From the IMG/VR virus record IMGVR_UViG_3300047509_000103, positions 16,858 through 80,857 of that record: DNA of 64,000 nt; one strand, given 5' to 3'. The stretch is from a virus. Below the pieces are notes generated by a model, which worked only from the letters and a program-made list of their open reading frames with translations, had not been told where the DNA came from and made no database searches. Positions within the stretch are counted from its first letter, which is position 1. Each line of letters opens with the position of its first letter. This document shows positions 1-64,000 of this stretch, piece by piece. Both the position numbers and the translations under genes were made by a program.

Positions 1-16
1 AGGCGTCTATCCGCCG

Positions 17-325
17 ATGGTTCGCGAACTCGGATTCACCGCCGAAGAATGGCACGAGGAAATGCTGATCCGGTATTTCGGCAAGGTCGAGCACACGACG
101 CCCGGCGGCCGGATCAATGTAACTCCGATCCGCACCACGACGACGAACGAGAACGGCGACCGCGATGTTTTGCCTGGGAAGGACTTCTGGGATTTTGTGG
201 AGTTCATTCGCAGACAGGCTTCGCTGGCTGGCGTCTATATCGAAGAGCCGGATCCGTTTTGGAAGGAGCGTCGCGAAAAGCTGTTGAAGGAAAAGCGCAG
301 CGACGAATCGAGGGCGCAAGCATGA
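17..325 (+). CDS. NinB/YbcN-like recombination protein, probably 5'-truncated by the window edge
   Basis: 'AEEWHEEM..YFG...RTTT...FWDFVEFI' resembles the NinB C-terminal half; nin-like context. Confidence 0.5.
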   Translation: MVRELGFTAEEWHEEMLIRYFGKVEHTTPGGRINVTPIRTTTTNENGDRDVLPGKDFWDFVEFIRRQASLAGVYIEEPDPFWKERREKLLKEKRSDESRAQA

Positions 326-495
326 GCTGGCGCAACCTAAAAAAGCGGCAGATCGCTGCACTTGAAACCGCGGAGTATTACCGCCTTCGGATGCTGGCTG
401 AGAAGAAGCCGCAACAGGACTATTCAGCACGCATCGCGGCTCAGCGCAGCAAAGCCAAAGCAATGATGAAAGACGCGCTGGGTCTGCTGAAATGA
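322..495 (+). CDS. small hypothetical protein
   Basis: ATGA overlaps at both ends (322-325, 492-495). Confidence 0.6.
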   Translation: MSWRNLKKRQIAALETAEYYRLRMLAEKKPQQDYSARIAAQRSKAKAMMKDALGLLK

Positions 496-869
496 GCCTC
501 GACAAAACCCCACAGCTACGCGACGAGAAGTATCTCGCATGGGTGCGCACGCAACCTTCGTGCATCAGCGGCCAGCTCGGCTGCGTCGCACACCACGTCA
601 TCAGCAAGCGGTTCAGCTCGCAGAAGACGTCCGACTACATGGCTATCCCACTGACCGACGCAGAGCACAAGAAGCTGCACGAATCGTGGCCTGAATGGGA
701 AAAGGTGCACGGCGAGCAGCGCATGCACTCACTGGCCACGCTGCTCAATGCCATCGCCGCAGGCTTCCCATTCCCGACGTCGACTGCAGCGCATGCGAAA
801 CCGCGCAAGCACGCTGCGGTTGGCACAGGCCTTACGTCTAGCAAAATTGTTGCGAGGCCATACGCGTGA
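492..869 (+). CDS. DUF968-like putative HNH-type nuclease
   Basis: 'DEKYLAWVRTQP.C.SG...AHH...SDYMAIPL...HKKLH'. Confidence 0.65.
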   Translation: MSLDKTPQLRDEKYLAWVRTQPSCISGQLGCVAHHVISKRFSSQKTSDYMAIPLTDAEHKKLHESWPEWEKVHGEQRMHSLATLLNAIAAGFPFPTSTAAHAKPRKHAAVGTGLTSSKIVARPYA

Positions 870-1051
870 ACTGCCCGGCACGCCAGCGGTGGAAGAAAGC
901 CTACCGCGCTTTTCGAGTGTGGCGCCGTGAGACGAACAAGGCGTACGCCGATGAATTGATAAACGGCCGCGGTTTATTGGAACTGCCAACCGATCCAGAC
1001 CAAGACGTCCGCCACATTCCGTGGGCCGAGGTGATTGGAGCGGTGGCATGA
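866..1051 (+). CDS. small hypothetical protein
   Basis: GTGA/ATGA coupling to both neighbours. Confidence 0.5.
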   Translation: MNCPARQRWKKAYRAFRVWRRETNKAYADELINGRGLLELPTDPDQDVRHIPWAEVIGAVA

Positions 1052-1434
1052 CTGCGCAGGCCGAGATGGCACTACGTCGCATAGTGCAGGAGCTGCCGCG
1101 ATTCTCGTATCGCTTCGGCGACGAGGTGGAGCTGCACCAAGGCATCGCGAAGGTGCTCACCGACGCGGGCATCGCCTTCGAGCGGGAGGTGGTCGCATCG
1201 AAGCAGGACCGTTTCGATTTCCTTTGCACCGGTGGCGTGGTGATCGAGGCGAAGGTGCACGGTGCATTGATGCCAGCGATCGATCAATGCTCGCGCTATG
1301 CCGCGTTGCCAGACGTGCATTCGGTGGTCTTGGCGACGACGCGATTCTGGGCCGGCATGCGACCGCTGAAAGCTGACGCGCAGCTCAACGGCAAACCGAT
1401 CCTGGTGGTGAAGCTGAAGGGGATGTCGTTTTGA
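1048..1434 (+). CDS. PD-(D/E)XK-family nuclease
   Basis: 'E..LH..I...EREV...RFDFL...VVIEAKV...QC.RY'; ATG 1048 after GGAG. Confidence 0.65.
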   Translation: MTAQAEMALRRIVQELPRFSYRFGDEVELHQGIAKVLTDAGIAFEREVVASKQDRFDFLCTGGVVIEAKVHGALMPAIDQCSRYAALPDVHSVVLATTRFWAGMRPLKADAQLNGKPILVVKLKGMSF

Positions 1435-3176
1435 TCACCTACGGCGAAGTAAAACTCGGCAGTGGCGACTGGTGGATCAAGTGCGAGCCGTTCGTCAGCG
1501 CGCGGCTCAAGCGTGTGTTCCCGCGCGCGCCGCAAGCTGCGGCTGAGTGGCTGCGCATATCGGCATCGGCCGAGAACACGCGCGAGCTGCGCTGGTTCCT
1601 GCAGCGCTACCCGATGGCGGTGGACAACAAAAAAGAGCTGAATCGCCGCGCGAACGAACACGTTGACAACGAGACGCGGCTTGCAGACCTGATGGCTGGT
1701 CACATTGCGCCGCCATCGATCGAACTGGCCGAGCCGCCGCGCGAGTACCAGACCTTTGCTGCGCAGATGCTCGACGTGCGCAAGGGCTATTTGCTAGCCG
1801 ACGATCTCGGCCTGGGCAAAACGGTGTCAGCAATCTGCGGATTGGTGCACACGAATGGCCTGCCAGCCTTGGTGGTCTGCCCGGCGCACCTGCCGCGGCA
1901 GTGGCAGAAGATGATCAATCGATTCGCGCCAGCGCTGCGCACGCACATCCTAAAGAAAGGGCAGGTGTACGACTTGGCGCCGCGCAAACGTGTGCGCCAG
2001 GCGGATCTGCTGCCGAATTCTATTCCCGACGTGATAATCACCAGCTACCACAAGCTGCGCGGCTGGGCTGAAACGCTGGCCGGCCTGATAAAATTCGTGG
2101 TGTTCGACGAGTGCCAGGCGTTGCGCAGCCCCGGCACAGGCATATACCGCGCTGCAGATCTTGTTTCGGCTCGCGCCACCTGGCGTATGGGCTTGAGCGC
2201 GACGCCGATCTACAACTACGGTCACGAATTCCACCATGTGATCGACGTGCTCAATCCGGGTGGTCTGGGGCAGTACGACGAATTCATCCGCGAGTGGTGC
2301 TCGCCGCTGCCGAACGGCAAAGCGCGGATCAACGACACGAAGCAATTCGGCGCGTACATGCGCCGCGAAGGACTGATGTTGCGGCGCACGCGCGAAGAGG
2401 TGAAGCGCGAGTTGCCTGAGCTGACGAAGGTGATTCACGACATCGACGCCGATGAAGCGGCGCTCGACGACATGAAGGGCAACGCTGTTGCACTGGCGAG
2501 GATCGTGCTCGGCCAAGCAGAGCGCTACCGCGGCGAGCGGATGCAAGCCGCAGGCGAATTCGATGCAATGATGCGCCAGGCCACCGGCATCGCAAAAGCG
2601 CCTTACGTAATCCAGTTCGTGGATATGCTGCTCGACAGTGGCGAGCCGATCGTGCTCTACGGCTGGCACCGCGCGGTGTATGCAATGTGGTGCGAAGCGC
2701 TCGCCAAGCACAACCCGGTGATGTACTCCGGGTCCGAGTCACCCACGCAGAAAGACGCCGCGATCGAGGCATTCGTAGCGGGTCGCACAAAGCTGCTGAT
2801 CATGTCGCTACGCAGCGGCGCCGGCGTCGACGGGCTGCAGGGCACAGCCAACACCGTCGTCTTCGGCGAACTGGATTGGAGCCCGGGGGTACACGAACAA
2901 TGCGTCGGCCGAGTGCATCGCGACGGCCAGGATTCCGCGTGCACTGCTTACTTTCTTGTTGCCCAAGCTGGCTCTGACCCTGTCATCGCCGAGGTGCTCG
3001 GCGTCAAGCGCGAACAGATCGAAGGTGTGCGCAACCCAGACGGCGCGATGGTCGAGCGCATCGAGACTGGAGAAAACAACATCCGCCGCCTTGCGCGCGA
3101 ATTCCTGCAGCGCCGCGGGCACGCGCAGCCAGAAGAAACATCGGTCACTCCAATCAGCGAACTGGTGATGGCATGA
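1431..3176 (+). CDS. SNF2-family helicase/ATPase
   Basis: LLADDLGLGKT, FDECQ, LSATPIYN, GVDGLQ, QCVGRVHRDGQ. Confidence 0.92.
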   Translation: MITYGEVKLGSGDWWIKCEPFVSARLKRVFPRAPQAAAEWLRISASAENTRELRWFLQRYPMAVDNKKELNRRANEHVDNETRLADLMAGHIAPPSIELAEPPREYQTFAAQMLDVRKGYLLADDLGLGKTVSAICGLVHTNGLPALVVCPAHLPRQWQKMINRFAPALRTHILKKGQVYDLAPRKRVRQADLLPNSIPDVIITSYHKLRGWAETLAGLIKFVVFDECQALRSPGTGIYRAADLVSARATWRMGLSATPIYNYGHEFHHVIDVLNPGGLGQYDEFIREWCSPLPNGKARINDTKQFGAYMRREGLMLRRTREEVKRELPELTKVIHDIDADEAALDDMKGNAVALARIVLGQAERYRGERMQAAGEFDAMMRQATGIAKAPYVIQFVDMLLDSGEPIVLYGWHRAVYAMWCEALAKHNPVMYSGSESPTQKDAAIEAFVAGRTKLLIMSLRSGAGVDGLQGTANTVVFGELDWSPGVHEQCVGRVHRDGQDSACTAYFLVAQAGSDPVIAEVLGVKREQIEGVRNPDGAMVERIETGENNIRRLAREFLQRRGHAQPEETSVTPISELVMA

Positions 3177-3292
3177 CCCTCTTCGACCTACGCCACTTCT
3201 GTGAATCCCACGTGCCGTGGTGGTCACCGCTGATCGTTGCAGCGTCAATTATCGCGATCGTGCTGTACGTGATGTGGAGGGCAGGGCGGTGA
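3173..3292 (+). CDS. 39-aa single-TM membrane protein (not in ORF track)
   Basis: MTLFDLRHFCESHVPWWSPLIVAASIIAIVLYVMWRAGR; ATGA/GTGA coupling. Confidence 0.55.
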   Translation: MTLFDLRHFCESHVPWWSPLIVAASIIAIVLYVMWRAGR

Positions 3293-3744
3293 CGGACGAA
3301 AGGAAAGTCGATTCGCTTGGCCGATCGTATATCAGCCGAAAGAAGTTGCGACCTTGCGCTCAGTGCGGCGACCAGATTAAACGCAAGGGCACCGCCGTTA
3401 AGTATTGCTCGCGTAAATGCTACGGCACCGCGGCTGCTGGCGTCCCGAAACCACCTGAACAGGTAGCGGCCAGACAGGTTCCGCGCGGCGACAAGCATTG
3501 GGCTTGGAGTGGTGCGTCTGTTAGTGAAAAGGGCGGCAGAGCACGCGCGCTTAGGCAGTACCGAAGCGCTGGCCGTTGTTCGCGTTGCGCCGCCACGCGC
3601 GGCGAGCGGCACCACAAAGACGGGAACACCGCGAACAACGACACGTCGAACGTCGAGATCCTGTGTCGCCGTTGCCACATGGAGGTGGACGGTCGTCTCG
3701 CACTGCTGATTGCTAACCCAGGCAAAGGGTGTGTATGTCCGTGA
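3289..3744 (+). CDS. HNH endonuclease with N-terminal zinc finger
   Basis: CAQC..YCSRKC; CSRC..HHKDGNTANN..NVEILCRRCH. Confidence 0.85.
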   Translation: MTDERKVDSLGRSYISRKKLRPCAQCGDQIKRKGTAVKYCSRKCYGTAAAGVPKPPEQVAARQVPRGDKHWAWSGASVSEKGGRARALRQYRSAGRCSRCAATRGERHHKDGNTANNDTSNVEILCRRCHMEVDGRLALLIANPGKGCVCP

Positions 3745-5162
3745 AGATACTTACGGGCGATTGCCGCCAGGTGCTGGCCACGCTGCCAGCCGAGAGCGTG
3801 CACAGCATCGTGACCGACCCGCCGTACGGCATCGGGTTCATGGGCAAGGAGTGGGACCATAAGAACATCGTGGCGCGTGCCAAGCAACGCGCCGGCCACG
3901 CGCAGCCAAAGCATCGCAACGGCACCGAGCGCACAGCGCCTAGGCGAGCGCTCGCCGAAGAAGCTGGCGCATACGACCTCTCGCCAGCAGCGATGCGCGC
4001 TTTTCAAAGCTGGACTGCTGAATGGGCAGCGCAAGCGATTCGTGTGCTGAAGCCTGGCGGCATCGTTCTCTGCTTTGCTTCGACCAGGACGTATCACCGT
4101 ATGGCCTGCGGTCTTGAGGACGCCGGTTTCGAGGTGTTCGATCAAATTGGCTGGCTGTTCGGGTCCGGCTTCCCGAAAAACCACGACTTCGCGAAAGATC
4201 AGGAGGCGAGCAAAGCTGCCGGTGCGCGCGTCATCAAAGCGGAATTCACCGGGCACCAGATGGCCGTTGGCTTTGGTACCGCACTGAAACCGGGATGGGA
4301 GCCGATCGCCGTCGCGCGCAAGCCCATCAGCGGCACGTATGCAGAGAACGTTCTATTGCACGGTTGCGGCGCGCTGAATATCGACGGATGCCGAGTGGAG
4401 ACAGAAGACCATATTGGCGGCGGTGCCTATTCGGCGAACGGGAACCGAAACGTATCTGGATCGTTGTCACCAACTGGAATGAATCGCGCTGGCGCGACCG
4501 CTGCGCAAGAGTTCGTCCAGCCGAAAGGCCGGTGGCCAGCAAACGTTGTGCACGACGGTAGTGATGAAGTTCTCGCCGCTTTTCCGAGTGTTGCCAGCGG
4601 CATACCCAGCGGCACCAAAGCCGGTAACAACAACAACGTTTTCGGTCAGTTTGCCGGCGGTATTCCGGTGACAGGCTACGGAGACGCCGGCAGCGCCGCG
4701 CGTTTCTACTATTGCGCCAAAGCTAGCAAGGCTGATCGCGAAGCCGGTTGCGATGGTCTTCCGACCAAACGCGGCGGGATGGTGAGCAATACCAGCGGCC
4801 AGCACATGACGCGGCGGGATGGTGGCGAGCCAGGCCAGCGCGCCAATCACCACCCCACGGTCAAACCCACCGAGTTGATGCGCTGGCTTGTGCGGCTCGT
4901 CACGCCACCGGGGGGGGCAGTGCTCGATCCATTCCTTGGTTCGGGCAGCACGGCGCGCGCGGCGAGCATCGATGGCTTCGACTGCATAGGCATCGAGCTG
5001 GACCCGGAATACGTGGCGATTGCCAAGCATCGGGTGAGCGGCGACGCGCCGCTATTCGCCGATCACGCAGCCAGCGGCAGCGCCGGCAGCACCACAACAG
5101 CCAGTGCCTCATCCTCAAGCGATGGGTCGCCAGAGACCAGTTCGAGGTCGGCGCCGACATGA
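3735..5162 (+). CDS. N6/N4 DNA methyltransferase (beta class)
   Basis: VTDPPY, HPTVKP, VLDPFLGSGST. Confidence 0.92.
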   Translation: MSVKILTGDCRQVLATLPAESVHSIVTDPPYGIGFMGKEWDHKNIVARAKQRAGHAQPKHRNGTERTAPRRALAEEAGAYDLSPAAMRAFQSWTAEWAAQAIRVLKPGGIVLCFASTRTYHRMACGLEDAGFEVFDQIGWLFGSGFPKNHDFAKDQEASKAAGARVIKAEFTGHQMAVGFGTALKPGWEPIAVARKPISGTYAENVLLHGCGALNIDGCRVETEDHIGGGAYSANGNRNVSGSLSPTGMNRAGATAAQEFVQPKGRWPANVVHDGSDEVLAAFPSVASGIPSGTKAGNNNNVFGQFAGGIPVTGYGDAGSAARFYYCAKASKADREAGCDGLPTKRGGMVSNTSGQHMTRRDGGEPGQRANHHPTVKPTELMRWLVRLVTPPGGAVLDPFLGSGSTARAASIDGFDCIGIELDPEYVAIAKHRVSGDAPLFADHAASGSAGSTTTASASSSSDGSPETSSRSAPT

Positions 5163-5278
5163 CGAAATACCAGGATGTTCGGCGAAGTTAGCAATTCAGT
5201 TTCCATAGCACTTATTCCAAGTTAGCCGAAGATTACGCGCGTTTAGCTGAACATACAACCAATATCGCGGAAGTTGAC

Positions 5279-5941
5279 ATGCAAACCCCTACGATAGCCG
5301 ACTGTGTCAAAGCCCTCACGCCGAACGAGTTGACGCTAGACGTCCTTTCCCGTCGGCTGAACTACGAGCCGGCCAAATTGCTGCCGATGCTGCAGGCCGG
5401 CGCCAGCCTGGGCTACGTCCGCTGCGGCAAGTCGAACGGGCAGATGTTCTGGAGTACCGGCGCGGCACCGCCGCCCGAGCCCGTGGCACCGCTGCCGAAG
5501 TACGTGCCATCGGTCAAGAAGTACAAGAAACGCCGTACCAAGGAGCAGATCGCCGCCGATCTGGCCGAATTGCAGCGTAAGCGGCTTGAGCGTGATGCCA
5601 ACCGCACGCTGAAAAAGCGCCAGCGGATCAAGCCTGGCGAGCCCAACGTGATCACTGAGCCGCCCAAGCAAGAAAACCGCGTGGCCGGCTGGCCTAAGAA
5701 ACAGCTCAGCGGCGCCGCCAAGCGCGCCCTGAGCAAGCTGCGCAACCAACACATCGTCGTGAGAGCCCATATGCCAGCACTGCCGGAGCTTTCGATCAGC
5801 AGCACCGAGCACGGCGTGAGCATCGAGACACGGATGGAGCCGAACCAGGCGCCAGACCAGCAGGTGCACATCCTCGCCGGTGACGTGACCGCCCTGGTCG
5901 ATGCGCTGATGAAAGTCGAATTGTTAGGAGCGCCGCGTTGA
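5279..5941 (+). CDS. hypothetical protein, possible N-terminal wHTH
   Basis: 'LTLDVLSRRLNY...LGYV' followed by basic region. Confidence 0.55.
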   Translation: MQTPTIADCVKALTPNELTLDVLSRRLNYEPAKLLPMLQAGASLGYVRCGKSNGQMFWSTGAAPPPEPVAPLPKYVPSVKKYKKRRTKEQIAADLAELQRKRLERDANRTLKKRQRIKPGEPNVITEPPKQENRVAGWPKKQLSGAAKRALSKLRNQHIVVRAHMPALPELSISSTEHGVSIETRMEPNQAPDQQVHILAGDVTALVDALMKVELLGAPR

Positions 5942-5977
5942 AGATTCAGCGCGAGATAGCAAAAGAGGGCGGCGGCG

Positions 5978-6889
5978 ATGCGTGAGTACGGCGCTGTATC
6001 GCCGAAGTTCTGGACGGGCCGGACAGGCAGGAAGCTGCGTGGGCAACCAGAGGCGCAGATCCTCGCGTTGTACCTGATGACCGCGCCGGGCTCGACGATG
6101 ACCGGCGTTTACTACTGCCCACACGTCTCAATGGCAAGCGAAACAGGTCTTGGAATAGAAGGGGCATCGAAGGGGCTTGCATGCCTCATCAAAGAGGGAT
6201 TTTGCCAGTACGACGAGGAAAGCGAGACGGTGTTCGTCGTCACGATGGCCGAGTGGCAGATTGGTGAATCGCTCGACCAGAAGGACAAGCGTGTGCTGGG
6301 TCTGCGCAAGGAAGTGGCGCGCATGACGCCTACCGCATTGCAGCGACGTTTCATCGATGTTTACGACGCGCTATATCACCTGCAAATGCTGCCAAAAGAC
6401 GGATGGCCCTTGGAAGGGGCATCGAAGGGTGGTCGAAGCCAGGAGCAGGAGCAGGAACAAAGACAGGAACAAGAGCAAAAAGAAAGACACACGCAATCTG
6501 AAGCGTCTCTACAGGCGCCCCCAGAAAAAGCGCGTGTGTCAGATCAAACGCCGCCGGAGCCAGAAGAAAAACCCAGCTTCGCCGGCACCGTGTGCAAATC
6601 GCTCCGGGCGATGGGAATTCTGATTACCCCAACCAACCCAGAACTGCTGGATCTGATCAAGCAGGGCGTGACGATCCGCGAGCTGACCGATGCCGGCACG
6701 ACGGCGCGGGAAGCGGGCAAGACATCGGCCGGCTACGTGTTCGGGATCATCCGCGGACAGCGCGAGGACGCCAAGCGCAAAGCTGCGCTTCCATCGGCTC
6801 GTGCCAGTCCAGGATTCAAGTCATCGCACATCACTGACGACTTCAGCGAAATCGACTACGGCAGCAACCTCCCGGAAAACCCAGCATGA
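5978..6889 (+). CDS. phage replication initiator (lambda O-like architecture)
   Basis: 'YGAVSPKFW...LALYLMT' N-terminus, QEQEQE linker, 'YVFGII' C-terminus; directly upstream of DnaC-like gene. Confidence 0.8.
   Translation: MREYGAVSPKFWTGRTGRKLRGQPEAQILALYLMTAPGSTMTGVYYCPHVSMASETGLGIEGASKGLACLIKEGFCQYDEESETVFVVTMAEWQIGESLDQKDKRVLGLRKEVARMTPTALQRRFIDVYDALYHLQMLPKDGWPLEGASKGGRSQEQEQEQRQEQEQKERHTQSEASLQAPPEKARVSDQTPPEPEEKPSFAGTVCKSLRAMGILITPTNPELLDLIKQGVTIRELTDAGTTAREAGKTSAGYVFGIIRGQREDAKRKAALPSARASPGFKSSHITDDFSEIDYGSNLPENPA
6158..6429 (+). repeat. putative origin iterons: GAAGGGGCATCGAAGGG at 6158-6174 and 6413-6429
   Basis: identical 17-mers inside the initiator gene, followed by a purine-rich tract. 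Confidence 0.55.
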
Positions 6890-7746
6890 ACGCGACTGCA
6901 GAAGCCAACCCAAACACCGTCACCGAGCCACGAACCTACACGCCGACGTGCGAAGAGCACGGCTACGCGATCGGCGATGACATGGTCTGCCCAACTTGCG
7001 AAGCCCAGCGCATGCTGCACGAGACGGCTGAGCACGATCGCTCCATGCAGGCAAAAACACGCTTGGTCGAAGCTCAGCGCATTGCCCAAGCCAAGATCGA
7101 GCGCCAGATCGAAAGCGCTGGACTGCCGGCACGATTCCGCGACTACCGACTGGACACGTTCCCGCGCAGCGCGATCGTTCTGAAATCGGCAGAGCAGAAA
7201 GCCGAGCTAGACGTCGCGATCGCCGCATGCCGCACGTTCGTGAACCGCTGGCCGCAGATGCGCAAGGACGGTACGAACCTGATCATGATCGGATCCACCG
7301 GTACCGGAAAAACCGGCCTGGCCTGCTCGATCGTCAACGCTGTTATGCAAGAGCACCACGCCACCGGAATGTTCATAAGCGCCTACGGCGCGGTGAGGCA
7401 CCAGCGCGATACATGGGGCCGAAAGGGAAAACGCGAGATCGATGCGCTCAGAGAACTGGTCGAGCCAGACATCCTGGTGCTGGACGAGGTTGGAGTAAGC
7501 CTCGGCGGCGACGCCGAAATGCTGATGCTCTGGGAAGTGATCAATGGCCGGTACCAGGAATCAAAACCCACCATCCTGATCAGCAACGTGCCAATGGATG
7601 ACTACGAGCAGCGCGCGATCAACGGTACGGTCGAAATGCGGGCAGGCCTGAAACGCCGTCTCGGCGGCCGTGCGATGGACCGACTGCTGGCAAACGAATC
7701 CAGCGTGATCCGCTGCCAATGGCCGAGTTTGAGAGCGAAGGCATGA
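6886..7746 (+). CDS. DnaC/IstB-like AAA+ helicase loader
   Basis: GSTGTGKT, LVLDEVG, INGRY..KPTILISN, RAMDRL. Confidence 0.9.
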   Translation: MNATAEANPNTVTEPRTYTPTCEEHGYAIGDDMVCPTCEAQRMLHETAEHDRSMQAKTRLVEAQRIAQAKIERQIESAGLPARFRDYRLDTFPRSAIVLKSAEQKAELDVAIAACRTFVNRWPQMRKDGTNLIMIGSTGTGKTGLACSIVNAVMQEHHATGMFISAYGAVRHQRDTWGRKGKREIDALRELVEPDILVLDEVGVSLGGDAEMLMLWEVINGRYQESKPTILISNVPMDDYEQRAINGTVEMRAGLKRRLGGRAMDRLLANESSVIRCQWPSLRAKA

Positions 7747-8045
7747 ACCGCCGCCGTGACGACCGTCGCGGCCCTAGCGAGGAAACTCGGATGAGCGGCA
7801 ACCGCGGAAATGGAAATATCGCTGACGGCGACAAGCAGATGGCGCTGATCGCGCGAATTCTCGCGTGCACAAGGCCTACACCGATCAACGAGGTTATCGC
7901 CGCAACCCAATGCGCCAGGGCGACGGTGTATCGGGTCGTAAACCGGATGCAGAAGCACTTCCCGTTGGAATACGTGCGCGGCAACAACTGGCAGCCGGGC
8001 CGCATCCACATGCGCCACGCCATCGGCGGTAGGAGATATCAATGA
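7743..8045 (+). CDS. HTH DNA-binding protein
   Basis: 'INEVIAATQCARATVYRVV'. Confidence 0.6.
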   Translation: MNRRRDDRRGPSEETRMSGNRGNGNIADGDKQMALIARILACTRPTPINEVIAATQCARATVYRVVNRMQKHFPLEYVRGNNWQPGRIHMRHAIGGRRYQ

Positions 8046-8527
8046 GCCAGCTACTGCTGTGCGCACTGCATCGCCGTGGCAAGCCGAGCACGGCCGGCGA
8101 CATTCACGAGACCGCGCTCGGCCTGGCGATGAATGCTGGCTGGCCGCGATCGGAATGGCCGACCAACCCGAAGCAGGTGGCAGCGCTGCTTAAGGGGATG
8201 ATCAAAGCGGGGGATGTGATGCAGGTTGATTGCAGCCGAGAAAACGGCCGCGACGTGCCGATGTTTCAACCGATCTGCGGCGCTGGTTTCGACTCGGAGT
8301 ACGAGATGCCGGATCCGCCGGCGAAGCCGAAGAAAAGCGACCTGGATGGAATGACCAAACCCCAGATCTACGCGCTGGTCGACGTGCTCGAAGCCCTGGT
8401 GCACGAAGGCGCGCGGCAACGGCGCGAGCTCGGCTCACTGTTGGTCCGCCAACTGGAAGAGTTCGAACGCACCACCGAGCGCGCCAAACGCCAGCTACTG
8501 GCTGCCGGCATCGAGGGCAAGCTATGA
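8042..8527 (+). CDS. hypothetical protein (wHTH-like plus coiled coil)
   Basis: ATGA-coupled ORF with GGAG RBS. Confidence 0.6.
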   Translation: MSQLLLCALHRRGKPSTAGDIHETALGLAMNAGWPRSEWPTNPKQVAALLKGMIKAGDVMQVDCSRENGRDVPMFQPICGAGFDSEYEMPDPPAKPKKSDLDGMTKPQIYALVDVLEALVHEGARQRRELGSLLVRQLEEFERTTERAKRQLLAAGIEGKL

Positions 8528-9075
8528 GCAAGAACACTGTGCGCTGGACTGAGGAAGAGTACGCAGCGGTGCTTGCGAACGGAACGCAGGATTTGGGAAA
8601 TATCCAGATATTGCGGCGCAGTCAAATGTTCAAAGTGCCACTGAGCGCGGGTATCCACCACGGCAATCAAATAGCCGTCAAACAGGAAACCAAGACTCGC
8701 CGCGGAGATCCAGAGCACCAGGAACAGGCCCAATTCATCGCCGAGCTTGAGGCGCTGGCCAAGCGCGACCGCCGCTACGCGCTCGCGGTGCATCGCACCT
8801 ACGCAATTCCGAATGGTGGGCACAAGAGCAAGCGCGTGCGCGGACGACACAAGGCTGAAGGGCTCAAGTCGAGCGTTCCTGATCTGTTTGTGAGTCTGCC
8901 CGTCAACGACTTCTCGGGCTGCTACATCGAGATGAAAAGCCTCACCGGTGACCCCGACCGCGACCAGCGCAAGTGGCTGAACGAATCGATCGACCTGGGC
9001 TACATGGCCGCGTGCTGCCGCGGCTGGAAGCAAGCAATGATCGTCTGGCTTGCCTACGTGGATCCGTCGCTATGA
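8524..9075 (+). CDS. VRR-NUC domain nuclease
   Basis: EH.EQ..YAIPNGG..EGLKSSVPDL..YIEMK..Q..W. Confidence 0.85.
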   Translation: MSKNTVRWTEEEYAAVLANGTQDLGNIQILRRSQMFKVPLSAGIHHGNQIAVKQETKTRRGDPEHQEQAQFIAELEALAKRDRRYALAVHRTYAIPNGGHKSKRVRGRHKAEGLKSSVPDLFVSLPVNDFSGCYIEMKSLTGDPDRDQRKWLNESIDLGYMAACCRGWKQAMIVWLAYVDPSL

Positions 9076-9422
9076 GCAAGCCAATCCTGACGCTCAAGCT
9101 GACTCCGTACCCGTGGACGCTCACGTTGTGGACCGATCGGCAGGCAATGGACCGGCATCTGAAGAAGATGCGCCCTGACCGCGAGACGGATCCGACAGAC
9201 GTCGGTGGCCGCTGCGTGTCGATGCTCGATATGCGGCACACCGCGCTTGGAATCTACCAGCGAGATCTGGGTGTGCTGGTCCACGAACTACAACACGCGC
9301 TTTGCCACATTTTCGACGAGATTGGAATTCAGACAAATGCCGGAAACAGCGAGCCAGCGGCATACATGCTGCAGTTCATGTTCAACGAGTGCCGGCGCGC
9401 GATGTTTGGGAGAAGGAAGTGA
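9072..9422 (+). CDS. small zincin-like HExxH protein
   Basis: LVHELQH...EPAAY. Confidence 0.65.
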   Translation: MSKPILTLKLTPYPWTLTLWTDRQAMDRHLKKMRPDRETDPTDVGGRCVSMLDMRHTALGIYQRDLGVLVHELQHALCHIFDEIGIQTNAGNSEPAAYMLQFMFNECRRAMFGRRK

Positions 9423-10510
9423 TGCAGCCGCGGCACCTGACCGCCGAGATCCTGCGCGCACTCGAAGCAGCGCCGATGACGCTGACCGAGCTGTGCCAAG
9501 CGCTCTGGGTCGTCACTGGAATCGAGGTGAGCCGTCGCCTGAAGCGCTTGGCAGCACTCGGCTACGTCCGTGCGCGCTACGTGCACACCTACACCACAAA
9601 AATCCCGATAACCAAGATCGAAGGGTTGTCGCGTGTCGTCTGGTACCTGAAGAGTCAGCCGGCACCGACGATCGATGTGCGCCGCGATCAGAAGCCGCCA
9701 GCGCTACCAAAGCGCACCAGCGAGCCACGCGCGCAGCGGCAGAAGGTCAACCCATTCGCCAACGAGCGCCGCGAGCCTGCCGAGGTACTGGCGATGCTCG
9801 CCGGCCGCACAAACTTCCTGACACCGAACGAGGGGCGATCGACTGATGGCTCCAAGCTGGTGCCGATAGACGTTGCGCACGCCTTGCCAGCCGCATCCGA
9901 CAAGTTCGGCGCAGCGGTCGCAATGGCTGTGGCGTGCCAGCGCGAGGCAGAGTGGCCAAAGGTGAACAAGTTGGGGTTTGTGCCGCTGTTGCGCGAGCTC
10001 ATACGCCAGCGCGCGTTCCCTGGCGTGGTTTCTGGCCCGCTCAAGCACCGCGCCCGCATCGTGCTATGGGACGCGTTCCACGACTACATCCGCCCGAAGC
10101 AGCGGCAGTCGTTTAGGAAAGCCGCCAAAGCTGCCCGCATCACTGAAAGCGCCTACCGGTTTCTGCACAAGTACATCACCGCATATCTGGAAGACCACAA
10201 GAACACCGCCGCTGGCGAGGCGTGTTTCTTCCTGTTCGCTCCAGCAGCAGCGAAGCGTGGCGAGCACGCACTCGTGCTAACCGACGACGAGGGCAAGGTG
10301 AGTGTGCTGCACGCGATCAATGCGCTCGAGCTGATGATCGCCGCCGACAACCTATTCAGCAGCCAGGCCGACGAGAGCGAACGCGTCGTGGCCCTGATGG
10401 CAGAAATAGCAAACGCACGCGGTCGCAGCCGATCGGTAGGCGTCTTGCGCCTGCACGGCGTCGACCATGTTGCGGTGTACATCAACCCAACTGAGGAAGC
10501 AACTGCATGA
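9422..10510 (+). CDS. wHTH plus putative Q-like late antiterminator
   Basis: N-terminal wHTH; 'DVAHAL...AAKAARITESAY' HTH; position upstream of late promoter/terminator. Confidence 0.5.
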   Translation: MQPRHLTAEILRALEAAPMTLTELCQALWVVTGIEVSRRLKRLAALGYVRARYVHTYTTKIPITKIEGLSRVVWYLKSQPAPTIDVRRDQKPPALPKRTSEPRAQRQKVNPFANERREPAEVLAMLAGRTNFLTPNEGRSTDGSKLVPIDVAHALPAASDKFGAAVAMAVACQREAEWPKVNKLGFVPLLRELIRQRAFPGVVSGPLKHRARIVLWDAFHDYIRPKQRQSFRKAAKAARITESAYRFLHKYITAYLEDHKNTAAGEACFFLFAPAAAKRGEHALVLTDDEGKVSVLHAINALELMIAADNLFSSQADESERVVALMAEIANARGRSRSVGVLRLHGVDHVAVYINPTEEATA

Positions 10511-10746
10511 AAAACATCACAGGTTTCGTTCTGAGCTTGGCGATCGGCATCGCCGCCGGCGAGATCCACAACCGGCTGCACGCCGCGGCGCCGACAGTGC
10601 CAGCACCGATCACCATCACAGCAACCGACGCCCTGGGCAACGTGCGCACCGGCACCGCGACCTGGACGAGCATGGACTACAACGCCAACGCGATCACCAT
10701 CGCCTACACGCACGACACGCTGACGTGCAACGGGTTCGAGCCATGA
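10507..10746 (+). CDS. small exported/membrane protein
   Basis: hydrophobic N-terminus MKNITGFVLSLAIGIAAG; GAGG RBS. Confidence 0.6.
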   Translation: MKNITGFVLSLAIGIAAGEIHNRLHAAAPTVPAPITITATDALGNVRTGTATWTSMDYNANAITIAYTHDTLTCNGFEP

Positions 10747-10748
10747 CC

Positions 10749-11043
10749 ACCCAACCAGCGATGACAGGCGAGGAAGTGCTGGATGCGATGCTACTCGCTC
10801 TTGCTTGAGAGGGACTGTGATGGCCAATAAGAAGGTGAATATTCCAGAAGGTTGGGCTTTGGTGCCAGTCAATCCCACCAATAAGCAGTTTATGGCTGCC
10901 GAGAAAACAGGGTTTCATTCTTACACCGGAACGTTCTGCCTTGATCCTTTCGCGGTTTACGAAGCGATGATTAAGGCAGCGCCGAAGTACAAACAAGCGA
11001 GGCAGCCATGACCCAACCAGCGATGACAGGCGAGGAAGTGCTG
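10749..11043 (+). repeat. 33-bp perfect direct repeat (10749-10781, 11011-11043)
   Basis: ACCCAACCAGCGATGACAGGCGAGGAAGTGCTG occurs twice. Confidence 0.95.
10820..11011 (+). CDS. small phage hypothetical protein
   Basis: 'PEGWALVPVNPT..YEAMIKAAP', a common phage module. Confidence 0.65.
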   Translation: MANKKVNIPEGWALVPVNPTNKQFMAAEKTGFHSYTGTFCLDPFAVYEAMIKAAPKYKQARQP

Positions 11044-11400
11044 CGCGAATTGGATGATGTTGTGGGAGTGCCTGTGCCGGTCGGCCCTTACGGCAAGAAA
11101 TTACATCGCATCCGCACCGCCGTCGCCTCCCTGCTGGCCGAACGGGATGGGTTAAAGGTGGAGAATGAGCGTATCGCTAGATTTGCCGAAATAGGATCGC
11201 TTGATAGCTGGATACGGCTTTCTGATGACGACAAACGCAAGTGGTTCGTGATGTTCACTGATCGTGAAGCTGAGTACCGAGAAATTATCAGAGACTTGTG
11301 CGAACTGAGACAAGAGGGCTGGAACATCTGCACAAAGCCTGTTTGGCAGGAACGGGTACAGAAAGCGTGGGCACGCGCGTTCGGGTTGTTCGAGCCGTGA
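11008..11400 (+). CDS. hypothetical protein
   Basis: ATGA coupling, GAGG RBS. Confidence 0.6.
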   Translation: MTQPAMTGEEVLRELDDVVGVPVPVGPYGKKLHRIRTAVASLLAERDGLKVENERIARFAEIGSLDSWIRLSDDDKRKWFVMFTDREAEYREIIRDLCELRQEGWNICTKPVWQERVQKAWARAFGLFEP

Positions 11401-11500
11401 CCCCTACCGCTGCCACCCAAGGCTAGTGAGTGAGTGTTAGAAGCGCGAAAAGCTCGTTGATTTGAAACCTGGCCTTACTAACTTACTTTGAGGAATCGTT

Positions 11501-11971
11501 ATGGGACGTGAAGTGAAACGAGTACCGATGGATTTTGATTTTCCGATTGGCGCGTCGTTCGCGGATGCTGAATACAACAAGCACTGCGCGACGTGTGACA
11601 AGGAAGACCATGACGATTGCGAGTGGCCTTTAAATGATCCGCCGACCGGCGAAGGTTGGCAGCTTTGGCAGACCGTTAGCGATGGTCCGATCAGTAAGGT
11701 CTACGCGACCGCCGATGAACTGATCGACTGGATGTGTCAGCCCGTGCCGAAGGAAAAACAAACACACAGTTGGCGTGATCCGCGCGAAAACCCGGAGTAC
11801 CCGCACATGCCATGGGCGCAGGGCTGGCGCAGAGAAATAGCAGAGCCGTTTGTGAAACAATGTGGATGGGCACCGAGCATGATTGTCTGTGGGGGAAAGG
11901 TGATGGATGGCGCAACGGCAATGGTCGAAGGACTCGACAACTCGGTTAGTAATCCCGGTTCAACAGAGTGA
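11501..11971 (+). CDS. phage hypothetical protein
   Basis: 'MGREVKRVP.DFD..PPTGEGWQLWQTVSDGPIS'; GAGG RBS. Confidence 0.75.
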   Translation: MGREVKRVPMDFDFPIGASFADAEYNKHCATCDKEDHDDCEWPLNDPPTGEGWQLWQTVSDGPISKVYATADELIDWMCQPVPKEKQTHSWRDPRENPEYPHMPWAQGWRREIAEPFVKQCGWAPSMIVCGGKVMDGATAMVEGLDNSVSNPGSTE

Positions 11972-12043
11972 GGGATTTTCGCGCTCTTTCCATATGGCTG
12001 GATTTACTACCGGGATAACTAACCTAACTTGAGGAAAACTGAA

Positions 12044-12718
12044 ATGAAAGCAAAAGCGAAAACCAATGTAAAAGCGAAAACTGGCCCGATTGAAATTGCT
12101 GTGATTGCGGATCGTTCCGGATCGATGTTGTCAATCGTAGACGACGCAATCGGCGGATTTAACGAGTTCCTTGCTCAGCAGAAGAAGGAAAAGGCACCGT
12201 CCAATGTGACGCTGCTGTTGTTCGATACCGCGTTCGACTACTACTGCAAAAACCAGCCGGTCAAGGATGTTGTACCGCTGAATCGTACCACCTTCGTTCC
12301 GCGCGGTAGCACGGCTCTGAACGACGCCATTGGTCGCACGCTGGCTGACCTTGAGGCTCGCGCACCAGCAAAGGCCATCATCTGCATTCTGACTGACGGC
12401 CAGGAAAACGCCTCGCGCGAGTTCACGACTGCGCAAGTGAAAGAGAAAATCAAGGCAGCGGAAGCGCGCGGCTGGAACGTCGTGTATCTGGCCGCTAATC
12501 AGGACGCTTTTGCGGTCGGCGCTGCGTTCGGGATCAACGTACAGAACACCAGCAACATCCAGGCGACTGGCGCGGGCATGCGCGGATTCAGCGCATCTCT
12601 TTCAACCGCAACGCAAAACTATGCGGCGACCGGATCGGCAACGATGAGTTCAACTGGAGAGTCAGCATCCATGCAAGCGACCTACGACGCAGCGCTCAAG
12701 AAACAAAAGGCGAGTTAG
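12044..12718 (+). CDS. von Willebrand factor A (vWA) domain protein
   Basis: MIDAS motif DRSGSM...T(ALND)...TDGQEN. Confidence 0.9.
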   Translation: MKAKAKTNVKAKTGPIEIAVIADRSGSMLSIVDDAIGGFNEFLAQQKKEKAPSNVTLLLFDTAFDYYCKNQPVKDVVPLNRTTFVPRGSTALNDAIGRTLADLEARAPAKAIICILTDGQENASREFTTAQVKEKIKAAEARGWNVVYLAANQDAFAVGAAFGINVQNTSNIQATGAGMRGFSASLSTATQNYAATGSATMSSTGESASMQATYDAALKKQKAS

Positions 12719-12786
12719 TAATCCCACCGCCTGAGCGCGTTAGCTGTTCGCGCTTTTGACAAGCGCCTATTGAGAGAGGTGAGGAA

Positions 12787-13077
12787 GTGAAGCAGGTATT
12801 GGTGGAAGTGGATATAGGCTTCCATGGTGCGTGGGTTGTCCATCGGCGCGTTGTCGATTGGTCTTATTGGAACGGTGACGTTTACCGCGCCATGATTCAG
12901 CAGGCGATTGACGAATACACGCGCATCTACGGATGGCGAGGTCCGCATGGAGCGAAGTGGATGCTGCAACACCGAGAAAACTGCGTTAGACATTCCGCAA
13001 CGGGACCGTATGGCCCCATTCGCTTACCGACTGAACCAAAGCCTATTTCACTTATAGATTACGAGGCAACCCCATGA
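12787..13077 (+). CDS. hypothetical protein
   Basis: GAGG RBS, coupled to next gene. Confidence 0.55.
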   Translation: MKQVLVEVDIGFHGAWVVHRRVVDWSYWNGDVYRAMIQQAIDEYTRIYGWRGPHGAKWMLQHRENCVRHSATGPYGPIRLPTEPKPISLIDYEATP

Positions 13078-13397
13078 ACACATCAGCGGTCAAAACGGAT
13101 AGGGCGAGCGTGGAGGCGATGGTGCAGTGGCTACGTGATTTCGGCTATCTTGATCATGGACGACTGCTAGAGGCCCTGCTCGCCGAGCGTGAGAAGGCGG
13201 ACACGCAGTACGCGCTATTGCTGGCCGCGAGTAAACAGGGCGAGAAGGCGCACGAAATTCGCGCCAAGATTATTCACGAACTGGAAACCAAGCTCGCCGC
13301 CGCCGAAGCCGAGCGTGAGGCGCTGCGCAAGGGCGAGTACATTTGCAAAGAATGCGGGTTGCGCAAAAACGCACAGAGTGAGCCGGCGACGTTCTGA
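13074..13397 (+). CDS. coiled-coil protein with C-terminal CxxC
   Basis: 'GEYICKECGLRK'; coupled on both sides. Confidence 0.6.
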   Translation: MNTSAVKTDRASVEAMVQWLRDFGYLDHGRLLEALLAEREKADTQYALLLAASKQGEKAHEIRAKIIHELETKLAAAEAEREALRKGEYICKECGLRKNAQSEPATF

Positions 13398-14518
13398 TGA
13401 AAGCCCTGCGCCTCAAAGTTCACCCCGAATCGTGGCCTTGGCTAGATCAGGCAGCGCGAGAGGTCAATTTTGCTTGGAACTTCTCGAACGAAACTCGCCA
13501 CAAAGCCGCGCACCCGTTCTTCGGTAAGCCACGCTACCTGTCTGGATGGGACCTGGACAAGCTGGCCACCGGAGCTGGCGAAGTCCTGAAACGGATCGGC
13601 ACGGATACCATCTGCCGCGTCAATAGCGAGCTTGTAACCAAGTGCAAGGCAGTCCGGCGTTCAAGGCTGCGTTGGCGTGTCAGTGCTGGTCCGCGTCGTT
13701 CGCTTGGTTGGGTGCCGTTCAAGTCGGCCAACCTCCGCCGACATGGCAACGCAATCCGATTCCGTGGCAAGACATTCCGCGTATTCAATGCCGGATTGCT
13801 CACTGGCGCGAAGCTGCGACAAGGGTCGTTTTCGCAGAATGCGCTTGGTGAATGGTTCATCAACATAGCGGTTGAAACCGCCTCTACGGACGTACCGGCA
13901 GAGCACGCCGTCGTCGGCATTGACCTTGGCCTCAAAAGCGCTGCAACAACGTCAGACGGCGACGTGCTTGAAGCCAGTCAGTTCTACCGCGGCATCGAGC
14001 CACGCATTGCCCAGGCGCAGCGTCGCGGCCACAAGCGGCAGGCTAAGCGGCTGCACCTGAAAGCTAAGAACCGGCGCGCTGACGCCCTGCATAAGTTCAG
14101 CACAAAGATCGTTGCGCAGTATCAGAACATCCGCATCGGCGACGTGAGCAGTTCCAAGCTGGCGAAGACCAAGATGGCAAAGTCCGTCTTGGACGCTGGC
14201 TGGTACATGCTCAAAACGCAGCTTCAGTACAAGGGCCAGCAGGCCGGTCGCAGCGTTGAAGTGGTCGATGAGGCATACACAACACGCGCATGCAGCAACT
14301 GCGGAGCCTTAACCGGCCCAGCAGGTTTGGACATGCTCGCTGTAAGGTCGTGGCGCTGCTCGGATTGTGGAACCGAGCACGAGCGGGACGTTAACGCCGC
14401 TCGCAATATCGCCATGACCCCGCCGAGATGCCGGCGGCCATCTGCGGGAACGAGAGCCAGAACTGGCGTCACGAGGATCGAATCGCAGGCGGTTGAGCAT
14501 CATCGGAGAATTTTATGA
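13397..14518 (+). CDS. tnpB: TnpB-family RNA-guided endonuclease with rearranged RuvC-II; no transposase in the window
   Basis: GIDLG (RuvC-I), IRIGDV (E replaced by G), VDEAYTT, CSNC..CSDC zinc finger, RDVNAARNI (RuvC-III). Confidence 0.9.
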   Translation: MKALRLKVHPESWPWLDQAAREVNFAWNFSNETRHKAAHPFFGKPRYLSGWDLDKLATGAGEVLKRIGTDTICRVNSELVTKCKAVRRSRLRWRVSAGPRRSLGWVPFKSANLRRHGNAIRFRGKTFRVFNAGLLTGAKLRQGSFSQNALGEWFINIAVETASTDVPAEHAVVGIDLGLKSAATTSDGDVLEASQFYRGIEPRIAQAQRRGHKRQAKRLHLKAKNRRADALHKFSTKIVAQYQNIRIGDVSSSKLAKTKMAKSVLDAGWYMLKTQLQYKGQQAGRSVEVVDEAYTTRACSNCGALTGPAGLDMLAVRSWRCSDCGTEHERDVNAARNIAMTPPRCRRPSAGTRARTGVTRIESQAVEHHRRIL

Positions 14519-16068
14519 ATCAGGCAGAGCTGGCCAACATCGTTGCGGAGATGCGTTCGCAGGCAAATAATGAGTGGAACGACAAGCTTGGCAAGCACGC
14601 CGACAAAGACGACTTGAACGACTGGGCAGACCGTCTAACCGCCCTTGGGTCGCCTGCACCTAACGCGGAAGCACTCAGGGCGCTGGTTCGGAAGTGGCGT
14701 GCGCACTTTGGCGGCGACAGAATTGTTAGCGGCGAATGGAATCTTGGCTATACAGGCGCAGGAATCGAATGCGCGAACGAACTGGAAGCCGCCCTTGGGT
14801 CAGGCCCGGATGGGAAGATGGGTGAAGCGGGCGCATCCGGGCCAACTGAAACGCCAACCGTTGAGGCGTTGCGTGCGGCATTGCTGGAATGCGCGCGGAT
14901 GGCTGAGGCGCTCAAGCTGCCGTGCGGCGATGATCCAGAAAGCGCGCAGGCGATTCGCAACGGACAGTATGCCTCGATAAGCCATGTGGCCCATATCGCA
15001 CTCGGCACAATAAAAGGCGCGGCTATACAAACTTCTGCGCAAATAGCATGGGATTTGCGCTATTCCATAGATTACATGATCACTTACCTTGAAGACGCCC
15101 CAACGGAAGTTGTGCGCAATTGGAAGCGCGTTGAGGCTTCTGCCAAGAAGGATGGTAAGCAACTCTCAGCGTTGAACGTGACTATGTGTGAAATACCTGA
15201 TTTTTGGATATGCGTAGCCGGAGATGGTCGCGATGCTGAGTGCACCATAGCATTCGGTCCTATCAAACGAGACGATCCGAACAAGGGGGAAGTCGAGCGC
15301 GAGCTATGCAATCAACACATAAACGATTTGCTGATTGAAGAACCTGGCAAGCAATTTCACCTTGTCGCTGCTTACCTGCACCCGGCCTCACCCTCAACGC
15401 AGCGCGAGGAAGATCACTCCATCCCGCTTGGCACTGATGCTATACCCGACCTTCCTTTCGAGCTTGACGTACTCGCTGGTCATATTGGGCTAGTCGAAGA
15501 CATCATTTGGGACGCTGAAAACCACGTACCCAATCACACAACAGATGCTGGTATTGGTGGCATCCGAGCGGTAGCGCAGAACCTACTTGGCGGAATGAAA
15601 GGAACGCAGGAACGTTTGCAAGCCTGCGTCGGCAAAGGAACCTCGCCGTCAAACGCTGAGAGTTGCTCAACTCAATCCCCGCTTCTCACAAAAGGTGTAC
15701 CGGCAGGGGGTGAGGCGGAGCCGGTGGCGTGGCAATACCGCTACATCGATCCGCAGGAAGGTCCGGGGTTGTGGCAATCGTTGCATGAGCAAAATTTGGA
15801 AACTATCAGGCGCAGAAAAGATCACGAAGTGCGTGCACTCTACACCCACCCACCGCTTGCGAAAGCCCCTTTGGGTGACATGGTGCTGGTGCCGAGGGAG
15901 CCGACGCAGGCAATGCGTGAAGCTGCCGCAAACGCGGCAGTACCGGATAACGGTACGTTCTATTACCCATTTGACGCGAACGATATTCAGCATGCCTACA
16001 AAGCCATGATTGCTGCGGCACCGCCACCCGCTGAGCCTCACCCTGAAACGCCAAAGGGTGAGGAATGA
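14515..16068 (+). CDS. mosaic multi-module phage protein
   Basis: modules 'EPVAWQY..ALYTHP', 'LVPREPT..AM', repeated ALGS junctions. Confidence 0.7.
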   Translation: MNQAELANIVAEMRSQANNEWNDKLGKHADKDDLNDWADRLTALGSPAPNAEALRALVRKWRAHFGGDRIVSGEWNLGYTGAGIECANELEAALGSGPDGKMGEAGASGPTETPTVEALRAALLECARMAEALKLPCGDDPESAQAIRNGQYASISHVAHIALGTIKGAAIQTSAQIAWDLRYSIDYMITYLEDAPTEVVRNWKRVEASAKKDGKQLSALNVTMCEIPDFWICVAGDGRDAECTIAFGPIKRDDPNKGEVERELCNQHINDLLIEEPGKQFHLVAAYLHPASPSTQREEDHSIPLGTDAIPDLPFELDVLAGHIGLVEDIIWDAENHVPNHTTDAGIGGIRAVAQNLLGGMKGTQERLQACVGKGTSPSNAESCSTQSPLLTKGVPAGGEAEPVAWQYRYIDPQEGPGLWQSLHEQNLETIRRRKDHEVRALYTHPPLAKAPLGDMVLVPREPTQAMREAAANAAVPDNGTFYYPFDANDIQHAYKAMIAAAPPPAEPHPETPKGEE

Positions 16069-16322
16069 ACGTTGGCGACATGGTGATGCTTATTGGCTGC
16101 GACGACTTCATGCCGCCAATCGGCAGCGTTGGTGAAATCGTTGGAACCGACCTAACTGGCGGCATCTTTGACTTCGAGGTGCATTTCCCGGATCACCCGT
16201 GGCCCGGTTCGCGTGTCGATCCAACGTGGCCAAACTGGCTGATACCACCGTACTGGCTGATGAAAATCGAGCCGCCGAAACGAGCCGTCGTCAGCACGAC
16301 TGTAGGGTCGAGCACAGCTTAA
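16065..16322 (+). CDS. small SH3-like hypothetical protein
   Basis: 'NVGDMV..GSVGEIV..FEVHF'; GAGG RBS. Confidence 0.6.
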   Translation: MNVGDMVMLIGCDDFMPPIGSVGEIVGTDLTGGIFDFEVHFPDHPWPGSRVDPTWPNWLIPPYWLMKIEPPKRAVVSTTVGSSTA

Positions 16323-16355
16323 AATTCAGATGCGGGACACATTTGCACAAAACAC

Positions 16356-16384
16356 TTGACAGCGCGCTCGCAAAGGTTCAATTT
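16356..16384 (+). promoter_or_regulatory. putative late promoter (pR'-like)
   Basis: TTGACA at 16356 with weak -10 (CAATTT, 17-nt spacer) upstream of a terminator and the lysis genes. Confidence 0.45.
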
Positions 16385-16451
16385 CCCCATCCGGGATAAG
16401 AGGTAAACTCCCTCTACGTCCGCACACATTTGAATTTTTTACGATCAGATG

Positions 16452-16482
16452 AGGCCCGCCAAGCGCGGGCCTTTTGCTTTTT
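16452..16482 (+). terminator. intrinsic terminator (tR'-like)
   Basis: AGGCCCGC-CAAGC-GCGGGCCT followed by TTTGCTTTT. Confidence 0.8.
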
Positions 16483-16595
16483 CCTGCCGCCCATATTGTC
16501 TGTCCTTCGGCAGAGACCTGGCCCACTGCGTGATCAGGCCGGTCTATTCGATTCACCCCGCAGCGGGCTCCAGACGGAATACACCTAGCAGCGCC

Positions 16596-16703
16596 GAGTG
16601 GCGCCGCGTCCCAATCGAGCGTTGTCTGGTACGGTGCGCAAATTGCCATCGTCGCAAAACGGCTCGTGAATTAGGTTGGTTTAGAGGTTCAAAAGCCGCC
16701 TGA
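16596..16703 (+). pseudogene. HNH endonuclease C-terminal remnant
   Basis: 'IERCLVRCANCHRRKTARELGW*' without the upstream HNH half. Confidence 0.55.
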
Positions 16704-16794
16704 TCCGAGGATACGCCGGGCGCCTTGTAACCGAAGCGCCCCGTCATTTTCAGGTCTGGCGACAACCGCGCCGACACCACAATCAGGAGTCACC

Positions 16795-17502
16795 ATGTCA
16801 CGCACACCACCCGTACCCGCTATTGCACCCGAGTTCGACACCGTCACAGGCTGGGATAAGCACCCAAGCAAGGTTGGCGGTCTTCGCAACCGATTCGTCG
16901 CCGAAGCAATCGCTGACATCGCGGCCGCCGGCTCACCCGAGATTGCAGCACACATCCCGCCGATCACCGTGGGCCGGTTCCTGATCGCGCCCGACAGCGG
17001 CACCAGCCTGCTCGAGCCGGATCTGGAGCGCTATCAGGTGCCCGACGCGGCGCAGGCGGCAGCCCTTGGCCTGACGGCGCAAGACCTTGTCCAGATTCGC
17101 GATAACCTGCGCCTGCTCAATGACTGGCAGGTATCCGTGTTCAAGGAGTCTGGCAAGTACGAAAGCAAGCCGCAGGACACCTACCGTGGCGAAGCCGGCC
17201 GCAGTGGATTCCCGAAGTACGTGCCGATCATGCAGCCGAAGTTTGGCCCGGACGGCAGCCCGGTCATGGCGACCATCTCGCCCATGGAAGCGGCACTCCA
17301 GTGGCAGTTCTACCACGCTTGTGTCGCCGAAGAGCAGACGAATTGGGCTGGCCAGACGTATCTGGCCCATGGCCCCATCCAAGGCGATCACTTCGTCGCC
17401 GACTCGTGGTTCGATCTGCGCGACGGTCGCAACCTCGCGCGCTACTACCGCAGCTGGGCCATCTCGTTCGGCGTCGACATCGATCCCGAACCGTCCACCT
17501 GA
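16795..17502 (+). CDS. hypothetical protein, first late gene
   Basis: AGGAG RBS, 235-aa ORF. Confidence 0.75.
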   Translation: MSRTPPVPAIAPEFDTVTGWDKHPSKVGGLRNRFVAEAIADIAAAGSPEIAAHIPPITVGRFLIAPDSGTSLLEPDLERYQVPDAAQAAALGLTAQDLVQIRDNLRLLNDWQVSVFKESGKYESKPQDTYRGEAGRSGFPKYVPIMQPKFGPDGSPVMATISPMEAALQWQFYHACVAEEQTNWAGQTYLAHGPIQGDHFVADSWFDLRDGRNLARYYRSWAISFGVDIDPEPST

Positions 17503-17505
17503 CTT

Positions 17506-17646
17506 GTGAGCGCCGCGGACAGCCAATGGTGGTTATGGGTAGGTATTGCCATGGCCATCATTGTCCCGGCGCTTTGCGGTTTGTTTTACCTGCATTGCCG
17601 CGAGAAGCGGCTCCAAGTCGACGAAAGCGACGCTGCAGGATGTTGA
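17506..17646 (+). CDS. 46-aa single-TM protein, holin/antiholin candidate (not in ORF track)
   Basis: MSAADSQWWLWVGIAMAIIVPALCGLFYLHCREKRLQVDESDAAGC. Confidence 0.45.
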   Translation: MSAADSQWWLWVGIAMAIIVPALCGLFYLHCREKRLQVDESDAAGC

Positions 17647-17659
17647 CTGGAGAACGGTT

Positions 17660-17815
17660 ATGAGCCTCGGCGCGATCTTGTTGATCATCCTGATCCTGGC
17701 GCTGGTCGGCGCCTTCCCGGCATGGGGTTACCACAATTACGGCTACTACCCTTCGGGTGGCGTTGGCCTGCTCCTGCTGATTGTCATCGTCCTGCTGGTG
17801 CTCGGCCGCATCTAG
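17660..17815 (+). CDS. DUF3309-like two-TM membrane protein
   Basis: MSLGAILLIILILALVGAFPAW..GYYPSGGVGLLLLIVIVLLVLGRI. Confidence 0.8.
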   Translation: MSLGAILLIILILALVGAFPAWGYHNYGYYPSGGVGLLLLIVIVLLVLGRI

Positions 17816-18286
17816 GTGTATCCGCCCAGCTTGCAGGCTCTCGCCGATGGACGTCGGTGGGAAGGGTACTCGCTTGTCGTTTACCCAGACTCACGCGGTC
17901 TGCCGACGCAAGGGATCGGTCGTCACCACGGTGTGAACTTTGGTGATGCGCCAATTACCGATGCCATCGCCAGCCTGTGGTTCGCGCAAGACTGGCAGGA
18001 TGGTTACGCGACCGCGCACGGGATGTTTCCAGCGATCGACACTATCGATCAAGTGCGCCGCGAGTCACTGATTTGGATCCTGTTCAATATGGGGCAGGGC
18101 ACGCTTTCTCAGTTCGTCGCGTTCATCCAGCACGTCAACGCTGGAGAGTGGCCAGAGGCCGCGTTCCACGTGCTGACGAATATGGCTCATCACTTGACGC
18201 CTTACGTGCAGCAGGTCGGCGCGCGCGCTGAAGAAACCGGACTACGCATCGCCACTGGCGAAGTCTTATTGGAATTCAGAGCTTAG
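17816..18286 (+). CDS. endolysin, T4-type lysozyme (GH24)
   Basis: E-x8-D-x5-T triad (EGYSLVVYPDSRGLPTQGIG), FNMG. Confidence 0.88.
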   Translation: MYPPSLQALADGRRWEGYSLVVYPDSRGLPTQGIGRHHGVNFGDAPITDAIASLWFAQDWQDGYATAHGMFPAIDTIDQVRRESLIWILFNMGQGTLSQFVAFIQHVNAGEWPEAAFHVLTNMAHHLTPYVQQVGARAEETGLRIATGEVLLEFRA

Positions 18287-18296
18287 GAGATCACTC

Positions 18297-18557
18297 ATGC
18301 ATTACAGGAACGGCCGTGAGGCCAAGAACGGTGACAAGGTTGTATCTCTGGCTGGCTACGGCAGCGGACCGGTCAACATCAATGCCATTGGCGTTCTGTT
18401 CGATGCCGCGCCCGGCAACGACTTCTGCAATGGCTACATCGCTTCGATCATTGGCGGCCCAGTCGTCGTCGCATGTATGTGCGATTGCCTGCATCTTGAT
18501 GATCTTGCGGCCCTGATCGTCGCCGCCGGCCTGGACAAGCGCCCGCCCGGGAAATAG
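18297..18557 (+). CDS. phage hypothetical protein
   Basis: MHYRNGREAKNGDKVV; AGGAG RBS. Confidence 0.75.
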   Translation: MHYRNGREAKNGDKVVSLAGYGSGPVNINAIGVLFDAAPGNDFCNGYIASIIGGPVVVACMCDCLHLDDLAALIVAAGLDKRPPGK

Positions 18558-18559
18558 CC

Positions 18560-18769
18560 ATGAAAGCGGAAAACTTCTGCTTCTGGCTGCAAGGCTTCTT
18601 CGAGCTGACAGACCCGAAGCAAGTGACACCCGAACAGGCCGAGCAAATCAAGACGCATCTCGCGCTTGTGTTTCAGCACGATCCGGCGATGGCGCACAAA
18701 GCGCCACCGCCAATTCCGGTGCTGGTGCCGCACCGCACTCCCGGCCGCGAACCAGTGCTGTTCTGCTGA
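18560..18769 (+). CDS. phage hypothetical protein
   Basis: 'FCFWLQGFFEL..IKTHLALVF'. Confidence 0.75.
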   Translation: MKAENFCFWLQGFFELTDPKQVTPEQAEQIKTHLALVFQHDPAMAHKAPPPIPVLVPHRTPGREPVLFC

Positions 18770-18770
18770 C

Positions 18771-19076
18771 ATGCGCACCGTATCCGGGATCTGCAACATG
18801 TGCGGGCGCCTAGCTCGCCAGCTCGAGCGATCGAAAGGCTGGAGCGTTGTGCAGATAGGCGTCACGCAATTGCAGATGCACCACGAGTGCGCTGAGCAGT
18901 ATCGCGGCGACGGGTTGCTCCCGACAGCGACGTACAGGCGCCGCACGGATTCACTGCGTGAGCGAGTAGAGCGCGCTAATGCTGTTGAGACATTGCCGCG
19001 TCGCCGCCCGCGGCCGCCGGAAGGCAAGCTGTGGTTCGGCGGTCTGCGCGACGAACGCGCCCTTAACTTCCACTGA
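18771..19076 (+). CDS. hypothetical protein, possible zinc-binding
   Basis: CNMC..HHEC; fills the operon. Confidence 0.5.
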   Translation: MRTVSGICNMCGRLARQLERSKGWSVVQIGVTQLQMHHECAEQYRGDGLLPTATYRRRTDSLRERVERANAVETLPRRRPRPPEGKLWFGGLRDERALNFH

Positions 19077-19084
19077 GGCGGCAC

Positions 19085-19468
19085 ATGAAAGTCCAGTGCA
19101 ACACTCGTTGCCAGCGCGTCATCGCGTACCTGCTGATCAAGCTGAACCAGCCCACGACATGGGCAGGGTTCGCGACCGCTGCAACCGCGTTTGGGATCAA
19201 CTTCTCGCCCGAGAAGTGGCAGGTCATATCGACCACTGGCATGTCCGTCGTGTCCTTCTGCCTGTTCCTGGCGAGCGAAGGGCGAAACAAGCCGGACAAC
19301 CCCAATCTGAGCACTGTGCTGAGGGGCGAAATGCCGCCGCCCAAGGCTGCCATCGTGCCGCCCAGCACCGATGGGATGGCAACGCTGACCCAAGCCCAGG
19401 TGAAAAGCGAGGTTGTGGATCCGGCCGGCGAAGTGCACGCGCAACCTACGGACAAGCCAAATGGCTGA
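19085..19468 (+). CDS. putative holin
   Basis: 'LNQPTTWAGF' plus two hydrophobic segments and a hydrophilic tail. Confidence 0.6.
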   Translation: MKVQCNTRCQRVIAYLLIKLNQPTTWAGFATAATAFGINFSPEKWQVISTTGMSVVSFCLFLASEGRNKPDNPNLSTVLRGEMPPPKAAIVPPSTDGMATLTQAQVKSEVVDPAGEVHAQPTDKPNG

Positions 19469-19562
19469 CCTGATCGCATCGGCGCACTGGTGGCTACCAC
19501 TGGTGCTTGGCGCCGGAGTCGAACTGATTCTCGGTTGGATGAAGATGCGGGGGCGCAGATGA
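19461..19562 (+). CDS. 33-aa TM peptide (not in ORF track)
   Basis: MADLIASAHWWLPLVLGAGVELILGWMKMRGRR fills the gap between neighbours. Confidence 0.45.
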   Translation: MADLIASAHWWLPLVLGAGVELILGWMKMRGRR

Positions 19563-19895
19563 ATGACAACGCCACTGGAACAAGCCGACCTCATCATCAC
19601 GGAAGTGGAGGGGATTTTCGCAGACCCGACTTTGAACGCCGCCCAGCGGGCTGGCAGTCTCTTACCTTATGTGCCGAGGCTCCTAAACGCGACGAAGGAT
19701 CTACGAGAATTCCATCTTGGGTACAGCTTGGAACATCGCCGCATTTCCGCGCTGGTATCAAAGCTGCTGCGAACGATGCTCGACGCATCTACTGGGGAGC
19801 TGAAGTGGGTTGCGGACTTGCCGCCTGGGAAAGCGCCGGAATTCCGGCGTGCGTTGACTGACCTTCAAACCCATTTTAAGCAGACCCCAGTATGA
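19563..19895 (+). CDS. hypothetical protein
   Basis: coupled to the lipase gene. Confidence 0.55.
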   Translation: MTTPLEQADLIITEVEGIFADPTLNAAQRAGSLLPYVPRLLNATKDLREFHLGYSLEHRRISALVSKLLRTMLDASTGELKWVADLPPGKAPEFRRALTDLQTHFKQTPV

Positions 19896-20728
19896 CCACA
19901 GCGGCAGAGTACGCATGCCTTGCCGGTTACGCGGAAGCGATGAATGCGGCAGGCTTGTTGGCGCCACCGATCGACACGCGCGCGAACGATTGGCAAATCG
20001 TCGGCTATATCACCGCCCAGAACGCGCTGTTCAACCTGCAGCGCGTTGGCGTCGGCCAGCGCGTGTTCTTCGGTTTCCACGCGTTCAGAATGTCCGATCC
20101 AAGAGAGCACGTCGTCGTCATACGCGGCACCGAGAGCGCGATCGAATGGATAGAGGACGCCGACGCGATACTGGCGCCGGGACCGCCCATCGGGTTAGTG
20201 CATCGTGGTTTCTGGAGCATCTACCAGAGCGCGCGATACTTCTCGCACGGCGCGCTTGGTGATGGCTTGCTCGCCGCGCAGGGCATCACCGCAGCAATGC
20301 CGATCGGCGCATCGGTGACATTCATCGGTCACAGCCTAGGCGGACCAATAGCTACATACATGGTACATGACACCGCGCGTATTCCATTCGCCCCGCGGCA
20401 GCGTGAATTCTCTCTCGGTGCTGTGCTGTTCGCGAGCCCGCGCCCAGGCGACCGTGCCTACGTCGAGAACTTCGACGAGGTGGTCGGCAAGCTGAACTAT
20501 TCATGTTACGCATACGAACGCGACCGCGTTCCGCACTTGCCGGTCTGGATTCCGACGCTGCCGTTCAAGTCACTGCTTGGCACGACATGGATCAAGCCAT
20601 CGCAGTCGCAGGCAATCATCAGCGATACGCCTGGGTGCTGCCATGCAGCCACGTCTTACGCACGAATGCTTGATTATGCTAGTGCCGACGGCACAAATAG
20701 CTGTGTATTGGGACCGAGACCCAGCTGA
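19892..20728 (+). CDS. class 3 lipase (alpha/beta hydrolase)
   Basis: IRGT, VHRGF, GHSLGG, FASPRPGD, DRVPHLP, C-terminal H. Confidence 0.9.
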   Translation: MTTAAEYACLAGYAEAMNAAGLLAPPIDTRANDWQIVGYITAQNALFNLQRVGVGQRVFFGFHAFRMSDPREHVVVIRGTESAIEWIEDADAILAPGPPIGLVHRGFWSIYQSARYFSHGALGDGLLAAQGITAAMPIGASVTFIGHSLGGPIATYMVHDTARIPFAPRQREFSLGAVLFASPRPGDRAYVENFDEVVGKLNYSCYAYERDRVPHLPVWIPTLPFKSLLGTTWIKPSQSQAIISDTPGCCHAATSYARMLDYASADGTNSCVLGPRPS

Positions 20729-21210
20729 TGTTCGACAAGATCGCTTGGCAGCGCCAATGGCGCGCTGAGAATAAAGAACGCAACACCGGATATCACATTG
20801 CCGCTTACAGGCGCGATCCGGAAAAGCACAAAGCAGCGCACAACAAATGGCGCGATGCGAACGTGCAAAAAGCGAATGACGCGACATCGCAATGGCGTGG
20901 CAGGAACAAGGAAAAACTGCTCGCTTACTCGCGCGACTACGCTGCTAGAAATAGAGCAAGCCGTGCCGCGAATCAAGCGAAGCGTCGCGCTTTGAAGCTA
21001 TTGGCAACACCGCTGTGGGCAGACCACGAGTTGATTGAACTCATCTATGCCGAGGCTGCGCATCGTGGCTTGGAAGTTGATCACGTGATACCGCTTCAAG
21101 GCAAGACTGTTTGTGGCTTGCACGTGCATACGAACATGCAATTGCTCAGTGCTGGCGAGAATTACAGCAAGCGCAACAAGTACCCGTATCCATCAAGGAT
21201 TCCACTATGA
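20728..21210 (+). CDS. HNH endonuclease
   Basis: ATPLWAD..EVDHVIPL.G..VCGLHV..N..N..K.N. Confidence 0.88.
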   Translation: MFDKIAWQRQWRAENKERNTGYHIAAYRRDPEKHKAAHNKWRDANVQKANDATSQWRGRNKEKLLAYSRDYAARNRASRAANQAKRRALKLLATPLWADHELIELIYAEAAHRGLEVDHVIPLQGKTVCGLHVHTNMQLLSAGENYSKRNKYPYPSRIPL

Positions 21211-21818
21211 AACGCATCTCGCAGTTGTGTCTCATCGTCGCATTCGCAGCCATTTCTGGCTGCGCTGCGCTTCAAGCTACGAATTCCAAAATTCAGCAGG
21301 ATGTGCAGAAGGTCGAGGCGAAGATTGCCACCGACGTTCAAGCCGCATCGGTGCCGGACTTGGAGAATGCAAAGCTCGGCGCCGCGAACCTGCCGGAACC
21401 GCAGAAAACTGACGCGCTGACCTGCATCAACGAGCAGGAAGTGTATCTTGGCTCGGTCGTTACAGCGCTCACGGCTGTTCAGACAACGACTACGACGCCT
21501 GGGCCCGCTTTCAATCCGTTGCAGCCCGGTATTTTTACATTGGCCGTTGACGCCCAGTTGCAGGCCAATACGAGCAACATCGATCCGCTGGCGCTATTGA
21601 CCGCTGCGATACCGCAGGTTCCGCATCAACTGGTGAAGGACTGCCTGATCGTGATCACTGATTCAAAGGTGGCAATCGCAAAGCTCGGACTACAAGCGGC
21701 AACGTTGGCGGCTAGCGTCGCGAACATAGGTGCTGCAGCCAAGCTCAAGGCTGGTGCTTCGGCGCTAAAAGCCGGAGAGGCCGCCTTGAAGGTCGAAGCA
21801 GCTGCGGTGCATCCATAG
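21207..21818 (+). CDS. lipoprotein (spanin candidate)
   Basis: MKRISQLCLIVAFAAISG-C lipobox. Confidence 0.7.
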   Translation: MKRISQLCLIVAFAAISGCAALQATNSKIQQDVQKVEAKIATDVQAASVPDLENAKLGAANLPEPQKTDALTCINEQEVYLGSVVTALTAVQTTTTTPGPAFNPLQPGIFTLAVDAQLQANTSNIDPLALLTAAIPQVPHQLVKDCLIVITDSKVAIAKLGLQAATLAASVANIGAAAKLKAGASALKAGEAALKVEAAAVHP

Positions 21819-22016
21819 GTGGCTGCGGTCAAATCCTCAGCCGTCTCGGACATCGAGTACGACCACGCCAAGCAGCAAATGCACGTCGTGTTCAAGGGTG
21901 GGAAGAAGTACACCTACCACGACGTGCCGGCCAAGGTTCATAGCACGGTGGTCAGTGCCGCCAGCATCGGCCAGGCGATGGCCAAGCACGTGCTCGGCAA
22001 GTATCGACACACGTAG
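21819..22016 (+). CDS. KTSC domain protein
   Basis: SSAVSDIEYD..VVFKGG..YTYHDVP..SIG. Confidence 0.85.
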   Translation: MAAVKSSAVSDIEYDHAKQQMHVVFKGGKKYTYHDVPAKVHSTVVSAASIGQAMAKHVLGKYRHT

Positions 22017-22027
22017 GAGAAATACCA

Positions 22028-22291
22028 ATGAACCGGCGTGAGTTCTTCGCGATGACTGCAGGCGCTGCGTTGGGCGGGATAGTTGCTGGCGCGGTTGCCA
22101 ATCAGCTGACTCCAGCGCGCCCGGCGATTGTACCGGCGTGCATGGAGATGTCGCCAGATCTGCCGCAGAGCAATACGGCGCAGTTGATGCGTTCGACTTT
22201 TCCGAGCGTTTCGGAGATTCAGGAGCAGTTGGCGAATTCGGCGATGTCTGCCGTAAATGTCGGCGCTAGCATTCGTAGGGATCAACCATGA
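22028..22291 (+). CDS. small protein with twin-arginine signal-like N-terminus
   Basis: MNRREFFAMTAGAALGG. Confidence 0.65.
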   Translation: MNRREFFAMTAGAALGGIVAGAVANQLTPARPAIVPACMEMSPDLPQSNTAQLMRSTFPSVSEIQEQLANSAMSAVNVGASIRRDQP

Positions 22292-22500
22292 AGATCACAA
22301 CCAAACAGCGCGACGCGTTGCCGGCGAGCAAGTTCGCGTTGCCCGAGCAGCGCAAGTATCCGGTTAACGACCGAGCTCACGCCGCGAACGCCAAGGCGCG
22401 CGCCACGCAGCAGTTCGACAAGGGCAACCTGAGCATGTCGGCCAAGCAGCAGGTTGTCAGGGCCGCGAACCGCACGCTCAGTCGTGGCCGGGGTAGCTGA
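22288..22500 (+). CDS. small conserved-type phage protein
   Basis: 'RDALPASKFALPEQRKYPVNDRAHAANAKAR'. Confidence 0.75.
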   Translation: MKITTKQRDALPASKFALPEQRKYPVNDRAHAANAKARATQQFDKGNLSMSAKQQVVRAANRTLSRGRGS

Positions 22501-22508
22501 GAATCGTC

Positions 22509-23066
22509 ATGGCAACCAAGCAGCGTAAACGCCGGGACGGCCATGTTCCGGCGAAAGGTCAGCAGGACGTCACCAAAGCTGCGCAGCCAAAGCGTAAGAA
22601 GCGCAAAGCAAAAGCCCCAAAGCCTAACGGTAGACCGTCTGACTACAGGCCGAGGTTTTGCAAGAAGGCGCAGGAAATGGCGCATGGAGGCGCAACCGAT
22701 CGCGAAATCGCGGAAAAGCTGGGGGTGCACGAAGTCACACTCTATCGCTGGCAGCACGAGCACCCAGAGTTTCGCAGTGCCATAAAGCTCGGGAAGGAGG
22801 CTGCAGACAAGCGCGTCGAGCAATCTCTCTACCGTCGCGCCATTGGCTACAGCCACGACGCCACGAAGATCATGCAGAACAACGGTGTCCCGGTGATCGT
22901 TCCGTACGTCGAGCACTTTCCGCCTGATCCGACATCAATGATCTTCTGGCTAAAGAACCGCAAGCCGAAGGATTGGCGCGACAAGATCGACCACGAGCAC
23001 GCTGGTGCGAATGGTGGACCGATTGAACTGACAGCGATCAGATTGGTGCCATTGGGGCGCGAGTGA
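22509..23066 (+). CDS. terS: terminase small subunit
   Basis: GRPSDY, HTH, 'HPEF..A', 'IFWLKNR.P..WRD'. Confidence 0.88.
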   Translation: MATKQRKRRDGHVPAKGQQDVTKAAQPKRKKRKAKAPKPNGRPSDYRPRFCKKAQEMAHGGATDREIAEKLGVHEVTLYRWQHEHPEFRSAIKLGKEAADKRVEQSLYRRAIGYSHDATKIMQNNGVPVIVPYVEHFPPDPTSMIFWLKNRKPKDWRDKIDHEHAGANGGPIELTAIRLVPLGRE

Positions 23067-24454
23067 ACAGCGATGCGGGTGTGTTGCGAATAGCGATTCC
23101 GGAGAAACTGATTCCGGTATTCGAGGGGCGCGCGGACGTGCGCGGCGCCTATGGCGGCCGCGGCTCTGCCAAGACCCGCAGTTTCGCGAAGATGGCAGCC
23201 GCATTCGGAATGCGGTATGGGCAAGCTGGTATCAAGGGTCAAATCCTGTGCGCCCGCCAGTACATGAATTCACTGGACGATTCCTCACTTGAAGAGGTCA
23301 AGCGGGCGATCGAAGAAGAGCCGTTTTTAGCGGCGTACTACGAGGTCGGTGAGAAATACATCTGCAGCCGCGACGGGAACATCAGTTTCGGGTTCGCTGG
23401 GTTGCACCTGAGCATCGATAGCATCAAGTCGAAGGGCCGCATCCTGTTGTGCTGGGTCGACGAAGCAGAGCCAGTGCTTGAATCGGCATGGAATACGCTG
23501 GAACCGACGCTGCGCGAAGAAGCCGACGGCTGGAATGCCGAGCTGTGGGTGACGTGGAATCCGAAGCGCAAGAGTGCCGCAGTCGAGAAGCGTTACCGCA
23601 ATAGCTCGGATCCACTGATCAAGATTGTCGAGCTGAACTGGCGCGACAACCCCAAGTTCCCTGGCAAGCTGGAGCGCCAGCGTGAACGAGATCTGGAAGG
23701 AAGTCCGGACGAGTACCCACACATCTGGGACGGCGCTTACCAGACGGTCGTCAAAGGCGCTTACTACGCGCAGCAGATTGCGGCCGCAAAAGCCAGCGGT
23801 CGAGTCAGCCGTGTGGCTGCCGATCCTTTGCTGACGTTTCGTGTCCACTGCGATATCGGCGGAACCGGAATCAATTCTGACGCCTTCGTGATGTGGGCTG
23901 ACCAGATTGTTGGTCGCGAAGTTCGGCTGCTGGACTATTACGAGGTCCAAGGCCAGCCGGCCGCTGCGCATGTATTGTGGCTACGCGAGCACGGTTACGT
24001 TCCAGGCAATACGACGATTGTGTTGCCGCACGACGGTGCCCAGGCTGACAAGGTTTTCGCAATCACGTATCAAGGCGCATTCCAGGCAGCTGGGTACGAC
24101 ACGATCGTTATCCCCAACATGGGCAAAGGTGCTGCGAAGCTACGCATCGAGGCTGGTCGCCGATTGTTTGGCGCAATGTGGTTCGACGCAGATGGCACCG
24201 AAGTTGGGTTGGACACGCTGGCGTGCTATCACGAGAAGATCGACGAGAAGCGCGACATCGGACTGGGACCGGAACACGACAGTGCATCGCACTGCGGTGA
24301 CTCCTTTGGTCTGATAGCGGTTGATTACGAGCTCAACAAGCCAAGTGGCACGCGTGTTGGCGGTAATAGTGACACCTACAACGCGGTCGCTCACTGGAAG
24401 CGCAAGCTGCGCCAGCGAAATGGAACCACTGGTCGAGGGGCAATGACGGCCTGA
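23063..24454 (+). CDS. terL: terminase large subunit
   Basis: GGRGSAKT, WVDEAE, TWNP, nuclease DIG..D..SHCGD. Confidence 0.93.
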   Translation: MNSDAGVLRIAIPEKLIPVFEGRADVRGAYGGRGSAKTRSFAKMAAAFGMRYGQAGIKGQILCARQYMNSLDDSSLEEVKRAIEEEPFLAAYYEVGEKYICSRDGNISFGFAGLHLSIDSIKSKGRILLCWVDEAEPVLESAWNTLEPTLREEADGWNAELWVTWNPKRKSAAVEKRYRNSSDPLIKIVELNWRDNPKFPGKLERQRERDLEGSPDEYPHIWDGAYQTVVKGAYYAQQIAAAKASGRVSRVAADPLLTFRVHCDIGGTGINSDAFVMWADQIVGREVRLLDYYEVQGQPAAAHVLWLREHGYVPGNTTIVLPHDGAQADKVFAITYQGAFQAAGYDTIVIPNMGKGAAKLRIEAGRRLFGAMWFDADGTEVGLDTLACYHEKIDEKRDIGLGPEHDSASHCGDSFGLIAVDYELNKPSGTRVGGNSDTYNAVAHWKRKLRQRNGTTGRGAMTA

Positions 24455-24482
24455 GCATTTTGGCGCAGTAGACGTTCACCAC

Positions 24483-24513
24483 AGACCCGGCCTCGAGCCG
24501 GGTTTCGCATTTC
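24483..24513 (+). terminator. intrinsic terminator-like hairpin
   Basis: ACCCGGC-CTCGA-GCCGGGT followed by TTCGCATTTCT. Confidence 0.6.
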
Positions 24514-24526
24514 TGAGGACTGACCA

Positions 24527-26782
24527 TTGGCAGCGATCCCAAACAATGTCGCCGCCCCATACGGCGCACCTGGCGATCCTGGCAACGAAGCCGAAACGGC
24601 GATGGGGGTATTCCAGCGCATCGAGGAAAAGTATTACCGCGGGCATATCGACTACATGCTGCACGCGCGGCGCATGGAGGACATGTACCTCGCCGGCGGC
24701 CGCCAGTGGCGCGCAGACGATGCGGCAAAGCTGGAACAAGAGGGCCGACCTGCATACGAGGTCGACATCATCAAGCCGGCTATCAACGCGATCATCGGCT
24801 ACCAAATCGCGAACCGTGTTGACCTTTCCTTCGTTCCGCGCGGCGGCGACAGCGACGAAAACTCCGCTCGCATAATGAGCAAAGTTGTCCGGCAGATGTT
24901 GGATAACGTTAAGTGGCGCCAGATCGAGACGAATTGTGTACTGGACGGTTTGATCCAGCAGCGCGGGTATCTCGACTTGCGCATGAGCTACGACAACAAC
25001 GATCTCGGCGAGTTGGAGATCCGCTGCATCGACCCGTTGGATGCGATGCCGGATTTGGACGCCAACGAATACGACCCCGACAAGTGGGCTGATTTTGACG
25101 AATCACGCTGGCTGACGGCGACGCAGATCGAGTCGCAGTACGGCAAGGACGCGGCCGATCAAATCGTCGGATTCTCCGATCACTTGTCGGACGAAGAGAA
25201 CTGGGGCGTTGAAAACGGTGTCGATCGCCGCGGCTTCGACGACTACTTCGGCGCCTACGCCTACGGACGTGCGTACTACGGTCGCAAAGGGCCATGGCGG
25301 CGCTACCGCATCGTGCATCGCCAGGTGAACGAGTACGCGAGCACCTTGGTGGCGCGCTGGCCTACCGGCGATGTGCGATCGTTGACCGGTTCCTCGCGTG
25401 AGGAAATTGGATACCTGCTACAGAAAGGCATCCCCGTATTCAAGCGCCGCATGCGTCAAGTACGCATGATGGTTGCAGCACCAGGCACGATGCTGTTCGA
25501 CGGCAGGAGCCCGTACAAGCACATGACGCCGGTGCCGTTCTTCCCCTACTTCCGCCGCGGACGGACGATAGGTGCCGTGGACGCCCTGGCGAGCGTGCAG
25601 GAGATGCTCAACAAGTTCATCTCGCAGTATGGCCACGTCATCAACAGCAGCGCGAACGGTGGATGGGAAGGCGAGGCCGACAGTCTTGCCAACATGGACG
25701 ACGGCGAGTTCGTGGATCGCGCTTCGGAAACCGGCCTCGTGTTGCTGACGAAGCCAGGTAAGAAAGCGCCGACGAAGATCAAACCGAACGACGTGCCGCA
25801 AGGCATCGCTGAAATGATCCAGTTCGCGTACAAAAACGCGCAGATGGTGAGCGGCGTTGACGAGAACCTGATGGGCGCCAACCAGAAGGACTTGTCCGGC
25901 GTTGCGGTGCAGAGCTACCAGTACGCGAGCCAGATGAAGCTGGCACCCATGCTCGACAACGTGAGTTTGATGCGGCAAACGATGCTGGGCCGCGTCCTCG
26001 ATATAACGCAGGAGTACATGGGCGCAGAACGCGTGATGCGGATCAGCGAGGAAAACTCCTACGGCGCGCAGCAACATATTCCGTACACGTTGAACCAGCG
26101 CATGGACGACGGCTCGGTATTGAACGACCTGACGATTGGCACCTACGACCTGGTTGTCGATGAGCAACCGGCACAGATCACTTTCGACAATTCGCAATTC
26201 GAGCAGATGGAAACAATGCGCAAGATGGGCATTCCGATCTCGGACGCCCGGATGATTCGCGCATCGAATCTGTCGAACAAGAGCGAGATCGCTGAGGAAG
26301 CGGAACAGAAGGCCAATACCGCGGCCAACATGAGCGCGCAACCGAATCCGCTGGCGGACGCGAGCATTGCCCTGGCTCAGGCCAAGGCTGCTCTGGCGCA
26401 GGCGCAGGCACGCAAGGCGCAGGCCGAAGCGGTCGAGGCGGCCATCGAGTCGGAGTTCAGCGCAGTGCAAACCGCGCAGACCATCGTTATGACCCCAGCC
26501 GTCGCGACGCTGGCCGACCAGTTGCTCAAGTCTGGCGGCTTCGTCGACGCCGATGCGCCACCGATCGTGCCGCAGGTTCCCCCAGGCACGCAGATGACGC
26601 CGGCACAAGAGGCCGAAATCGCTGGGCAGCACAAGAACACGCACCCGCTGTTCCCTGCGCATGCCGACACGGGGCTGAACAAGGGAATCAGCAAGCCAGC
26701 TGATCCAACCGCAGTTCCTGTCGGCGCACCGCAACCACCCGGGTCAGTACACAACCCGGACGACGGTATTTCTTCGTTCTGA
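24527..26782 (+). CDS. portal protein
   Basis: 'GRQW..L..EGRP..IKPAINAIIGYQ', 751 aa, follows terL. Confidence 0.88.
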   Translation: MAAIPNNVAAPYGAPGDPGNEAETAMGVFQRIEEKYYRGHIDYMLHARRMEDMYLAGGRQWRADDAAKLEQEGRPAYEVDIIKPAINAIIGYQIANRVDLSFVPRGGDSDENSARIMSKVVRQMLDNVKWRQIETNCVLDGLIQQRGYLDLRMSYDNNDLGELEIRCIDPLDAMPDLDANEYDPDKWADFDESRWLTATQIESQYGKDAADQIVGFSDHLSDEENWGVENGVDRRGFDDYFGAYAYGRAYYGRKGPWRRYRIVHRQVNEYASTLVARWPTGDVRSLTGSSREEIGYLLQKGIPVFKRRMRQVRMMVAAPGTMLFDGRSPYKHMTPVPFFPYFRRGRTIGAVDALASVQEMLNKFISQYGHVINSSANGGWEGEADSLANMDDGEFVDRASETGLVLLTKPGKKAPTKIKPNDVPQGIAEMIQFAYKNAQMVSGVDENLMGANQKDLSGVAVQSYQYASQMKLAPMLDNVSLMRQTMLGRVLDITQEYMGAERVMRISEENSYGAQQHIPYTLNQRMDDGSVLNDLTIGTYDLVVDEQPAQITFDNSQFEQMETMRKMGIPISDARMIRASNLSNKSEIAEEAEQKANTAANMSAQPNPLADASIALAQAKAALAQAQARKAQAEAVEAAIESEFSAVQTAQTIVMTPAVATLADQLLKSGGFVDADAPPIVPQVPPGTQMTPAQEAEIAGQHKNTHPLFPAHADTGLNKGISKPADPTAVPVGAPQPPGSVHNPDDGISSF

Positions 26783-26794
26783 GTAAGCCGCCGC

Positions 26795-27010
26795 ATGAAA
26801 ACCGCCGAATACTGGTCAGATTTGCGTCGTTGCATTCAGCGCATCATCCAAGCGGCTCGGCCGATCAATCTCTACCTGTCCCAATGTGGGCATCCAACGT
26901 TTATGCCTGGCGTCGGCTGTTCGCTGGTCGGCACATATACGACGCAGGTGACGTTGCAGCAGCTTATTGACGATATCGATGAAGCGGATCGCGAGCGCCG
27001 GGAAAGGTAA
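26795..27010 (+). CDS. hypothetical protein
   Basis: ORF in operon. Confidence 0.55.
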   Translation: MKTAEYWSDLRRCIQRIIQAARPINLYLSQCGHPTFMPGVGCSLVGTYTTQVTLQQLIDDIDEADRERRER

Positions 27011-27049
27011 ACATTCGCGAAAACGGTTTTTATTCAACGGAGCACTCCA

Positions 27050-27271
27050 ATGGCAAAGTCGAAGAACAGCACAATGATGGGCGGTATGGATCCCGACTGG
27101 CAGACCGAGAGCGACGTTCGCACGCTCGGCGAGGCGCATCGCATCAAGGGCGATCCGAAGCGGCTCAAGGCAGCGAAGGAGCATGCGAAGAAGAAGTTGG
27201 AGTCGATGGCTCGGATCGCATCTACGTCTGCCGTAGACGACGACGGCGACGACGATAACAACAACGACTGA
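27050..27271 (+). CDS. small phage protein
   Basis: 'WQTESDVRTL.EA..IK.DPKRLKAA'; GGAG RBS. Confidence 0.7.
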   Translation: MAKSKNSTMMGGMDPDWQTESDVRTLGEAHRIKGDPKRLKAAKEHAKKKLESMARIASTSAVDDDGDDDNNND

Positions 27272-27289
27272 TCGCAAGACCAGCAGCAA

Positions 27290-27313
27290 GCCGCCCCGAA
27301 GGGTGGTTTTTGT
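27290..27313 (+). terminator. intrinsic terminator
   Basis: GCCGCCC-CGAA-GGGTGGT followed by TTTTGT. Confidence 0.7.
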
Positions 27314-27334
27314 GCATGAAATTTGGAGCAAGCA

Positions 27335-28381
27335 ATGGCTGACAAAGAAAACGAGCCGCAGAAAGAACTGCCGCTCGACAACCAGCAGGTGGACGATGCT
27401 GATATTTCCGACTTCGACGATGCGGCAGCCGGTGTCGGTTCACCGCCGGCCGCTGCGCCAGCGCAGGATGACGCCAGCACTGCTGCTGCCGAGCAACCGG
27501 ATGGCAAGCAAGCGGAAGAGGAAATAGATCCGGAAATTCTCAAGGCCATTGCGGCTGATGATGAGTCGCCAGCTGCAGCGGCAACCGACGACGATCGAAT
27601 GATCCCGAAGGCGCGCTTTGATGAGGTCAACGGCAAGTTCAAGGACGTCGCGTCGCGCCTTGATGCTATTGAGGCCGACCGCAAGCAGGCCCAAGCGAAG
27701 GCCGCTCCCGGCCGCGACTTCGACGCTGAAGAAAAGGAGTTGGAGGCCAAGCAGAAGGACTTGGAGGACAAATTCGAAAGCGGTGAAATCGACGCCGACG
27801 CGCACCGCGCGCAGGCTGCCGACTACGTCAAGCAACTGCGCCAGCTCGACCGCGAACGCGGCCACGCTGAAGGACTTGGTACAGGCCTTCAAGAAGCGGA
27901 TAAGCGCGTCGCCAAAGAACGCCAAGAGGCCGCGCAGAAGGCATGGCAGGCGAAGATTGGTGCGTGGGAGAAGGCCAACGCCGACAAACTCGAAAATGCC
28001 GCCTACAAGGACAAGGTCGAGGAACTGTTCACGAAGTTCGGCAAAGACCCGAGCTTGTCGGATGACGACCTGATTGCCAAGGTCGAGGAAGGTGCCCAGG
28101 CATGGGTTTCGCAGATGGCGAAACTACTTGGCCTCGGCGAGAAGACGCCGGTAGCCGATCCTGATGCAGTTCCTGCAGCCGATCCGCACGCCGCTCGCAA
28201 CGCGAAGGACGCAACAGCGCAGGCGCGCGCTAGCGCATTGCCATCGGCATCCGTGCCAGGCAGCGCCGGAAACCGCAGCACGCGCGGCGCGATACCTGGC
28301 AAGGTCCAGGATCTTACTCAAAAGGAAATCGATGGGCTGCTCAAGGAAGACGGCGCCGCGAAAGATATCGCAGACTTCTGA
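27335..28381 (+). CDS. capsid scaffolding protein
   Basis: acidic coiled coil with 'MIPKARFDEVN', between portal and capsid genes. Confidence 0.75.
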   Translation: MADKENEPQKELPLDNQQVDDADISDFDDAAAGVGSPPAAAPAQDDASTAAAEQPDGKQAEEEIDPEILKAIAADDESPAAAATDDDRMIPKARFDEVNGKFKDVASRLDAIEADRKQAQAKAAPGRDFDAEEKELEAKQKDLEDKFESGEIDADAHRAQAADYVKQLRQLDRERGHAEGLGTGLQEADKRVAKERQEAAQKAWQAKIGAWEKANADKLENAAYKDKVEELFTKFGKDPSLSDDDLIAKVEEGAQAWVSQMAKLLGLGEKTPVADPDAVPAADPHAARNAKDATAQARASALPSASVPGSAGNRSTRGAIPGKVQDLTQKEIDGLLKEDGAAKDIADF

Positions 28382-28399
28382 ACCTAAGAGGAATTTTCA

Positions 28400-29032
28400 A
28401 TGAGCACCGTAGATTCCCAGTATGCGATAGGCGCGAATGCGCAGGAGCTGTCTGACTCTGTCGCCGCCTTGATCGCGCTTGGCTATGAGCCGACGGATAG
28501 TCCGTCTTTCAACGGCACGCACTTCATCCAGCGTTGCGACAATGACGGCGGTGCATCGATTGGCGACGGTGCGACCATCGCCGTGCATAACTCTGCCGGG
28601 GCGGATTCGCACAATGCCGTAGCGGAGGTCGCTGCTGGTGTTCTGACGGATGTGAAGTTTGCGTCCACCATTGCGATGGTGGACAACGCCGATACGGTCG
28701 TCGTGAACAATTCCGCCGGTTCTCCTGTGGCCGGAACGCACAGCGCCGAAGTTGCCGCCGGTGTCCTGACGGATGTGAAACTGGCGGCTACGGTTGCCCC
28801 GGTCGTGAATGCTGCGACCGTCGCCGTACACAATTCGGCTGGCTCGGTAGTCGCAGGTACACACGTTGCCGAAGTTGCGGCAGGCGTTCTGACCGACGTA
28901 AAACTCGCCGCCACCATTGCGCCGGTTGCAAGTGGGCTGGCGCTCACTGGAGTTACGCCGACCGGATCGTACGTGACCACGGTCACGTTCACTGTTACGG
29001 CCGGCGTCATCACGGCGATTGCACTGAGCTAA
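28400..29032 (+). CDS. virion/decoration protein with three ~41-aa repeats
   Basis: (NSAG..AEVAAGVLTDVK.A.T) x3. Confidence 0.7.
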   Translation: MSTVDSQYAIGANAQELSDSVAALIALGYEPTDSPSFNGTHFIQRCDNDGGASIGDGATIAVHNSAGADSHNAVAEVAAGVLTDVKFASTIAMVDNADTVVVNNSAGSPVAGTHSAEVAAGVLTDVKLAATVAPVVNAATVAVHNSAGSVVAGTHVAEVAAGVLTDVKLAATIAPVASGLALTGVTPTGSYVTTVTFTVTAGVITAIALS

Positions 29033-29075
29033 AGCAGATACATCCACAAAACCGTTAAAGCAGGAGAATTTTCAA

Positions 29076-29537
29076 ATGACCATTTCCAGTTCATCGTTTG
29101 CAGTCGGAGTCGACGTAAAGTCGCTGAGTGACTCAATCGCTGCCCAGATCGCGCTTGGCTTTCAACCAGCCGATAACCCCATCCAAATGCACAACCTGCT
29201 TATTCAGCGTTGCGATAAGGTGACAAGCTCGCAAGTGCTCGCCGCTGGCGATGGTGCGATCGCCGTTGCGCAAGGCACGGTCATCATCACCAAAGGAAGT
29301 GCCGCGGCACTGACTCTGGCTGCGCCCACGACCGCGCAGGCTGGCACGCGTATCACGATCACCAGTTCGACGGCCTTTGCGCACGTCATCACTGCGACCG
29401 GTCTACTTGAAAACGGTACGACAGGCGGTCCGCACAACACCGCGACCTTCGCGGCGTTCCCGGGTGCCACCATCACGCTCGAGGCCTACAACGGTCTGTG
29501 GTTCCTCGTGTCTAGCGTTCTCGTGACGATCGCGTAA
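29076..29537 (+). CDS. virion/decoration protein
   Basis: Ala/Thr-rich; N-terminus paralogous to 28400..29032. Confidence 0.7.
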   Translation: MTISSSSFAVGVDVKSLSDSIAAQIALGFQPADNPIQMHNLLIQRCDKVTSSQVLAAGDGAIAVAQGTVIITKGSAAALTLAAPTTAQAGTRITITSSTAFAHVITATGLLENGTTGGPHNTATFAAFPGATITLEAYNGLWFLVSSVLVTIA

Positions 29538-29639
29538 GACATTTGTCTCCATGAGCCGATGAAAGTCGGCTCTATGCCAGCGATGGCCTGGCTCGCTGAT
29601 CGAGAACGATCGTTTCAATTTTTGAGAATACCTCGCTTC

Positions 29640-29826
29640 GGGAATCGAATGCGGGTCGGGTTATTGCGTGCCTAAAACGCAATTCGATCGCTGAGTACAG
29701 CGGTTCCGCAGCACACGGCTGCGATACCAACGTGTGCCCTTTGGCGGGCTCAACGCCACGGCTTCGTCCCACGACATAGGGACGGTTCCGCGTGACCGGC
29801 GAGACGGGTCGTTTGTGTCGATTCCC
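29640..29826 (+). ncRNA. putative multi-stem structured RNA leader of the capsid gene
   Basis: GGGAATCGA/TCGATTCCC closing stem enclosing about six hairpins. Confidence 0.55.
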
Positions 29827-29864
29827 AAACCACTCCTTTTCCATCTCTCACGAGGTAACTCATC

Positions 29865-30983
29865 ATGGCCGTTACTGGCAATTTATCCCCAGCAGAAAAG
29901 AAGTTCCTTTTCCGCAAAAAGCTGCAGCAGGAATACCAGGAAGACTTTTTCTTCACTGGCGCGGAAGGTCAGGGCACGGCTGTGATCGAGAAGATCACCG
30001 AGCTGTCCCGCAACTCCAAGGGCGAAGAAGCTGCGTACTTCCCGCTGATCCCACGCCTGACCGGCGGTGGCATCATCGGCGACAACACGATGCATCATCG
30101 TGAGCGCCAGGCAAGTGCTGCATGGCAGAAGTGCAACTTCTCCGCGTTCGCCAACGCGATCGTCAACAAAGGCGCATTGTCGGATCAGAAATCGCTGATT
30201 CAGGTGCGCACGATCCAGCGTCCGGTGCTCGGCAAGTGGCTGGCCGACGCGAACGAGGATCAGGCCGTTCTCACCGCTTCCGGCATCAGCTACCTCTACA
30301 ACACGGATGGCTCGCTGCGCGTCACGCCGGAAGGTCAGGATCCATGGACGATGCTGGACTACGCCAACGACGTATCGGCGCCGTCTGTCAACCGTCACTA
30401 CAACTGGAACGCCAGCTCAAATTCGTTGGCGTTGGTAGCTGATCACGCACTGGTCTCAACGGACAAGTCTTCCTACGGCTTGCTGCCGGAGATGAAGGCC
30501 ATTGCGATGGACAAGCGCATCACACCGAGCCGTCTCGGGGGTCGTGATGTGCACGTCGCGCTCTGCCACACAAGCGTGATGTCGGGACTGTGGAAGGACG
30601 ATGACTTCCGCAGGTCAGTCGTGCAATCCGGGGAACGTGGCTCGAACAACGCGTTCTTGAAGTTCGGTCACTTCACCATTCACGACCTGCTGATCGTTCC
30701 GTACTCGCGTTGCTACAACACGCGAGGCGCCGTATCCGGCACCAACAAGTTCGGATCCGGATTGAACGTGGATGGCTCACGCATTCTGCTGATGGGTGCG
30801 CAAGCACTTGCCCGTGCCGACTTGGGTCCGCCCGAGTGGTTGGAGCAGAAGGACGACTACGGCCGCACGACCGGTTTCGGCGTGCAGCACTTCGGTGGCT
30901 GGCTCAAGCCGGTGTTTCCGAGCTCCTACGACAACGGTTCGAACGAGGACTTCTCGATCGTATCCGTCGACGTGGCGATCTGA
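29865..30983 (+). CDS. major capsid protein (N4-gp56/DUF4043-like)
   Basis: 'IEKITEL..KGE.A..L...L.G.G..GDN', 'LMGAQALA.ADLG.PEW'; position after scaffold. Confidence 0.82.
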   Translation: MAVTGNLSPAEKKFLFRKKLQQEYQEDFFFTGAEGQGTAVIEKITELSRNSKGEEAAYFPLIPRLTGGGIIGDNTMHHRERQASAAWQKCNFSAFANAIVNKGALSDQKSLIQVRTIQRPVLGKWLADANEDQAVLTASGISYLYNTDGSLRVTPEGQDPWTMLDYANDVSAPSVNRHYNWNASSNSLALVADHALVSTDKSSYGLLPEMKAIAMDKRITPSRLGGRDVHVALCHTSVMSGLWKDDDFRRSVVQSGERGSNNAFLKFGHFTIHDLLIVPYSRCYNTRGAVSGTNKFGSGLNVDGSRILLMGAQALARADLGPPEWLEQKDDYGRTTGFGVQHFGGWLKPVFPSSYDNGSNEDFSIVSVDVAI

Positions 30984-31046
30984 CCCGCGCACGGCGGCCA
31001 GTCGTAAGGGCTGGTCGCCACTTCACCCAACACGAGGTAAAAATTC

Positions 31047-31445
31047 ATGAGCACGACCAATCAGTTCCAGCGCACCGTCCCGCTCGTCTCTCCAGTGGAA
31101 CTTGGAAAGGCGAACAACGGCATCGGCAATGCCATCAATACGATTTTGAGAAGTGGTGCAACTCTCACCAACATCAAGGCGTATGTCCGGACCGCATTCG
31201 ATGGCTCCGGCACGGTCACCCTGACTGTGACCGATGGTACGACGACGTTCATCAACGCGCAGAGCGTCAAGACGGCCAGCGCCACTACGCCGCTGACAAA
31301 CGCCGACTCGGACAACGACTATCCGACCGGCGGCACGATCCAGGCCTACATCACCGACCAGAACAGCGACAGCACGAAAGGCCAAGTCGTCGTCAAGTTG
31401 TTCTACGAGGACGGCAAGGTCGTCGACATCTACGACAACGGCTAA
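31047..31445 (+). CDS. virion structural protein
   Basis: 'VRTAFDGSGTVTLTVTDG'; follows capsid gene. Confidence 0.7.
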   Translation: MSTTNQFQRTVPLVSPVELGKANNGIGNAINTILRSGATLTNIKAYVRTAFDGSGTVTLTVTDGTTTFINAQSVKTASATTPLTNADSDNDYPTGGTIQAYITDQNSDSTKGQVVVKLFYEDGKVVDIYDNG

Positions 31446-31475
31446 TCCAGCAGCCCAAGAGACGCGCAGTAAGCA

Positions 31476-31509
31476 AGCCGGCGGCACATTTCGTCGCCGG
31501 CTATTTTTT
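31476..31509 (+). terminator. intrinsic terminator
   Basis: AGCCGGCGGC-loop-GTCGCCGGCT followed by ATTTTTT. Confidence 0.75.
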
Positions 31510-31520
31510 GGAGTAAGCAC

Positions 31521-31904
31521 ATGCGTTTCAGACATAAAACCGGAGTCAGGTTGGCATCCCTGGCCGGCCCGATCGTTTGGGTTGGCAAGGACTGGTTGGA
31601 ACTTCCGCCGAGCCTGTTCCAAGAAATGGCGATGAAAGCGGGATGTGAAGTCGACACGAGCACGATTCCGTCGTTGCCTCCTGCACCGGAGCCAGTCACC
31701 TCGCCGCTCATGGTGAGCGATAACGTGCGGCAGGTCACGCGCACCGCGCTGATTAAGATGATTTCGCGCAATGCGGATGGTGATTTCACCAAAGAAGGAT
31801 TGCCAAACCTCAAGACACTGTTGCGCGAGTCCGGCACTCCTGTCGACAAAGAAGTTGCGTTGTCGATCTTCGCCGAGCTGCAGCGTGAGGCAGAAGAAAC
31901 GTGA
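31521..31904 (+). CDS. hypothetical protein
   Basis: 'DFTKEGLPNL' motif; GGAG RBS. Confidence 0.7.
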   Translation: MRFRHKTGVRLASLAGPIVWVGKDWLELPPSLFQEMAMKAGCEVDTSTIPSLPPAPEPVTSPLMVSDNVRQVTRTALIKMISRNADGDFTKEGLPNLKTLLRESGTPVDKEVALSIFAELQREAEET

Positions 31905-32623
31905 CCGTAGATGACCTGGTTTGCACATTCAGGCAACGGGCAGGCGATAACGCTTTGCCGCATCTGTGGCATACCAGTTTTCTGTATCAAGTCGCGAGCG
32001 AAGCAGAACGCGAAGCATGCGTTCGCGCTCGCCTGATATGGGACGAGACGAGCAGCTTTCTTACCATTCCCATCGTCGCTGATCAGCCGATTTATGCGCT
32101 CGATCAGCGCATCGACCGTATTGAGCGCGTGACATTTTTCCCGACAACGGGGCGGCCGTGGGATTTGATTTTGGCCGGGATCGATCGAATCGAGCAGCAG
32201 CGCGGCGGCCACTTGTATACCGGATGGGACTGGCACACCGGATACGGCAACGATTCGGACTGGCAACGCAGAAAAGGACGCCCAGAGTACGCAGTGCGCC
32301 TTGAGAACACGCTTCGGCTGTGGCCAATGCCGCATGGCAACTATGGTAGTGGCACGATCCAGATCGCGTGCTACCGCTATCCGCTCGATGCGATGGAAAC
32401 GCCGGTAGACGAGCCGGAAATTCCTGTCGAAAACCACGACGGCTTGGTCGACTGGATGCTGTACAGAGCCTATTCGACGAAGGACCAGGACGACCAGGAC
32501 GATCAGCGCGCACTGGGTGCACTTGCGACGTTCAACGCGCGCTTCGGCGAACGCCCCAGTGCCGACGTATTGCGCAGGCATCGCGAGAAGCGTCGCGTAA
32601 CGACACGCTACGGAGGTATTTGA
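31901..32623 (+). CDS. head-tail adaptor
   Basis: 'EAEREAC.RA.LI', 'GRPEY', 'PEIP...HDGLVDWMLYRAY'. Confidence 0.75.
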   Translation: MTVDDLVCTFRQRAGDNALPHLWHTSFLYQVASEAEREACVRARLIWDETSSFLTIPIVADQPIYALDQRIDRIERVTFFPTTGRPWDLILAGIDRIEQQRGGHLYTGWDWHTGYGNDSDWQRRKGRPEYAVRLENTLRLWPMPHGNYGSGTIQIACYRYPLDAMETPVDEPEIPVENHDGLVDWMLYRAYSTKDQDDQDDQRALGALATFNARFGERPSADVLRRHREKRRVTTRYGGI

Positions 32624-32624
32624 A

Positions 32625-32783
32625 ATGGCTGCCACTTACAGCGCATACACCATTCTTGTTTACCCGTCGATGGCCGAACTGATTACAGCGGTCGCGGCGC
32701 TGCTTTCGACACAAAATCCGATTGGGGCGCCATTCCCCGATCATGAAGGCAATTGGTGCCAGGCGATGGGCACGTTTATCTGA
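32625..32783 (+). CDS. 52-aa DUF1737-like protein (not in ORF track)
   Basis: MAATYSAYTILVYPSMAELITAVAALLSTQNPIGAPFPDHEGNWCQAMGTFI; GGAGG RBS. Confidence 0.6.
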   Translation: MAATYSAYTILVYPSMAELITAVAALLSTQNPIGAPFPDHEGNWCQAMGTFI

Positions 32784-32851
32784 TGGCAACCCAATTTGGT
32801 TCCTACTCGCCCGTTGTTTTGGGCAACACCGAAACGCTCTGAGGACGAGTC

Positions 32852-33310
32852 ATGGAGAAACGTTTCGGGCAATACAGCACCACGGTGCCGATGGCGCTGA
32901 CGTGGGTCGAGCAGATCACGTTGTATCAAGATGAAGAGCAGACGATGCCGGTTGATTTGACCGGACTTGCCGCACGCGCGCAACTGCGTCTCACGAAATG
33001 CACGTATGTGGATCCAATCGCTGGCGCGCCAAATCCTGTTCTGGAATTGACGACTCCAAACTACTACGGACCCACGCCGCCAGAAGTCCCCGTTCCGGCG
33101 TGGCCAGTGCTGGCCGTCCTGTCTATTCCAACACCGGCCAACGGAACCATTCTGCTCGACGCGCTGAAATCTCAATACGTTCGATACTTGAGCCCAACGA
33201 ACGCCAAAGTGAAATACTACTGGCAGATCGTTTTGGTAAACCAAGAGACGCTTGACTACGCGCCCGTCGTTGAGGGCGCTGTGGTGCTGTTGCCGGCCAC
33301 GACCCTATGA
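32852..33310 (+). CDS. virion structural protein
   Basis: 'PVDLTG..ARAQLR...YYWQI..VVEG' pattern. Confidence 0.7.
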
Positions 33311-34080
33311 CGGGTGTCTATTGCGGTGACGGCTCGGTGAAAGTTTCTCTGAGCAGTGAACAGGTAAGCAGGGTCGATCAGATCCGGCCGGTCAATACCG
33401 GTGGCCAGGGATTTCAGGGCCCGCCCGGTGCAACGGGCGCAACCGGAGCAACCGGTGCAACCGGTACCACAGGATCTACAGGTATTACTGGCGCAACGGG
33501 CGCAACCGGCGCAACCGGCGCACAGGGGGCAATAGGTTCTACTGGTGCTGTCGGGGCCACTGGTGGAGTAGGCCCTACAGGAGCAGTAGGCCCTACGGGC
33601 GCACAAGGTATTACTGGCGCTACAGGCGCCACCGGTGCAACTGGTCCCGTCGGTCCTACCGGTCCAACAGGACCGGCAGCACCGTTCAACTCGGCGATGA
33701 CGAACGGCGAAGCGACAACAATAGTTGCTGGAATGGCCGTCTATATCAGCGCCGCTGACACGGTGAAGATGGGCCTGGCAAGTGCGATGGCCACGAGCAA
33801 CATCTTCGGAATAGTGACAGCCGCCAGCATTGCAGCAAGTGCGATAGGAAACGTCCAGCACGTCGGCGTGGTGTCGCTAGCGACTGCGCTATGGGATGCG
33901 GTCACAGGGCAATCAGGCGGCCTCACTGCTGGCTCGATGTACTACCTGGATCCGGCGACCGCCGGGCACATGACTACCACGGTGCCTGGCAGCGGAAACA
34001 TCGTTGCCGTGCTCGGCCAGGCGAAAAGCACAACCGATTTCAAGTTCCAGCCACGTTTACCGGAAGGACCGTTACCTTGA
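33307..34080 (+). CDS. collagen-like fibre protein
   Basis: about 29 G-X-Y triplets (33405-33680) plus globular C-terminal domain. Confidence 0.85.
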
Positions 34081-37000
34081 TTCGCTACCTACTTGCACTG
34101 CTGCTGACTGCCAACGCGTTTGCAGCGACGAACACGCTCGTCACCAGCAATCCACCGAATCACGGCTTGGTGGCAGCAAAGGACACCAGTGCCGGTGCCG
34201 GCGATGCGGCCAAGGTGCCACTGCTCAATTCATCTGGCCTCATCGATCGCACGATGATACCGGTGCTTGGCACGACGACGTATTCAGTCGATTCCTACGG
34301 TGCTGTCGGAGACGATTCAACCGACGACTCTACCTCTGTGCAGAACGCAATCAACGCGGCTGCGGCAACTGGCGGCGTCGTTACGTTCCAGGCAAAAACC
34401 TATCTCATCAATTCGCAGCTGACTATTCCGAACGATGCAGGAAGTCCGGTAGCGCATCAACGTCCGATCAGGTTGCAGGGTGCAGGTTCGCACATGAACG
34501 GCCAAGGCGTCGCGGCGCCGTATGGCGGGACGATTCTGGATCTACGCACCAACGCCACAGACGGCAAGTTGGTCAGCTATGGCCTTGGCTTGCTCGAGCT
34601 GCGCGACATTACGTTCACCGATAAAGGTACAAATTCAAATGTATATGTGCTCGTCACGAACACGACATTGCACGCGCAGGACAATGCCTTCATAGGTAAT
34701 CCGTCGAAGTCAGCTACTACCTGCGACCAAGATGCGATCGTACTGGGCGGAACAACGCACACGTTTGGCAACGGGCCGACGAATTCGTTTCAAGGTTACG
34801 GCACCGTCATCAGCAACAACTTCTTTGATCGCATTCGCCGCGCGGTCTATCTGCGCGTGGATGCGAACACGAGCATCGTTCGCGATAACACGGTCTGGAC
34901 GAACAGCGGAAGCAATCTGGCCAATGGCGCAGTGATTGAGTTGGATGGTGGAGTCTATACGGCCACTGGCAACACGATTGAAGGCAACCTGGTCGAGATC
35001 GGCAACTACACCTATGGGATCAAGCTAGCGAACGGCAGCGCCAACACACTCATTGGCAACGATGCCTTTGATGCCAGTGGCTCGACCATTGCGATGGTGC
35101 GCGCTGAATCCACAGCGACGCGCAACGTCATTGTCGGAAGTCTGGCTGGCGGTTCGCCGGCGATATATTTCAGCGACGGCAATTCATCGCCGTCAAGCAA
35201 TACCTATGTATCCACCGATCAAGGCCATCCGTCGAACTTTGGGCCTGCGTACTTTTTCGACGACGCTGGCAATCAGCCGACGAAGTTCGACAACGTATTG
35301 TTTCCCGGTGGCAATGGCAAGACGACGATTCAGCCAGCAGCCACGTCGACTGGTTCAGCGCTCATGCTGCGGGCACTGCGCAGTGCAGCAGAGTCAACGT
35401 GCCCAAGCGGCAGTGCATGGGACATCACCTATGCCGGCGACATCGACTTTTACAGTTCAAGCTCTTGCGGCACGCAGCTTGGGCAGATCACGAACTTTGG
35501 TCGCAACTGGCTCGCCAGCGGAACCGGCGGCGCAATGTTGCAGGACAGTGGGAGCGGTGGATCGAACTTCACGCTGAAAAACGCAACGGTCCTATTTCAG
35601 AATCACGCTGGAACGCAATACGCATCGATCGGATCGAGCGCAACGTCATTCACGCCGCAAGTAAGCGCCGCGAGCTACGTCGCCAACGGTACGGGCGGGG
35701 CTGGATACATCGAATTGCAAACGCAGTCGGCGAAGCCAGGAACGCCTGGCACAAGTAACCTGCGCATGTATTCCGATGCCTCGGGGCGGTTGGCGTGGAT
35801 CGGCTCAAACGGATTCCAGCGCGTTTTCGACGGCACAGGCAACACGGCAGATCGAATCTACACGCTGCCTGACGTCGCTGGAACGATGCTTAACACGGGC
35901 AACGTGGTGAATATCCTCACCACAACCGGCGCATTGAAGGGCAACGGAAGCGGCACGATAACGCAAGCCGCGTGCGCTGATCTGTCCAACGGCGCGGCCG
36001 GATGCTCTGCAACATCGCTGCCGCCGAACGGATCAGCCGGTGGCGATCTAGCTGGCACGTATCCCAACCCGACGCTGGCCAATATCTCCACCGGCACGAC
36101 GATGCCGGGAACGATCGTCGCGACGAATACGGCCGCACCGTCCTCGCCAGCATCAGGTAAGGACACGCTTTACACCGACTCGACTGATCTGCGACTGCAC
36201 GACAAGAACGCATCAGGCGTTATCGGTACAACTGTCGTTGCCGACACTGGCGCGACGAACAATTTCCTAACGGCAATATCTGCTGCTGGTGCAATATCCA
36301 AGGCGCAGCCTTCGTGTGCGAGTCTTAGCAATTCCGTTGCTAGCTGTTCAACTGACGCGACGAACGCGACGAACATTTCGAGCGGCACGCTCGGCGCGGC
36401 GCGGCTTCCAAACCCCACTGCGTCAACTTTGGGCGGCGTTGAGTCGCTAGCCGCTACCTCGCATCAATGGATCAACACGATCAGCACGAGCGGCGTGCCA
36501 TCGAGCACGCAGCCCGCATCGACAGATTTAAGCGATAGCGCGACTGTCGCAAAGACCACTGACGTACAGGTATTCACATCCACTGGAACATGGACGAAGC
36601 CGACAGGCGCGCTTGCAGTATTCGTATATGCAGTTGGCCCAGGCGGTGGTGGCGGGTCAGGACGGCGCGGCGCAACCTCATCAATAGTGGGCGGCGGCGG
36701 TGGTGGCGGAGGTGGCGCGGTCGTGTTTATGACTATGCCAGCTACGGTCCCTGGCGCAACTGTCGCTGTGACAATCCCTGCTGGCGGGACTGGTGGCACC
36801 GCTCAGACTGTAGATTCAACCGATGGCGTTGCTGGTGGACTACCAACAGGTAGCACGCAGTTCGGCGCTTTGTTACTCGCAGCGCGCGGCGGCGGCGGGG
36901 CAGCTGGAACGAATGGTGCGGCGACCGGCGGCGGTGGCGGTACTGGTGTCTTAAATGGTGGTGCCGGTGGTGCTGCCAGCGCTACTGGTTTGCTCGGAGC

Positions 37001-37370
37001 GAATGGCGCAAACGGCAACGGCGGCGGCGGCGGCGGCGCGGGCGCAGGCATAACGTCAGGCAATGCCGTGAGCGCCGGTGGCAACGGCGGCATTGGCAAC
37101 GCCATGTCCACTCTTTTTACTGGCGGAACAGGTGGCGCTGCGACTGGCGCGAACGGAACGCAAGGCACCGCATCAACAACCAACTTCGCAGTGGGTGCTG
37201 GCGGCGGCGGCGGCGGCGGAAGTCTGCTCGCTGGGGTAGGCGGTTCCGGCGCGGCGGGTCAGTTGTACGGATCAGGCGGCGGCGGCGGCGCTGGCGCCAA
37301 CAATGGCAACAATTCAGGAGCTGGCGGTGCTGGGGGTGGTGGCGTCGTGGTTGTGATTACCACGCGATGA
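34077..37370 (+). CDS. tailspike/fibre with beta-helix and Gly-rich C-terminal domain; signal-peptide-like N-terminus
   Basis: '[20 protein letters not shown]', NT/GN repeats, '[17 protein letters not shown]'; TTG start overlapping upstream TGA. Confidence 0.8.
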
Positions 37371-37437
37371 CCACGCCCGACAAGTCCATCGCCGAGCGCG
37401 CGTTCTGCGCAATCGAGAAGCGGTCGACGGCTATCGC

Positions 37438-37620
37438 TTGAACATCGTGCCAGCAGAAGAACGCGAGCGCCGCAAGGCGCTCTGCGCCGCATGCCCGTAC
37501 CTAAAAGTTTTTCAGCCCGTAAGGCCCTTTCCGCCAATCGACCGGTGCGGCAAGTGCGGCTGCCCGATCCACACAAAAGTGCATGCAAAGGCCGGCAGTT
37601 GTCCTGACGGCAAGTGGTAA
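37438..37620 (+). CDS. small Cys-rich protein
   Basis: CxxC..CxxCxC..K..CP..KW. Confidence 0.65.
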   Translation: MNIVPAEERERRKALCAACPYLKVFQPVRPFPPIDRCGKCGCPIHTKVHAKAGSCPDGKW

Positions 37621-37647
37621 TAACCTCTGAGCAGGCTTAAAGAAACG

Positions 37648-38928
37648 ATGGCGACTAAGGGCGGCCAAGAACCAGTCACGCTGGCGTTCGGCGGCGGCGT
37701 CGCCAACCGCATGTCCGAGACGAAAGTCCCAGAAGGCTTCGCGCGAGCAGCGAAGGACGTGGACATTTCGGAAGACGGTGTTGTGTCCAAGCGCGGTGGC
37801 TTCACGCAGTTCATCGCGCTGGCCGGAGCGAACTCGTTCTGGTCCGATCCGCAACTGGACTTCGCGCTGGTCGCAGCGGCCAATACGCTGTACCACATGG
37901 ATGCGTCAGGCGTGTTGACTGCGCTTGCGACCAACCTGACCGGCGCGGACGTGCACTACTGCATGACGCCCATTGGGGTTTACTGGTCTGACGGCCAGGT
38001 CTGCGGTTGCGTGGATGTGCTCGGCGCTGCGCACCCGTGGGGCGTAGAGACGCCGCGGTTCGTCACGGTGTCGCAGGGCGCAGGCTCGCTGCCAGCCGGC
38101 GAATACGCGGTGACGGCGACGTTCTCGAGTGCGCGCGGCGAGGGCGGCGCGCCGGCCTCGCTTTTCATTACGCTCGCTGCGCCTGGTGGTATCTCGGTAA
38201 CAATCAGTTCCGCGCTCGACACCAGCATCGACGAAGCGCGCGTCTATGTCACGACGCCGAACGGTCAGGAGCTGCAATACGCGGCATCGTGGGCGCCGGG
38301 CGGCACGCTCGTGATAGGCAACACGCCGCGCGGCCGGCCCCTGCGTACTCAGTACCTGATGCCGTTGCCGCCGCTGCGCTATCCAGCGCTGTCGAAGGGG
38401 CGTTTGTTCGGCGCAGTGGATCGCTTCCTGATCTGGTCGGAGCCGCTGTACTACGGCCTGTACAACCCGACCAAGAACTTCACTGCGCTGCGCGGGCAGA
38501 CCATCACGATGGTCGCGTTGGCCGACGAGGCAGGGTTCTGCGCCTACATTGGCACCGATCGCTTCACTTACAAGTTTGCTGGTGATTCGATCGAAACAGC
38601 GACCATGACGCCCGTATCGCACTGCGGTGTGATGCCCGGGTCCATGGCGCGCGTCGCGCCGGACGCAGTGAAGATCGAAGGCACGCAAACGTGGGTGCCG
38701 GCATGGGTCGACTCACGCGGTGTTCCGTGGGCCGGGGCGAACGGCAACGTAGTGCAGTTACACGACAAGTTCGCCTACCCGCAGTTCGACCACGTTGCGG
38801 CGATCTTTGACCAGCGCGATGGCAACAGCCGCTACATCCTCAGCGGTCGCGGCGGTACGCCATCGGTACTTGCCTTCAAGGATTCCTTCACCGCGCAGGT
38901 CATTGATGCTGGCGGCGGTAGTGCTTGA
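37648..38928 (+). CDS. tail/virion structural protein
   Basis: 'GGVANR..A.DVDI..G...R.G', 'LIWSEPL.YG'. Confidence 0.7.
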   Translation: MATKGGQEPVTLAFGGGVANRMSETKVPEGFARAAKDVDISEDGVVSKRGGFTQFIALAGANSFWSDPQLDFALVAAANTLYHMDASGVLTALATNLTGADVHYCMTPIGVYWSDGQVCGCVDVLGAAHPWGVETPRFVTVSQGAGSLPAGEYAVTATFSSARGEGGAPASLFITLAAPGGISVTISSALDTSIDEARVYVTTPNGQELQYAASWAPGGTLVIGNTPRGRPLRTQYLMPLPPLRYPALSKGRLFGAVDRFLIWSEPLYYGLYNPTKNFTALRGQTITMVALADEAGFCAYIGTDRFTYKFAGDSIETATMTPVSHCGVMPGSMARVAPDAVKIEGTQTWVPAWVDSRGVPWAGANGNVVQLHDKFAYPQFDHVAAIFDQRDGNSRYILSGRGGTPSVLAFKDSFTAQVIDAGGGSA

Positions 38929-39143
38929 ATAGGGCTATCGATCTTCTCAAAGCCGCTCTGCCGGCGACAGCAGCAACCACGCAAGTCATAGCGCATCGGC
39001 GCGCAGTGTGTGATGCGTGCCCAATGAGCGAAACAAAACCGCAGCGCAGCGGAGAGCCGCTGCAGGTGTGCAAGGTGTGCAATTGTCCAATCCAGCGCAA
39101 AACGGCCAGGGCCGATTCCCATTGTCCACAGTCAAAATGGTGA
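38925..39143 (+). CDS. small Cys-rich protein, paralogue of 37438..37620
   Basis: CDAC..CKVCNC..K..CP.SKW. Confidence 0.7.
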   Translation: MNRAIDLLKAALPATAATTQVIAHRRAVCDACPMSETKPQRSGEPLQVCKVCNCPIQRKTARADSHCPQSKW

Positions 39144-39147
39144 AACC

Positions 39148-39750
39148 ATGAATTTTTCTGCTGCTGTCCGCAACGAATTGGGTCGCGCGCTGCGGGGCCA
39201 TAAGTATGACAAGACACCGAGCGGCATCATGTTCCCAGCCGCCGGAATCCTGTTCGGTGGAGTTTTCGGTCGCAAGGATCTTCCGCCAGGCGCGCATCCA
39301 GAAGATATGCCGTGGGCATTTGGCCCAAACGCCGTCGGCAACGAATTTATCAACGACGTGTTGAACGCGAAGTTCAACGGAGTCGGTGGCGGCACCGCCT
39401 GGTACTTCGCACCATTCGCCGATAACTTGGCACCCACCAGTTCGCTTACCGCAGCGACATTCGCAGGAACCCAGGGCGAGTACACCACGCAGTACACCGA
39501 GGGCAGCCGTCAGACCTTCACGAGCAACGGCACGTCGACGGCGCAGAGCGTGAGCAACTCTGCTTCGCCAGCGGTGATCACCGTGGGTGGCTCGCCGATC
39601 ACCCCCTATGGGGCGGGCATTCTGTCGGTGAACACCAAGGGCGGCACGACGGGAGTCTTTGGCGCTGGCGGCCTATTTGGGTCTGCCAACGCGCTGTCTT
39701 CGGGAAGCAAGTTGATGATGACGTACACGCTCACAGGGACTTCAGTTTGA
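39148..39750 (+). CDS. virion structural protein
   Basis: Gly/Thr/Ser-rich ORF in tail operon. Confidence 0.7.
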   Translation: MNFSAAVRNELGRALRGHKYDKTPSGIMFPAAGILFGGVFGRKDLPPGAHPEDMPWAFGPNAVGNEFINDVLNAKFNGVGGGTAWYFAPFADNLAPTSSLTAATFAGTQGEYTTQYTEGSRQTFTSNGTSTAQSVSNSASPAVITVGGSPITPYGAGILSVNTKGGTTGVFGAGGLFGSANALSSGSKLMMTYTLTGTSV

Positions 39751-39759
39751 GCTGAAGCA

Positions 39760-42693
39760 ATGCTCCCGAACTACAACCTCGTCGAGCTCGGCGAGCGGGC
39801 TTCTGTTTACGCGCGCGCATTCGGTCGAAAGATGATCGCGCTTATTGCAGCCTCGAGGATCAAGAACAACAAGCTGTACCGGTTGCTTGAAGACGGCACT
39901 GAACTGATTGCGACACGCGCGAACAAGCAGTACCGACTGACCATCACGACGCCAGTTAGCGCGCAGCCGATATTCACCACACTCATGTCGTCGATCTGGA
40001 TACCACGCGGTTTTGTTGTGCATCCAGCATCTGATGCGGCGCCGGCGGGTTGGGGATTCCCGATCATCCCGCTGTCGACGCTGCCGGGAGGCGAGTTGAA
40101 CCCGTTCAATCTCGCGCCGGGAACTGACCCCTTCTACTGGACTGTCGGCGGTGGCTTAGGGCAAGTGCTGCTCACGCGTGTTGGTTCGCTTGGATCGGGT
40201 GTTCCGTTGTACCCAAAGGCAGGAGGAATCGCGCCTCCCATGCTGTTTTGCTACACCGCTGGGCTGGCCCCAAAATTGCTGGCTACGCCCAAGGATGTCA
40301 CGCTGGACAAGACGGCAAATGACTCTGCTTTGCCGTACACGGCCTACCGTGCGGAATTGCAGCCGTACTACGCTAATTCGCCTTCATCTGGCGCGAGCGA
40401 AGCGGCAACGATCGCGCTCAACAAGGAAACCGAGTACGGATTGCTGAATGCGCACCGTGTCGGCATGGGCCTTCAGCCGCTAAACCGCTCGCTGCGTGGT
40501 TACTACGACTCCGGCCAGATCAAGGCCGAGATGGAATTTGCCAATAGCATCTTTGGGCACTACAGCGCGGCGCTTCCACTGACTTACCGAACGCCGGAAG
40601 ACGCCATTTCGCGCGATGGGGTGACGCGGTTGATCACCGCGAGCGCGGCAGATGATCGCAATATCAATCTGAGTGGCGCGGAGATCCTGATTGTGTTGAC
40701 GCAGGATGGAGGCGTGACGCAGATCGGCACTGATCCGCACGGCTTCGGGATTTATAACGTCACCGCGCCCGGACCGGCGATCAACCCCAGCGCCGCATTC
40801 TCTGGCTGGCTGTCATCGCCGCCGCATAAGGCGATCATCGAAGACACGTTGTGGCAGAGCAGCAACTCTTTCTTTGAGCCAGGCTTCAAACATGGGTGGG
40901 CGAACGCGCACTTCGTGCAGCGCGAACAGTGGATTGCTTGCGGCAATCAGAGTTGGTTTTCAAGCAACGTCGAAATTCCGGTGGTTACGTGGAACGCGCC
41001 GCCGTCGCTGGCACTGACGTGGGAAACTTGGCCCGTCACTCTTAGCGGCAATCCGGCCAATCCATTCAACAGCTCGCCATGGTTTCCGCTGACGGATCCG
41101 GCGACGGGCGTCTTCTGGCTCAGTCAAGCGCTGGTTGGTTCGACATTCGAGCTGGAGGGATTCGACAACCGCATATTCATTCGTGGGCGTTGTATCGCCG
41201 TGGCGCCGGAGGGAGGCTTGATCTGGGCGGCAGGCGTCCAGAAGTTTGCAACTCCGGGAGTTCCAGCGGTCCCGGCAACGTCAACGACCCAAGCCATCGC
41301 CGCGCAGCCGCCTGGCGCGTACCGCCTGATCGCGCTGGTGCACAACGCCGCCGATCAGCCGGTTGGCATCCAGACCGCCGGCATGACGTCGGTGCTGCAC
41401 GTCTACTATGTGGATCTTCCTGACAAGCTGCTCTATGCCTGCAATCCGCAGTGTGTGATTCGCGGCGTCTACGGCAAGGAAGATGCCGCCGCGTGGCCTT
41501 GGATCACCCTGAATAGCCCCTTCTCGTGGCGCGACGCGGGCACGGTGGATGTTTCGCGCAGTGTGGTAGCAGGTTCGCAGAACCTGCTCAAGTACGCCAG
41601 CCAGTGGCGCTTCAGCCCTGACGGAACGCGTGCGTGCTGCCTGCGTGATGTTGGCGCCTACACTGATTACTCCGCCGTGTACGACAACGGCGCAAGTATC
41701 GGCACAGGGTATTTTGTCTCGACCGGCTTGCAGCCTGGACTGCTTGAGCTGGTGTTCAACTCAACCGCCATCGGCATGTCGGCGGTGCTCAATTATCGCG
41801 GGTTGGCTCCCGGCGCGACACCAGTTCACGTCGCGGGTGACCAATACAGCGAAGGCAGCGCCGTCCGCGTGATGACGCCCATCGCGGTGGATTACGATGC
41901 GAACAACAACGTGCTGGCGGCGTTTTCAATCCAGACCGCCGACCCGGCGCTGATGCCACCGTTCGCTGACTTCAATCAAAAGACAGAGAATGGGCGCTTC
42001 GATGTTGGCTTCGGGCCGTTTACCTCAGCCGCACCAAGTAGCCTAACCTACCTTTCTCGGGTCGGTTCCTACCTCGTCACGCCGGATTTGCCAGTGCACC
42101 CGCAACCGCCCATCGTGCTGGACGTGGTGGACGGTGTATTTGTGTCCGTTGGCACGCGCACCAGCGGGCTCGCCGATACTGGCGACGACGAGATAGGCAT
42201 CGACAACCCCGCCTTCGTGCCTTGCCTCATCGGCACCGACGTGCCAGTCATTCGCGTTGACGTTTACCGGCAAGGACAGCGCCTGAACGAAGCGTGGTAC
42301 GGCAACCCAACGAACACGATAGTCACCTTTCAGGACGTGTCGCCTTACTTGGCCGGCGTACGGCAAAACGCGTATCAACTGCTCTACACGACCTGCTCCC
42401 TGGTGGTGCCGGCGTATGCGAAGAATCGCAATGCAGACTGGATGCTGACCTACAACCTGATTCCGCAGCCCTTCGTCAGTCAGAAGCTGCCAATGACCGC
42501 AGACCTGGATTGCACGACCAATCCGACCCACGCGCCGCGTGTCGATCCAACGGTGCTCGTGTTCAACGAGTACACCGACGTGACCTGGCTAGGTGGCTGG
42601 TGTGGATCTTCATTCCTGGCGCAAGACGCCCTGCAAACGGAAATCGGCACCACGGGTAGCAACCCGAGGCTGCTCTACGCGAGGACGGTTTGA
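39760..42693 (+). CDS. large virion protein with CAP/SCP domain
   Basis: 'LLNAHR..GLQPL..FGH..AE..WLSSPPHKAII'. Confidence 0.72.
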   Translation: MLPNYNLVELGERASVYARAFGRKMIALIAASRIKNNKLYRLLEDGTELIATRANKQYRLTITTPVSAQPIFTTLMSSIWIPRGFVVHPASDAAPAGWGFPIIPLSTLPGGELNPFNLAPGTDPFYWTVGGGLGQVLLTRVGSLGSGVPLYPKAGGIAPPMLFCYTAGLAPKLLATPKDVTLDKTANDSALPYTAYRAELQPYYANSPSSGASEAATIALNKETEYGLLNAHRVGMGLQPLNRSLRGYYDSGQIKAEMEFANSIFGHYSAALPLTYRTPEDAISRDGVTRLITASAADDRNINLSGAEILIVLTQDGGVTQIGTDPHGFGIYNVTAPGPAINPSAAFSGWLSSPPHKAIIEDTLWQSSNSFFEPGFKHGWANAHFVQREQWIACGNQSWFSSNVEIPVVTWNAPPSLALTWETWPVTLSGNPANPFNSSPWFPLTDPATGVFWLSQALVGSTFELEGFDNRIFIRGRCIAVAPEGGLIWAAGVQKFATPGVPAVPATSTTQAIAAQPPGAYRLIALVHNAADQPVGIQTAGMTSVLHVYYVDLPDKLLYACNPQCVIRGVYGKEDAAAWPWITLNSPFSWRDAGTVDVSRSVVAGSQNLLKYASQWRFSPDGTRACCLRDVGAYTDYSAVYDNGASIGTGYFVSTGLQPGLLELVFNSTAIGMSAVLNYRGLAPGATPVHVAGDQYSEGSAVRVMTPIAVDYDANNNVLAAFSIQTADPALMPPFADFNQKTENGRFDVGFGPFTSAAPSSLTYLSRVGSYLVTPDLPVHPQPPIVLDVVDGVFVSVGTRTSGLADTGDDEIGIDNPAFVPCLIGTDVPVIRVDVYRQGQRLNEAWYGNPTNTIVTFQDVSPYLAGVRQNAYQLLYTTCSLVVPAYAKNRNADWMLTYNLIPQPFVSQKLPMTADLDCTTNPTHAPRVDPTVLVFNEYTDVTWLGGWCGSSFLAQDALQTEIGTTGSNPRLLYARTV

Positions 42694-43175
42694 TGCAAGT
42701 CTCCACTGGATTCAAGAGCCTGATCTTGGGGCGCAACAGTTTCAGCGATATTTTCAACGGCGGCGCGATCAAGATTTACAACAATGCGCAGCCGCCCAGT
42801 CCGGACATCGAAGACTTCGGCGCCACCGTCATCGGTATGATTACGTTGAATGGGCAGCCCTGGAACTTTGGCAGCTCAACCAACGGCATCACCTTCGTTC
42901 TTGAAGGCGCCTACGTCTACAACAACAATGCAGAGAACTGGATCCTCACGCCATCAGTGTCGCTTGAGGCTGCCTGGTTCCGGCTCTACAGCCCGGTAGT
43001 TGGCGACGTTGGCCAATCCTCCACCGAGTTCGCGCGCATCGACGGCACGATCTCGGAGTTGGGCTCTGCCATCGGCGCAGACATGTACATGGCCGACACC
43101 GCACTCACTGTCGGATCCGGCTTGGTCGCGAACTATTTCCTTTACACGATTCTTCCCATACCCACCGGAGATTAA
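42690..43175 (+). CDS. virion structural protein
   Basis: 'IKIY...QP.SPD..AAWFRL..RIDG'. Confidence 0.7.
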   Translation: MMQVSTGFKSLILGRNSFSDIFNGGAIKIYNNAQPPSPDIEDFGATVIGMITLNGQPWNFGSSTNGITFVLEGAYVYNNNAENWILTPSVSLEAAWFRLYSPVVGDVGQSSTEFARIDGTISELGSAIGADMYMADTALTVGSGLVANYFLYTILPIPTGD

Positions 43176-43178
43176 CCC

Positions 43179-43688
43179 ATGTCGCAATACTCCATCACGT
43201 TGCGTGACGCGCTGCTAGCCGCGATGAAATCGTCGCTTGGCAGCACGCTGCAGATGACCCTCTACAATTCGGCCACAGGCACCATCCCAGCTACCGCGGA
43301 TGAAGTGCTGACGTCGCTGTTGAGCACGGACATCACCAAACTGTGCGTGTTGACAGCGAACGCCGGCTCAAGTCCAGGCATGACCTTCGGCACACCGGCC
43401 AGTGGCATCATCAACAAGACCGGCGCGGAGACGTGGCAGAGTAACGCGACCATCGGCGCATTCACTGGTTTCCAGTCAGGTGCCAGCGCATTGCCAGCAC
43501 ACTTCTTCCGGTTGTGTGTCTATGGCAACGACGGCTCGGCCGGCGACACCGGATCGACGGCTATCTTCCAGGGAACGGTCGGCACGGTGGCCGGCGTGTT
43601 CGATCTGTACCTACCCACAGCGACAATCACTGTCGGTACGCAGGTAGGGCCGGTCTCGGCCTTCCAGGTCGTCGACGGGAATGGCTAG
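43179..43688 (+). CDS. virion structural protein (distant paralogue of 42690..43175)
   Basis: 'LY...PATAD..ETW..FFRL..QGTVG'. Confidence 0.7.
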   Translation: MSQYSITLRDALLAAMKSSLGSTLQMTLYNSATGTIPATADEVLTSLLSTDITKLCVLTANAGSSPGMTFGTPASGIINKTGAETWQSNATIGAFTGFQSGASALPAHFFRLCVYGNDGSAGDTGSTAIFQGTVGTVAGVFDLYLPTATITVGTQVGPVSAFQVVDGNG

Positions 43689-44415
43689 TTGGAAAGACAT
43701 CACCGGACCTGCCTACTGGCAAGCAGCAACACTGGTAGATAGCGGGCATGCGATTCCGGCATTCGGAGAGTTGATAGACACAGCGCTGAGTGCTGACTTC
43801 TGCGTACTCCCGGCGATCTTTTATGCACTCAGCGGCGGCAGCGTCTATCTGAACGCCGTCGGTGTCGCGCCCATTGATGGCGCGTACATGGCCCGGGCCG
43901 GAACGTTAGGCTATCCGCACTACGTTTTCTCTGTTGGTATGTGGGTTCCTACGGGCCTAACCTATTCGGCACGCATTCTGCCAATCTTGAAGTACATTGG
44001 CCCGGTGATACCCAGTCGCAGCGATGTGCGTGTGACCGTCAGCGCCCCGTCTGCTGGATCAGGTGTGACGACAGTGTTCAACGTGCCTGGTCCTTGGAGC
44101 GCGGTGACTGCCATCCCGCAGCCATCCGGTTTCGGTGCATCGGGCAACATGACCGTGCCAGCGGTTTATTCGCCTTCTTTCGACCCCATGCTTGGCGGCA
44201 GTGCCGTCGCAACACTGGGAACAGGTGCCGCTTTTTCTCCGATCGGCGGGGTTGCGTTCCCCTATCCTAATGGGCCGGATATCCTGAGCGGCATCGTGGC
44301 ATCGGCGCAGGACTCGTCGGGGCATCTGGTGTCAGTCGCCACGATCACGAAAATCGAAGTCTACAGCGACTTTGTCGAACCATTCTGGGCTGAATTGCTT
44401 GGCACGGAGCAGTAA
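43681..44415 (+). CDS. hypothetical tail-region protein
   Basis: coupled ORF. Confidence 0.65.
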   Translation: MASWKDITGPAYWQAATLVDSGHAIPAFGELIDTALSADFCVLPAIFYALSGGSVYLNAVGVAPIDGAYMARAGTLGYPHYVFSVGMWVPTGLTYSARILPILKYIGPVIPSRSDVRVTVSAPSAGSGVTTVFNVPGPWSAVTAIPQPSGFGASGNMTVPAVYSPSFDPMLGGSAVATLGTGAAFSPIGGVAFPYPNGPDILSGIVASAQDSSGHLVSVATITKIEVYSDFVEPFWAELLGTEQ

Positions 44416-44669
44416 TGGCACTGACAAAAATCACACCCTCGGTGAACGTGCCACCGATCCTTCCAACGCCACCGATTAGCGCGTACACCTACTGTCCACC
44501 ACCGCCTCCAGCACCGCCTCCGATCCAGCCATCCAATCCACCCGCCACACCGCCAGGTAGCGGAAACAATGGCGGTGGCGGTGGTGAATGCTTAATACTG
44601 ATCATTCCGCCTTTCTGTCCGCCGGGACTGCCGTGCCAGCCTGGCACCGTTGAGATTATCTGTCCATGA
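44415..44669 (+). CDS. Pro/Cys-rich small protein
   Basis: TAATG and ATGA coupling. Confidence 0.6.
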   Translation: MALTKITPSVNVPPILPTPPISAYTYCPPPPPAPPPIQPSNPPATPPGSGNNGGGGGECLILIIPPFCPPGLPCQPGTVEIICP

Positions 44670-45148
44670 GCGGCGACTGCGTTACCTACCCAGGCAGGCC
44701 TGGGTCACCAGGCCGGGCAGGATACATCGACTACAAGCCGGACTTCGGCTGGGACGCTGGTGCGAACAGCTCGGCGCAGATCAATGGACCCTGCATTTTG
44801 GACTTCACTGTGCCAAACCCGGTCGGCGTACTTATCGGATTGACGGACGTGCTGAACCAGTTCCTCAACCCCCACACGTACTTTCACGCACTACTTTTCC
44901 AGACGGCTGGAGGCCTGTCGACGTGGAGCGTGCTCGAGCGTGGCGTCGTCGTGCAAGCGGCGCAGGTACGCACGTTCACCACGACTGACGAAAACGGGCA
45001 GCCCGCAGACGATTTTTCCATTGAGCGCACCGGCAACTCCGTCAACTACTACATGAACGGCACCATCGTGCTGGTGCGACCGTGCCTGTTCACTGGCATC
45101 GCCCTTGTCTCGGCCATGCTTTACGCCTCGGGCGATTACGTCGGATGA
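44666..45148 (+). CDS. hypothetical tail-region protein
   Basis: 'GWDAGANS..FSIER..V.Y..NG..LYASGD'. Confidence 0.65.
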   Translation: MSGDCVTYPGRPGSPGRAGYIDYKPDFGWDAGANSSAQINGPCILDFTVPNPVGVLIGLTDVLNQFLNPHTYFHALLFQTAGGLSTWSVLERGVVVQAAQVRTFTTTDENGQPADDFSIERTGNSVNYYMNGTIVLVRPCLFTGIALVSAMLYASGDYVG

Positions 45149-46554
45149 GCATTACCTTCACCTCCAGTTCCACGTCTGACGCACTCGTCGGGCAGGTCTT
45201 CACCAAATCGCGGCGCAATTCGTGCGTAGCCACCGAGTGGACGGCTTTTGCGCTGATTCATTCGCGCCGCAACAAGCTGCGAATGCCAACGCAGCCCTGT
45301 GCGCTGACGCAGACCAACAAGCGCAACCGTACCTTCGCACGAACATTGGGAACGGCCGGAGCGTTTATCACGTCGCGTCGCAATAGCGACTTCGGCGTGG
45401 TGTTCGAGATTCCGCAGCCATCTGTCGGCTTGTGCCACACCAAGCGCAACACACTGACCGCGCAATGCGTCATCGCCATCCCCGGCGTGGCTGATGTCAC
45501 CAGCAAGCGCAATCGGCTGACCGCAACCACTTACAGCCGCTTCCTGATTGAGCGTAGCCGCCGCAATCTGTGCTTCGGAATCCAACGACCGCCCATCCAG
45601 AACCCGATCATTCTAGAGCAGTACGGCGGGTATTTACTGATTGAGTTCCGGGCAGATACCGCCTACAAGATCCTGTTCGACAACATCGGATTCCACGCGG
45701 GCTCGCCATCGGCGCAAGCGGTGCTCGCGCTCCTGGACAGCATCGCGTTCCACGGGACGGTGACGCAGCAGGTGAACTTGCATGCGCTGATTGCGGCGCA
45801 GTTGGCGTTTGGCGACGTGTCGTTCGGCGCGCCTGCTGGCATCCTGAGCGACACGGTGAGGTTCTCGGATTCCAACATCGCACTGGCGATGCGTTTGGCC
45901 ACATTGCTTGACTCGTTCGCGGTGTCGGCGGCACTGACCCGCAGTGCCGCGATCTTCGCGTTCCTGTCCGACGCATTCGAGTTCGATGCCAGCCTAAGCG
46001 TTCAGCAGCATATTTTGCAGGCGCTGCAGGACGGGTTTGAGTTCGGCATGACGCTGTTCACCGGCGCCGATACCTATACGGCGTGGGTGATGACGACACA
46101 GACGCGCGCGATGACCAGTTACTCGAACTACGCCTTCAACAGCTACGCGCCGTTCTGCCGCAGGCTGTTCGCCGCAAAAGACGACGGCGTGTACGTCCTC
46201 GAAGGCGCCACGGATGCTGGGCAAGCGATCAATGCCAGCGTGCGCTCTGGCCTTCTTGATTTCGGCTCACGGCAGTTGAAGCGCGTCGAGCGCGCGTACC
46301 TGGGTTACACCGCGGACGGCACGCTGGCATTGCGCGTCACGACAACATCGCCGCAAGGAAAAAAGATTGCGTACACCTACCGCATGGTCAAGACGCCGAG
46401 CGCCGACGCGCCGCGCGAAACACGCGTCATCATCGGCAAGGGATTGCAGTCCGTCTATTGGGCGTTCGAACTTGACAACAGCCTGGATGGTGGCGACTTC
46501 GAACTGCACGACGTAACCGTGCTGCCGATTATTCTCTCAAGGAAGGTACGCTGA
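45145..46554 (+). CDS. virion structural protein with periodic (S/T)(R/K)RN repeats
   Basis: SRRN/KRN about every 17-19 aa in the N-terminus; 'Y.NY.FNS..DFGS..LKR..YLG'. Confidence 0.7.
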   Translation: MSITFTSSSTSDALVGQVFTKSRRNSCVATEWTAFALIHSRRNKLRMPTQPCALTQTNKRNRTFARTLGTAGAFITSRRNSDFGVVFEIPQPSVGLCHTKRNTLTAQCVIAIPGVADVTSKRNRLTATTYSRFLIERSRRNLCFGIQRPPIQNPIILEQYGGYLLIEFRADTAYKILFDNIGFHAGSPSAQAVLALLDSIAFHGTVTQQVNLHALIAAQLAFGDVSFGAPAGILSDTVRFSDSNIALAMRLATLLDSFAVSAALTRSAAIFAFLSDAFEFDASLSVQQHILQALQDGFEFGMTLFTGADTYTAWVMTTQTRAMTSYSNYAFNSYAPFCRRLFAAKDDGVYVLEGATDAGQAINASVRSGLLDFGSRQLKRVERAYLGYTADGTLALRVTTTSPQGKKIAYTYRMVKTPSADAPRETRVIIGKGLQSVYWAFELDNSLDGGDFELHDVTVLPIILSRKVR

Positions 46555-47792
46555 TGGCTGCCCCGCTGATTTTACCCATCGAACTGACACCAGCGGTTCC
46601 GATTGTCCAAGACGCCTACGCGAACTGGAGCGGCATCGCGCTGACTGCGTTCAAGACTGCGCAGCAGCTTGTCTACAATCTCACCGATGTCAGCATGTCA
46701 TGGACGGACTTCAACATTCCGTTCGATGTTGGCGCAGCGCCGACCCCACGCTCACCGCCAACGGCGCCGATCCCGCTCGATGTAAATGATCCAGGCGCGC
46801 CACCAGCGCCACCGTCGTTTCCGGCATTCAGTCTGACGAACACGTTGATCGGAATTAATCCGCCAAACGAAAACTTCTCGTTCACGCCAGGCCAGTACGC
46901 CGACGACATGCTCGGCAATGTGAAGTCGACGATCAAGGCCATGATGGCTGGCGATTTCGTGCTGCCGGAGCCGGCGGCCACAGCGTTGCGCAACCGCGCG
47001 TTCGACGCGGCCAACAAGGAAGAGGCACGCAACACCGACCTGGCAATCAGCGACTTCGCCGCTCGTGGATTCGACGAGCCACCGGGCTTACTCAACGCGC
47101 GCTTGGTCATCGTGCGCGACGCCGCGCAGTTGGCGCGCATGGGCGCGAATCGCGACGTCTACATCCAAGACCAGCAAATAGCGCAAGAGAACCTACGCGC
47201 TGGTGTGAACGCCGGCGTGCAGCTGGAACAGGCGCTGATGACCCTGTTCACCTCGCAGGAGCAGATGCAGCTCGAGGCGGCGAAGTTCGCTCTGGACATC
47301 GCGGTACAAATCTTCGATGCGCGCGTGCGCTTGGCTGTGGCCTTGGAGCAGATCACGGCCGCAGAGGCAAGCGCATACAGCGCGCAGATCAATGCACTTG
47401 CTGAGGCTTATCGGGCGCAAATCGAAGGCTATGGTGCGGTAATCAAGCGCATTGAAGTCAAGAAAGACGTGTTCCTCGGTGACGTTGAGCTGTACAAAGC
47501 ACAGTCGGAGGTGATTCTTGGGGCGAATCGGAATGACGTCGAAGCGTTCCGCGCAATAGTTGCGCAGAAGGAAGCGCAGCTCAATGCACTCATCAAGGAA
47601 GCAGATCAGAACTTCGAGCAGGTGCGGTTCTTCACCACGTTGCTGCAGGAAGCAAAGAAGGCACTGGCGACGATTCAGGAATCGCTTGCCAGCGCCGCTA
47701 TGAACGCTGTGCATGTGGGTGCGTCGCTCGGCTACTCCGGCAGCGAGTCTGTTTCGGTTGGCACATCTATCAGCGGAACTTTGGACGACTAG
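46554..47792 (+). CDS. virion coiled-coil protein
   Basis: 'FAARGF..PPG' plus Ala/Gln-rich helices. Confidence 0.7.
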   Translation: MAAPLILPIELTPAVPIVQDAYANWSGIALTAFKTAQQLVYNLTDVSMSWTDFNIPFDVGAAPTPRSPPTAPIPLDVNDPGAPPAPPSFPAFSLTNTLIGINPPNENFSFTPGQYADDMLGNVKSTIKAMMAGDFVLPEPAATALRNRAFDAANKEEARNTDLAISDFAARGFDEPPGLLNARLVIVRDAAQLARMGANRDVYIQDQQIAQENLRAGVNAGVQLEQALMTLFTSQEQMQLEAAKFALDIAVQIFDARVRLAVALEQITAAEASAYSAQINALAEAYRAQIEGYGAVIKRIEVKKDVFLGDVELYKAQSEVILGANRNDVEAFRAIVAQKEAQLNALIKEADQNFEQVRFFTTLLQEAKKALATIQESLASAAMNAVHVGASLGYSGSESVSVGTSISGTLDD

Positions 47793-47815
47793 GATCACTG
47801 ACAGGATACGCACAC

Positions 47816-49564
47816 ATGGCACTCGATCCGAGCTACCTGAACGACATCAATGGCGACAGCGATAAGACGCAATCTGTCTACAAGCCGAAGCGGAATCTAT
47901 CTACTGCCGGCGTGCCATCTGTTGATAACGCATCGGCGAATCCAACCACTGAGGCGGGTAAATCGGTATGGGACAATTTCAGTCCAGGTGCAGCAACTGG
48001 GTTGAATATTAGGTCTTTCTCCAATGTGCAGGACGACACGCAGCGCGCGTCCGCTGCAGCACAAAACAAGGCTGATAACACTGCGATGTATGGCGATCCG
48101 GCAAAATACATTGCCGGGTCGAAACCGCCTGTAGACCTACGTCAACCAGCACCTTCCGTATTCAGCCCGGACGCTTCGCAACCGACCGTGCTTAACCCGC
48201 TTGGGCGAGTGACGACAGGCGTGCAGCCGCCCATCGTGCCGCCAGCTCCATCAGCACCTGCCAGAAGTCTCTCCGGATCGCCGCCGCCCGGCGCTGCTGG
48301 TGCGATGGTTGGTGCCATTCCTGCGGTGGCAACCGCTGGACCAATATCAAAGCCTGGCACTGCTGGTGCGACGGACAATGGCGATCCCGCCAACACTCCA
48401 GACATCACTTACGACCCGCAGAACCGAGGTTTGCCGAACACCACCGCGAGCATCCCCGATGCGAAAGCATTGGCTGCTGTGCGCGACAAGGCCATCAGTG
48501 ATTACCAGGCGCCGTCGACAGGCGCTCCGAAGTCGTTCGCTGATCGCGCAACGGCGTCTGGTGGTGTGAAGCAGGCGGACGGCTCCTACGCATTCAGCAA
48601 CATGCCGGCGCAGCCTGGATACAACGCTAACCTCGATTCGCTTGGCGACAACGCCAATGTCGTCAGCGCGCGGAACATGGCAAATCCAGGGCTCGGGACG
48701 AACGGCTACACCCCGACGACTGATCAAGGTGTCGGCTCGACGGCGTATCGAGGATTGACCAACGCCATCGCTGATGCGCGCAGCGACAACCAGAAAACGC
48801 AACGAGGCGCGCTGTCGGACATTTATTCGATGGCTAACCAAGACCCGCGTTCAGTGTCTGGAACCGCTGCGCGCAATGCGGCGATCGACCTCAAGAGCGA
48901 TCTTGAATCTGCTGGTCGATATGCGCACGGAAGAAACATCGCACAGGTACAGCAAGCGGCGATCGATCGGTATAGGAGCAGTATTGGTGCTGCTCCCGGG
49001 ATGCTGTCGGAAGGCATGCACGACGAGGCCGGCACGAATGACGAGGCGATGCGTGGCCTCACGTCACTCGGCACCGCAACGTTGAACAACGATGCGCGCG
49101 TGAACGCCGCGGAGGCGCACGCGAATGCAGTGATCCACGGCGCCGACCAGCGGCTTACTGGAACGCAGTACAACGCGGACCAGCGGTTGACAGGCACGCA
49201 AGACACCAACTCGGCACGTCTTGGCGTGGCTGGTACCGCTGCTGATGCAAGGGTTGCCGCTTCGGCCAATGCAACCAACCGCACGGCCGCATCCGTAGCG
49301 GCGAATGAAGCCGTTGTGGATGAGTACATCAAAAATCATCCGAGCACCACGCGAGAGGATGCGTACAAGCTGGCCAGGCTTCCCTACCCATCAGCATCTG
49401 TGCAGATGCAATCGAGAAACCTCTCGCAACCGGCGAGCGCGCCTCAATCAAGCGCGCAAACGCCTAGCGTTCCGGCGGGCATGAAGTCGTTCGCTGGTTA
49501 TTCATCGCGCGGCAATCCGGTGTTCCTTGACGCAAATGGCAACAAGCACGAGGCCGTTCAATAA
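47816..49564 (+). CDS. putative ejection/internal virion protein
   Basis: low-complexity Ala/Gly/Thr; ADQRLTGTQ tandem repeat; precedes the giant gene. Confidence 0.7.
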   Translation: MALDPSYLNDINGDSDKTQSVYKPKRNLSTAGVPSVDNASANPTTEAGKSVWDNFSPGAATGLNIRSFSNVQDDTQRASAAAQNKADNTAMYGDPAKYIAGSKPPVDLRQPAPSVFSPDASQPTVLNPLGRVTTGVQPPIVPPAPSAPARSLSGSPPPGAAGAMVGAIPAVATAGPISKPGTAGATDNGDPANTPDITYDPQNRGLPNTTASIPDAKALAAVRDKAISDYQAPSTGAPKSFADRATASGGVKQADGSYAFSNMPAQPGYNANLDSLGDNANVVSARNMANPGLGTNGYTPTTDQGVGSTAYRGLTNAIADARSDNQKTQRGALSDIYSMANQDPRSVSGTAARNAAIDLKSDLESAGRYAHGRNIAQVQQAAIDRYRSSIGAAPGMLSEGMHDEAGTNDEAMRGLTSLGTATLNNDARVNAAEAHANAVIHGADQRLTGTQYNADQRLTGTQDTNSARLGVAGTAADARVAASANATNRTAASVAANEAVVDEYIKNHPSTTREDAYKLARLPYPSASVQMQSRNLSQPASAPQSSAQTPSVPAGMKSFAGYSSRGNPVFLDANGNKHEAVQ

Positions 49565-52500
49565 TGGATTTGAAACCCTACGATGGCGACGTACTGAGCG
49601 CACCGCCTGCGCCACAGGCTACGCTACAGCCATACGATGGTGATGTATCAGCGACGGCGCCCGCCCGCACGTTGACGCAGGGCGCCGATCAACCAGGGTT
49701 GATGAACGGCGCTGGGAATCTATGGCGAGGACTGAGCGATTCTGTCGGCAACATCGCGAGCAGCGCCAAGGGCGCGTTGGAAACTGGCGCCGGGCAAACC
49801 GTCCGTGGACTCGAAGATGTCGCCAGCCGCATTCCAGGCGCTGCGACGCCAGAACAGGCAAGCGAAACAGCAGCGGCGCTTGACAAGACACCACTGCGCG
49901 CACTCGCCCCAGCGGGGCTGTCGTTCAGCGACATCATCAATGCACCGAGGACGTTAAAGGCCGCCGGCGAAGCCGCGCAGGCCTCGACGACGCCGGAATT
50001 CAAGGAAGCCACGAGTAAGGGCATTCTTGATCCTGGCGGATTCACGCCGACAAACATCGCTAGCAAAGCGGTTAACACGGTCGCTGGCATGGCGGCTCCG
50101 ATGGCTTTGTCAATGGTACCTGGCATAGGTCAGGTAGCGGGCCCAGCAGCGTTCGCTTCCCAGGGCGAGGCGGCCGGCCGCGAAGCAGGCGAGCAGCAGG
50201 TCAAAGCGCTGACCGACGAACAGATTGCTGCGATTCCTGGTTACGAGGGGATGTCTCCTGCTGATGCCCGCGCAAAGCTATCTGATGATGTTGCAAACAG
50301 ACAGGCACTAGTGCAAGGCACGTTCGGTGGCGTACTCGGCGTAGTGGGAAAGATACCTGGCGTAGAGGCGCTTGGGGACGCGGCCGCGGGCACGCTGAGT
50401 AGGGTGTTGTCGAAACCGATTGCCAATCGCGTTGGCGCAGGCATTGGCGAAGCTGCTGGATTCGGCGGCATCAATGCGGCCGGGCAGGTTGTCGGCAACG
50501 TCACGAATCCGATTCCGACGGACACATTCGCGGGAGTGCCAGAGGCTGCGGCAAGCGGGTTGGCGCCAGGATTTGCGATGGGCGCACTGCGCGGACTTCA
50601 TGCGCCGGCAGAAACAAAACCCGGGAACACCAACGCCGACCTACTCAAGGCCGCGAATCCAGGTGCGCCTGATGTGCGTGCGCCAGGGCAATCGGAAGAC
50701 GCCCAGGCCGTCGTCGCACCAGGTTCTGGTACTGCACCACCACCGCCGGCGGCTCCTGCGCCACCCAATCCGATCGATCAGGAAATCATCAAGCAGCGCG
50801 CTGCGCCGACCGGCCCGATCGGCAAAGTCGTTGCCAACATGCAGACGACGGACGAAGCCGGTCCTATACCTGATGCTTCGCTCAACGTAGAGCTTGCCAA
50901 TTCCGCTCAGCCGCAAAACGACGCCAACGCGCCATTGCAACTGACGCACGACAACACGATCAAACTGGGCGGCCCGATTGCGCCAGCGGAGCCGTTCGGC
51001 GGCGCGGGCCTCGATGAGCCATTCCAGGGTGCTGACGCGCGCGCAGCCAGCGATGCTGTGCCGCCACAACCGCCGCCAGCAAGTAGCGAACTTGCGGTAC
51101 AGCCGCAAACCCCGCCACAGCCGCTACCGTTCGTGCACGCGCAGGACTTGCGCGAAATGGTTGACCAGCGGATCAGCGCATTGCACGACGCCTTGCACTC
51201 GCGCGACCGCCGTATGACACAAGAAGAGTTGAGCCAGTACCAGCAACTGCTGGCGAACTACGACCAGCCATACGAGTTGGCCGGCCTGATGGGCGTGTCG
51301 GTTGACCCGGCGACGATCGGCAAGACGAAGGCGGCTGGAAAAGATGCCGCCGTCGCGCCGAAAGCAGTGAACCCCGCGCCCGTTGGCGCCGGCGAAACGC
51401 AAGTCCAGGAAGCCCAGCGCACGCCGTTCGATCTTCCTGGCGCGGCGCAGCAACGCCAGTTTGTGGCAGACATGCAGGCGCATGGCGTGCCTGACGACGT
51501 CATCCAGCAGCACATGCCGCACGCGCCGAAAGACAGCGTGACCGGCTTCTATGACGCGCGCGCGGACAACATGAAGACGCAGACGGTGCAGCGCGCCATC
51601 GACCACGTCGGCAATACTGGCGAGCCGGCGCAGTACGTGTCCGGAGATATCTTCAATCTCGGCGGATTGAACAGTCACGTCGGCAACAAGGCCGAGGCGG
51701 CGAACGTGCACTACCGCGCCGTGTCTGAAATTCTCGCCGATGAACTTGGCAAGACTGGCGCCGACGTGATCCCCATGCGCACCGGTGGCGACGAGGTCGG
51801 TGCGCTCGTGGTGGGCAGCCATCCAGACGCGACGCGCCAGGCTGTTGCGCGTGCACAGCCACGTATTTCGGAGTACGCTAAACAGAATGGCCTGGATGCG
51901 ATACCGCATTCAAGGCGCCCAGGCGAGCAGGGCTTCGGCATGCACATTGGTGTTGCCGATATCAAGCCTGAGAGTACGGTAAAGGAAGTTCTCGACACCG
52001 CCGACAATGGCGTCAACATATCGAAGCATGGTGGAGACAATGTCGCACGAAGCACGGCTGGAAAGACTGGGGCTACTTCACCTGAAGGACAAACCGGAAG
52101 AGCTGTACCAGGCGTCGTTGAAAGCGGTGTCGGACGCGCACCTGAGAAACGTGCTCCGGGACGCCAAGCGGGAACAGGACAAGGCCAAAAGCCAGACGAA
52201 GGCGAAGTAGCCCTCGCCACACAACCGAAACCCAAGACGCCGCCGAAAGGTGGCGTTTCTGCTTCTGTAGGCACGATCACGCGTGCCGAGGATGGCACGC
52301 AAGCCGTTCACACCAGCGTTGGCCAGCGCAAATTCAACGACACCGACTACGATGTCGGGCTGCTCGGCTCATCGCAGAAAGACGGCACGGTCGTGTTGCA
52401 ACGTGGGCTTGACTACACCGTTCCGGACAAGCCTGAATACTCGCGCATCAAGGGCCTGGACGTGCGGCCGCTGTACGCGGAGCACGAAGCCGTTGAGCGT

Positions 52501-55500
52501 GACACAGAGGATCGCGGCACCAACTACAGCAAGTCGCACTACGATCACGCGATTCCTGCTGAGCACAAGATGCTGCTCGAAAAACTTGGCCTCAAGGCGG
52601 GTACGCCAGAGGCCGACGAAGCTATCCGACAGTACGATGCTTTCAGCGACGAACAGGTCAAGCAAGCCGCTGCGGTCAAGAACCCGAAGGTTGCACCGGA
52701 TCTGCTTGAGCTCCCCTACGAGCATCCACACAATGCCGAGCAACGCCGTCTGCTGGCCGAGACGGAAACCAACAAGACGAACGTCGCCAAGCCGAATGTC
52801 GGTGATGCCGACGCACATGCCGATCTACGCCGCGCGCTGCAACGCATCGCGAGTGGCGACGCACCGGATCGCGTACTGGCTGGCGAAAACCGCGACACCA
52901 TCAACGCAGTCGCCAAAGCGCTCGGGAAGGAATACAGCCCGAAGGCCAGCGATGCGAAAGTCATCGACAACCTTGGCAAGCTCGCGATCGCCGATCGGAT
53001 GAGCGCGGCGCGTGCCGCCCACGGCAAACTGCCTGGTGGCGCTGTCGACGAGGCCGCGCGCGCGTCTGCCGCGCACCCCGAAGCAGAGAAGCCAGCCACG
53101 CCAGCGCAGCAGGAAGCTGGCAATCACAAGATGGGGCACGTCGACGTGCACGGCATGGACGTCACCATCGAAGTGCCAAAGGGCGGCCTGCGCAAGGGCA
53201 CGAATAAAGCCGGCGTCCCGTGGGAGCGCGAACAGCGTGCGGGGCTGATCGATCGCGCCGGGCAGCGCGCAGTGACGGTTGCCGGCGAGAAGTTCAGCAG
53301 CGAGCCGGACGCGTTGCGGGCTTTGCATGCCGAGATTGATAAACAGAAGGGCGACGACGCGTCGGCAAAATACACCATTGAAATTGGCGGCAAACAGTAC
53401 ACCGCGAAAGACAAGGCAGAGGAAGCAATTCGCAGCACGCTCGGCGATCACGAGCCGTTTGAGGCGACGATTGGCGACAAGACGTTCATCCGCCGCTATG
53501 ACGCCGCAAAGGAAATCGCGCATGCGCTGAACAGCGAGAACGGCGAAGTGGCGAACAAGCGCGTCGGAACCCTGTATGGGTTTCCGCTTGTGGCAGACGC
53601 TGACGCACACCAGCGCCACGGTGTGCAAGTATTCACCACGTCGTTGAGCGTGCTTGGCAAGGACGGCCAGGTTCTACTGTCGCGTGAGACAGAGGAACGG
53701 CCGACGGCCGAAACAACGCCGCAGGCGCTTAGGGGCGCTCTATCAGGGCTCGCGGCAGATCTTGCTGACAACTACGCGGCGAAGCGTGAGGCAGATGTAA
53801 ACCGCAACATCGAGAACGCCAAGGCCGATATTCCAGACATCAAAGAGCGGCTTAGCAAGCCGTTTGAGTACGCTCAGGAGCTGGCAGACAAGCGCGCACG
53901 CCTGCACGCGGTGGTTCAGGAACTGGCGGCAAGTTCAGAATCCAACAGCAGACGCACGCCGGACGAGCCGGCGCCACCGGCAGCGCCTGGATCTTTCTCC
54001 AAGAGTGCCGGCGAAGGTGGCGGCGCTAAAACGACCGAGCTGCGCGCCGCGATCGCCGAAGCCACGAAGAACTGGGGCGACAACGCTCCTGACTGGCGCG
54101 TCGTCGACACGCCCGAGCAACTGCCAGCAGCAGCGAAGCGCGACCCGGGTTACACGAAGGCGCGCGGCTACTACGACGGCAAGACCGCATATGTAGTGGC
54201 GAGCAAGCACGCCGATGTCGAGGGAGCACTGCGCACGCTAGCGCACGAGGCTGTTGGTCACCATGGCATTGAGAACATCGTCAACGACCATGTCAAGGGC
54301 GGCTGGGACCAGCTCGCCGGCGACATCGATCGGTTGCGCACGCAAGGCCTCGGCAGCGAGAAGATGCGTGCGGTACTGGCCGACGTCGAGAAGCGCTACC
54401 CAGGCGCCGACAAGACCACCTTTGCGAAAGAAACATTGGCCGTGATGGCCGAGCGCGGCATCAAGAACGGTCTGCTGGCGCGCGCGGTGGCCGCGGTACG
54501 CGCGTTCGTCCGCAAGCTGCTTCCAAGCCTGAAGTTCGGCGAAGCGGATCTGGGTAAGCTGCTGCAGCACAGTGACGAGTATCTGAATGACGCCGAGGGC
54601 CAGCGCGCGCGGCAGGAAACGGTAGGCGCGATGGCGTTCGACAAGGCGCCGCCCACCGACTCGCCGGAATTCAAGAAATTCTTCGGCAGCAGCAAGGTCG
54701 TCGACAAGGCTGGTGTGCCGCGCGTGGTGTTCCATGGCACGGGTGAAGACTTTTCAGTGTTCGACCCTGGCAAGAAAGGCGCTGCTACATCACACACGAC
54801 GGCGCCGCTTGGTCACTTTTTCACCGAAGACCGCGCGCGCGCCGCGCGGTACGCGGAGAACGCCAGCGGCGGCCGCCCAGCCGACGAGCGCATCGTCGAC
54901 GCGTATTTGAACGTCCGCAAACCCTACGAGATGTCGCTCAAGGAGGCACAGGAAATTGATTCGCCCGAAGACGCACACGCGCTGCAGGAGCGTCTGCGCG
55001 CCGAGGGCTACGACGGCGTGCACATCAAGGAGCCGGGCACGTGGATCGCTTTCGACAACAATCAGATAAAAAGCGCTTCGGAGAACCGCGGAACGTTTGA
55101 CCCGAATCACCCAGACATCACGTACCGCCGCACCGATCGCACCGCCGACAACACGCACGATTCTGTCGCGTCCGCGCGTCGCGAGGCTGGTAACGTACTC
55201 GGCAGTGGCAGCCTTGAGCGGTTGGAAAAGGCCGGCGTGCAATTCATCACGCGCGCCGATCTGGATAGCATGGACTTGGCAGCAGGATCGGCGCGCTTTG
55301 CCGATGGCTCGTCGGTGAGTGGCCGTCCACTGACCGAATCCGAGAAGGATGGTGTCCGTGGCGTAACAATTGATGGCACGCCGCATATCGTCGCCGACAA
55401 TATCCCGAAGGGGGATGTCGCCAAGACCATCGTGCACGAGGTTGTACACGCGAACATCGAGCAGGTGCTCGGCGGTACGCAGGGCGTGCGAGAGATCGCC

Positions 55501-58500
55501 AACATTATCCATCGCCTTGCCGGGCTGAAGGACAAGGCTGGCAACCTTCTGCATCCCGAACTGCGCGCTGCGGTGGACGAAATACCAGCCGACACGTCGC
55601 CGAACAAGTATCACGAGGAAATCATCGCGCATGCCGGCGAGTTCCTGCACGACGATAGCCTGTGGCGTCAAATCAAAGACAAGGTTCTGACGAACCTGGC
55701 CAAGCTCGGCATCGGTCGCAAGTGGGCAGACACCAACGAAGCGCTGATCCGCGGCATCGTGCGCGACACGATGCGGGATTACCAGAATCCAAAGGCGGTA
55801 GCAGGTCGCGAAGTCCCGGCCGGAAAAACTGCTGGCACCGCGGGCGAATCGCCCATTTCTGATCAGATCAAGACGAATGTGGGATCGCCAATTTCTGATG
55901 AAACTCCGGCGCCGAAACCTGGTGCCGAGCCGATCGCGACTGGCGACCGCGTGCGCGTCACGACCGGCATTGCCGCCGGCAGGGAAGGCACGGTCATTCG
56001 CCGCGATGCCGACGCTACGCGCATCCGTCTGGACAATGGCGAAGAAGTCGGCTTGTCGAACAAGGTGGTCGAGCGCGCCGAAGTGAAGCAAGCCGGTGAG
56101 CCGCGCGGCGCCGACACGGACACCACCGGCATCAAGAACGCCAAAACAGCGGAATGGGCTGCGGCGCACGGTCAAGAGCACGTCCGAGCCGAGGTTCATG
56201 GCCGAGAAGCCGCTCAGGCCGAGGCGCGTGATCGCCTTGCGCGCGATCCAGCCGCAGGCCAGAAGCTCGCTACTGAGCTGTCAGAGAACCCGCGCCGTGC
56301 CGTCACTGACACGGACGCAGCGCTGATGAACCTGCACTTGGGCGATGTCCGGCGGGCGCACGTGGCGTCTGTGGACAAGGTCAACGCCATGGCTGACTCG
56401 AAAGACGAGCAAGCCAAGGTCCGGGCGCAGCTGGAAATGGAGGGTATGGATGCGCAGTTGGGCACGGCCGAGCGTGCCGGTGCAGTGGTGCGCGAGCGCT
56501 GGCACTCGCTTGGCATGGCGTTGCAGGACGAAGTTACTCCGGAGGGTTTGTTCGCCCGCTGGAAGAATTACGTCCAGGCGCGCGGCGGCGGCAAGCCGCT
56601 GTCAGCTGAGGCTCAGGGCAAGATCAAGGAACTGACGGACAAGATCGCCAAGCTGGAGCAGCAGATCTCCAGCAAGCGCGGACGCGGCACGACCGCGCGC
56701 GATCCGAAGGAGCGCTACGCAGCGATCCGGGCCAAACTGGAAGAAATCGCCAAGCGGCAGGATACGGCTGCCGCCTACGCACGCGACAATGGAGTCAGCT
56801 TCGCAGAGGCGATAAAACGGTTCCAGAGCGACGCGCCGAAGCCAACCGCAGAGCAGCTCGCGAAAAACGCCAAGGCTGAATCAGCCATCGAGCGGGAAAT
56901 GAAGCAGGGTGGGTCGAAGCAGGACGACGTTGCTTTTGCCCGCAGCAGGGACGACGAAGAGCGCAATCTGGTACGCCAGATGGCCAGGGCGTTGGTCGAG
57001 GGTGGCGAGACGGATGCGCAGGAACTGGTCAATCGCATCCATGAGGATGTCGGCGCGACGGCCAAGCTATCGCGCGACATGGTGCGCAACATCATCGCTG
57101 GCGTGGTGAAGGGTGCGGCTCCAACAAAGCCAGAACTGACGGTGCGGATGGAAGCTATCCGCAAGGAACTTCGCGCCGAGTACGCCGCCAACAAGCAGGA
57201 CAGCCGCCGCGATACGACGCGTCAGAAAGCGCTGCGCAAGCAGATGGGCGACATCGAGCGCCGCATCAAACAGGGTGACTTCTCGAAGGTAAAGCGGGAA
57301 GCGCCGAAGTACAGCGAGGACACCTTCGATCTGCAGCGGCAGGTGAACATTGCCAAGCGTGGACTGGAGAAGGCCGCGACCACCGCCGAGAACGCCAACA
57401 AGAGTCTTCCTGGGCGGATCGCTGACGGTGCGATCAAGATGCAGCGTCTTTTCATTCTGTCCCACCTGTCGGCCTTGCAGAAATTGCCTCTGGCCGCTGT
57501 GACCAAGATGGCGATTACGCCGCTTGAGGAAGCCATCGGCTCTGCACTTCGCCGCATTCCCGGTTTGTCCAGGATTGCCGAGATGGCCCCGCGCCACGGA
57601 CATGGCTTCACGCCGGCGGCCGAGGCGGAAGGCGTGCGCGGTATCCGCATGGCCGGCAAGGGTGCTGGGCAGCTATTCCGCCAAGGCTACGACTGGCTGG
57701 ACGACGAGTACGGATCGAAGTGGAAGGGTGCCGATGAGTGGTCGAACCTGTCAGGTCGCGTCCATTCGATGATGAAGGAGCCGGCAAAGCTCAATGAGTT
57801 CTACCGCAGCTTCTACCTGCGTAGCCAGCACGCGCGCGATCAGGCCATACGCGACGGCATGACGCCGACGCGGGCCGACGCCTACATCGACCAGCCATCG
57901 GTAAAATACATGATCGGCGAAGCGGCTTATGCCGACGCGCAGGAAGCCATCATGCAAGGCAAGAATGCGTTGGTTGACGCGATCGACAGCGCGGTGCGCA
58001 GCATTGGTCACTCCAGCGCCGGCGGAAAAGTGGTAGAGCGACTGTTCAACATCCTCGTTCCGATCAAGAAGGTTCCAGGCAATATCGTCAAGGAGGCTAC
58101 GAGCTACGCCGGTGGTGGAATCAAGGCGCTACCGAAGCTGATCCAGGCCGTACGCAAGGGCGTCGATAGTCTGACGCCGGAGCAGGCCGACTACGTGATG
58201 AAGAACCTGAAAAGGCAGTCCGTTGGCGTGGTGCTCATGGGGATCGGTTACACGCTCGGCCCGGCGATTCTTGGCGGTATTGAGAACATCTTCAACGACG
58301 ACCGCGACGAATACAAGAAGCGCATGGCCAGTGGCAAGCCGCTGACCGGAACCGCCAAGGTAAACGGTGTGTACCTGAATCCGAACTTCTTTCATGCGCC
58401 GGCAACATCCGCGATCCAGGCCGGCGCGCAGTTTCGGAAGATGCTCGATGACGAAGGCCGCAAGGCAACCTTCGAGAAAGGACTTGGCGACATGCTGAAG

Positions 58501-58845
58501 ATCGCTGGCAGCTACGCCATCAACGAAGGCCCGAGCATCGGCTCGCTGTACAAGACCTACAAGTACGCGCACTCCGGCAACAAGACCAACGAGATCATCG
58601 GCCACACGCTACAAGGCATGGTTGTTCCCGGGTTGGCGACGGATTTGGCAAAGGGAATGGACTACGACAAGGCGAAGGACCAGAACCGCGACAACCCGAC
58701 ATGGCGCAATCTTGTTGACGTGCCTGGCGGCCAATTGCACGCGCGCACGCGCTATCCGCAGTCGGTGTTGCAAGGGGTCCAGGAAGGCATACCTTTCGCC
58801 CGTAACCTTGTTCCGGATCGTAAGCAGCCTGCGAAGTCGCCGTAA
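49564..58845 (+). CDS. giant polyvalent ejection protein (GGDEF-like, truncated InPase-like, zincin x2, ART, KOW)
   Basis: RTGGDEV; AGNHKMGH..IEVPKG; HEAVGH; FHGT..GHFFT..GYDG..QIKS; HEVVH; GDRVRVTTG. Confidence 0.88.
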   Translation: MDLKPYDGDVLSAPPAPQATLQPYDGDVSATAPARTLTQGADQPGLMNGAGNLWRGLSDSVGNIASSAKGALETGAGQTVRGLEDVASRIPGAATPEQASETAAALDKTPLRALAPAGLSFSDIINAPRTLKAAGEAAQASTTPEFKEATSKGILDPGGFTPTNIASKAVNTVAGMAAPMALSMVPGIGQVAGPAAFASQGEAAGREAGEQQVKALTDEQIAAIPGYEGMSPADARAKLSDDVANRQALVQGTFGGVLGVVGKIPGVEALGDAAAGTLSRVLSKPIANRVGAGIGEAAGFGGINAAGQVVGNVTNPIPTDTFAGVPEAAASGLAPGFAMGALRGLHAPAETKPGNTNADLLKAANPGAPDVRAPGQSEDAQAVVAPGSGTAPPPPAAPAPPNPIDQEIIKQRAAPTGPIGKVVANMQTTDEAGPIPDASLNVELANSAQPQNDANAPLQLTHDNTIKLGGPIAPAEPFGGAGLDEPFQGADARAASDAVPPQPPPASSELAVQPQTPPQPLPFVHAQDLREMVDQRISALHDALHSRDRRMTQEELSQYQQLLANYDQPYELAGLMGVSVDPATIGKTKAAGKDAAVAPKAVNPAPVGAGETQVQEAQRTPFDLPGAAQQRQFVADMQAHGVPDDVIQQHMPHAPKDSVTGFYDARADNMKTQTVQRAIDHVGNTGEPAQYVSGDIFNLGGLNSHVGNKAEAANVHYRAVSEILADELGKTGADVIPMRTGGDEVGALVVGSHPDATRQAVARAQPRISEYAKQNGLDAIPHSRRPGEQGFGMHIGVADIKPESTVKEVLDTADNGVNISKHGGDNVARSTAGKTGATSPEGQTGRAVPGVVESGVGRAPEKRAPGRQAGTGQGQKPDEGEVALATQPKPKTPPKGGVSASVGTITRAEDGTQAVHTSVGQRKFNDTDYDVGLLGSSQKDGTVVLQRGLDYTVPDKPEYSRIKGLDVRPLYAEHEAVERDTEDRGTNYSKSHYDHAIPAEHKMLLEKLGLKAGTPEADEAIRQYDAFSDEQVKQAAAVKNPKVAPDLLELPYEHPHNAEQRRLLAETETNKTNVAKPNVGDADAHADLRRALQRIASGDAPDRVLAGENRDTINAVAKALGKEYSPKASDAKVIDNLGKLAIADRMSAARAAHGKLPGGAVDEAARASAAHPEAEKPATPAQQEAGNHKMGHVDVHGMDVTIEVPKGGLRKGTNKAGVPWEREQRAGLIDRAGQRAVTVAGEKFSSEPDALRALHAEIDKQKGDDASAKYTIEIGGKQYTAKDKAEEAIRSTLGDHEPFEATIGDKTFIRRYDAAKEIAHALNSENGEVANKRVGTLYGFPLVADADAHQRHGVQVFTTSLSVLGKDGQVLLSRETEERPTAETTPQALRGALSGLAADLADNYAAKREADVNRNIENAKADIPDIKERLSKPFEYAQELADKRARLHAVVQELAASSESNSRRTPDEPAPPAAPGSFSKSAGEGGGAKTTELRAAIAEATKNWGDNAPDWRVVDTPEQLPAAAKRDPGYTKARGYYDGKTAYVVASKHADVEGALRTLAHEAVGHHGIENIVNDHVKGGWDQLAGDIDRLRTQGLGSEKMRAVLADVEKRYPGADKTTFAKETLAVMAERGIKNGLLARAVAAVRAFVRKLLPSLKFGEADLGKLLQHSDEYLNDAEGQRARQETVGAMAFDKAPPTDSPEFKKFFGSSKVVDKAGVPRVVFHGTGEDFSVFDPGKKGAATSHTTAPLGHFFTEDRARAARYAENASGGRPADERIVDAYLNVRKPYEMSLKEAQEIDSPEDAHALQERLRAEGYDGVHIKEPGTWIAFDNNQIKSASENRGTFDPNHPDITYRRTDRTADNTHDSVASARREAGNVLGSGSLERLEKAGVQFITRADLDSMDLAAGSARFADGSSVSGRPLTESEKDGVRGVTIDGTPHIVADNIPKGDVAKTIVHEVVHANIEQVLGGTQGVREIANIIHRLAGLKDKAGNLLHPELRAAVDEIPADTSPNKYHEEIIAHAGEFLHDDSLWRQIKDKVLTNLAKLGIGRKWADTNEALIRGIVRDTMRDYQNPKAVAGREVPAGKTAGTAGESPISDQIKTNVGSPISDETPAPKPGAEPIATGDRVRVTTGIAAGREGTVIRRDADATRIRLDNGEEVGLSNKVVERAEVKQAGEPRGADTDTTGIKNAKTAEWAAAHGQEHVRAEVHGREAAQAEARDRLARDPAAGQKLATELSENPRRAVTDTDAALMNLHLGDVRRAHVASVDKVNAMADSKDEQAKVRAQLEMEGMDAQLGTAERAGAVVRERWHSLGMALQDEVTPEGLFARWKNYVQARGGGKPLSAEAQGKIKELTDKIAKLEQQISSKRGRGTTARDPKERYAAIRAKLEEIAKRQDTAAAYARDNGVSFAEAIKRFQSDAPKPTAEQLAKNAKAESAIEREMKQGGSKQDDVAFARSRDDEERNLVRQMARALVEGGETDAQELVNRIHEDVGATAKLSRDMVRNIIAGVVKGAAPTKPELTVRMEAIRKELRAEYAANKQDSRRDTTRQKALRKQMGDIERRIKQGDFSKVKREAPKYSEDTFDLQRQVNIAKRGLEKAATTAENANKSLPGRIADGAIKMQRLFILSHLSALQKLPLAAVTKMAITPLEEAIGSALRRIPGLSRIAEMAPRHGHGFTPAAEAEGVRGIRMAGKGAGQLFRQGYDWLDDEYGSKWKGADEWSNLSGRVHSMMKEPAKLNEFYRSFYLRSQHARDQAIRDGMTPTRADAYIDQPSVKYMIGEAAYADAQEAIMQGKNALVDAIDSAVRSIGHSSAGGKVVERLFNILVPIKKVPGNIVKEATSYAGGGIKALPKLIQAVRKGVDSLTPEQADYVMKNLKRQSVGVVLMGIGYTLGPAILGGIENIFNDDRDEYKKRMASGKPLTGTAKVNGVYLNPNFFHAPATSAIQAGAQFRKMLDDEGRKATFEKGLGDMLKIAGSYAINEGPSIGSLYKTYKYAHSGNKTNEIIGHTLQGMVVPGLATDLAKGMDYDKAKDQNRDNPTWRNLVDVPGGQLHARTRYPQSVLQGVQEGIPFARNLVPDRKQPAKSP
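52040..52210 (+). CDS. nested out-of-frame 56-aa gene inside the giant ORF
   Basis: GGTGGAG RBS plus ATG; helical product MSHEARLERLGLLHLKDKPEELYQ...; terminator directly after. Confidence 0.6.
   Translation: MSHEARLERLGLLHLKDKPEELYQASLKAVSDAHLRNVLRDAKREQDKAKSQTKAK
52235..52268 (+). terminator. intragenic intrinsic terminator
   Basis: ACGCCGCC-GAAA-GGTGGCGT followed by TTCTGCTTCTGT. Confidence 0.65.
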
Positions 58846-58846
58846 C

Positions 58847-59134
58847 ATGCAGCGCAAACCGCCGTACACGCCGACGAAGTTCGCGATTCTCTACACGCCA
58901 CCCGACTATTCGCCCGTGGTTGCAGAGGGCGAGTACGTCATACACAACCATCGCAAGGCATTCTTCGTCACCGGCGTTTCGCCGAGCAAGCGCATTCCTG
59001 GCAAGGTCAACCTGAAGGTGTTGCGATGGCCGCTAGACGAAGTGTCGGCCGGTGCCGTTGTGCATCACACTGTGCCGCATCGTAAGCCGCGATCTCTCAA
59101 GAATCGGCTGAAGCTTACGCCGAGCTTTGCTTAG
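58847..59134 (+). CDS. hypothetical protein
   Basis: ATG immediately after the giant gene stop. Confidence 0.55.
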   Translation: MQRKPPYTPTKFAILYTPPDYSPVVAEGEYVIHNHRKAFFVTGVSPSKRIPGKVNLKVLRWPLDEVSAGAVVHHTVPHRKPRSLKNRLKLTPSFA

Positions 59135-59426
59135 CGAAGACGCGATAATTCTGGCTTGCGTAGTACGTGGCGCCTCTGATATCAGTCTCTAAGGGATAAA
59201 ACTCGCACAGCACCACGCCGTCAAGTAGCCATTCTTCGCGCTGGTCGTGCCCATAGGTGACGTTCGTTAGCCTTCCACGAAGAGATTCGATGTTGAATTT
59301 GCCGAGGACTTTTGTGAGCGCGCCGATGATGACCTCGTCGCGCTGCGCAACAATATTTTTCATCATCCGCGATACCAATTGTTGGCTGAGCTCGCTCACG
59401 GTTTTGCCTTGTTCCGCATCCACCAC
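59115..59426 (-). CDS. hypothetical protein
   Basis: convergent minus-strand operon. Confidence 0.6.
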   Translation of the reverse strand: MVDAEQGKTVSELSQQLVSRMMKNIVAQRDEVIIGALTKVLGKFNIESLRGRLTNVTYGHDQREEWLLDGVVLCEFYPLETDIRGATYYASQNYRVFAKQSSA

Positions 59427-59617
59427 GCTATTGCTTCGAGTTGGTCGGCGGTGAAGCTAATATCATCGCTAAATCGTGCTTCAGCTTCGTTTGTTGACCA
59501 TGCAAAATAAACTTCGTCGCTAGGCTCGTGCACGTAGGAAAGGTGGTCACCGTACAAGCCGAACATGAATATTGGTTCGAGTAATTCTCTGGCGCGCTGT
59601 TCGTCCATTGTAGTCAC
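59396..59617 (-). CDS. hypothetical protein
   Basis: 'FTADQLEAIAWWMRN'. Confidence 0.6.
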   Translation of the reverse strand: MTTMDEQRARELLEPIFMFGLYGDHLSYVHEPSDEVYFAWSTNEAEARFSDDISFTADQLEAIAWWMRNKAKP

Positions 59618-59895
59618 CCGAGGTACCGCGCTAGGTGCTTGTCGATCACGTCACTCAGATGTAGCGAAGTCGGCCAATCGTTGTCGCCGTGGTGTTCGCA
59701 CACCTGGCGTAATGTGGCGATCGCCGCTTCACGTTCGAGTACCCATGCCACCTTGCCCGTTTCCGGATCGGTGTACCCAAGGCGTTGTATACAGTGTTGC
59801 AACATTGAGAGCGTCGCCGCGCGACCGCCTTGCTCGTAGATGCACTCTTCCTGCTCGGTCATAAGCGTCGATCCTAAAGTAGTTCTGGTTTCCAT
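59614..59895 (-). CDS. hypothetical protein
   Basis: 'LRQVCEHHGDNDW..LHLSDVIDKHL'. Confidence 0.65.
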   Translation of the reverse strand: METRTTLGSTLMTEQEECIYEQGGRAATLSMLQHCIQRLGYTDPETGKVAWVLEREAAIATLRQVCEHHGDNDWPTSLHLSDVIDKHLARYLG

Positions 59896-60494
59896 GCGTT
59901 GCGCTTCACGTGGTTTTCGTCATGCACTATGACACGCATGTTGTTCTCTACGTGGAGCCCGCAGACCAGCGGATGGATTAGTGGAATGACGTGGTCGACC
60001 TCGTGCCGCGCGCCAGTCTGTTGTGAAAGTTCGCGCGCCAGTACATAGAGCGCCCGTATAGCTTTGCTGTCCGCCCAAGGTGTTTTCTTTGCTTGGTTTC
60101 GTCTCTGCCGACGGCCATCCGCATCAAGTTTGGATCGCTCTTGCCGCTGCGCCCATCCGTTAAACCGCGTTGAATTTTCTTGTTGTATCTGCTGCCTGAC
60201 GTCCAAGTTTTGAATTGCTTCTACCACACGATACAGATCAGCCAACGTGGCGGTTGCTGACGCAATGCGAATTCTCTTTGGGCGGTCATCTACAACGCGT
60301 GAGTCGGCCATCGTGAGATAGCCAGGCATTACGGTGTACCAATGCTTTGAACGGCGATCCCAGTAGCACCACTTTGGGATCTGACGCTGATCGATGTGCG
60401 CCGGCAGCGTGCTGTTGATTTTGCGTGGCCTACCGCGCCCGGCACCAAGCAGTTTTTCAGGCGGTTCGCTCCGTAAAACTGACGGTTGTTTCAT
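59874..60494 (-). CDS. fusion of integrase-N-terminal-like domain and HNH endonuclease (start uncertain)
   Basis: GRPRKINSTLPAHID..PKWCYWD..WYT..RIA..ATLADL matches the integrase N-terminus; TPWAD..EVDHVIPL..VCGLHV..N. Confidence 0.82.
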   Translation of the reverse strand: MKQPSVLRSEPPEKLLGAGRGRPRKINSTLPAHIDQRQIPKWCYWDRRSKHWYTVMPGYLTMADSRVVDDRPKRIRIASATATLADLYRVVEAIQNLDVRQQIQQENSTRFNGWAQRQERSKLDADGRRQRRNQAKKTPWADSKAIRALYVLARELSQQTGARHEVDHVIPLIHPLVCGLHVENNMRVIVHDENHVKRNAWKPELL

Positions 60495-60711
60495 GCGTTT
60501 ATATCCATGAAGATTGAAATGTCCGTAAAATGGCAAGTTTTCAATGTATTGAAATTATAATCTTTTTTGACTTACCGCAAGGGACTTAAAATCCCTCGGC
60601 CCTAATCGGCCATGCCGGTTCGAGTCCGGCCCCGGGCATTCACAATCAAAGGGTTAGCGTGGCGCAACGCCGCGCGCTGCAACTGACCCGTAAAAATCAC
60701 CGTAAAAATCA
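60471..60711. other. attP region with arm-type repeats and IHF box
   Basis: CCGTAAAA at 60471, 60523, 60688, 60700; AATCAAAGGGTTA (WATCAR-N4-TTR) at 60644-60656. Confidence 0.75.
60576..60638 (+). other. attP core: 3' portion of tRNA-Leu(TAA)
   Basis: AGGGA-CTTAAAA-TCCCT anticodon arm, long variable arm, GCCGG-TTCGAGT-CCGGC T arm; D arm and 5' acceptor strand absent. Confidence 0.9.
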
Positions 60712-60720
60712 CTTCTTCGG

Positions 60721-60948
60721 TCAGGGCTTGCTTTCCTCGCCATCCCGGTCCGTGAATTCCTGACCTATTTGTCCCGGCATGCGGCACCATTCGATCCATT
60801 CTCCAGTTTTCACCCATTGCCGCTGGATGACCCATTCGCAACGTTCGAGATCCAGAGAGACGCGCAGGTTTGCGAATACGGTCGGGCCATAGAGTTTGTC
60901 AATAATGACAACATCGTCCGGTCCGATTTCAATTATGTGCTCGGTCAT
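60721..60948 (-). CDS. hypothetical protein
   Basis: ORF directly downstream of int. Confidence 0.6.
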   Translation of the reverse strand: MTEHIIEIGPDDVVIIDKLYGPTVFANLRVSLDLERCEWVIQRQWVKTGEWIEWCRMPGQIGQEFTDRDGEESKP

Positions 60949-60957
60949 ATCACCATC

Positions 60958-62091
60958 TCACTCTCCAGCCGGGTTCACAAGTGGAACAGTAAAATCGTAT
61001 ACATCCATCATCGCATCAGTGACATGCCCGCTTGCTTCCTTCCGATCGGCGCGTGTGCCGACTGTGTCGGTGACACCACGGCGCTTGAGCGGATGCAACG
61101 AGAAGCGTTGCTCGGCAGTGATAACACCCTCAGCGATAGCCAGCTTGATCGCATGCTGCCACGCGCTGTCGAACGTACCCTTGCGCAATGCTTTGCCATC
61201 AATGCCCACCAGCAGTGGCCTGTCTTCGGCGCGGATCGGCACCGGCGTGCGGCAACGCGCCCAGGTGGATTCACGCAGTGCGATCGCTGCATCCCACGCG
61301 GCGCGTAGTCGCGGCGACCAGCGCACGCAATTGTCACGGCTGCCCTTGCGCCGATTCGTCACCACGCCGTCGGTGGTGGCGTTCGCATCAGTGAGCGTCA
61401 GCACCTCGATGCCGCGCAGCCGGCACATGAAGGCAAACTCCATTGCCAGCCACAGGTACGGTGCGACGGCGCCGGCGCGGCGCAGCGTGACGCCAGCGCG
61501 CTGCTGGAAGAACTGCAGCACCGCCATCACGGCGACAGGCTCTGGCAGGATCCGCCGCTTGCGTTCCTTGGCCTGGCGCACGCCCTTGCACGGGTTGTGG
61601 TTGCACTTGCCGTTGCGCACGCCCCAGGCGAGCGACCGGCGCAGGTAGCGCAGCAGGTGGTTCGCCTTGGTCGGCGTGGTCTTCGCGATTGAATTGACCA
61701 GTACCTGCATCATTGGCACCGACATGCGCGCCACGTTCAGCGAGGTCAACGTGCCGGCCTTGGTCTTGAATGCGGTGGCGATCGCACGCTGTTTTTCGTA
61801 GCCCGCGCGCGTGCTCGGCGCGAGCTCGCGGAATTCGACATCGTCGTGAAACGCGGCGAGCACGTAGCCCAAGCAGGTGTGATCAACGCCGGCAATGCTT
61901 TCCAGGATGGAGTGCAGATCGGCGAGCGTTGCTTCCGGACCAGCTATGCGCTGCCGGCGCGGCTTCGGATAGGTGTGGATTGTGTACCAGACGCGATCAC
62001 GCCCGTCCCAATAGCAGCGCTTCGGCAGCCGCCGCGGATCCACGCGGGCCGGCATGCTCGAATCCAGAACGCGCGGGCGGCCGCGGCTCAA
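60958..62091 (-). CDS. int: tyrosine integrase
   Basis: catalytic R (RLRGIE), K (RRKGS), HPLKRR, GH, Y; TTG start overlapping the xis stop. Confidence 0.92.
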   Translation of the reverse strand: MSRGRPRVLDSSMPARVDPRRLPKRCYWDGRDRVWYTIHTYPKPRRQRIAGPEATLADLHSILESIAGVDHTCLGYVLAAFHDDVEFRELAPSTRAGYEKQRAIATAFKTKAGTLTSLNVARMSVPMMQVLVNSIAKTTPTKANHLLRYLRRSLAWGVRNGKCNHNPCKGVRQAKERKRRILPEPVAVMAVLQFFQQRAGVTLRRAGAVAPYLWLAMEFAFMCRLRGIEVLTLTDANATTDGVVTNRRKGSRDNCVRWSPRLRAAWDAAIALRESTWARCRTPVPIRAEDRPLLVGIDGKALRKGTFDSAWQHAIKLAIAEGVITAEQRFSLHPLKRRGVTDTVGTRADRKEASGHVTDAMMDVYDFTVPLVNPAGE

Positions 62092-62324
62092 CGGCAAATT
62101 TCCGGTGAGTACGCCTCGGCGCTGCCGGTCACCACGACGCGCCCGCCCGCCTGGTTTATCAGATCGATTGTCGTCCAAGGTTTCCCCGCCTTGCCGATGA
62201 ACACCGTGATGCCCTGCTTGCGAAGGTTGCGCACCACGTCGCCGGCGCGTTCAAGGCCGGTGATGCTGCACAACTCTTCGAATGGGACGAGCGCGGTCAT
62301 AGCAGGGAATTGGATGCTCAGCAA
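62088..62324 (-). CDS. putative excisionase (DUF4224-like)
   Basis: small protein 'EELCSITG..LRKQGI..GKPWTT' directly upstream of int. Confidence 0.7.
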   Translation of the reverse strand: MLSIQFPAMTALVPFEELCSITGLERAGDVVRNLRKQGITVFIGKAGKPWTTIDLINQAGGRVVVTGSAEAYSPEICR

Positions 62325-63643
62325 GGCTCGGAAGTGGAAGGTGGGGTAGATCCATTCGTCACGAGTTCACAACCCGCCTTAGCCAGATCGACCACCCGAC
62401 ACGGTATTGTGATGCCGCCAAGCTTCGGATCGCAGCGATCCACATTGCACGGCCGGTTGTGCGTGTTGCACCAGTACCGTATCCCCTGATTCGCCGATAG
62501 CGCGCTTGGATTCTTGATCGGCCACAGTTGAAACGCTGTCGGCGTGCATTGGCATCGCGCAGGAATCGACGTAGCAAGTGGCAGTCGCACCACACGCAGA
62601 CAGGACGTGCAGCAATACCAGCGGCCATCCGTCGTCGCAGCCTGAGCCGATAGCGCGGCTTGGAGGGCGGTGCGCAAGAACACATCGTTGCAGTAAACTT
62701 CATCAAGATCATCGGCCGCTGCGTTGTAAGCGATGGCCGCACGGTCTACCATGTCATCCGTCACCACACGATCTACCGTGGCAGGGCAGTATGGCTTCAA
62801 CTTTGGATCAGCGGTGTGCGCAACTGTGCCGCCTTCGCGCAAAAATCGCGCATCAGCGTCATCCTGCGATTTGTCTTCAGGTTCCAAAAGCACTCTATTC
62901 GATACGGCCGTGGTGCTTAGGTAGTGCTCGCAAAGTGCGGCTACGTTGTAGGCGTCAGTCCGCCCGATAACTAGCTCTTGTCCGCCTTTGTCACGCACGA
63001 GCAAAAATCGCTCAAGAATGCGCTCAACTTGGTCGCGCGTCAGTTCACTCACTCCAACTACTGGCGAACTGTCAATTGCTGGCGGATTAGTAGTTGCGGC
63101 TTTGATGCGCTCGAATCTTCCGTCCAGCATTTCAATGTCCGCGCGAACGAAACACTTGCCATCTTCGGCGCGGTAAACGTAAGCAGGTTGCATCGTCTTT
63201 TCGATAAAGCAGCGCGTCTCAATTTTGTAGACGCCGCCGGTTTTTTTGTGGCGCACAAAATCGCCGGGAGCGAACTCGTTGTAGCCAGTTAGCAATACCG
63301 CCGGTTCTGTTTCCCATTCGATAGTAAGGCCGAATGATTCAAGCGCCTTACCCATGCAAACGTACTGCGCATCGGCTTGCTGCATGGACTGATCGTTGTA
63401 GGCGGTCACGGCCTTATCCAAATCTGCGCGACTCACCATCCATTCGTCGGCGTCCGGCCCATCGGTCTTTGGGGCGGACGGAGGTTCACCTGCGTAAGCG
63501 CACGGCCAGGGCACGCCACAGACGACGCAGCAGCCATGCAGCTTACCGTTCGCCGGATCATGTTCACTACCACAGCAGGCGCGGTGCGCTATCAGTTGCG
63601 CTAGTCGCTCGGCGCTGACAATCGGCTGGAATGCGTCGCTCAT
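62318..63643 (-). CDS. mosaic multi-module protein including DUF1653-like domain
   Basis: 'RHKKTGGVY..VYRAEDG..FVR..GRF'; several Cys clusters. Confidence 0.7.
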   Translation of the reverse strand: MSDAFQPIVSAERLAQLIAHRACCGSEHDPANGKLHGCCVVCGVPWPCAYAGEPPSAPKTDGPDADEWMVSRADLDKAVTAYNDQSMQQADAQYVCMGKALESFGLTIEWETEPAVLLTGYNEFAPGDFVRHKKTGGVYKIETRCFIEKTMQPAYVYRAEDGKCFVRADIEMLDGRFERIKAATTNPPAIDSSPVVGVSELTRDQVERILERFLLVRDKGGQELVIGRTDAYNVAALCEHYLSTTAVSNRVLLEPEDKSQDDADARFLREGGTVAHTADPKLKPYCPATVDRVVTDDMVDRAAIAYNAAADDLDEVYCNDVFLRTALQAALSAQAATTDGRWYCCTSCLRVVRLPLATSIPARCQCTPTAFQLWPIKNPSALSANQGIRYWCNTHNRPCNVDRCDPKLGGITIPCRVVDLAKAGCELVTNGSTPPSTSEPC

Positions 63644-63975
63644 GACTTCCCCTCCGCGGCTGCCTGTACGCGCTTCCAATTGTTCACGACTTCAATTGGC
63701 GCGTCTTCAAGCCATCCAATCATGAAGTCGATGGAGTAGCGCAAGTCCCACTCTGCGCTCCTATCACGCTTGGTTGCGACAAGATTTGCGATGTATTCCT
63801 CAAGCGACACTTGATCGCGCCGCCAATCGATTTCATCGTGCGGATAGTTGAAGCGAGCGCATAGACTGCGGTGGAAATTCTTGAACGCAGCAGTGTCATC
63901 CCCGCCAATCGTGCGATTGCGCAATTCAAAGGCATACGATTGCAGCCAGCCAGCGGCATGAATCCTGTCCCTCAT
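63640..63975 (-). CDS. hypothetical protein
   Basis: 'FKNFHRSLCARF..HDEIDWRRDQVSL'. Confidence 0.65.
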   Translation of the reverse strand: MRDRIHAAGWLQSYAFELRNRTIGGDDTAAFKNFHRSLCARFNYPHDEIDWRRDQVSLEEYIANLVATKRDRSAEWDLRYSIDFMIGWLEDAPIEVVNNWKRVQAAAEGKS

Positions 63976-64000
63976 CGTGCAATCGCACGATTGGCGGGGA

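Follow-up and report, generated by a model that had tools for sequence, protein, structure and literature searches.

An asymmetric two-part DNA site that brackets single accessory genes in temperate soil phages

Introduction

Phage accessory regions show the fastest turnover of anti-defence and host-takeover genes, and the precise entry and exit of single genes is known in few cases, namely integrons, the PeSLs of T4-type phages and dif modules. PeSLs lie in one direction. They are made up of promoters of a sigma-70-like kind together with terminators that form stem-loops (PMC2839356). In Acinetobacter, alternating asymmetric sites define dif modules, for which experiments have demonstrated inversions, deletions and the exchange of modules (PMC13141974). 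The sites of these modules must alternate, the modules are of two types and single modules are thought to move via cointegrate formation and resolution at different sites (PMC13141974). Another short repeat, the SAS of Cluster K mycobacteriophages, is 13 bp long, is found almost entirely in one orientation and has no known function (PMC3203893).

The present analysis concerns a stretch of 64,000 nucleotides of phage DNA (the window), which corresponds to bases 16858–80857 of an 80.9 kb IMG/VR virus record with an estimated completeness of 93%. An initial annotation, made from the letters of the window, had drawn attention to a 41 bp repeat around two accessory genes. We find that, in several unrelated soil phages, the motif precisely delimits slots occupied by different single accessory genes; the content of a slot varies between close relatives and the site is conserved in phages that share nothing else.

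Source phage and gene neighbourhood

The source is a temperate tailed phage with a GC content of ∼60%. Its genes encode a P22-type portal protein (best cultured match 41% identical, from a Paracidovorax phage), a large terminase, a tailspike, an SNF2 helicase, a DNA methylase, a DnaC-like loader and a phrog_1 tyrosine integrase (60958–62178). A blastn search with positions 10800–13400 gave no match among 50,697 phage records, and no backbone relatives were found with the 517-residue neighbour as a query. An ORF of 3,093 residues at 49564–58845, which probably encodes an injected protein, contains a DarB-like antirestriction stretch (phrog_10089).

The repeat locus follows directly after the replication and recombination genes, within a run of plus-strand genes with overlapping stops and starts (10467, 10805, 11008, 12787, 13074, 13397, 14515 and 16065). 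Gene A and the vWA gene (Table 1) are the only members of this run with real intergenic spacers (100, 72 and 68 nt), and their GC content is not distinct from that of their neighbours. Gene A had no Pfam or PHROG match, and homologues with 54% identity are encoded on two viral contigs without the element. The vWA protein is 94% identical to a protein (P0005) encoded on a contig of 1,983 nt. Around homologues of the two genes in other phages, no comparable flanking inverted repeats were found.

The element in the window

A motif search returned three copies of the 41 bp element, each with 23 nt between its boxes, as originally described. In the form GTTAGTAA-N23-TKTTCGCGCT, the motif matches copies 2 and 3 directly and copy 1 inverted, on the minus strand; Table 1 gives the strand on which each copy reads from distal to proximal box. 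In a dinucleotide-preserving shuffle 0.05 matches are expected by chance, and none of 100 shuffles contained three. The full motif had no other site in the window when up to three mismatches were tolerated, and the whole 80.9 kb record contains no copy beyond the three. GTTAGTAA alone occurs at three sites in the window, all within the three copies (0.22 expected); TTCGCGCT alone is not enriched (10 seen versus 6.5 expected).

Table 1. Copies of the element and bracketed genes, in window coordinates.
Feature	Position	Strand	Remarks
Copy 1 (5'-type)	11442..11482	+	distal to proximal AGCGCGAAAA-N23-TTACTAAC
Gene A, 156 aa	11501..11971	+	phage-only hypothetical family
Copy 2 (3'-type)	11945..11985	-	mirror image of copy 1
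Junction where two slots meet back to back	11944..12024	.	hairpin, 16-bp stem, one mismatch
Decayed 5'-type copy	11983..12023	+	keeps TAACTAAC (12016-12023) and a partial spacer alignable with copy 1
vWA-domain gene, 224 aa	12044..12718	+	phrog_7371; weak Pfam VWA matches below cut-off
Copy 3 (3'-type)	12714..12754	-	box A' provides the TAG stop of the vWA gene

The proximal box (box A) of copy 1 ends 18 nt upstream of the ATG of gene A. In copy 2, box A' lies in the final codons of gene A, the stop codon of which falls inside the spacer. The annotation had the repeat supplying the TAG of the vWA gene, and the ORF does end (12718) inside box A of copy 3; it was also right that copies 2 and 3 form direct repeats spaced 769 bp apart, and that a half-site (12010–12023) and a common leader, ACTAAC..TTGAGGAA, are present, the leaders aligning from TGGATTT to the ATG. 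The decayed copy has lost its distal box (box B), the place of which overlaps the distal box of copy 2. The hairpin at the junction has a z score of −3.3 on the plus strand and −3.9 on the minus strand. The layout from left to right is therefore copy 1 pointing right, gene A, copy 2 pointing left, the decayed copy pointing right, the vWA gene and copy 3 pointing left, or > < (>) < with the decayed copy in brackets.

Occurrence in other phages and genomes

A motif scan of IMG/VR gave two further records, G001 (36.8 kb, a complete record) and G002 (52.9 kb), and a looser search of both added copies, for totals of nine in G001 and three plus one decayed in G002. Contigs from soil and rhizosphere metagenomes (L054, L056, L057 and L058) also carry the element, and one copy with a 22 nt spacer in a relative of G002 (L068, record G003) is probably real. 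Further metagenome (L052, L053, L055) and viral (L064–L067, L069–L071) matches were rejected as chance, being single, mostly of low GC and without the GG motif. As the annotation had envisaged, the scan found unrelated single genes in such slots, between the same boxes at the same spacing, in an unrelated phage: G001 and the window phage have no protein in common even at E ≤ 0.5. In three related phages the slot gene is replaced, as described below.

All nine copies of G001 stand in strict alternation (> < > < > < > < >), for which the chance is ∼2/512 by our own arithmetic. They lie in a leftward early operon that has genes for Erf and a RecE-like exonuclease, with the integrase at its end. 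Four inward-facing pairs enclose one small ORF each (97, 134, 127 and 129 aa), the units formed by inward-facing pairs measuring ∼330–545 bp. The last G001 copy has no visible partner, and partnerless copies are also present in G002 (at 9213) and L058. At the right end of G001 (36748–36807), 50 nt past this last copy, there are tandem repeats of ∼12 bp (CCCATGCGGCGT-like).

The 5'-type and 3'-type copies of G001 differ systematically, the former having TTACTAAM and the latter mostly TTGCTAAG. At three of the 5'-type copies (L004, from G001, 4153–4208, 9440–9495 and 11857–11912) an ORF begins from a conserved GTG at the end of the spacer (GTGGCGTTACTAA...); it is ten codons long in each case and its stop overlaps the main start (GTGA or TGATG). 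At a fourth copy (L004 8456–8495) it is the main ORF that begins from this GTG, 6 nt after AGGAG. AGGAG stands 6–7 nt upstream of the conserved GTG in the spacers of two 5'-type copies. These upstream ORFs may reflect translational coupling.

When one genome of each of 185,579 prokaryote species was searched with the strict motif, seven single matches were obtained, of which two lie in coding sequences of Treponema type that are homologous. We read all seven as chance since they are without the extended features (NNCC, GM), and thus neither a host site nor an autonomous element was found in the species genomes. An unoccupied palindromic site (B-N50–64-B') was found neither in the local records nor in the viral contigs.

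Consensus architecture

Thirteen aligned copies give the consensus ..GGnGAnA AGCGCGAAMA KC-N..-GTGG.. TTRCTAAS, that is, a distal box AGCGCGAAMA, usually with a purine-rich GGnGAnA before it, a spacer with a GG-rich end and a proximal box TTRCTAAS. The core of the AT-rich proximal box TTACTAAC, TTASTAA, is a 7 bp palindrome. The spacer is 23 nt long, or 22 nt in five copies from G001 and G002, and the box centres are ∼32 bp apart, corresponding to three helical turns. In these 13 copies the boxes are near-invariant and the spacers mostly random, as though selection acted on two contacts with a protein. The element is a real site, and the repeat belongs to a small family of DNA sites in temperate soil phages that are asymmetric and built of two parts.

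Box A faces the bracketed gene in every case. On the 5' side it lies 0–18 nt from the ribosome-binding site or start, and on the 3' side 0–4 nt past the stop or overlapping it, with box B 6–283 nt from the outer neighbour gene. The bracketed proteins bear no relation to one another, and the bracketed genes, seven or more, are all co-directional with their operon. Alternating copies divide early accessory operons in temperate soil phages into modules of two kinds: small ones of a single gene with the proximal box inward, such as those of gene A and the vWA gene, and backbone blocks with the distal box inward.

The 3'-type copies are often translated, forming either the end of the upstream gene or the first codons of the next one (L005 1397–1437; L004 3880–3919 and 11423–11463; L054 461–501), and the distal box is then repeatedly read in one frame, as V/F-R-A. 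Their position inside coding sequence indicates that the element tolerates being coding.

Gene replacement and reassortment at the slots

G002, L057 and L058 are related to one another in mosaic fashion. Both arms of one slot are 97% identical in G002 and L058, with unrelated sequence of 170 bp (G002) and 673 bp (L058) between them; the left arm consists of a decayed distal box with its spacer, and the right of box A', spacer and box B', continuing into the next gene. L057 has the same right arm, and its sequence past box A differs again, up to the contig end. At a second site, a conserved 55 nt island and a distal box are followed by a different gene in each of the three, L058 departing from the other two from the spacer onward. 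Thus, the arm of distal box and spacer is kept in three related phages and the gene between is replaced.

A soil run of another study contains a contig of 1,158 nt with the vWA gene, at 78 differences in 693 nt (89% nucleotide identity). There the gene is followed by GTTAGTAA, a spacer and TTTTCGC. This spacer agrees with the reverse complement of the copy 1 spacer at 16 of 23 positions and with the copy 3 spacer at nine of 23, so that the vWA gene is joined to a copy-1-like spacer in the soil relative, which argues that arms and genes reassort. In G001, a 3'-type and a 5'-type copy belonging to different genes share 35 identical nucleotides (distal box, spacer and TT) in inverted orientation, and diverge from box A outward.

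Homology breaks at the box A/gene, box A/spacer and box B/spacer edges. Breaks that are spread over several box edges are not expected of a single crossover point, and recombination at short homologies fits them equally well. Contigs of three soil runs were compared. Those of run X1, which resembles the source, contained no inversion or deletion joint, although contigs drop rare variants; in run X3, joints that rest on sides of only 24–40 nt at 85% likeness give no more than a hint of presence/absence variants. No bracketed gene was observed in an inverted state.

Recombinase candidates

The remark in the annotation that no dedicated recombinase is visible nearby needs qualifying, as a TnpB-type gene lies 640 bp downstream of the repeats and the tyrosine integrase gene lies elsewhere in the window. 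The TnpB-type RNA-guided nuclease gene (13397–14518) matches Pfam OrfB_IS605 and the Cas12f1-like TNB. No transposase accompanies it and there is no space for IS ends, and it looks fixed in the operon, since its start and stop overlap the neighbouring genes. As a general partner of the repeat it was discarded because G001 has no homologue. The window phage integrase was likewise discarded as the reader of the site: it is unrelated to that of G001 and no box lies near its gene. In the window and in G001 no recombinase gene adjoins the sites, and no recombinase, transposase or other protein is common to the element-bearing phages. A 108-residue protein encoded at 7719–8045 of the window has a weak resolvase-type helix–turn–helix match (Pfam HTH_7, E = 3e-4, below the cut-off), which makes it a candidate small DNA-binding protein without a catalytic domain.

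Discussion

What is striking about the element is that two strictly conserved boxes occur in phages that share no gene and that the copies are mirror-symmetric around each gene. Our preferred reading, held tentatively as one with slightly less than an even chance of being right, is that the copies are module-boundary recombination sites comparable to alternating pdif sites and read by a factor that is probably host-encoded. A trans-acting DNA-binding or recombination protein would read both boxes on one face of the DNA; we infer its role from the conservation of the boxes, and it is probably host-encoded given that the phages share no proteins. Two co-infecting phages, or a phage and a prophage, would cross over at the palindromic proximal box or next to it, and this presumably site-specific event would swap the slot gene and leave the arms behind. 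If a recombinase does read the site, the slots would belong to a new system of cassette exchange, which might also serve as a tool for site-directed insertion. Tailspike segments of the window phage (33891–37370) and G002 (29943–32030) have ∼79–81% amino-acid identity in phages that are otherwise unrelated, which suggests a common or related host.

The proposal of recombination sites for single-gene cassettes, as put forward in the initial annotation, is therefore retained for the cassette-boundary architecture and not for a substrate of a site-specific recombinase, given that there is no common recombinase and no rearranged contig. The operon direction of all bracketed genes and the breaks at several box edges also count against a recombinase substrate. 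These same two observations favour the main rival reading, rather unlikely in our estimation, in which the element is kept for expression (as translation-start context, for transcript processing or for regulator binding), serving at both ends of accessory genes, and recombination at the boxes is a by-product, as in the PeSLs of T4. The element sits exactly at gene boundaries in operons, its 5'-type copies abut the ribosome-binding site and, in G001, include the AGGAG and GTG upstream-ORF features, and the systematic difference between 5'-type and 3'-type copies in that phage points the same way; PeSLs, too, mark insertion, deletion and replacement junctions (PMC2839356). A strand-specific signal, however, would not be expected to reappear in mirror image at the 3' end, the boxes vary far less than regulator sites typically do, coding sequence tolerates 3'-type copies and copy 1 of the window is without the upstream-ORF features.

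Searches for known expression signals also speak against it. A consensus scan for sigma-70 promoters and intrinsic terminators found nothing at any copy, no hairpin is common to the copies and Rfam covariance models run over 10500–17000 gave no matches at E ≤ 1. As possible identities of the motif, LexA boxes, sigma-54 and ECF sigma sites, NusB boxA, Chi and IHF sites were compared by eye and rejected, as only fragments match. Neither the recombination-site nor the expression-element reading explains everything. Should the element prove to be an expression signal, it would be a new and unusually conserved one that acts as a mirror pair; on either reading, swappable accessory genes of soil phages can be sought in a simple way by means of the motif.

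An undescribed gene-capture platform, which we consider unlikely, would have a recombinase or transposase insert or exchange promoterless single-gene cassettes exactly at the dyad between mirror-image half-sites. Its sites would, with the same low likelihood, have a recombination-signal-like geometry composed of the 7 bp palindromic core, the 23 nt spacer and the 10 bp distal box. Such a platform would be to phages what integrons and dif modules are elsewhere, and its site would be of a new kind.

It is improbable that the inverted pair represents the terminal inverted repeats of a non-autonomous transposon (a mobile insertion cassette, or a MITE with cargo) with one passenger gene and its transposase elsewhere. 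Inward pairs around single genes, the size of the units and the perfect alternation in orientation would suit such ends. The ends of Tn3-family transposons are ∼38 bp long and end in TAAG; the repeat is about as long and some copies end in GCTAAG. Against this, no pair has a target-site duplication and the flanks differ, no autonomous copy was found in the species-genome scan and the outer edge is not sharp, purine-rich bases being conserved past the distal box. The arms, moreover, remain with the backbone and the gene alone changes, whereas a mobile unit would do the opposite and take its ends along.

The annotation had offered two alternatives of its own, and neither fared well. Pairing of two copies within the polycistronic mRNA, which would loop out the gene for processing, stability or control of translation, is decidedly improbable. 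A 5' copy in the sense direction and a 3' copy as its mirror image would allow it, and the predicted fold of 11436–11992 pairs B with B' and A with A', but this follows trivially from any inverted repeat. In G001, four of four pairs have two uncompensated A/A' mismatches among eight positions and partners are no more alike than non-partners; the 23 × 23 internal loop is not conserved as a structure and a partner is missing for some copies. An explanation by paired sense and antisense promoters has very little chance of being right: two conserved boxes at a fixed distance recall promoters, and with TACTAA as the −10 element the distal box would be centred at −41.5, where class II activator sites lie (own arithmetic), but no −35/−10 pair was recognized at any copy, TACTAA is without the invariant final T of a −10 element, no phage RNA polymerase is among the window genes scanned, and the ribosome-binding site starts at the next base after box A in two G001 copies and the ATG 1 nt after it in L058, a geometry that excludes a start site downstream of box A because the leader would be removed.

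Comparison with known systems

The resemblance to the 23-type signal of V(D)J recombination is one of geometry only: a 7 bp palindrome, a 23 nt spacer and a distal conserved box. There is no RAG-type or Transib-type enzyme and the resemblance is formal only. Shufflon sites, like those described here, alternate in orientation around short segments; unlike in shufflons, there is no Rci-type enzyme, no adjacent recombinase and no segment found inverted.

Integron cassettes are similar in being promoterless single-gene units packed tightly between conserved sites, and the element contains GTTAG/CTAAC, the usual sequence of integron core sites. The polarity is opposite to that of attC, as the annotation had noted, the order being CTAAC-gene-GTTAG here and gene-CTAAC...GTTAG-gene in integrons. 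In attC, RYYYAAC ... GTTRRRY lies downstream of the ORF, whereas GTTAGTA fails GTTRRRY at the third R and there is no hairpin with L boxes. The sole integrase found in the window phage, in a search that had no IntI-specific model, is of the phrog_1 type and lies 48 kb from the repeats; none of IntI type was recognized.

With the SAS/ESAS of Cluster K mycobacteriophages the element has in common that it is a conserved asymmetric repeat just upstream of some start codons (PMC3203893); the sequences are unrelated, and SAS has no mirror-image counterpart at the gene's 3' end. The resemblance to PeSLs is that short conserved intergenic motifs flank small accessory ORFs and fall where related phages have junctions of insertion, deletion or replacement (PMC2839356; PMC4122927). 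Unlike PeSLs, the element has no promoter or terminator consensus and its copies are mirror images around each gene.

The dif modules are built from a 28 bp site with XerC and XerD arms in an 11-6-11 arrangement, in contrast to the 10 + 23 (or 22) + 8 arrangement here, which includes no dif-like sequence and, on the side of box A that faces the gene, no second arm. They are carried on plasmids and the present modules, known from sequence alone and with none seen in both orientations, in phage operons. Like the pdif modules of Acinetobacter, the slots are delimited by asymmetric alternating sites that produce two module types according to which half faces in (PMC13141974; PMC6449649). In both systems each module comprises one or a few accessory genes that vary between related replicons, and the recombinase is not encoded beside the sites.

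Follow-up and report, generated by a model that had tools for sequence, protein, structure and literature searches.

What is the function of a small intact gene that lies directly beside the chromosomal attachment site of a soil phage and encodes the DNA-docking head of an integrase joined to an HNH nuclease? The gene is part of a 64,000-nucleotide stretch of viral DNA (hereafter the window, meaning the whole stretch that was analyzed), and its product, P0001, most likely cuts DNA at the docking repeats of the integrase, with DNA binding, cleavage, and role each being predicted. The ORF extends over 59874-60536 on the minus strand if it is read from an upstream TTG at 60536, giving 220 amino acid residues; the ATG at 60494 is the likelier start because the full-length relatives P0056 and P0057 align from there. 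The initial annotation had described an integrase N-terminal domain fused to an HNH, with the core-binding and catalytic domains of the integrase replaced, and the fusion proved to be real. The N-terminal part is 42% identical to the resident integrase (Int) between residues 30-112 (220-residue numbering) and Int residues 28-99 (E = 7e-19), the C-terminal part is an HNH module, and the integrase homology ends exactly at the start of the core-binding domain. Judged by its sequence, P0001 is a two-domain protein whose predicted junction coincides with an integrase domain boundary. The whole protein matched no model in Pfam, NCBIfam, or PADLOC. Its AlphaFold model had a mean pLDDT of 79, with values below 50 in a loop of the HNH (residues 171-181). 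The features are listed in Table 1.

Table 1 Coordinates of the fusion gene, the attachment site, the integrase gene, and the second HNH gene in the window
Feature	Position	Strand	Remarks
Fusion gene P0001	59874..60494	-	206 aa from ATG 60494; ORF call, full-length relatives P0056/P0057, AlphaFold model
Arm-binding-type N-domain, residues 17-101 of 206	60192..60446	-	RGRPR motif, three beta-strands, one helix
HNH module, residues ~104-206	59877..60185	-	phrog_26577, E 1e-20
ββα-metal motif, residues 163-199	59898-60008	-	D167, H168, N185, N194
Arm-type repeat CCGTAAAA (read as TTTTACGG along the fusion gene)	60471..60478	+	Within codons 6-8 of the fusion gene
Arm-type repeat CCGTAAAA	60523..60530	+	29-36 nt upstream of the fusion ATG
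attP core	60576..60638	+	3' 63 nt of tRNA-Leu(UAA), from the anticodon stem through the discriminator base; 5' half missing
Two tandem arm-type repeats CCGTAAAA, 12 bp apart	60688..60707	+	Starts at 60688 and 60700; on the side of the core that faces int
75-aa ORF between int and attP	60721..60948	-	No family match
Tyrosine integrase gene int, 406 aa from TTG	60958..62178	-	phrog_1 integrase, E 7e-20; phrog_14425, E 3e-56; XerC model, E 2e-7
Second HNH gene, same family	20728..21210	+	1.3 kb ahead of the genes for both terminase subunits (small, large) and portal

In an alignment of 15-16 integrase N-domains, all 11 invariant columns are kept in the N-domain of the fusion, and the model places a helix after three strands (residues 43-46, 51-56, and 73-78). 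A VIA fold search with this domain ranked the arm-binding domain of the HPI integrase (3jtz_A) first among 48,161 chains (Z 4.7, rmsd 3.8, 63 aligned residues), with lambda Int (Z 3.8-3.9) at ranks 4 (1z1b) and 5 (2wcc), the AP2 structure 6sy0 at rank 9, and 1bb8 at rank 23; all of these Z scores are low (<5). When the whole model of P0001 was searched in VIA, the list was filled by coiled coils owing to a long helix at residues 84-135, and Foldseek returned nothing for the fusion model at an E-value of 0.001 or better. An arm-binding/AP2 fold of the N-domain is suggested by the model, with Z below 5 and Foldseek E-values above 0.1. The nearest named Atlas clusters were Integrase_DNA and Arm-DNA-bind_1; a viral cluster of 181 residues with DUF6538 scored 0.78, and a literature search found no paper naming that domain. 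The Pfam arm-domain families and Pfam AP2 gave no match to the N-domain, and a search of PDB sequences with the N-domain profile yielded LRP6 matches only, at chance level, without reaching the solved arm-domain structures.

The HNH family is divergent, and none of the curated HNH models of Pfam and NCBIfam was matched by the fusion protein; two other family members reached PF01844 below its cut-off. The HNH of the fusion matched phrog_1035 "endonuclease VII" (E = 7e-5), and a profile of the family matched the HNH domain of FnCas9 (E = 0.009) in such a way that D167-H168, N185, and N194 align with its D-H, N, and N. Across 148 family members, H168 never varies, and conservation exceeds 90% at D167, N185, and N194. 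The HNH had been called intact, and its catalytic D-H...N...N residues are indeed in place. The N-terminal parts of other members are Xis-type HTH_17 or zinc-ribbon-like, and the HNH of the fusion belongs to a large phage family with interchangeable N-terminal DNA-binding parts. Its reported similarity to the second HNH gene of the window holds at 45% identity over 65 residues (E = 7e-13), but the two are not close copies and are not sisters in the HNH tree. We rejected a recent duplication of the terminase-linked HNH as the origin of the fusion HNH because of this position in the tree.

The fusion gene lies downstream of int on the same strand, across a real attP, and two repeats cover its start region, as the initial annotation had proposed from the overlap at 60471 and 60523. 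The core was recognized by setting it against complete tRNA-Leu genes: contigs with other tRNA-Leu genes match 60576-60638 only, and one loose end resembles the 5' half of a tRNA. ARAGORN found no whole tRNA at the core, and Rfam found no tRNA in its truncated form; in an integrated relative (L016), a complete tRNA adjoins the same repeats. The whole attP measures approximately 250 bp. The repeat CCGTAAAA occurs four times in the 64 kb, with approximately 0.84 copies expected by chance, and all copies are on the plus strand, two on each side of the core. Downstream of int, TTTTACGG-N4-TTTTACGG is found in seven relatives (L016, L020, L026, L036, L044, L045, and L046). The same tandem repeat after int in seven related loci indicates that the repeats are arm-type sites, at which binding is predicted. 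The N-domains of these seven relatives are only 38-56% identical to the resident Int, and the fusion N-domain, at 50%, falls inside this range. Relatives that share the arm repeat have different cores. The true start of int may be further downstream than the TTG, because relatives begin at the RGRPR motif. Since the fusion gene and int are on opposite sides of attP, integration would separate them; no minus-strand terminator was predicted between the two genes, so a transcript covering both int and the fusion gene can form only from circular phage DNA.

Among 1.8 billion representative proteins, only two relatives cover the full length, namely, P0056 (E = 3e-32) and P0057 (E = 4e-27). Both derive from Logan assemblies, on contigs of 13.7 kb and 37.6 kb, respectively, and show approximately 40% identity, and after them the score of the profile search drops from 264 to 105 bits. 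With two diverged relatives of full length, the fusion is not a one-off without homologs. The three members found in 5.8 billion clusters were each seen once (singletons), and this gene type is therefore not widespread. No further fusion emerged when IMG/VR, GTDB genomes, and JGI metagenomes were scanned with exact peptide patterns, which matched only integrases or HNH-only proteins; when the N-domain search was confined to longer proteins, the result was a single integrase and no fusion, and tblastn detected no fused form in 50,697 GenBank phages. L155, a candidate for a further fusion, was rejected as HNH-only. The combination of an integrase head with an HNH is apparently rare and undescribed. 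The gene is also patchily present, which is a trait of homing endonucleases, being absent in relatives that share its integrase family and arm repeats, and its linkage to attP was seen for this phage alone.

The junction, the two domains, and the catalytic and family-invariant residues are retained in all three fusions. Their HNH parts form one clade in the HNH tree (support 99/85), within which P0056 and P0057 are sisters. In the N-domain tree, by contrast, the fusions are split over two integrase subclades (98/98), and the N-domain from the window falls in the subclade of the resident Int. One HNH clade with N-domains in two integrase subclades suggests that the DNA-binding head was exchanged. 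Forcing the fusion N-domains together gave an AU p value of 0.04, which is borderline, and the fusion rows are on long branches.

We give about an even chance to the reading that P0001 is a chimeric, site-directed HNH endonuclease that targets arm sites through predicted binding, with cleavage, regulation, and role likewise proposed from the sequence. The protein would dock on the TTTTACGG arm-type repeats used by this integrase family on attP and then nick or cut the DNA nearby. Its role would most likely be selfish or competitive, in that related phages, prophages, or satellites that use the same integrase family could have their attachment regions cut. Such cutting could exclude rivals, or it could drive recombination that spreads the adjoining int-attP cassette in the manner of a homing endonuclease. 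Given the two arm repeats on the start region of the gene, repression by Int or by the fusion protein itself is probable. Because the presumed targets are also present in the phage's own attP, the nuclease reading requires some means of sparing it, which counts against this reading. A wider proposal, which we hold only tentatively and consider somewhat doubtful, is that the fusion represents an undescribed class of att-site-directed nucleases on integrative elements. Members of such a class would take the arm-binding head of an integrase, re-acquire it as integrases diverge, and cut the att arms of rivals with the same integrase family or move int-attP cassettes between phages, and read-through from int across attP would couple their expression to the circular state.

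Other explanations start from the same observations. The arm-binding domain common to Int and the fusion, together with the position of the gene on the P-arm repeats, would also suit a helper in the integration or excision of the phage itself. Its N-domain would act at arm sites, either bridging Int or competing with it in the way of a directionality factor or anti-integrase, and its HNH would nick attP, relaxing or processing it, or would be vestigial. The restriction of int cotranscription to the circular state fits such a factor, as do the excisionase-type HTH_17 in some members of the HNH family and the excisionase search, which found no clear candidate and only a weak DUF4224 match at 62088-62324. 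However, the catalytic residues of the HNH are fully conserved in all three fusions, whereas a pure DNA-binding role needs none, and the relatives that have the same integrase family and arm repeats without the gene indicate that it is dispensable for recombination; we therefore regard an accessory factor as fairly unlikely. Integration also places the fusion gene at the prophage end, a common spot for accessory genes, where it might be expressed from its own promoter in the lysogen and cut incoming phages with the same arm repeats, resulting in superinfection exclusion. The arm repeat is common to many relatives with different cores, and a TATAAT hexamer can be read by eye between the core and the ATG (60554-60559, minus strand). 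Nevertheless, the promoter scan yielded no site for the fusion gene, at this hexamer or elsewhere, the PADLOC models were unmatched, and the attL and attR of the prophage itself would retain the repeats. A defense gene of this kind is distinctly unlikely in our view, and it overlaps with the site-directed nuclease, from which it differs mainly in timing.

Because the fusion is very rare, with three singletons and none in GenBank phages or in the pattern scans, it might be a nonfunctional relic, formed when a decayed second integrase gene happened to join an HNH gene in frame. We consider this very unlikely: three sequences with approximately 40% identity share the junction, both domains, and the catalytic and family-invariant residues, and both domains fold with confidence in the model. 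The HNH family shared with the gene just upstream of the terminase genes raises yet another idea, namely, a second packaging helper of the HK97 gp74 type that acts with terminase at the genome ends. That position is already occupied by the terminase-linked copy, whereas the fusion gene, with its integrase DNA-binding domain, is part of the int module, 37 kb distant and on the opposite strand; with the two HNH domains not being sisters, a packaging role is extremely improbable.

If arm sites are indeed cut by P0001, attachment sites would be targets in conflicts among phages, prophages, and satellites, beyond their use as recombination substrates, and the gene would be a natural case of nuclease retargeting by swapping in the DNA-reading head of an integrase. 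Such cutting could help to explain the free exchange of int-attP modules between phages, and the protein would combine binding and cutting domains in a small format that looks programmable. The test case is simple, consisting of one 206-residue protein and a 250-bp attP.

The initial annotation knew of no described example. This holds only in part: at the superfamily level, an AP2/integrase-type DNA-binding domain joined to an HNH is the known architecture of the AP2-HNH homing endonucleases, and chimeric nucleases carrying the DNA-binding domain of their target are also known (PMC5714182, PMC10448857, PMC1702500, PMC8263062). The AP2-HNH proteins (the HNH_3/I-HmuI group and IPA-HNH of ICP1) resemble the fusion in combining an HNH with a domain of the AP2/integrase superfamily and in being modular, free-standing phage genes (PMC5714182, PMC10448857, PMC1702500). 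Their domain order is the reverse of that in the fusion, with the HNH N-terminal and the AP2 C-terminal, and their nuclease belongs to another family, HNH_3; the fusion matches neither Pfam AP2 nor HNH_3, and the likeness is at the superfamily level only. In addition, the AP2 domain of these enzymes is no near copy of a working integrase arm domain, whereas the N-domain of the fusion is 40-50% identical to the N-termini of real integrases and its gene abuts attP. The arm-binding N-domains of integrases (lambda Int 1-64, 2wcc/1z1b; HPI integrase, 3jtz; Tn916 Int, 1bb8) have an N-terminal arrangement of three strands and a helix that is also predicted for the fusion. The fusion has sequence homology to the N-termini of integrases of 380-430 residues, and direct repeats flank the core, but its domain lacks the core-binding and catalytic domains that follow it in integrases. 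A parallel in strategy is Odn (Gp88) of Vibrio phage ICP1, a nuclease targeted via the site-specific DNA-binding domain of another element, which cuts at the repeats of that protein and owes its specificity to domain shuffling (PMC8263062), as the fusion would by its predicted targeting. Odn combines a RepA_N origin-binding domain with a T5orf172 nuclease and attacks the origin of a satellite, whereas the fusion combines an integrase arm domain with an HNH and its presumed targets are att arm repeats; Odn is experimentally proven, the fusion is read from its sequence, and a donor-like integrase for the latter is present in the same genome. In the case of Adi of phage ICP1, which takes part in a conflict between mobile elements, an integrative element is attacked nucleolytically at its attP (PMC9638900). 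Adi works by converting a serine recombinase into a nuclease and is not one in its own right, whereas the fusion has a built-in nuclease domain.

The fusion ORF belongs to a run of minus-strand genes that comes after the plus-strand packaging and structural block, and ATG 60494 was taken as its start because both full-length relatives of the product, P0001, align from there. The N-terminal part of P0001 was 42% identical over 83 columns (E 7e-19) to the N-terminus of the resident tyrosine integrase (Int), and the C-terminal part matched phrog_26577 (E 1e-20) and phrog_1035, "endonuclease VII" (E 7e-5); Pfam, NCBIfam and PADLOC gave no match to P0001. These similarities show that the gene read in the initial annotation, an integrase N-terminus fused to an HNH nuclease, is real. 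The HNH had also been likened to ORF 20728-21210, and the resemblance was found (45% identity, E 7e-13), but the two are not sisters in the HNH tree. The window comprises bases 16858-80857 of an 80,857-bp IMG/VR virus record whose completeness is rated at about 93%. A 7057-bp contig from the probable source sample covers 59535-62400 without any difference, so the fusion gene, attP core and int were contiguous in the sampled DNA. Three 151-bp contigs from a second soil metagenome run, of a different study, match this phage without any difference in the attP-int region (60704-61429), indicating that the phage or a near twin is present in more than one sample.

Positions of the fusion gene and neighboring features in the window
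Feature	Position	Strand	Remark
Small terminase	22509	+	Packaging/structural block
Large terminase	23063	+	Packaging/structural block
Portal	24527	+	Packaging/structural block
Major head protein	29865	+	Packaging/structural block
3093-aa protein	end at 58845	+	Packaging/structural block
Fusion ORF	59874-60536	-	ATG 60494 taken as start; 206 aa, P0001
attP core	60576-60638	read on +	3' part of tRNA-Leu(UAA) gene
int	60958-62178	-	Resident tyrosine integrase

Exhaustive HMMER searching of 1.84 billion representatives returned 15,415 HNH relatives, of which only P0056 (186 aa; E 3e-32) and P0057 (164 aa; E 4e-27) were full-length. When 5.8 billion clusters were searched with a profile, the same three members came up before the score fell from 264 to 105 bits, and among 202 fetched HNH-family members the N-domain HMM matched only these three. 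Each is a singleton known from one or two contigs; no fused form was found in GenBank phages or in pattern scans of IMG/VR, GTDB genomes and JGI metagenomes. The fusion is thus not one-off but very rare. The three proteins are approximately 40% identical and keep both domains and the junction, which argues against the alternative of an accidental, untranslated fusion without homologues.

The HNH parts of the three proteins formed one clade (SH-aLRT 97 with 203 rows; bootstrap 99 and SH-aLRT 85 with 56 rows), with P0056 and P0057 as sisters; the terminase-linked HNH of the same phage was not sister to them. In the N-domain tree, by contrast, a 98/98 branch separated P0001, P0057, the window's Int and the integrases of four related loci (L006, L012, L014 and L016) from P0056 and all other integrases, placing the P0001 head in the same integrase subclade as the resident Int. 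Forcing the three fusion N-domains together cost 12 log-likelihood units (AU p 0.04). This conflict is moderate evidence, given the few columns and long branches, that the DNA-binding head has been exchanged one or more times since the HNH lineage originated, or that the fusion formed more than once.

A structure model of P0001 built from the alignment (mean pLDDT 79) has three strands (43-46, 51-56 and 73-78), followed by a long helix (84-135) and the HNH (143-196); the integrase homology stops right after the helix, where the core-binding domain of integrases starts. With the N-domain modeled alone, the top match among 48,161 chains was the arm-binding domain of HPI integrase (3jtz_A; Z 4.7, low in absolute terms; rmsd 3.8; 63/77 residues), followed at similarly low Z by λ Int (1z1b, 3.9; 2wcc, 3.8), an AP2 domain (6sy0, 3.5) and the Tn916 Int N-domain (1bb8, 3.1). 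Because the Z-scores are low and Foldseek E-values exceeded 0.1, the fold comparison is taken as suggestive, and the argument for an arm-binding domain is carried by homology to integrase N-termini. Protein-atlas neighbors, taken as leads, were Integrase_DNA, Arm-DNA-bind_1 and whole integrases. In the HNH module, the family profile aligned the motif region with the FnCas9 HNH (E 0.009); among 148 family members H168 never varies, and conservation exceeds 90% at D167, N185 and N194; P0001 retains all four. The family is modular with varied N-parts: other members carry cysteine-rich ones. One member from Logan assemblies (P0239, 169 aa) has an N-terminal HTH_17 of the excisionase/AlpA type (E 7e-11), a further recombination-type head in this nuclease family.

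As the initial annotation had proposed, an attP lies between int and the fusion gene. Its core has repeats on both sides and runs from the anticodon stem to the discriminator base, taking in the long variable arm and the T arm; it lacks the tRNA 5' half, and neither ARAGORN nor Rfam called a whole tRNA there. Fifty IMG/VR loci with the same T-arm and acceptor sequence were mostly complete tRNA-Leu genes that align to the core piece. Contigs of other tRNA-Leu genes from two soil metagenome runs matched the core only; one loose end before it resembles a tRNA 5' half, and in others CCA follows 60638. The repeat CCGTAAAA has just four copies in 64 kb (chance expectation, approximately 0.84), all within 237 bp, in the same orientation and two per core side. 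On the int strand, TTTTACGG-N4-TTTTACGG directly follows the int stop codon in L016, an integrated relative, and L020, and occurs with up to two mismatches farther downstream of int in L026, L036, L044, L045 and L046 (chance matches, approximately 0.02 per locus). The repeats adjoin a complete tRNA-Leu(UAA) gene in L016 and an apparent tRNA-Lys gene, read by eye, in L020; they thus track the integrase family rather than the core, and are putative arm-type sites of that family. Integrases of repeat-bearing relatives are just 38 to 56% identical to the window's Int in the N-domain. Since the fusion N-domain falls inside this range (50% to the window's Int, 47% to that of L016), we infer that it reads the same repeat. 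A prophage next to a complete tRNA-Leu(UAA) (L150:11242-11272) has three CCGTAA(A/T)(A/T) repeats at the tRNA 3' end, oriented opposite to the repeats of the window.

Related integrases begin at an M-x-x-GRPR motif, whereas int in the window is annotated from a TTG roughly 30 codons farther upstream, a start (62178) that may be too early. A 78-aa ORF overlapping this start (62088-62324, minus strand) has a weak, below-cut-off DUF4224 match (E 0.0018) and may be an excisionase-like partner of int. Between the int stop and the repeats sits a 75-aa ORF without a family match (60721-60948, minus strand); in L016 and L020, by contrast, the repeats come straight after int. A perfect TATAAT (60554-60559, minus strand) between the core and the fusion ATG was not called by the promoter scan; its −35 is poor and would lie inside the tRNA-like core. 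One 85-kb viral contig (IMGVR_UViG_3300011806_000001) carries two integrases of this family (L024 and L049) approximately 38 kb apart.

P0001 is best described as a predicted arm-site-directed HNH nuclease, a plausible mechanism. The N-domain would bind TTTTACGG and the HNH would cut DNA near the bound repeats; the fusion gene would be repressed when the repeats at 60471 and 60523 are occupied. Transcripts of int could cross attP into the fusion gene only in the circular state, and no minus-strand terminator was predicted between the two genes. The main difficulty for a nuclease is self-targeting, because the phage's own attP bears the repeats. The biological role is the least certain step; we favor a part in conflict or homing that centers on the int-attP module over one in recombination of the phage itself, given the strict conservation of the HNH residues and the lack of a fusion gene in relatives that share the integrase and the repeats.

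A full-text literature search (arm-type, HNH and integrase) returned no paper presenting such a fusion in its title or abstract. The fusion, attP and repeats of the initial annotation were borne out and its interpretation is partly supported, but its statement that no example had been described holds only in part, since homing endonucleases that join an HNH to an AP2 domain are well established (PMC5714182, PMC10448857) and AP2 and integrase N-domains have been treated as a single superfamily (PMC1702500). Compared with those enzymes, P0001 has the reverse domain order, a different HNH family and no AP2 or HNH_3 match, which places it outside the group. Adi illustrates that nucleolytic attack in conflicts between elements can be aimed at attP (PMC9638900). 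In its predicted function, P0001 comes closest to the chimeric nuclease Odn of phage ICP1, which acquired the origin-binding domain of a satellite and cuts that satellite's origin (PMC8263062). P0001 thus belongs, as a new form, with the known phage genes that combine a modular DNA-binding domain with a nuclease.
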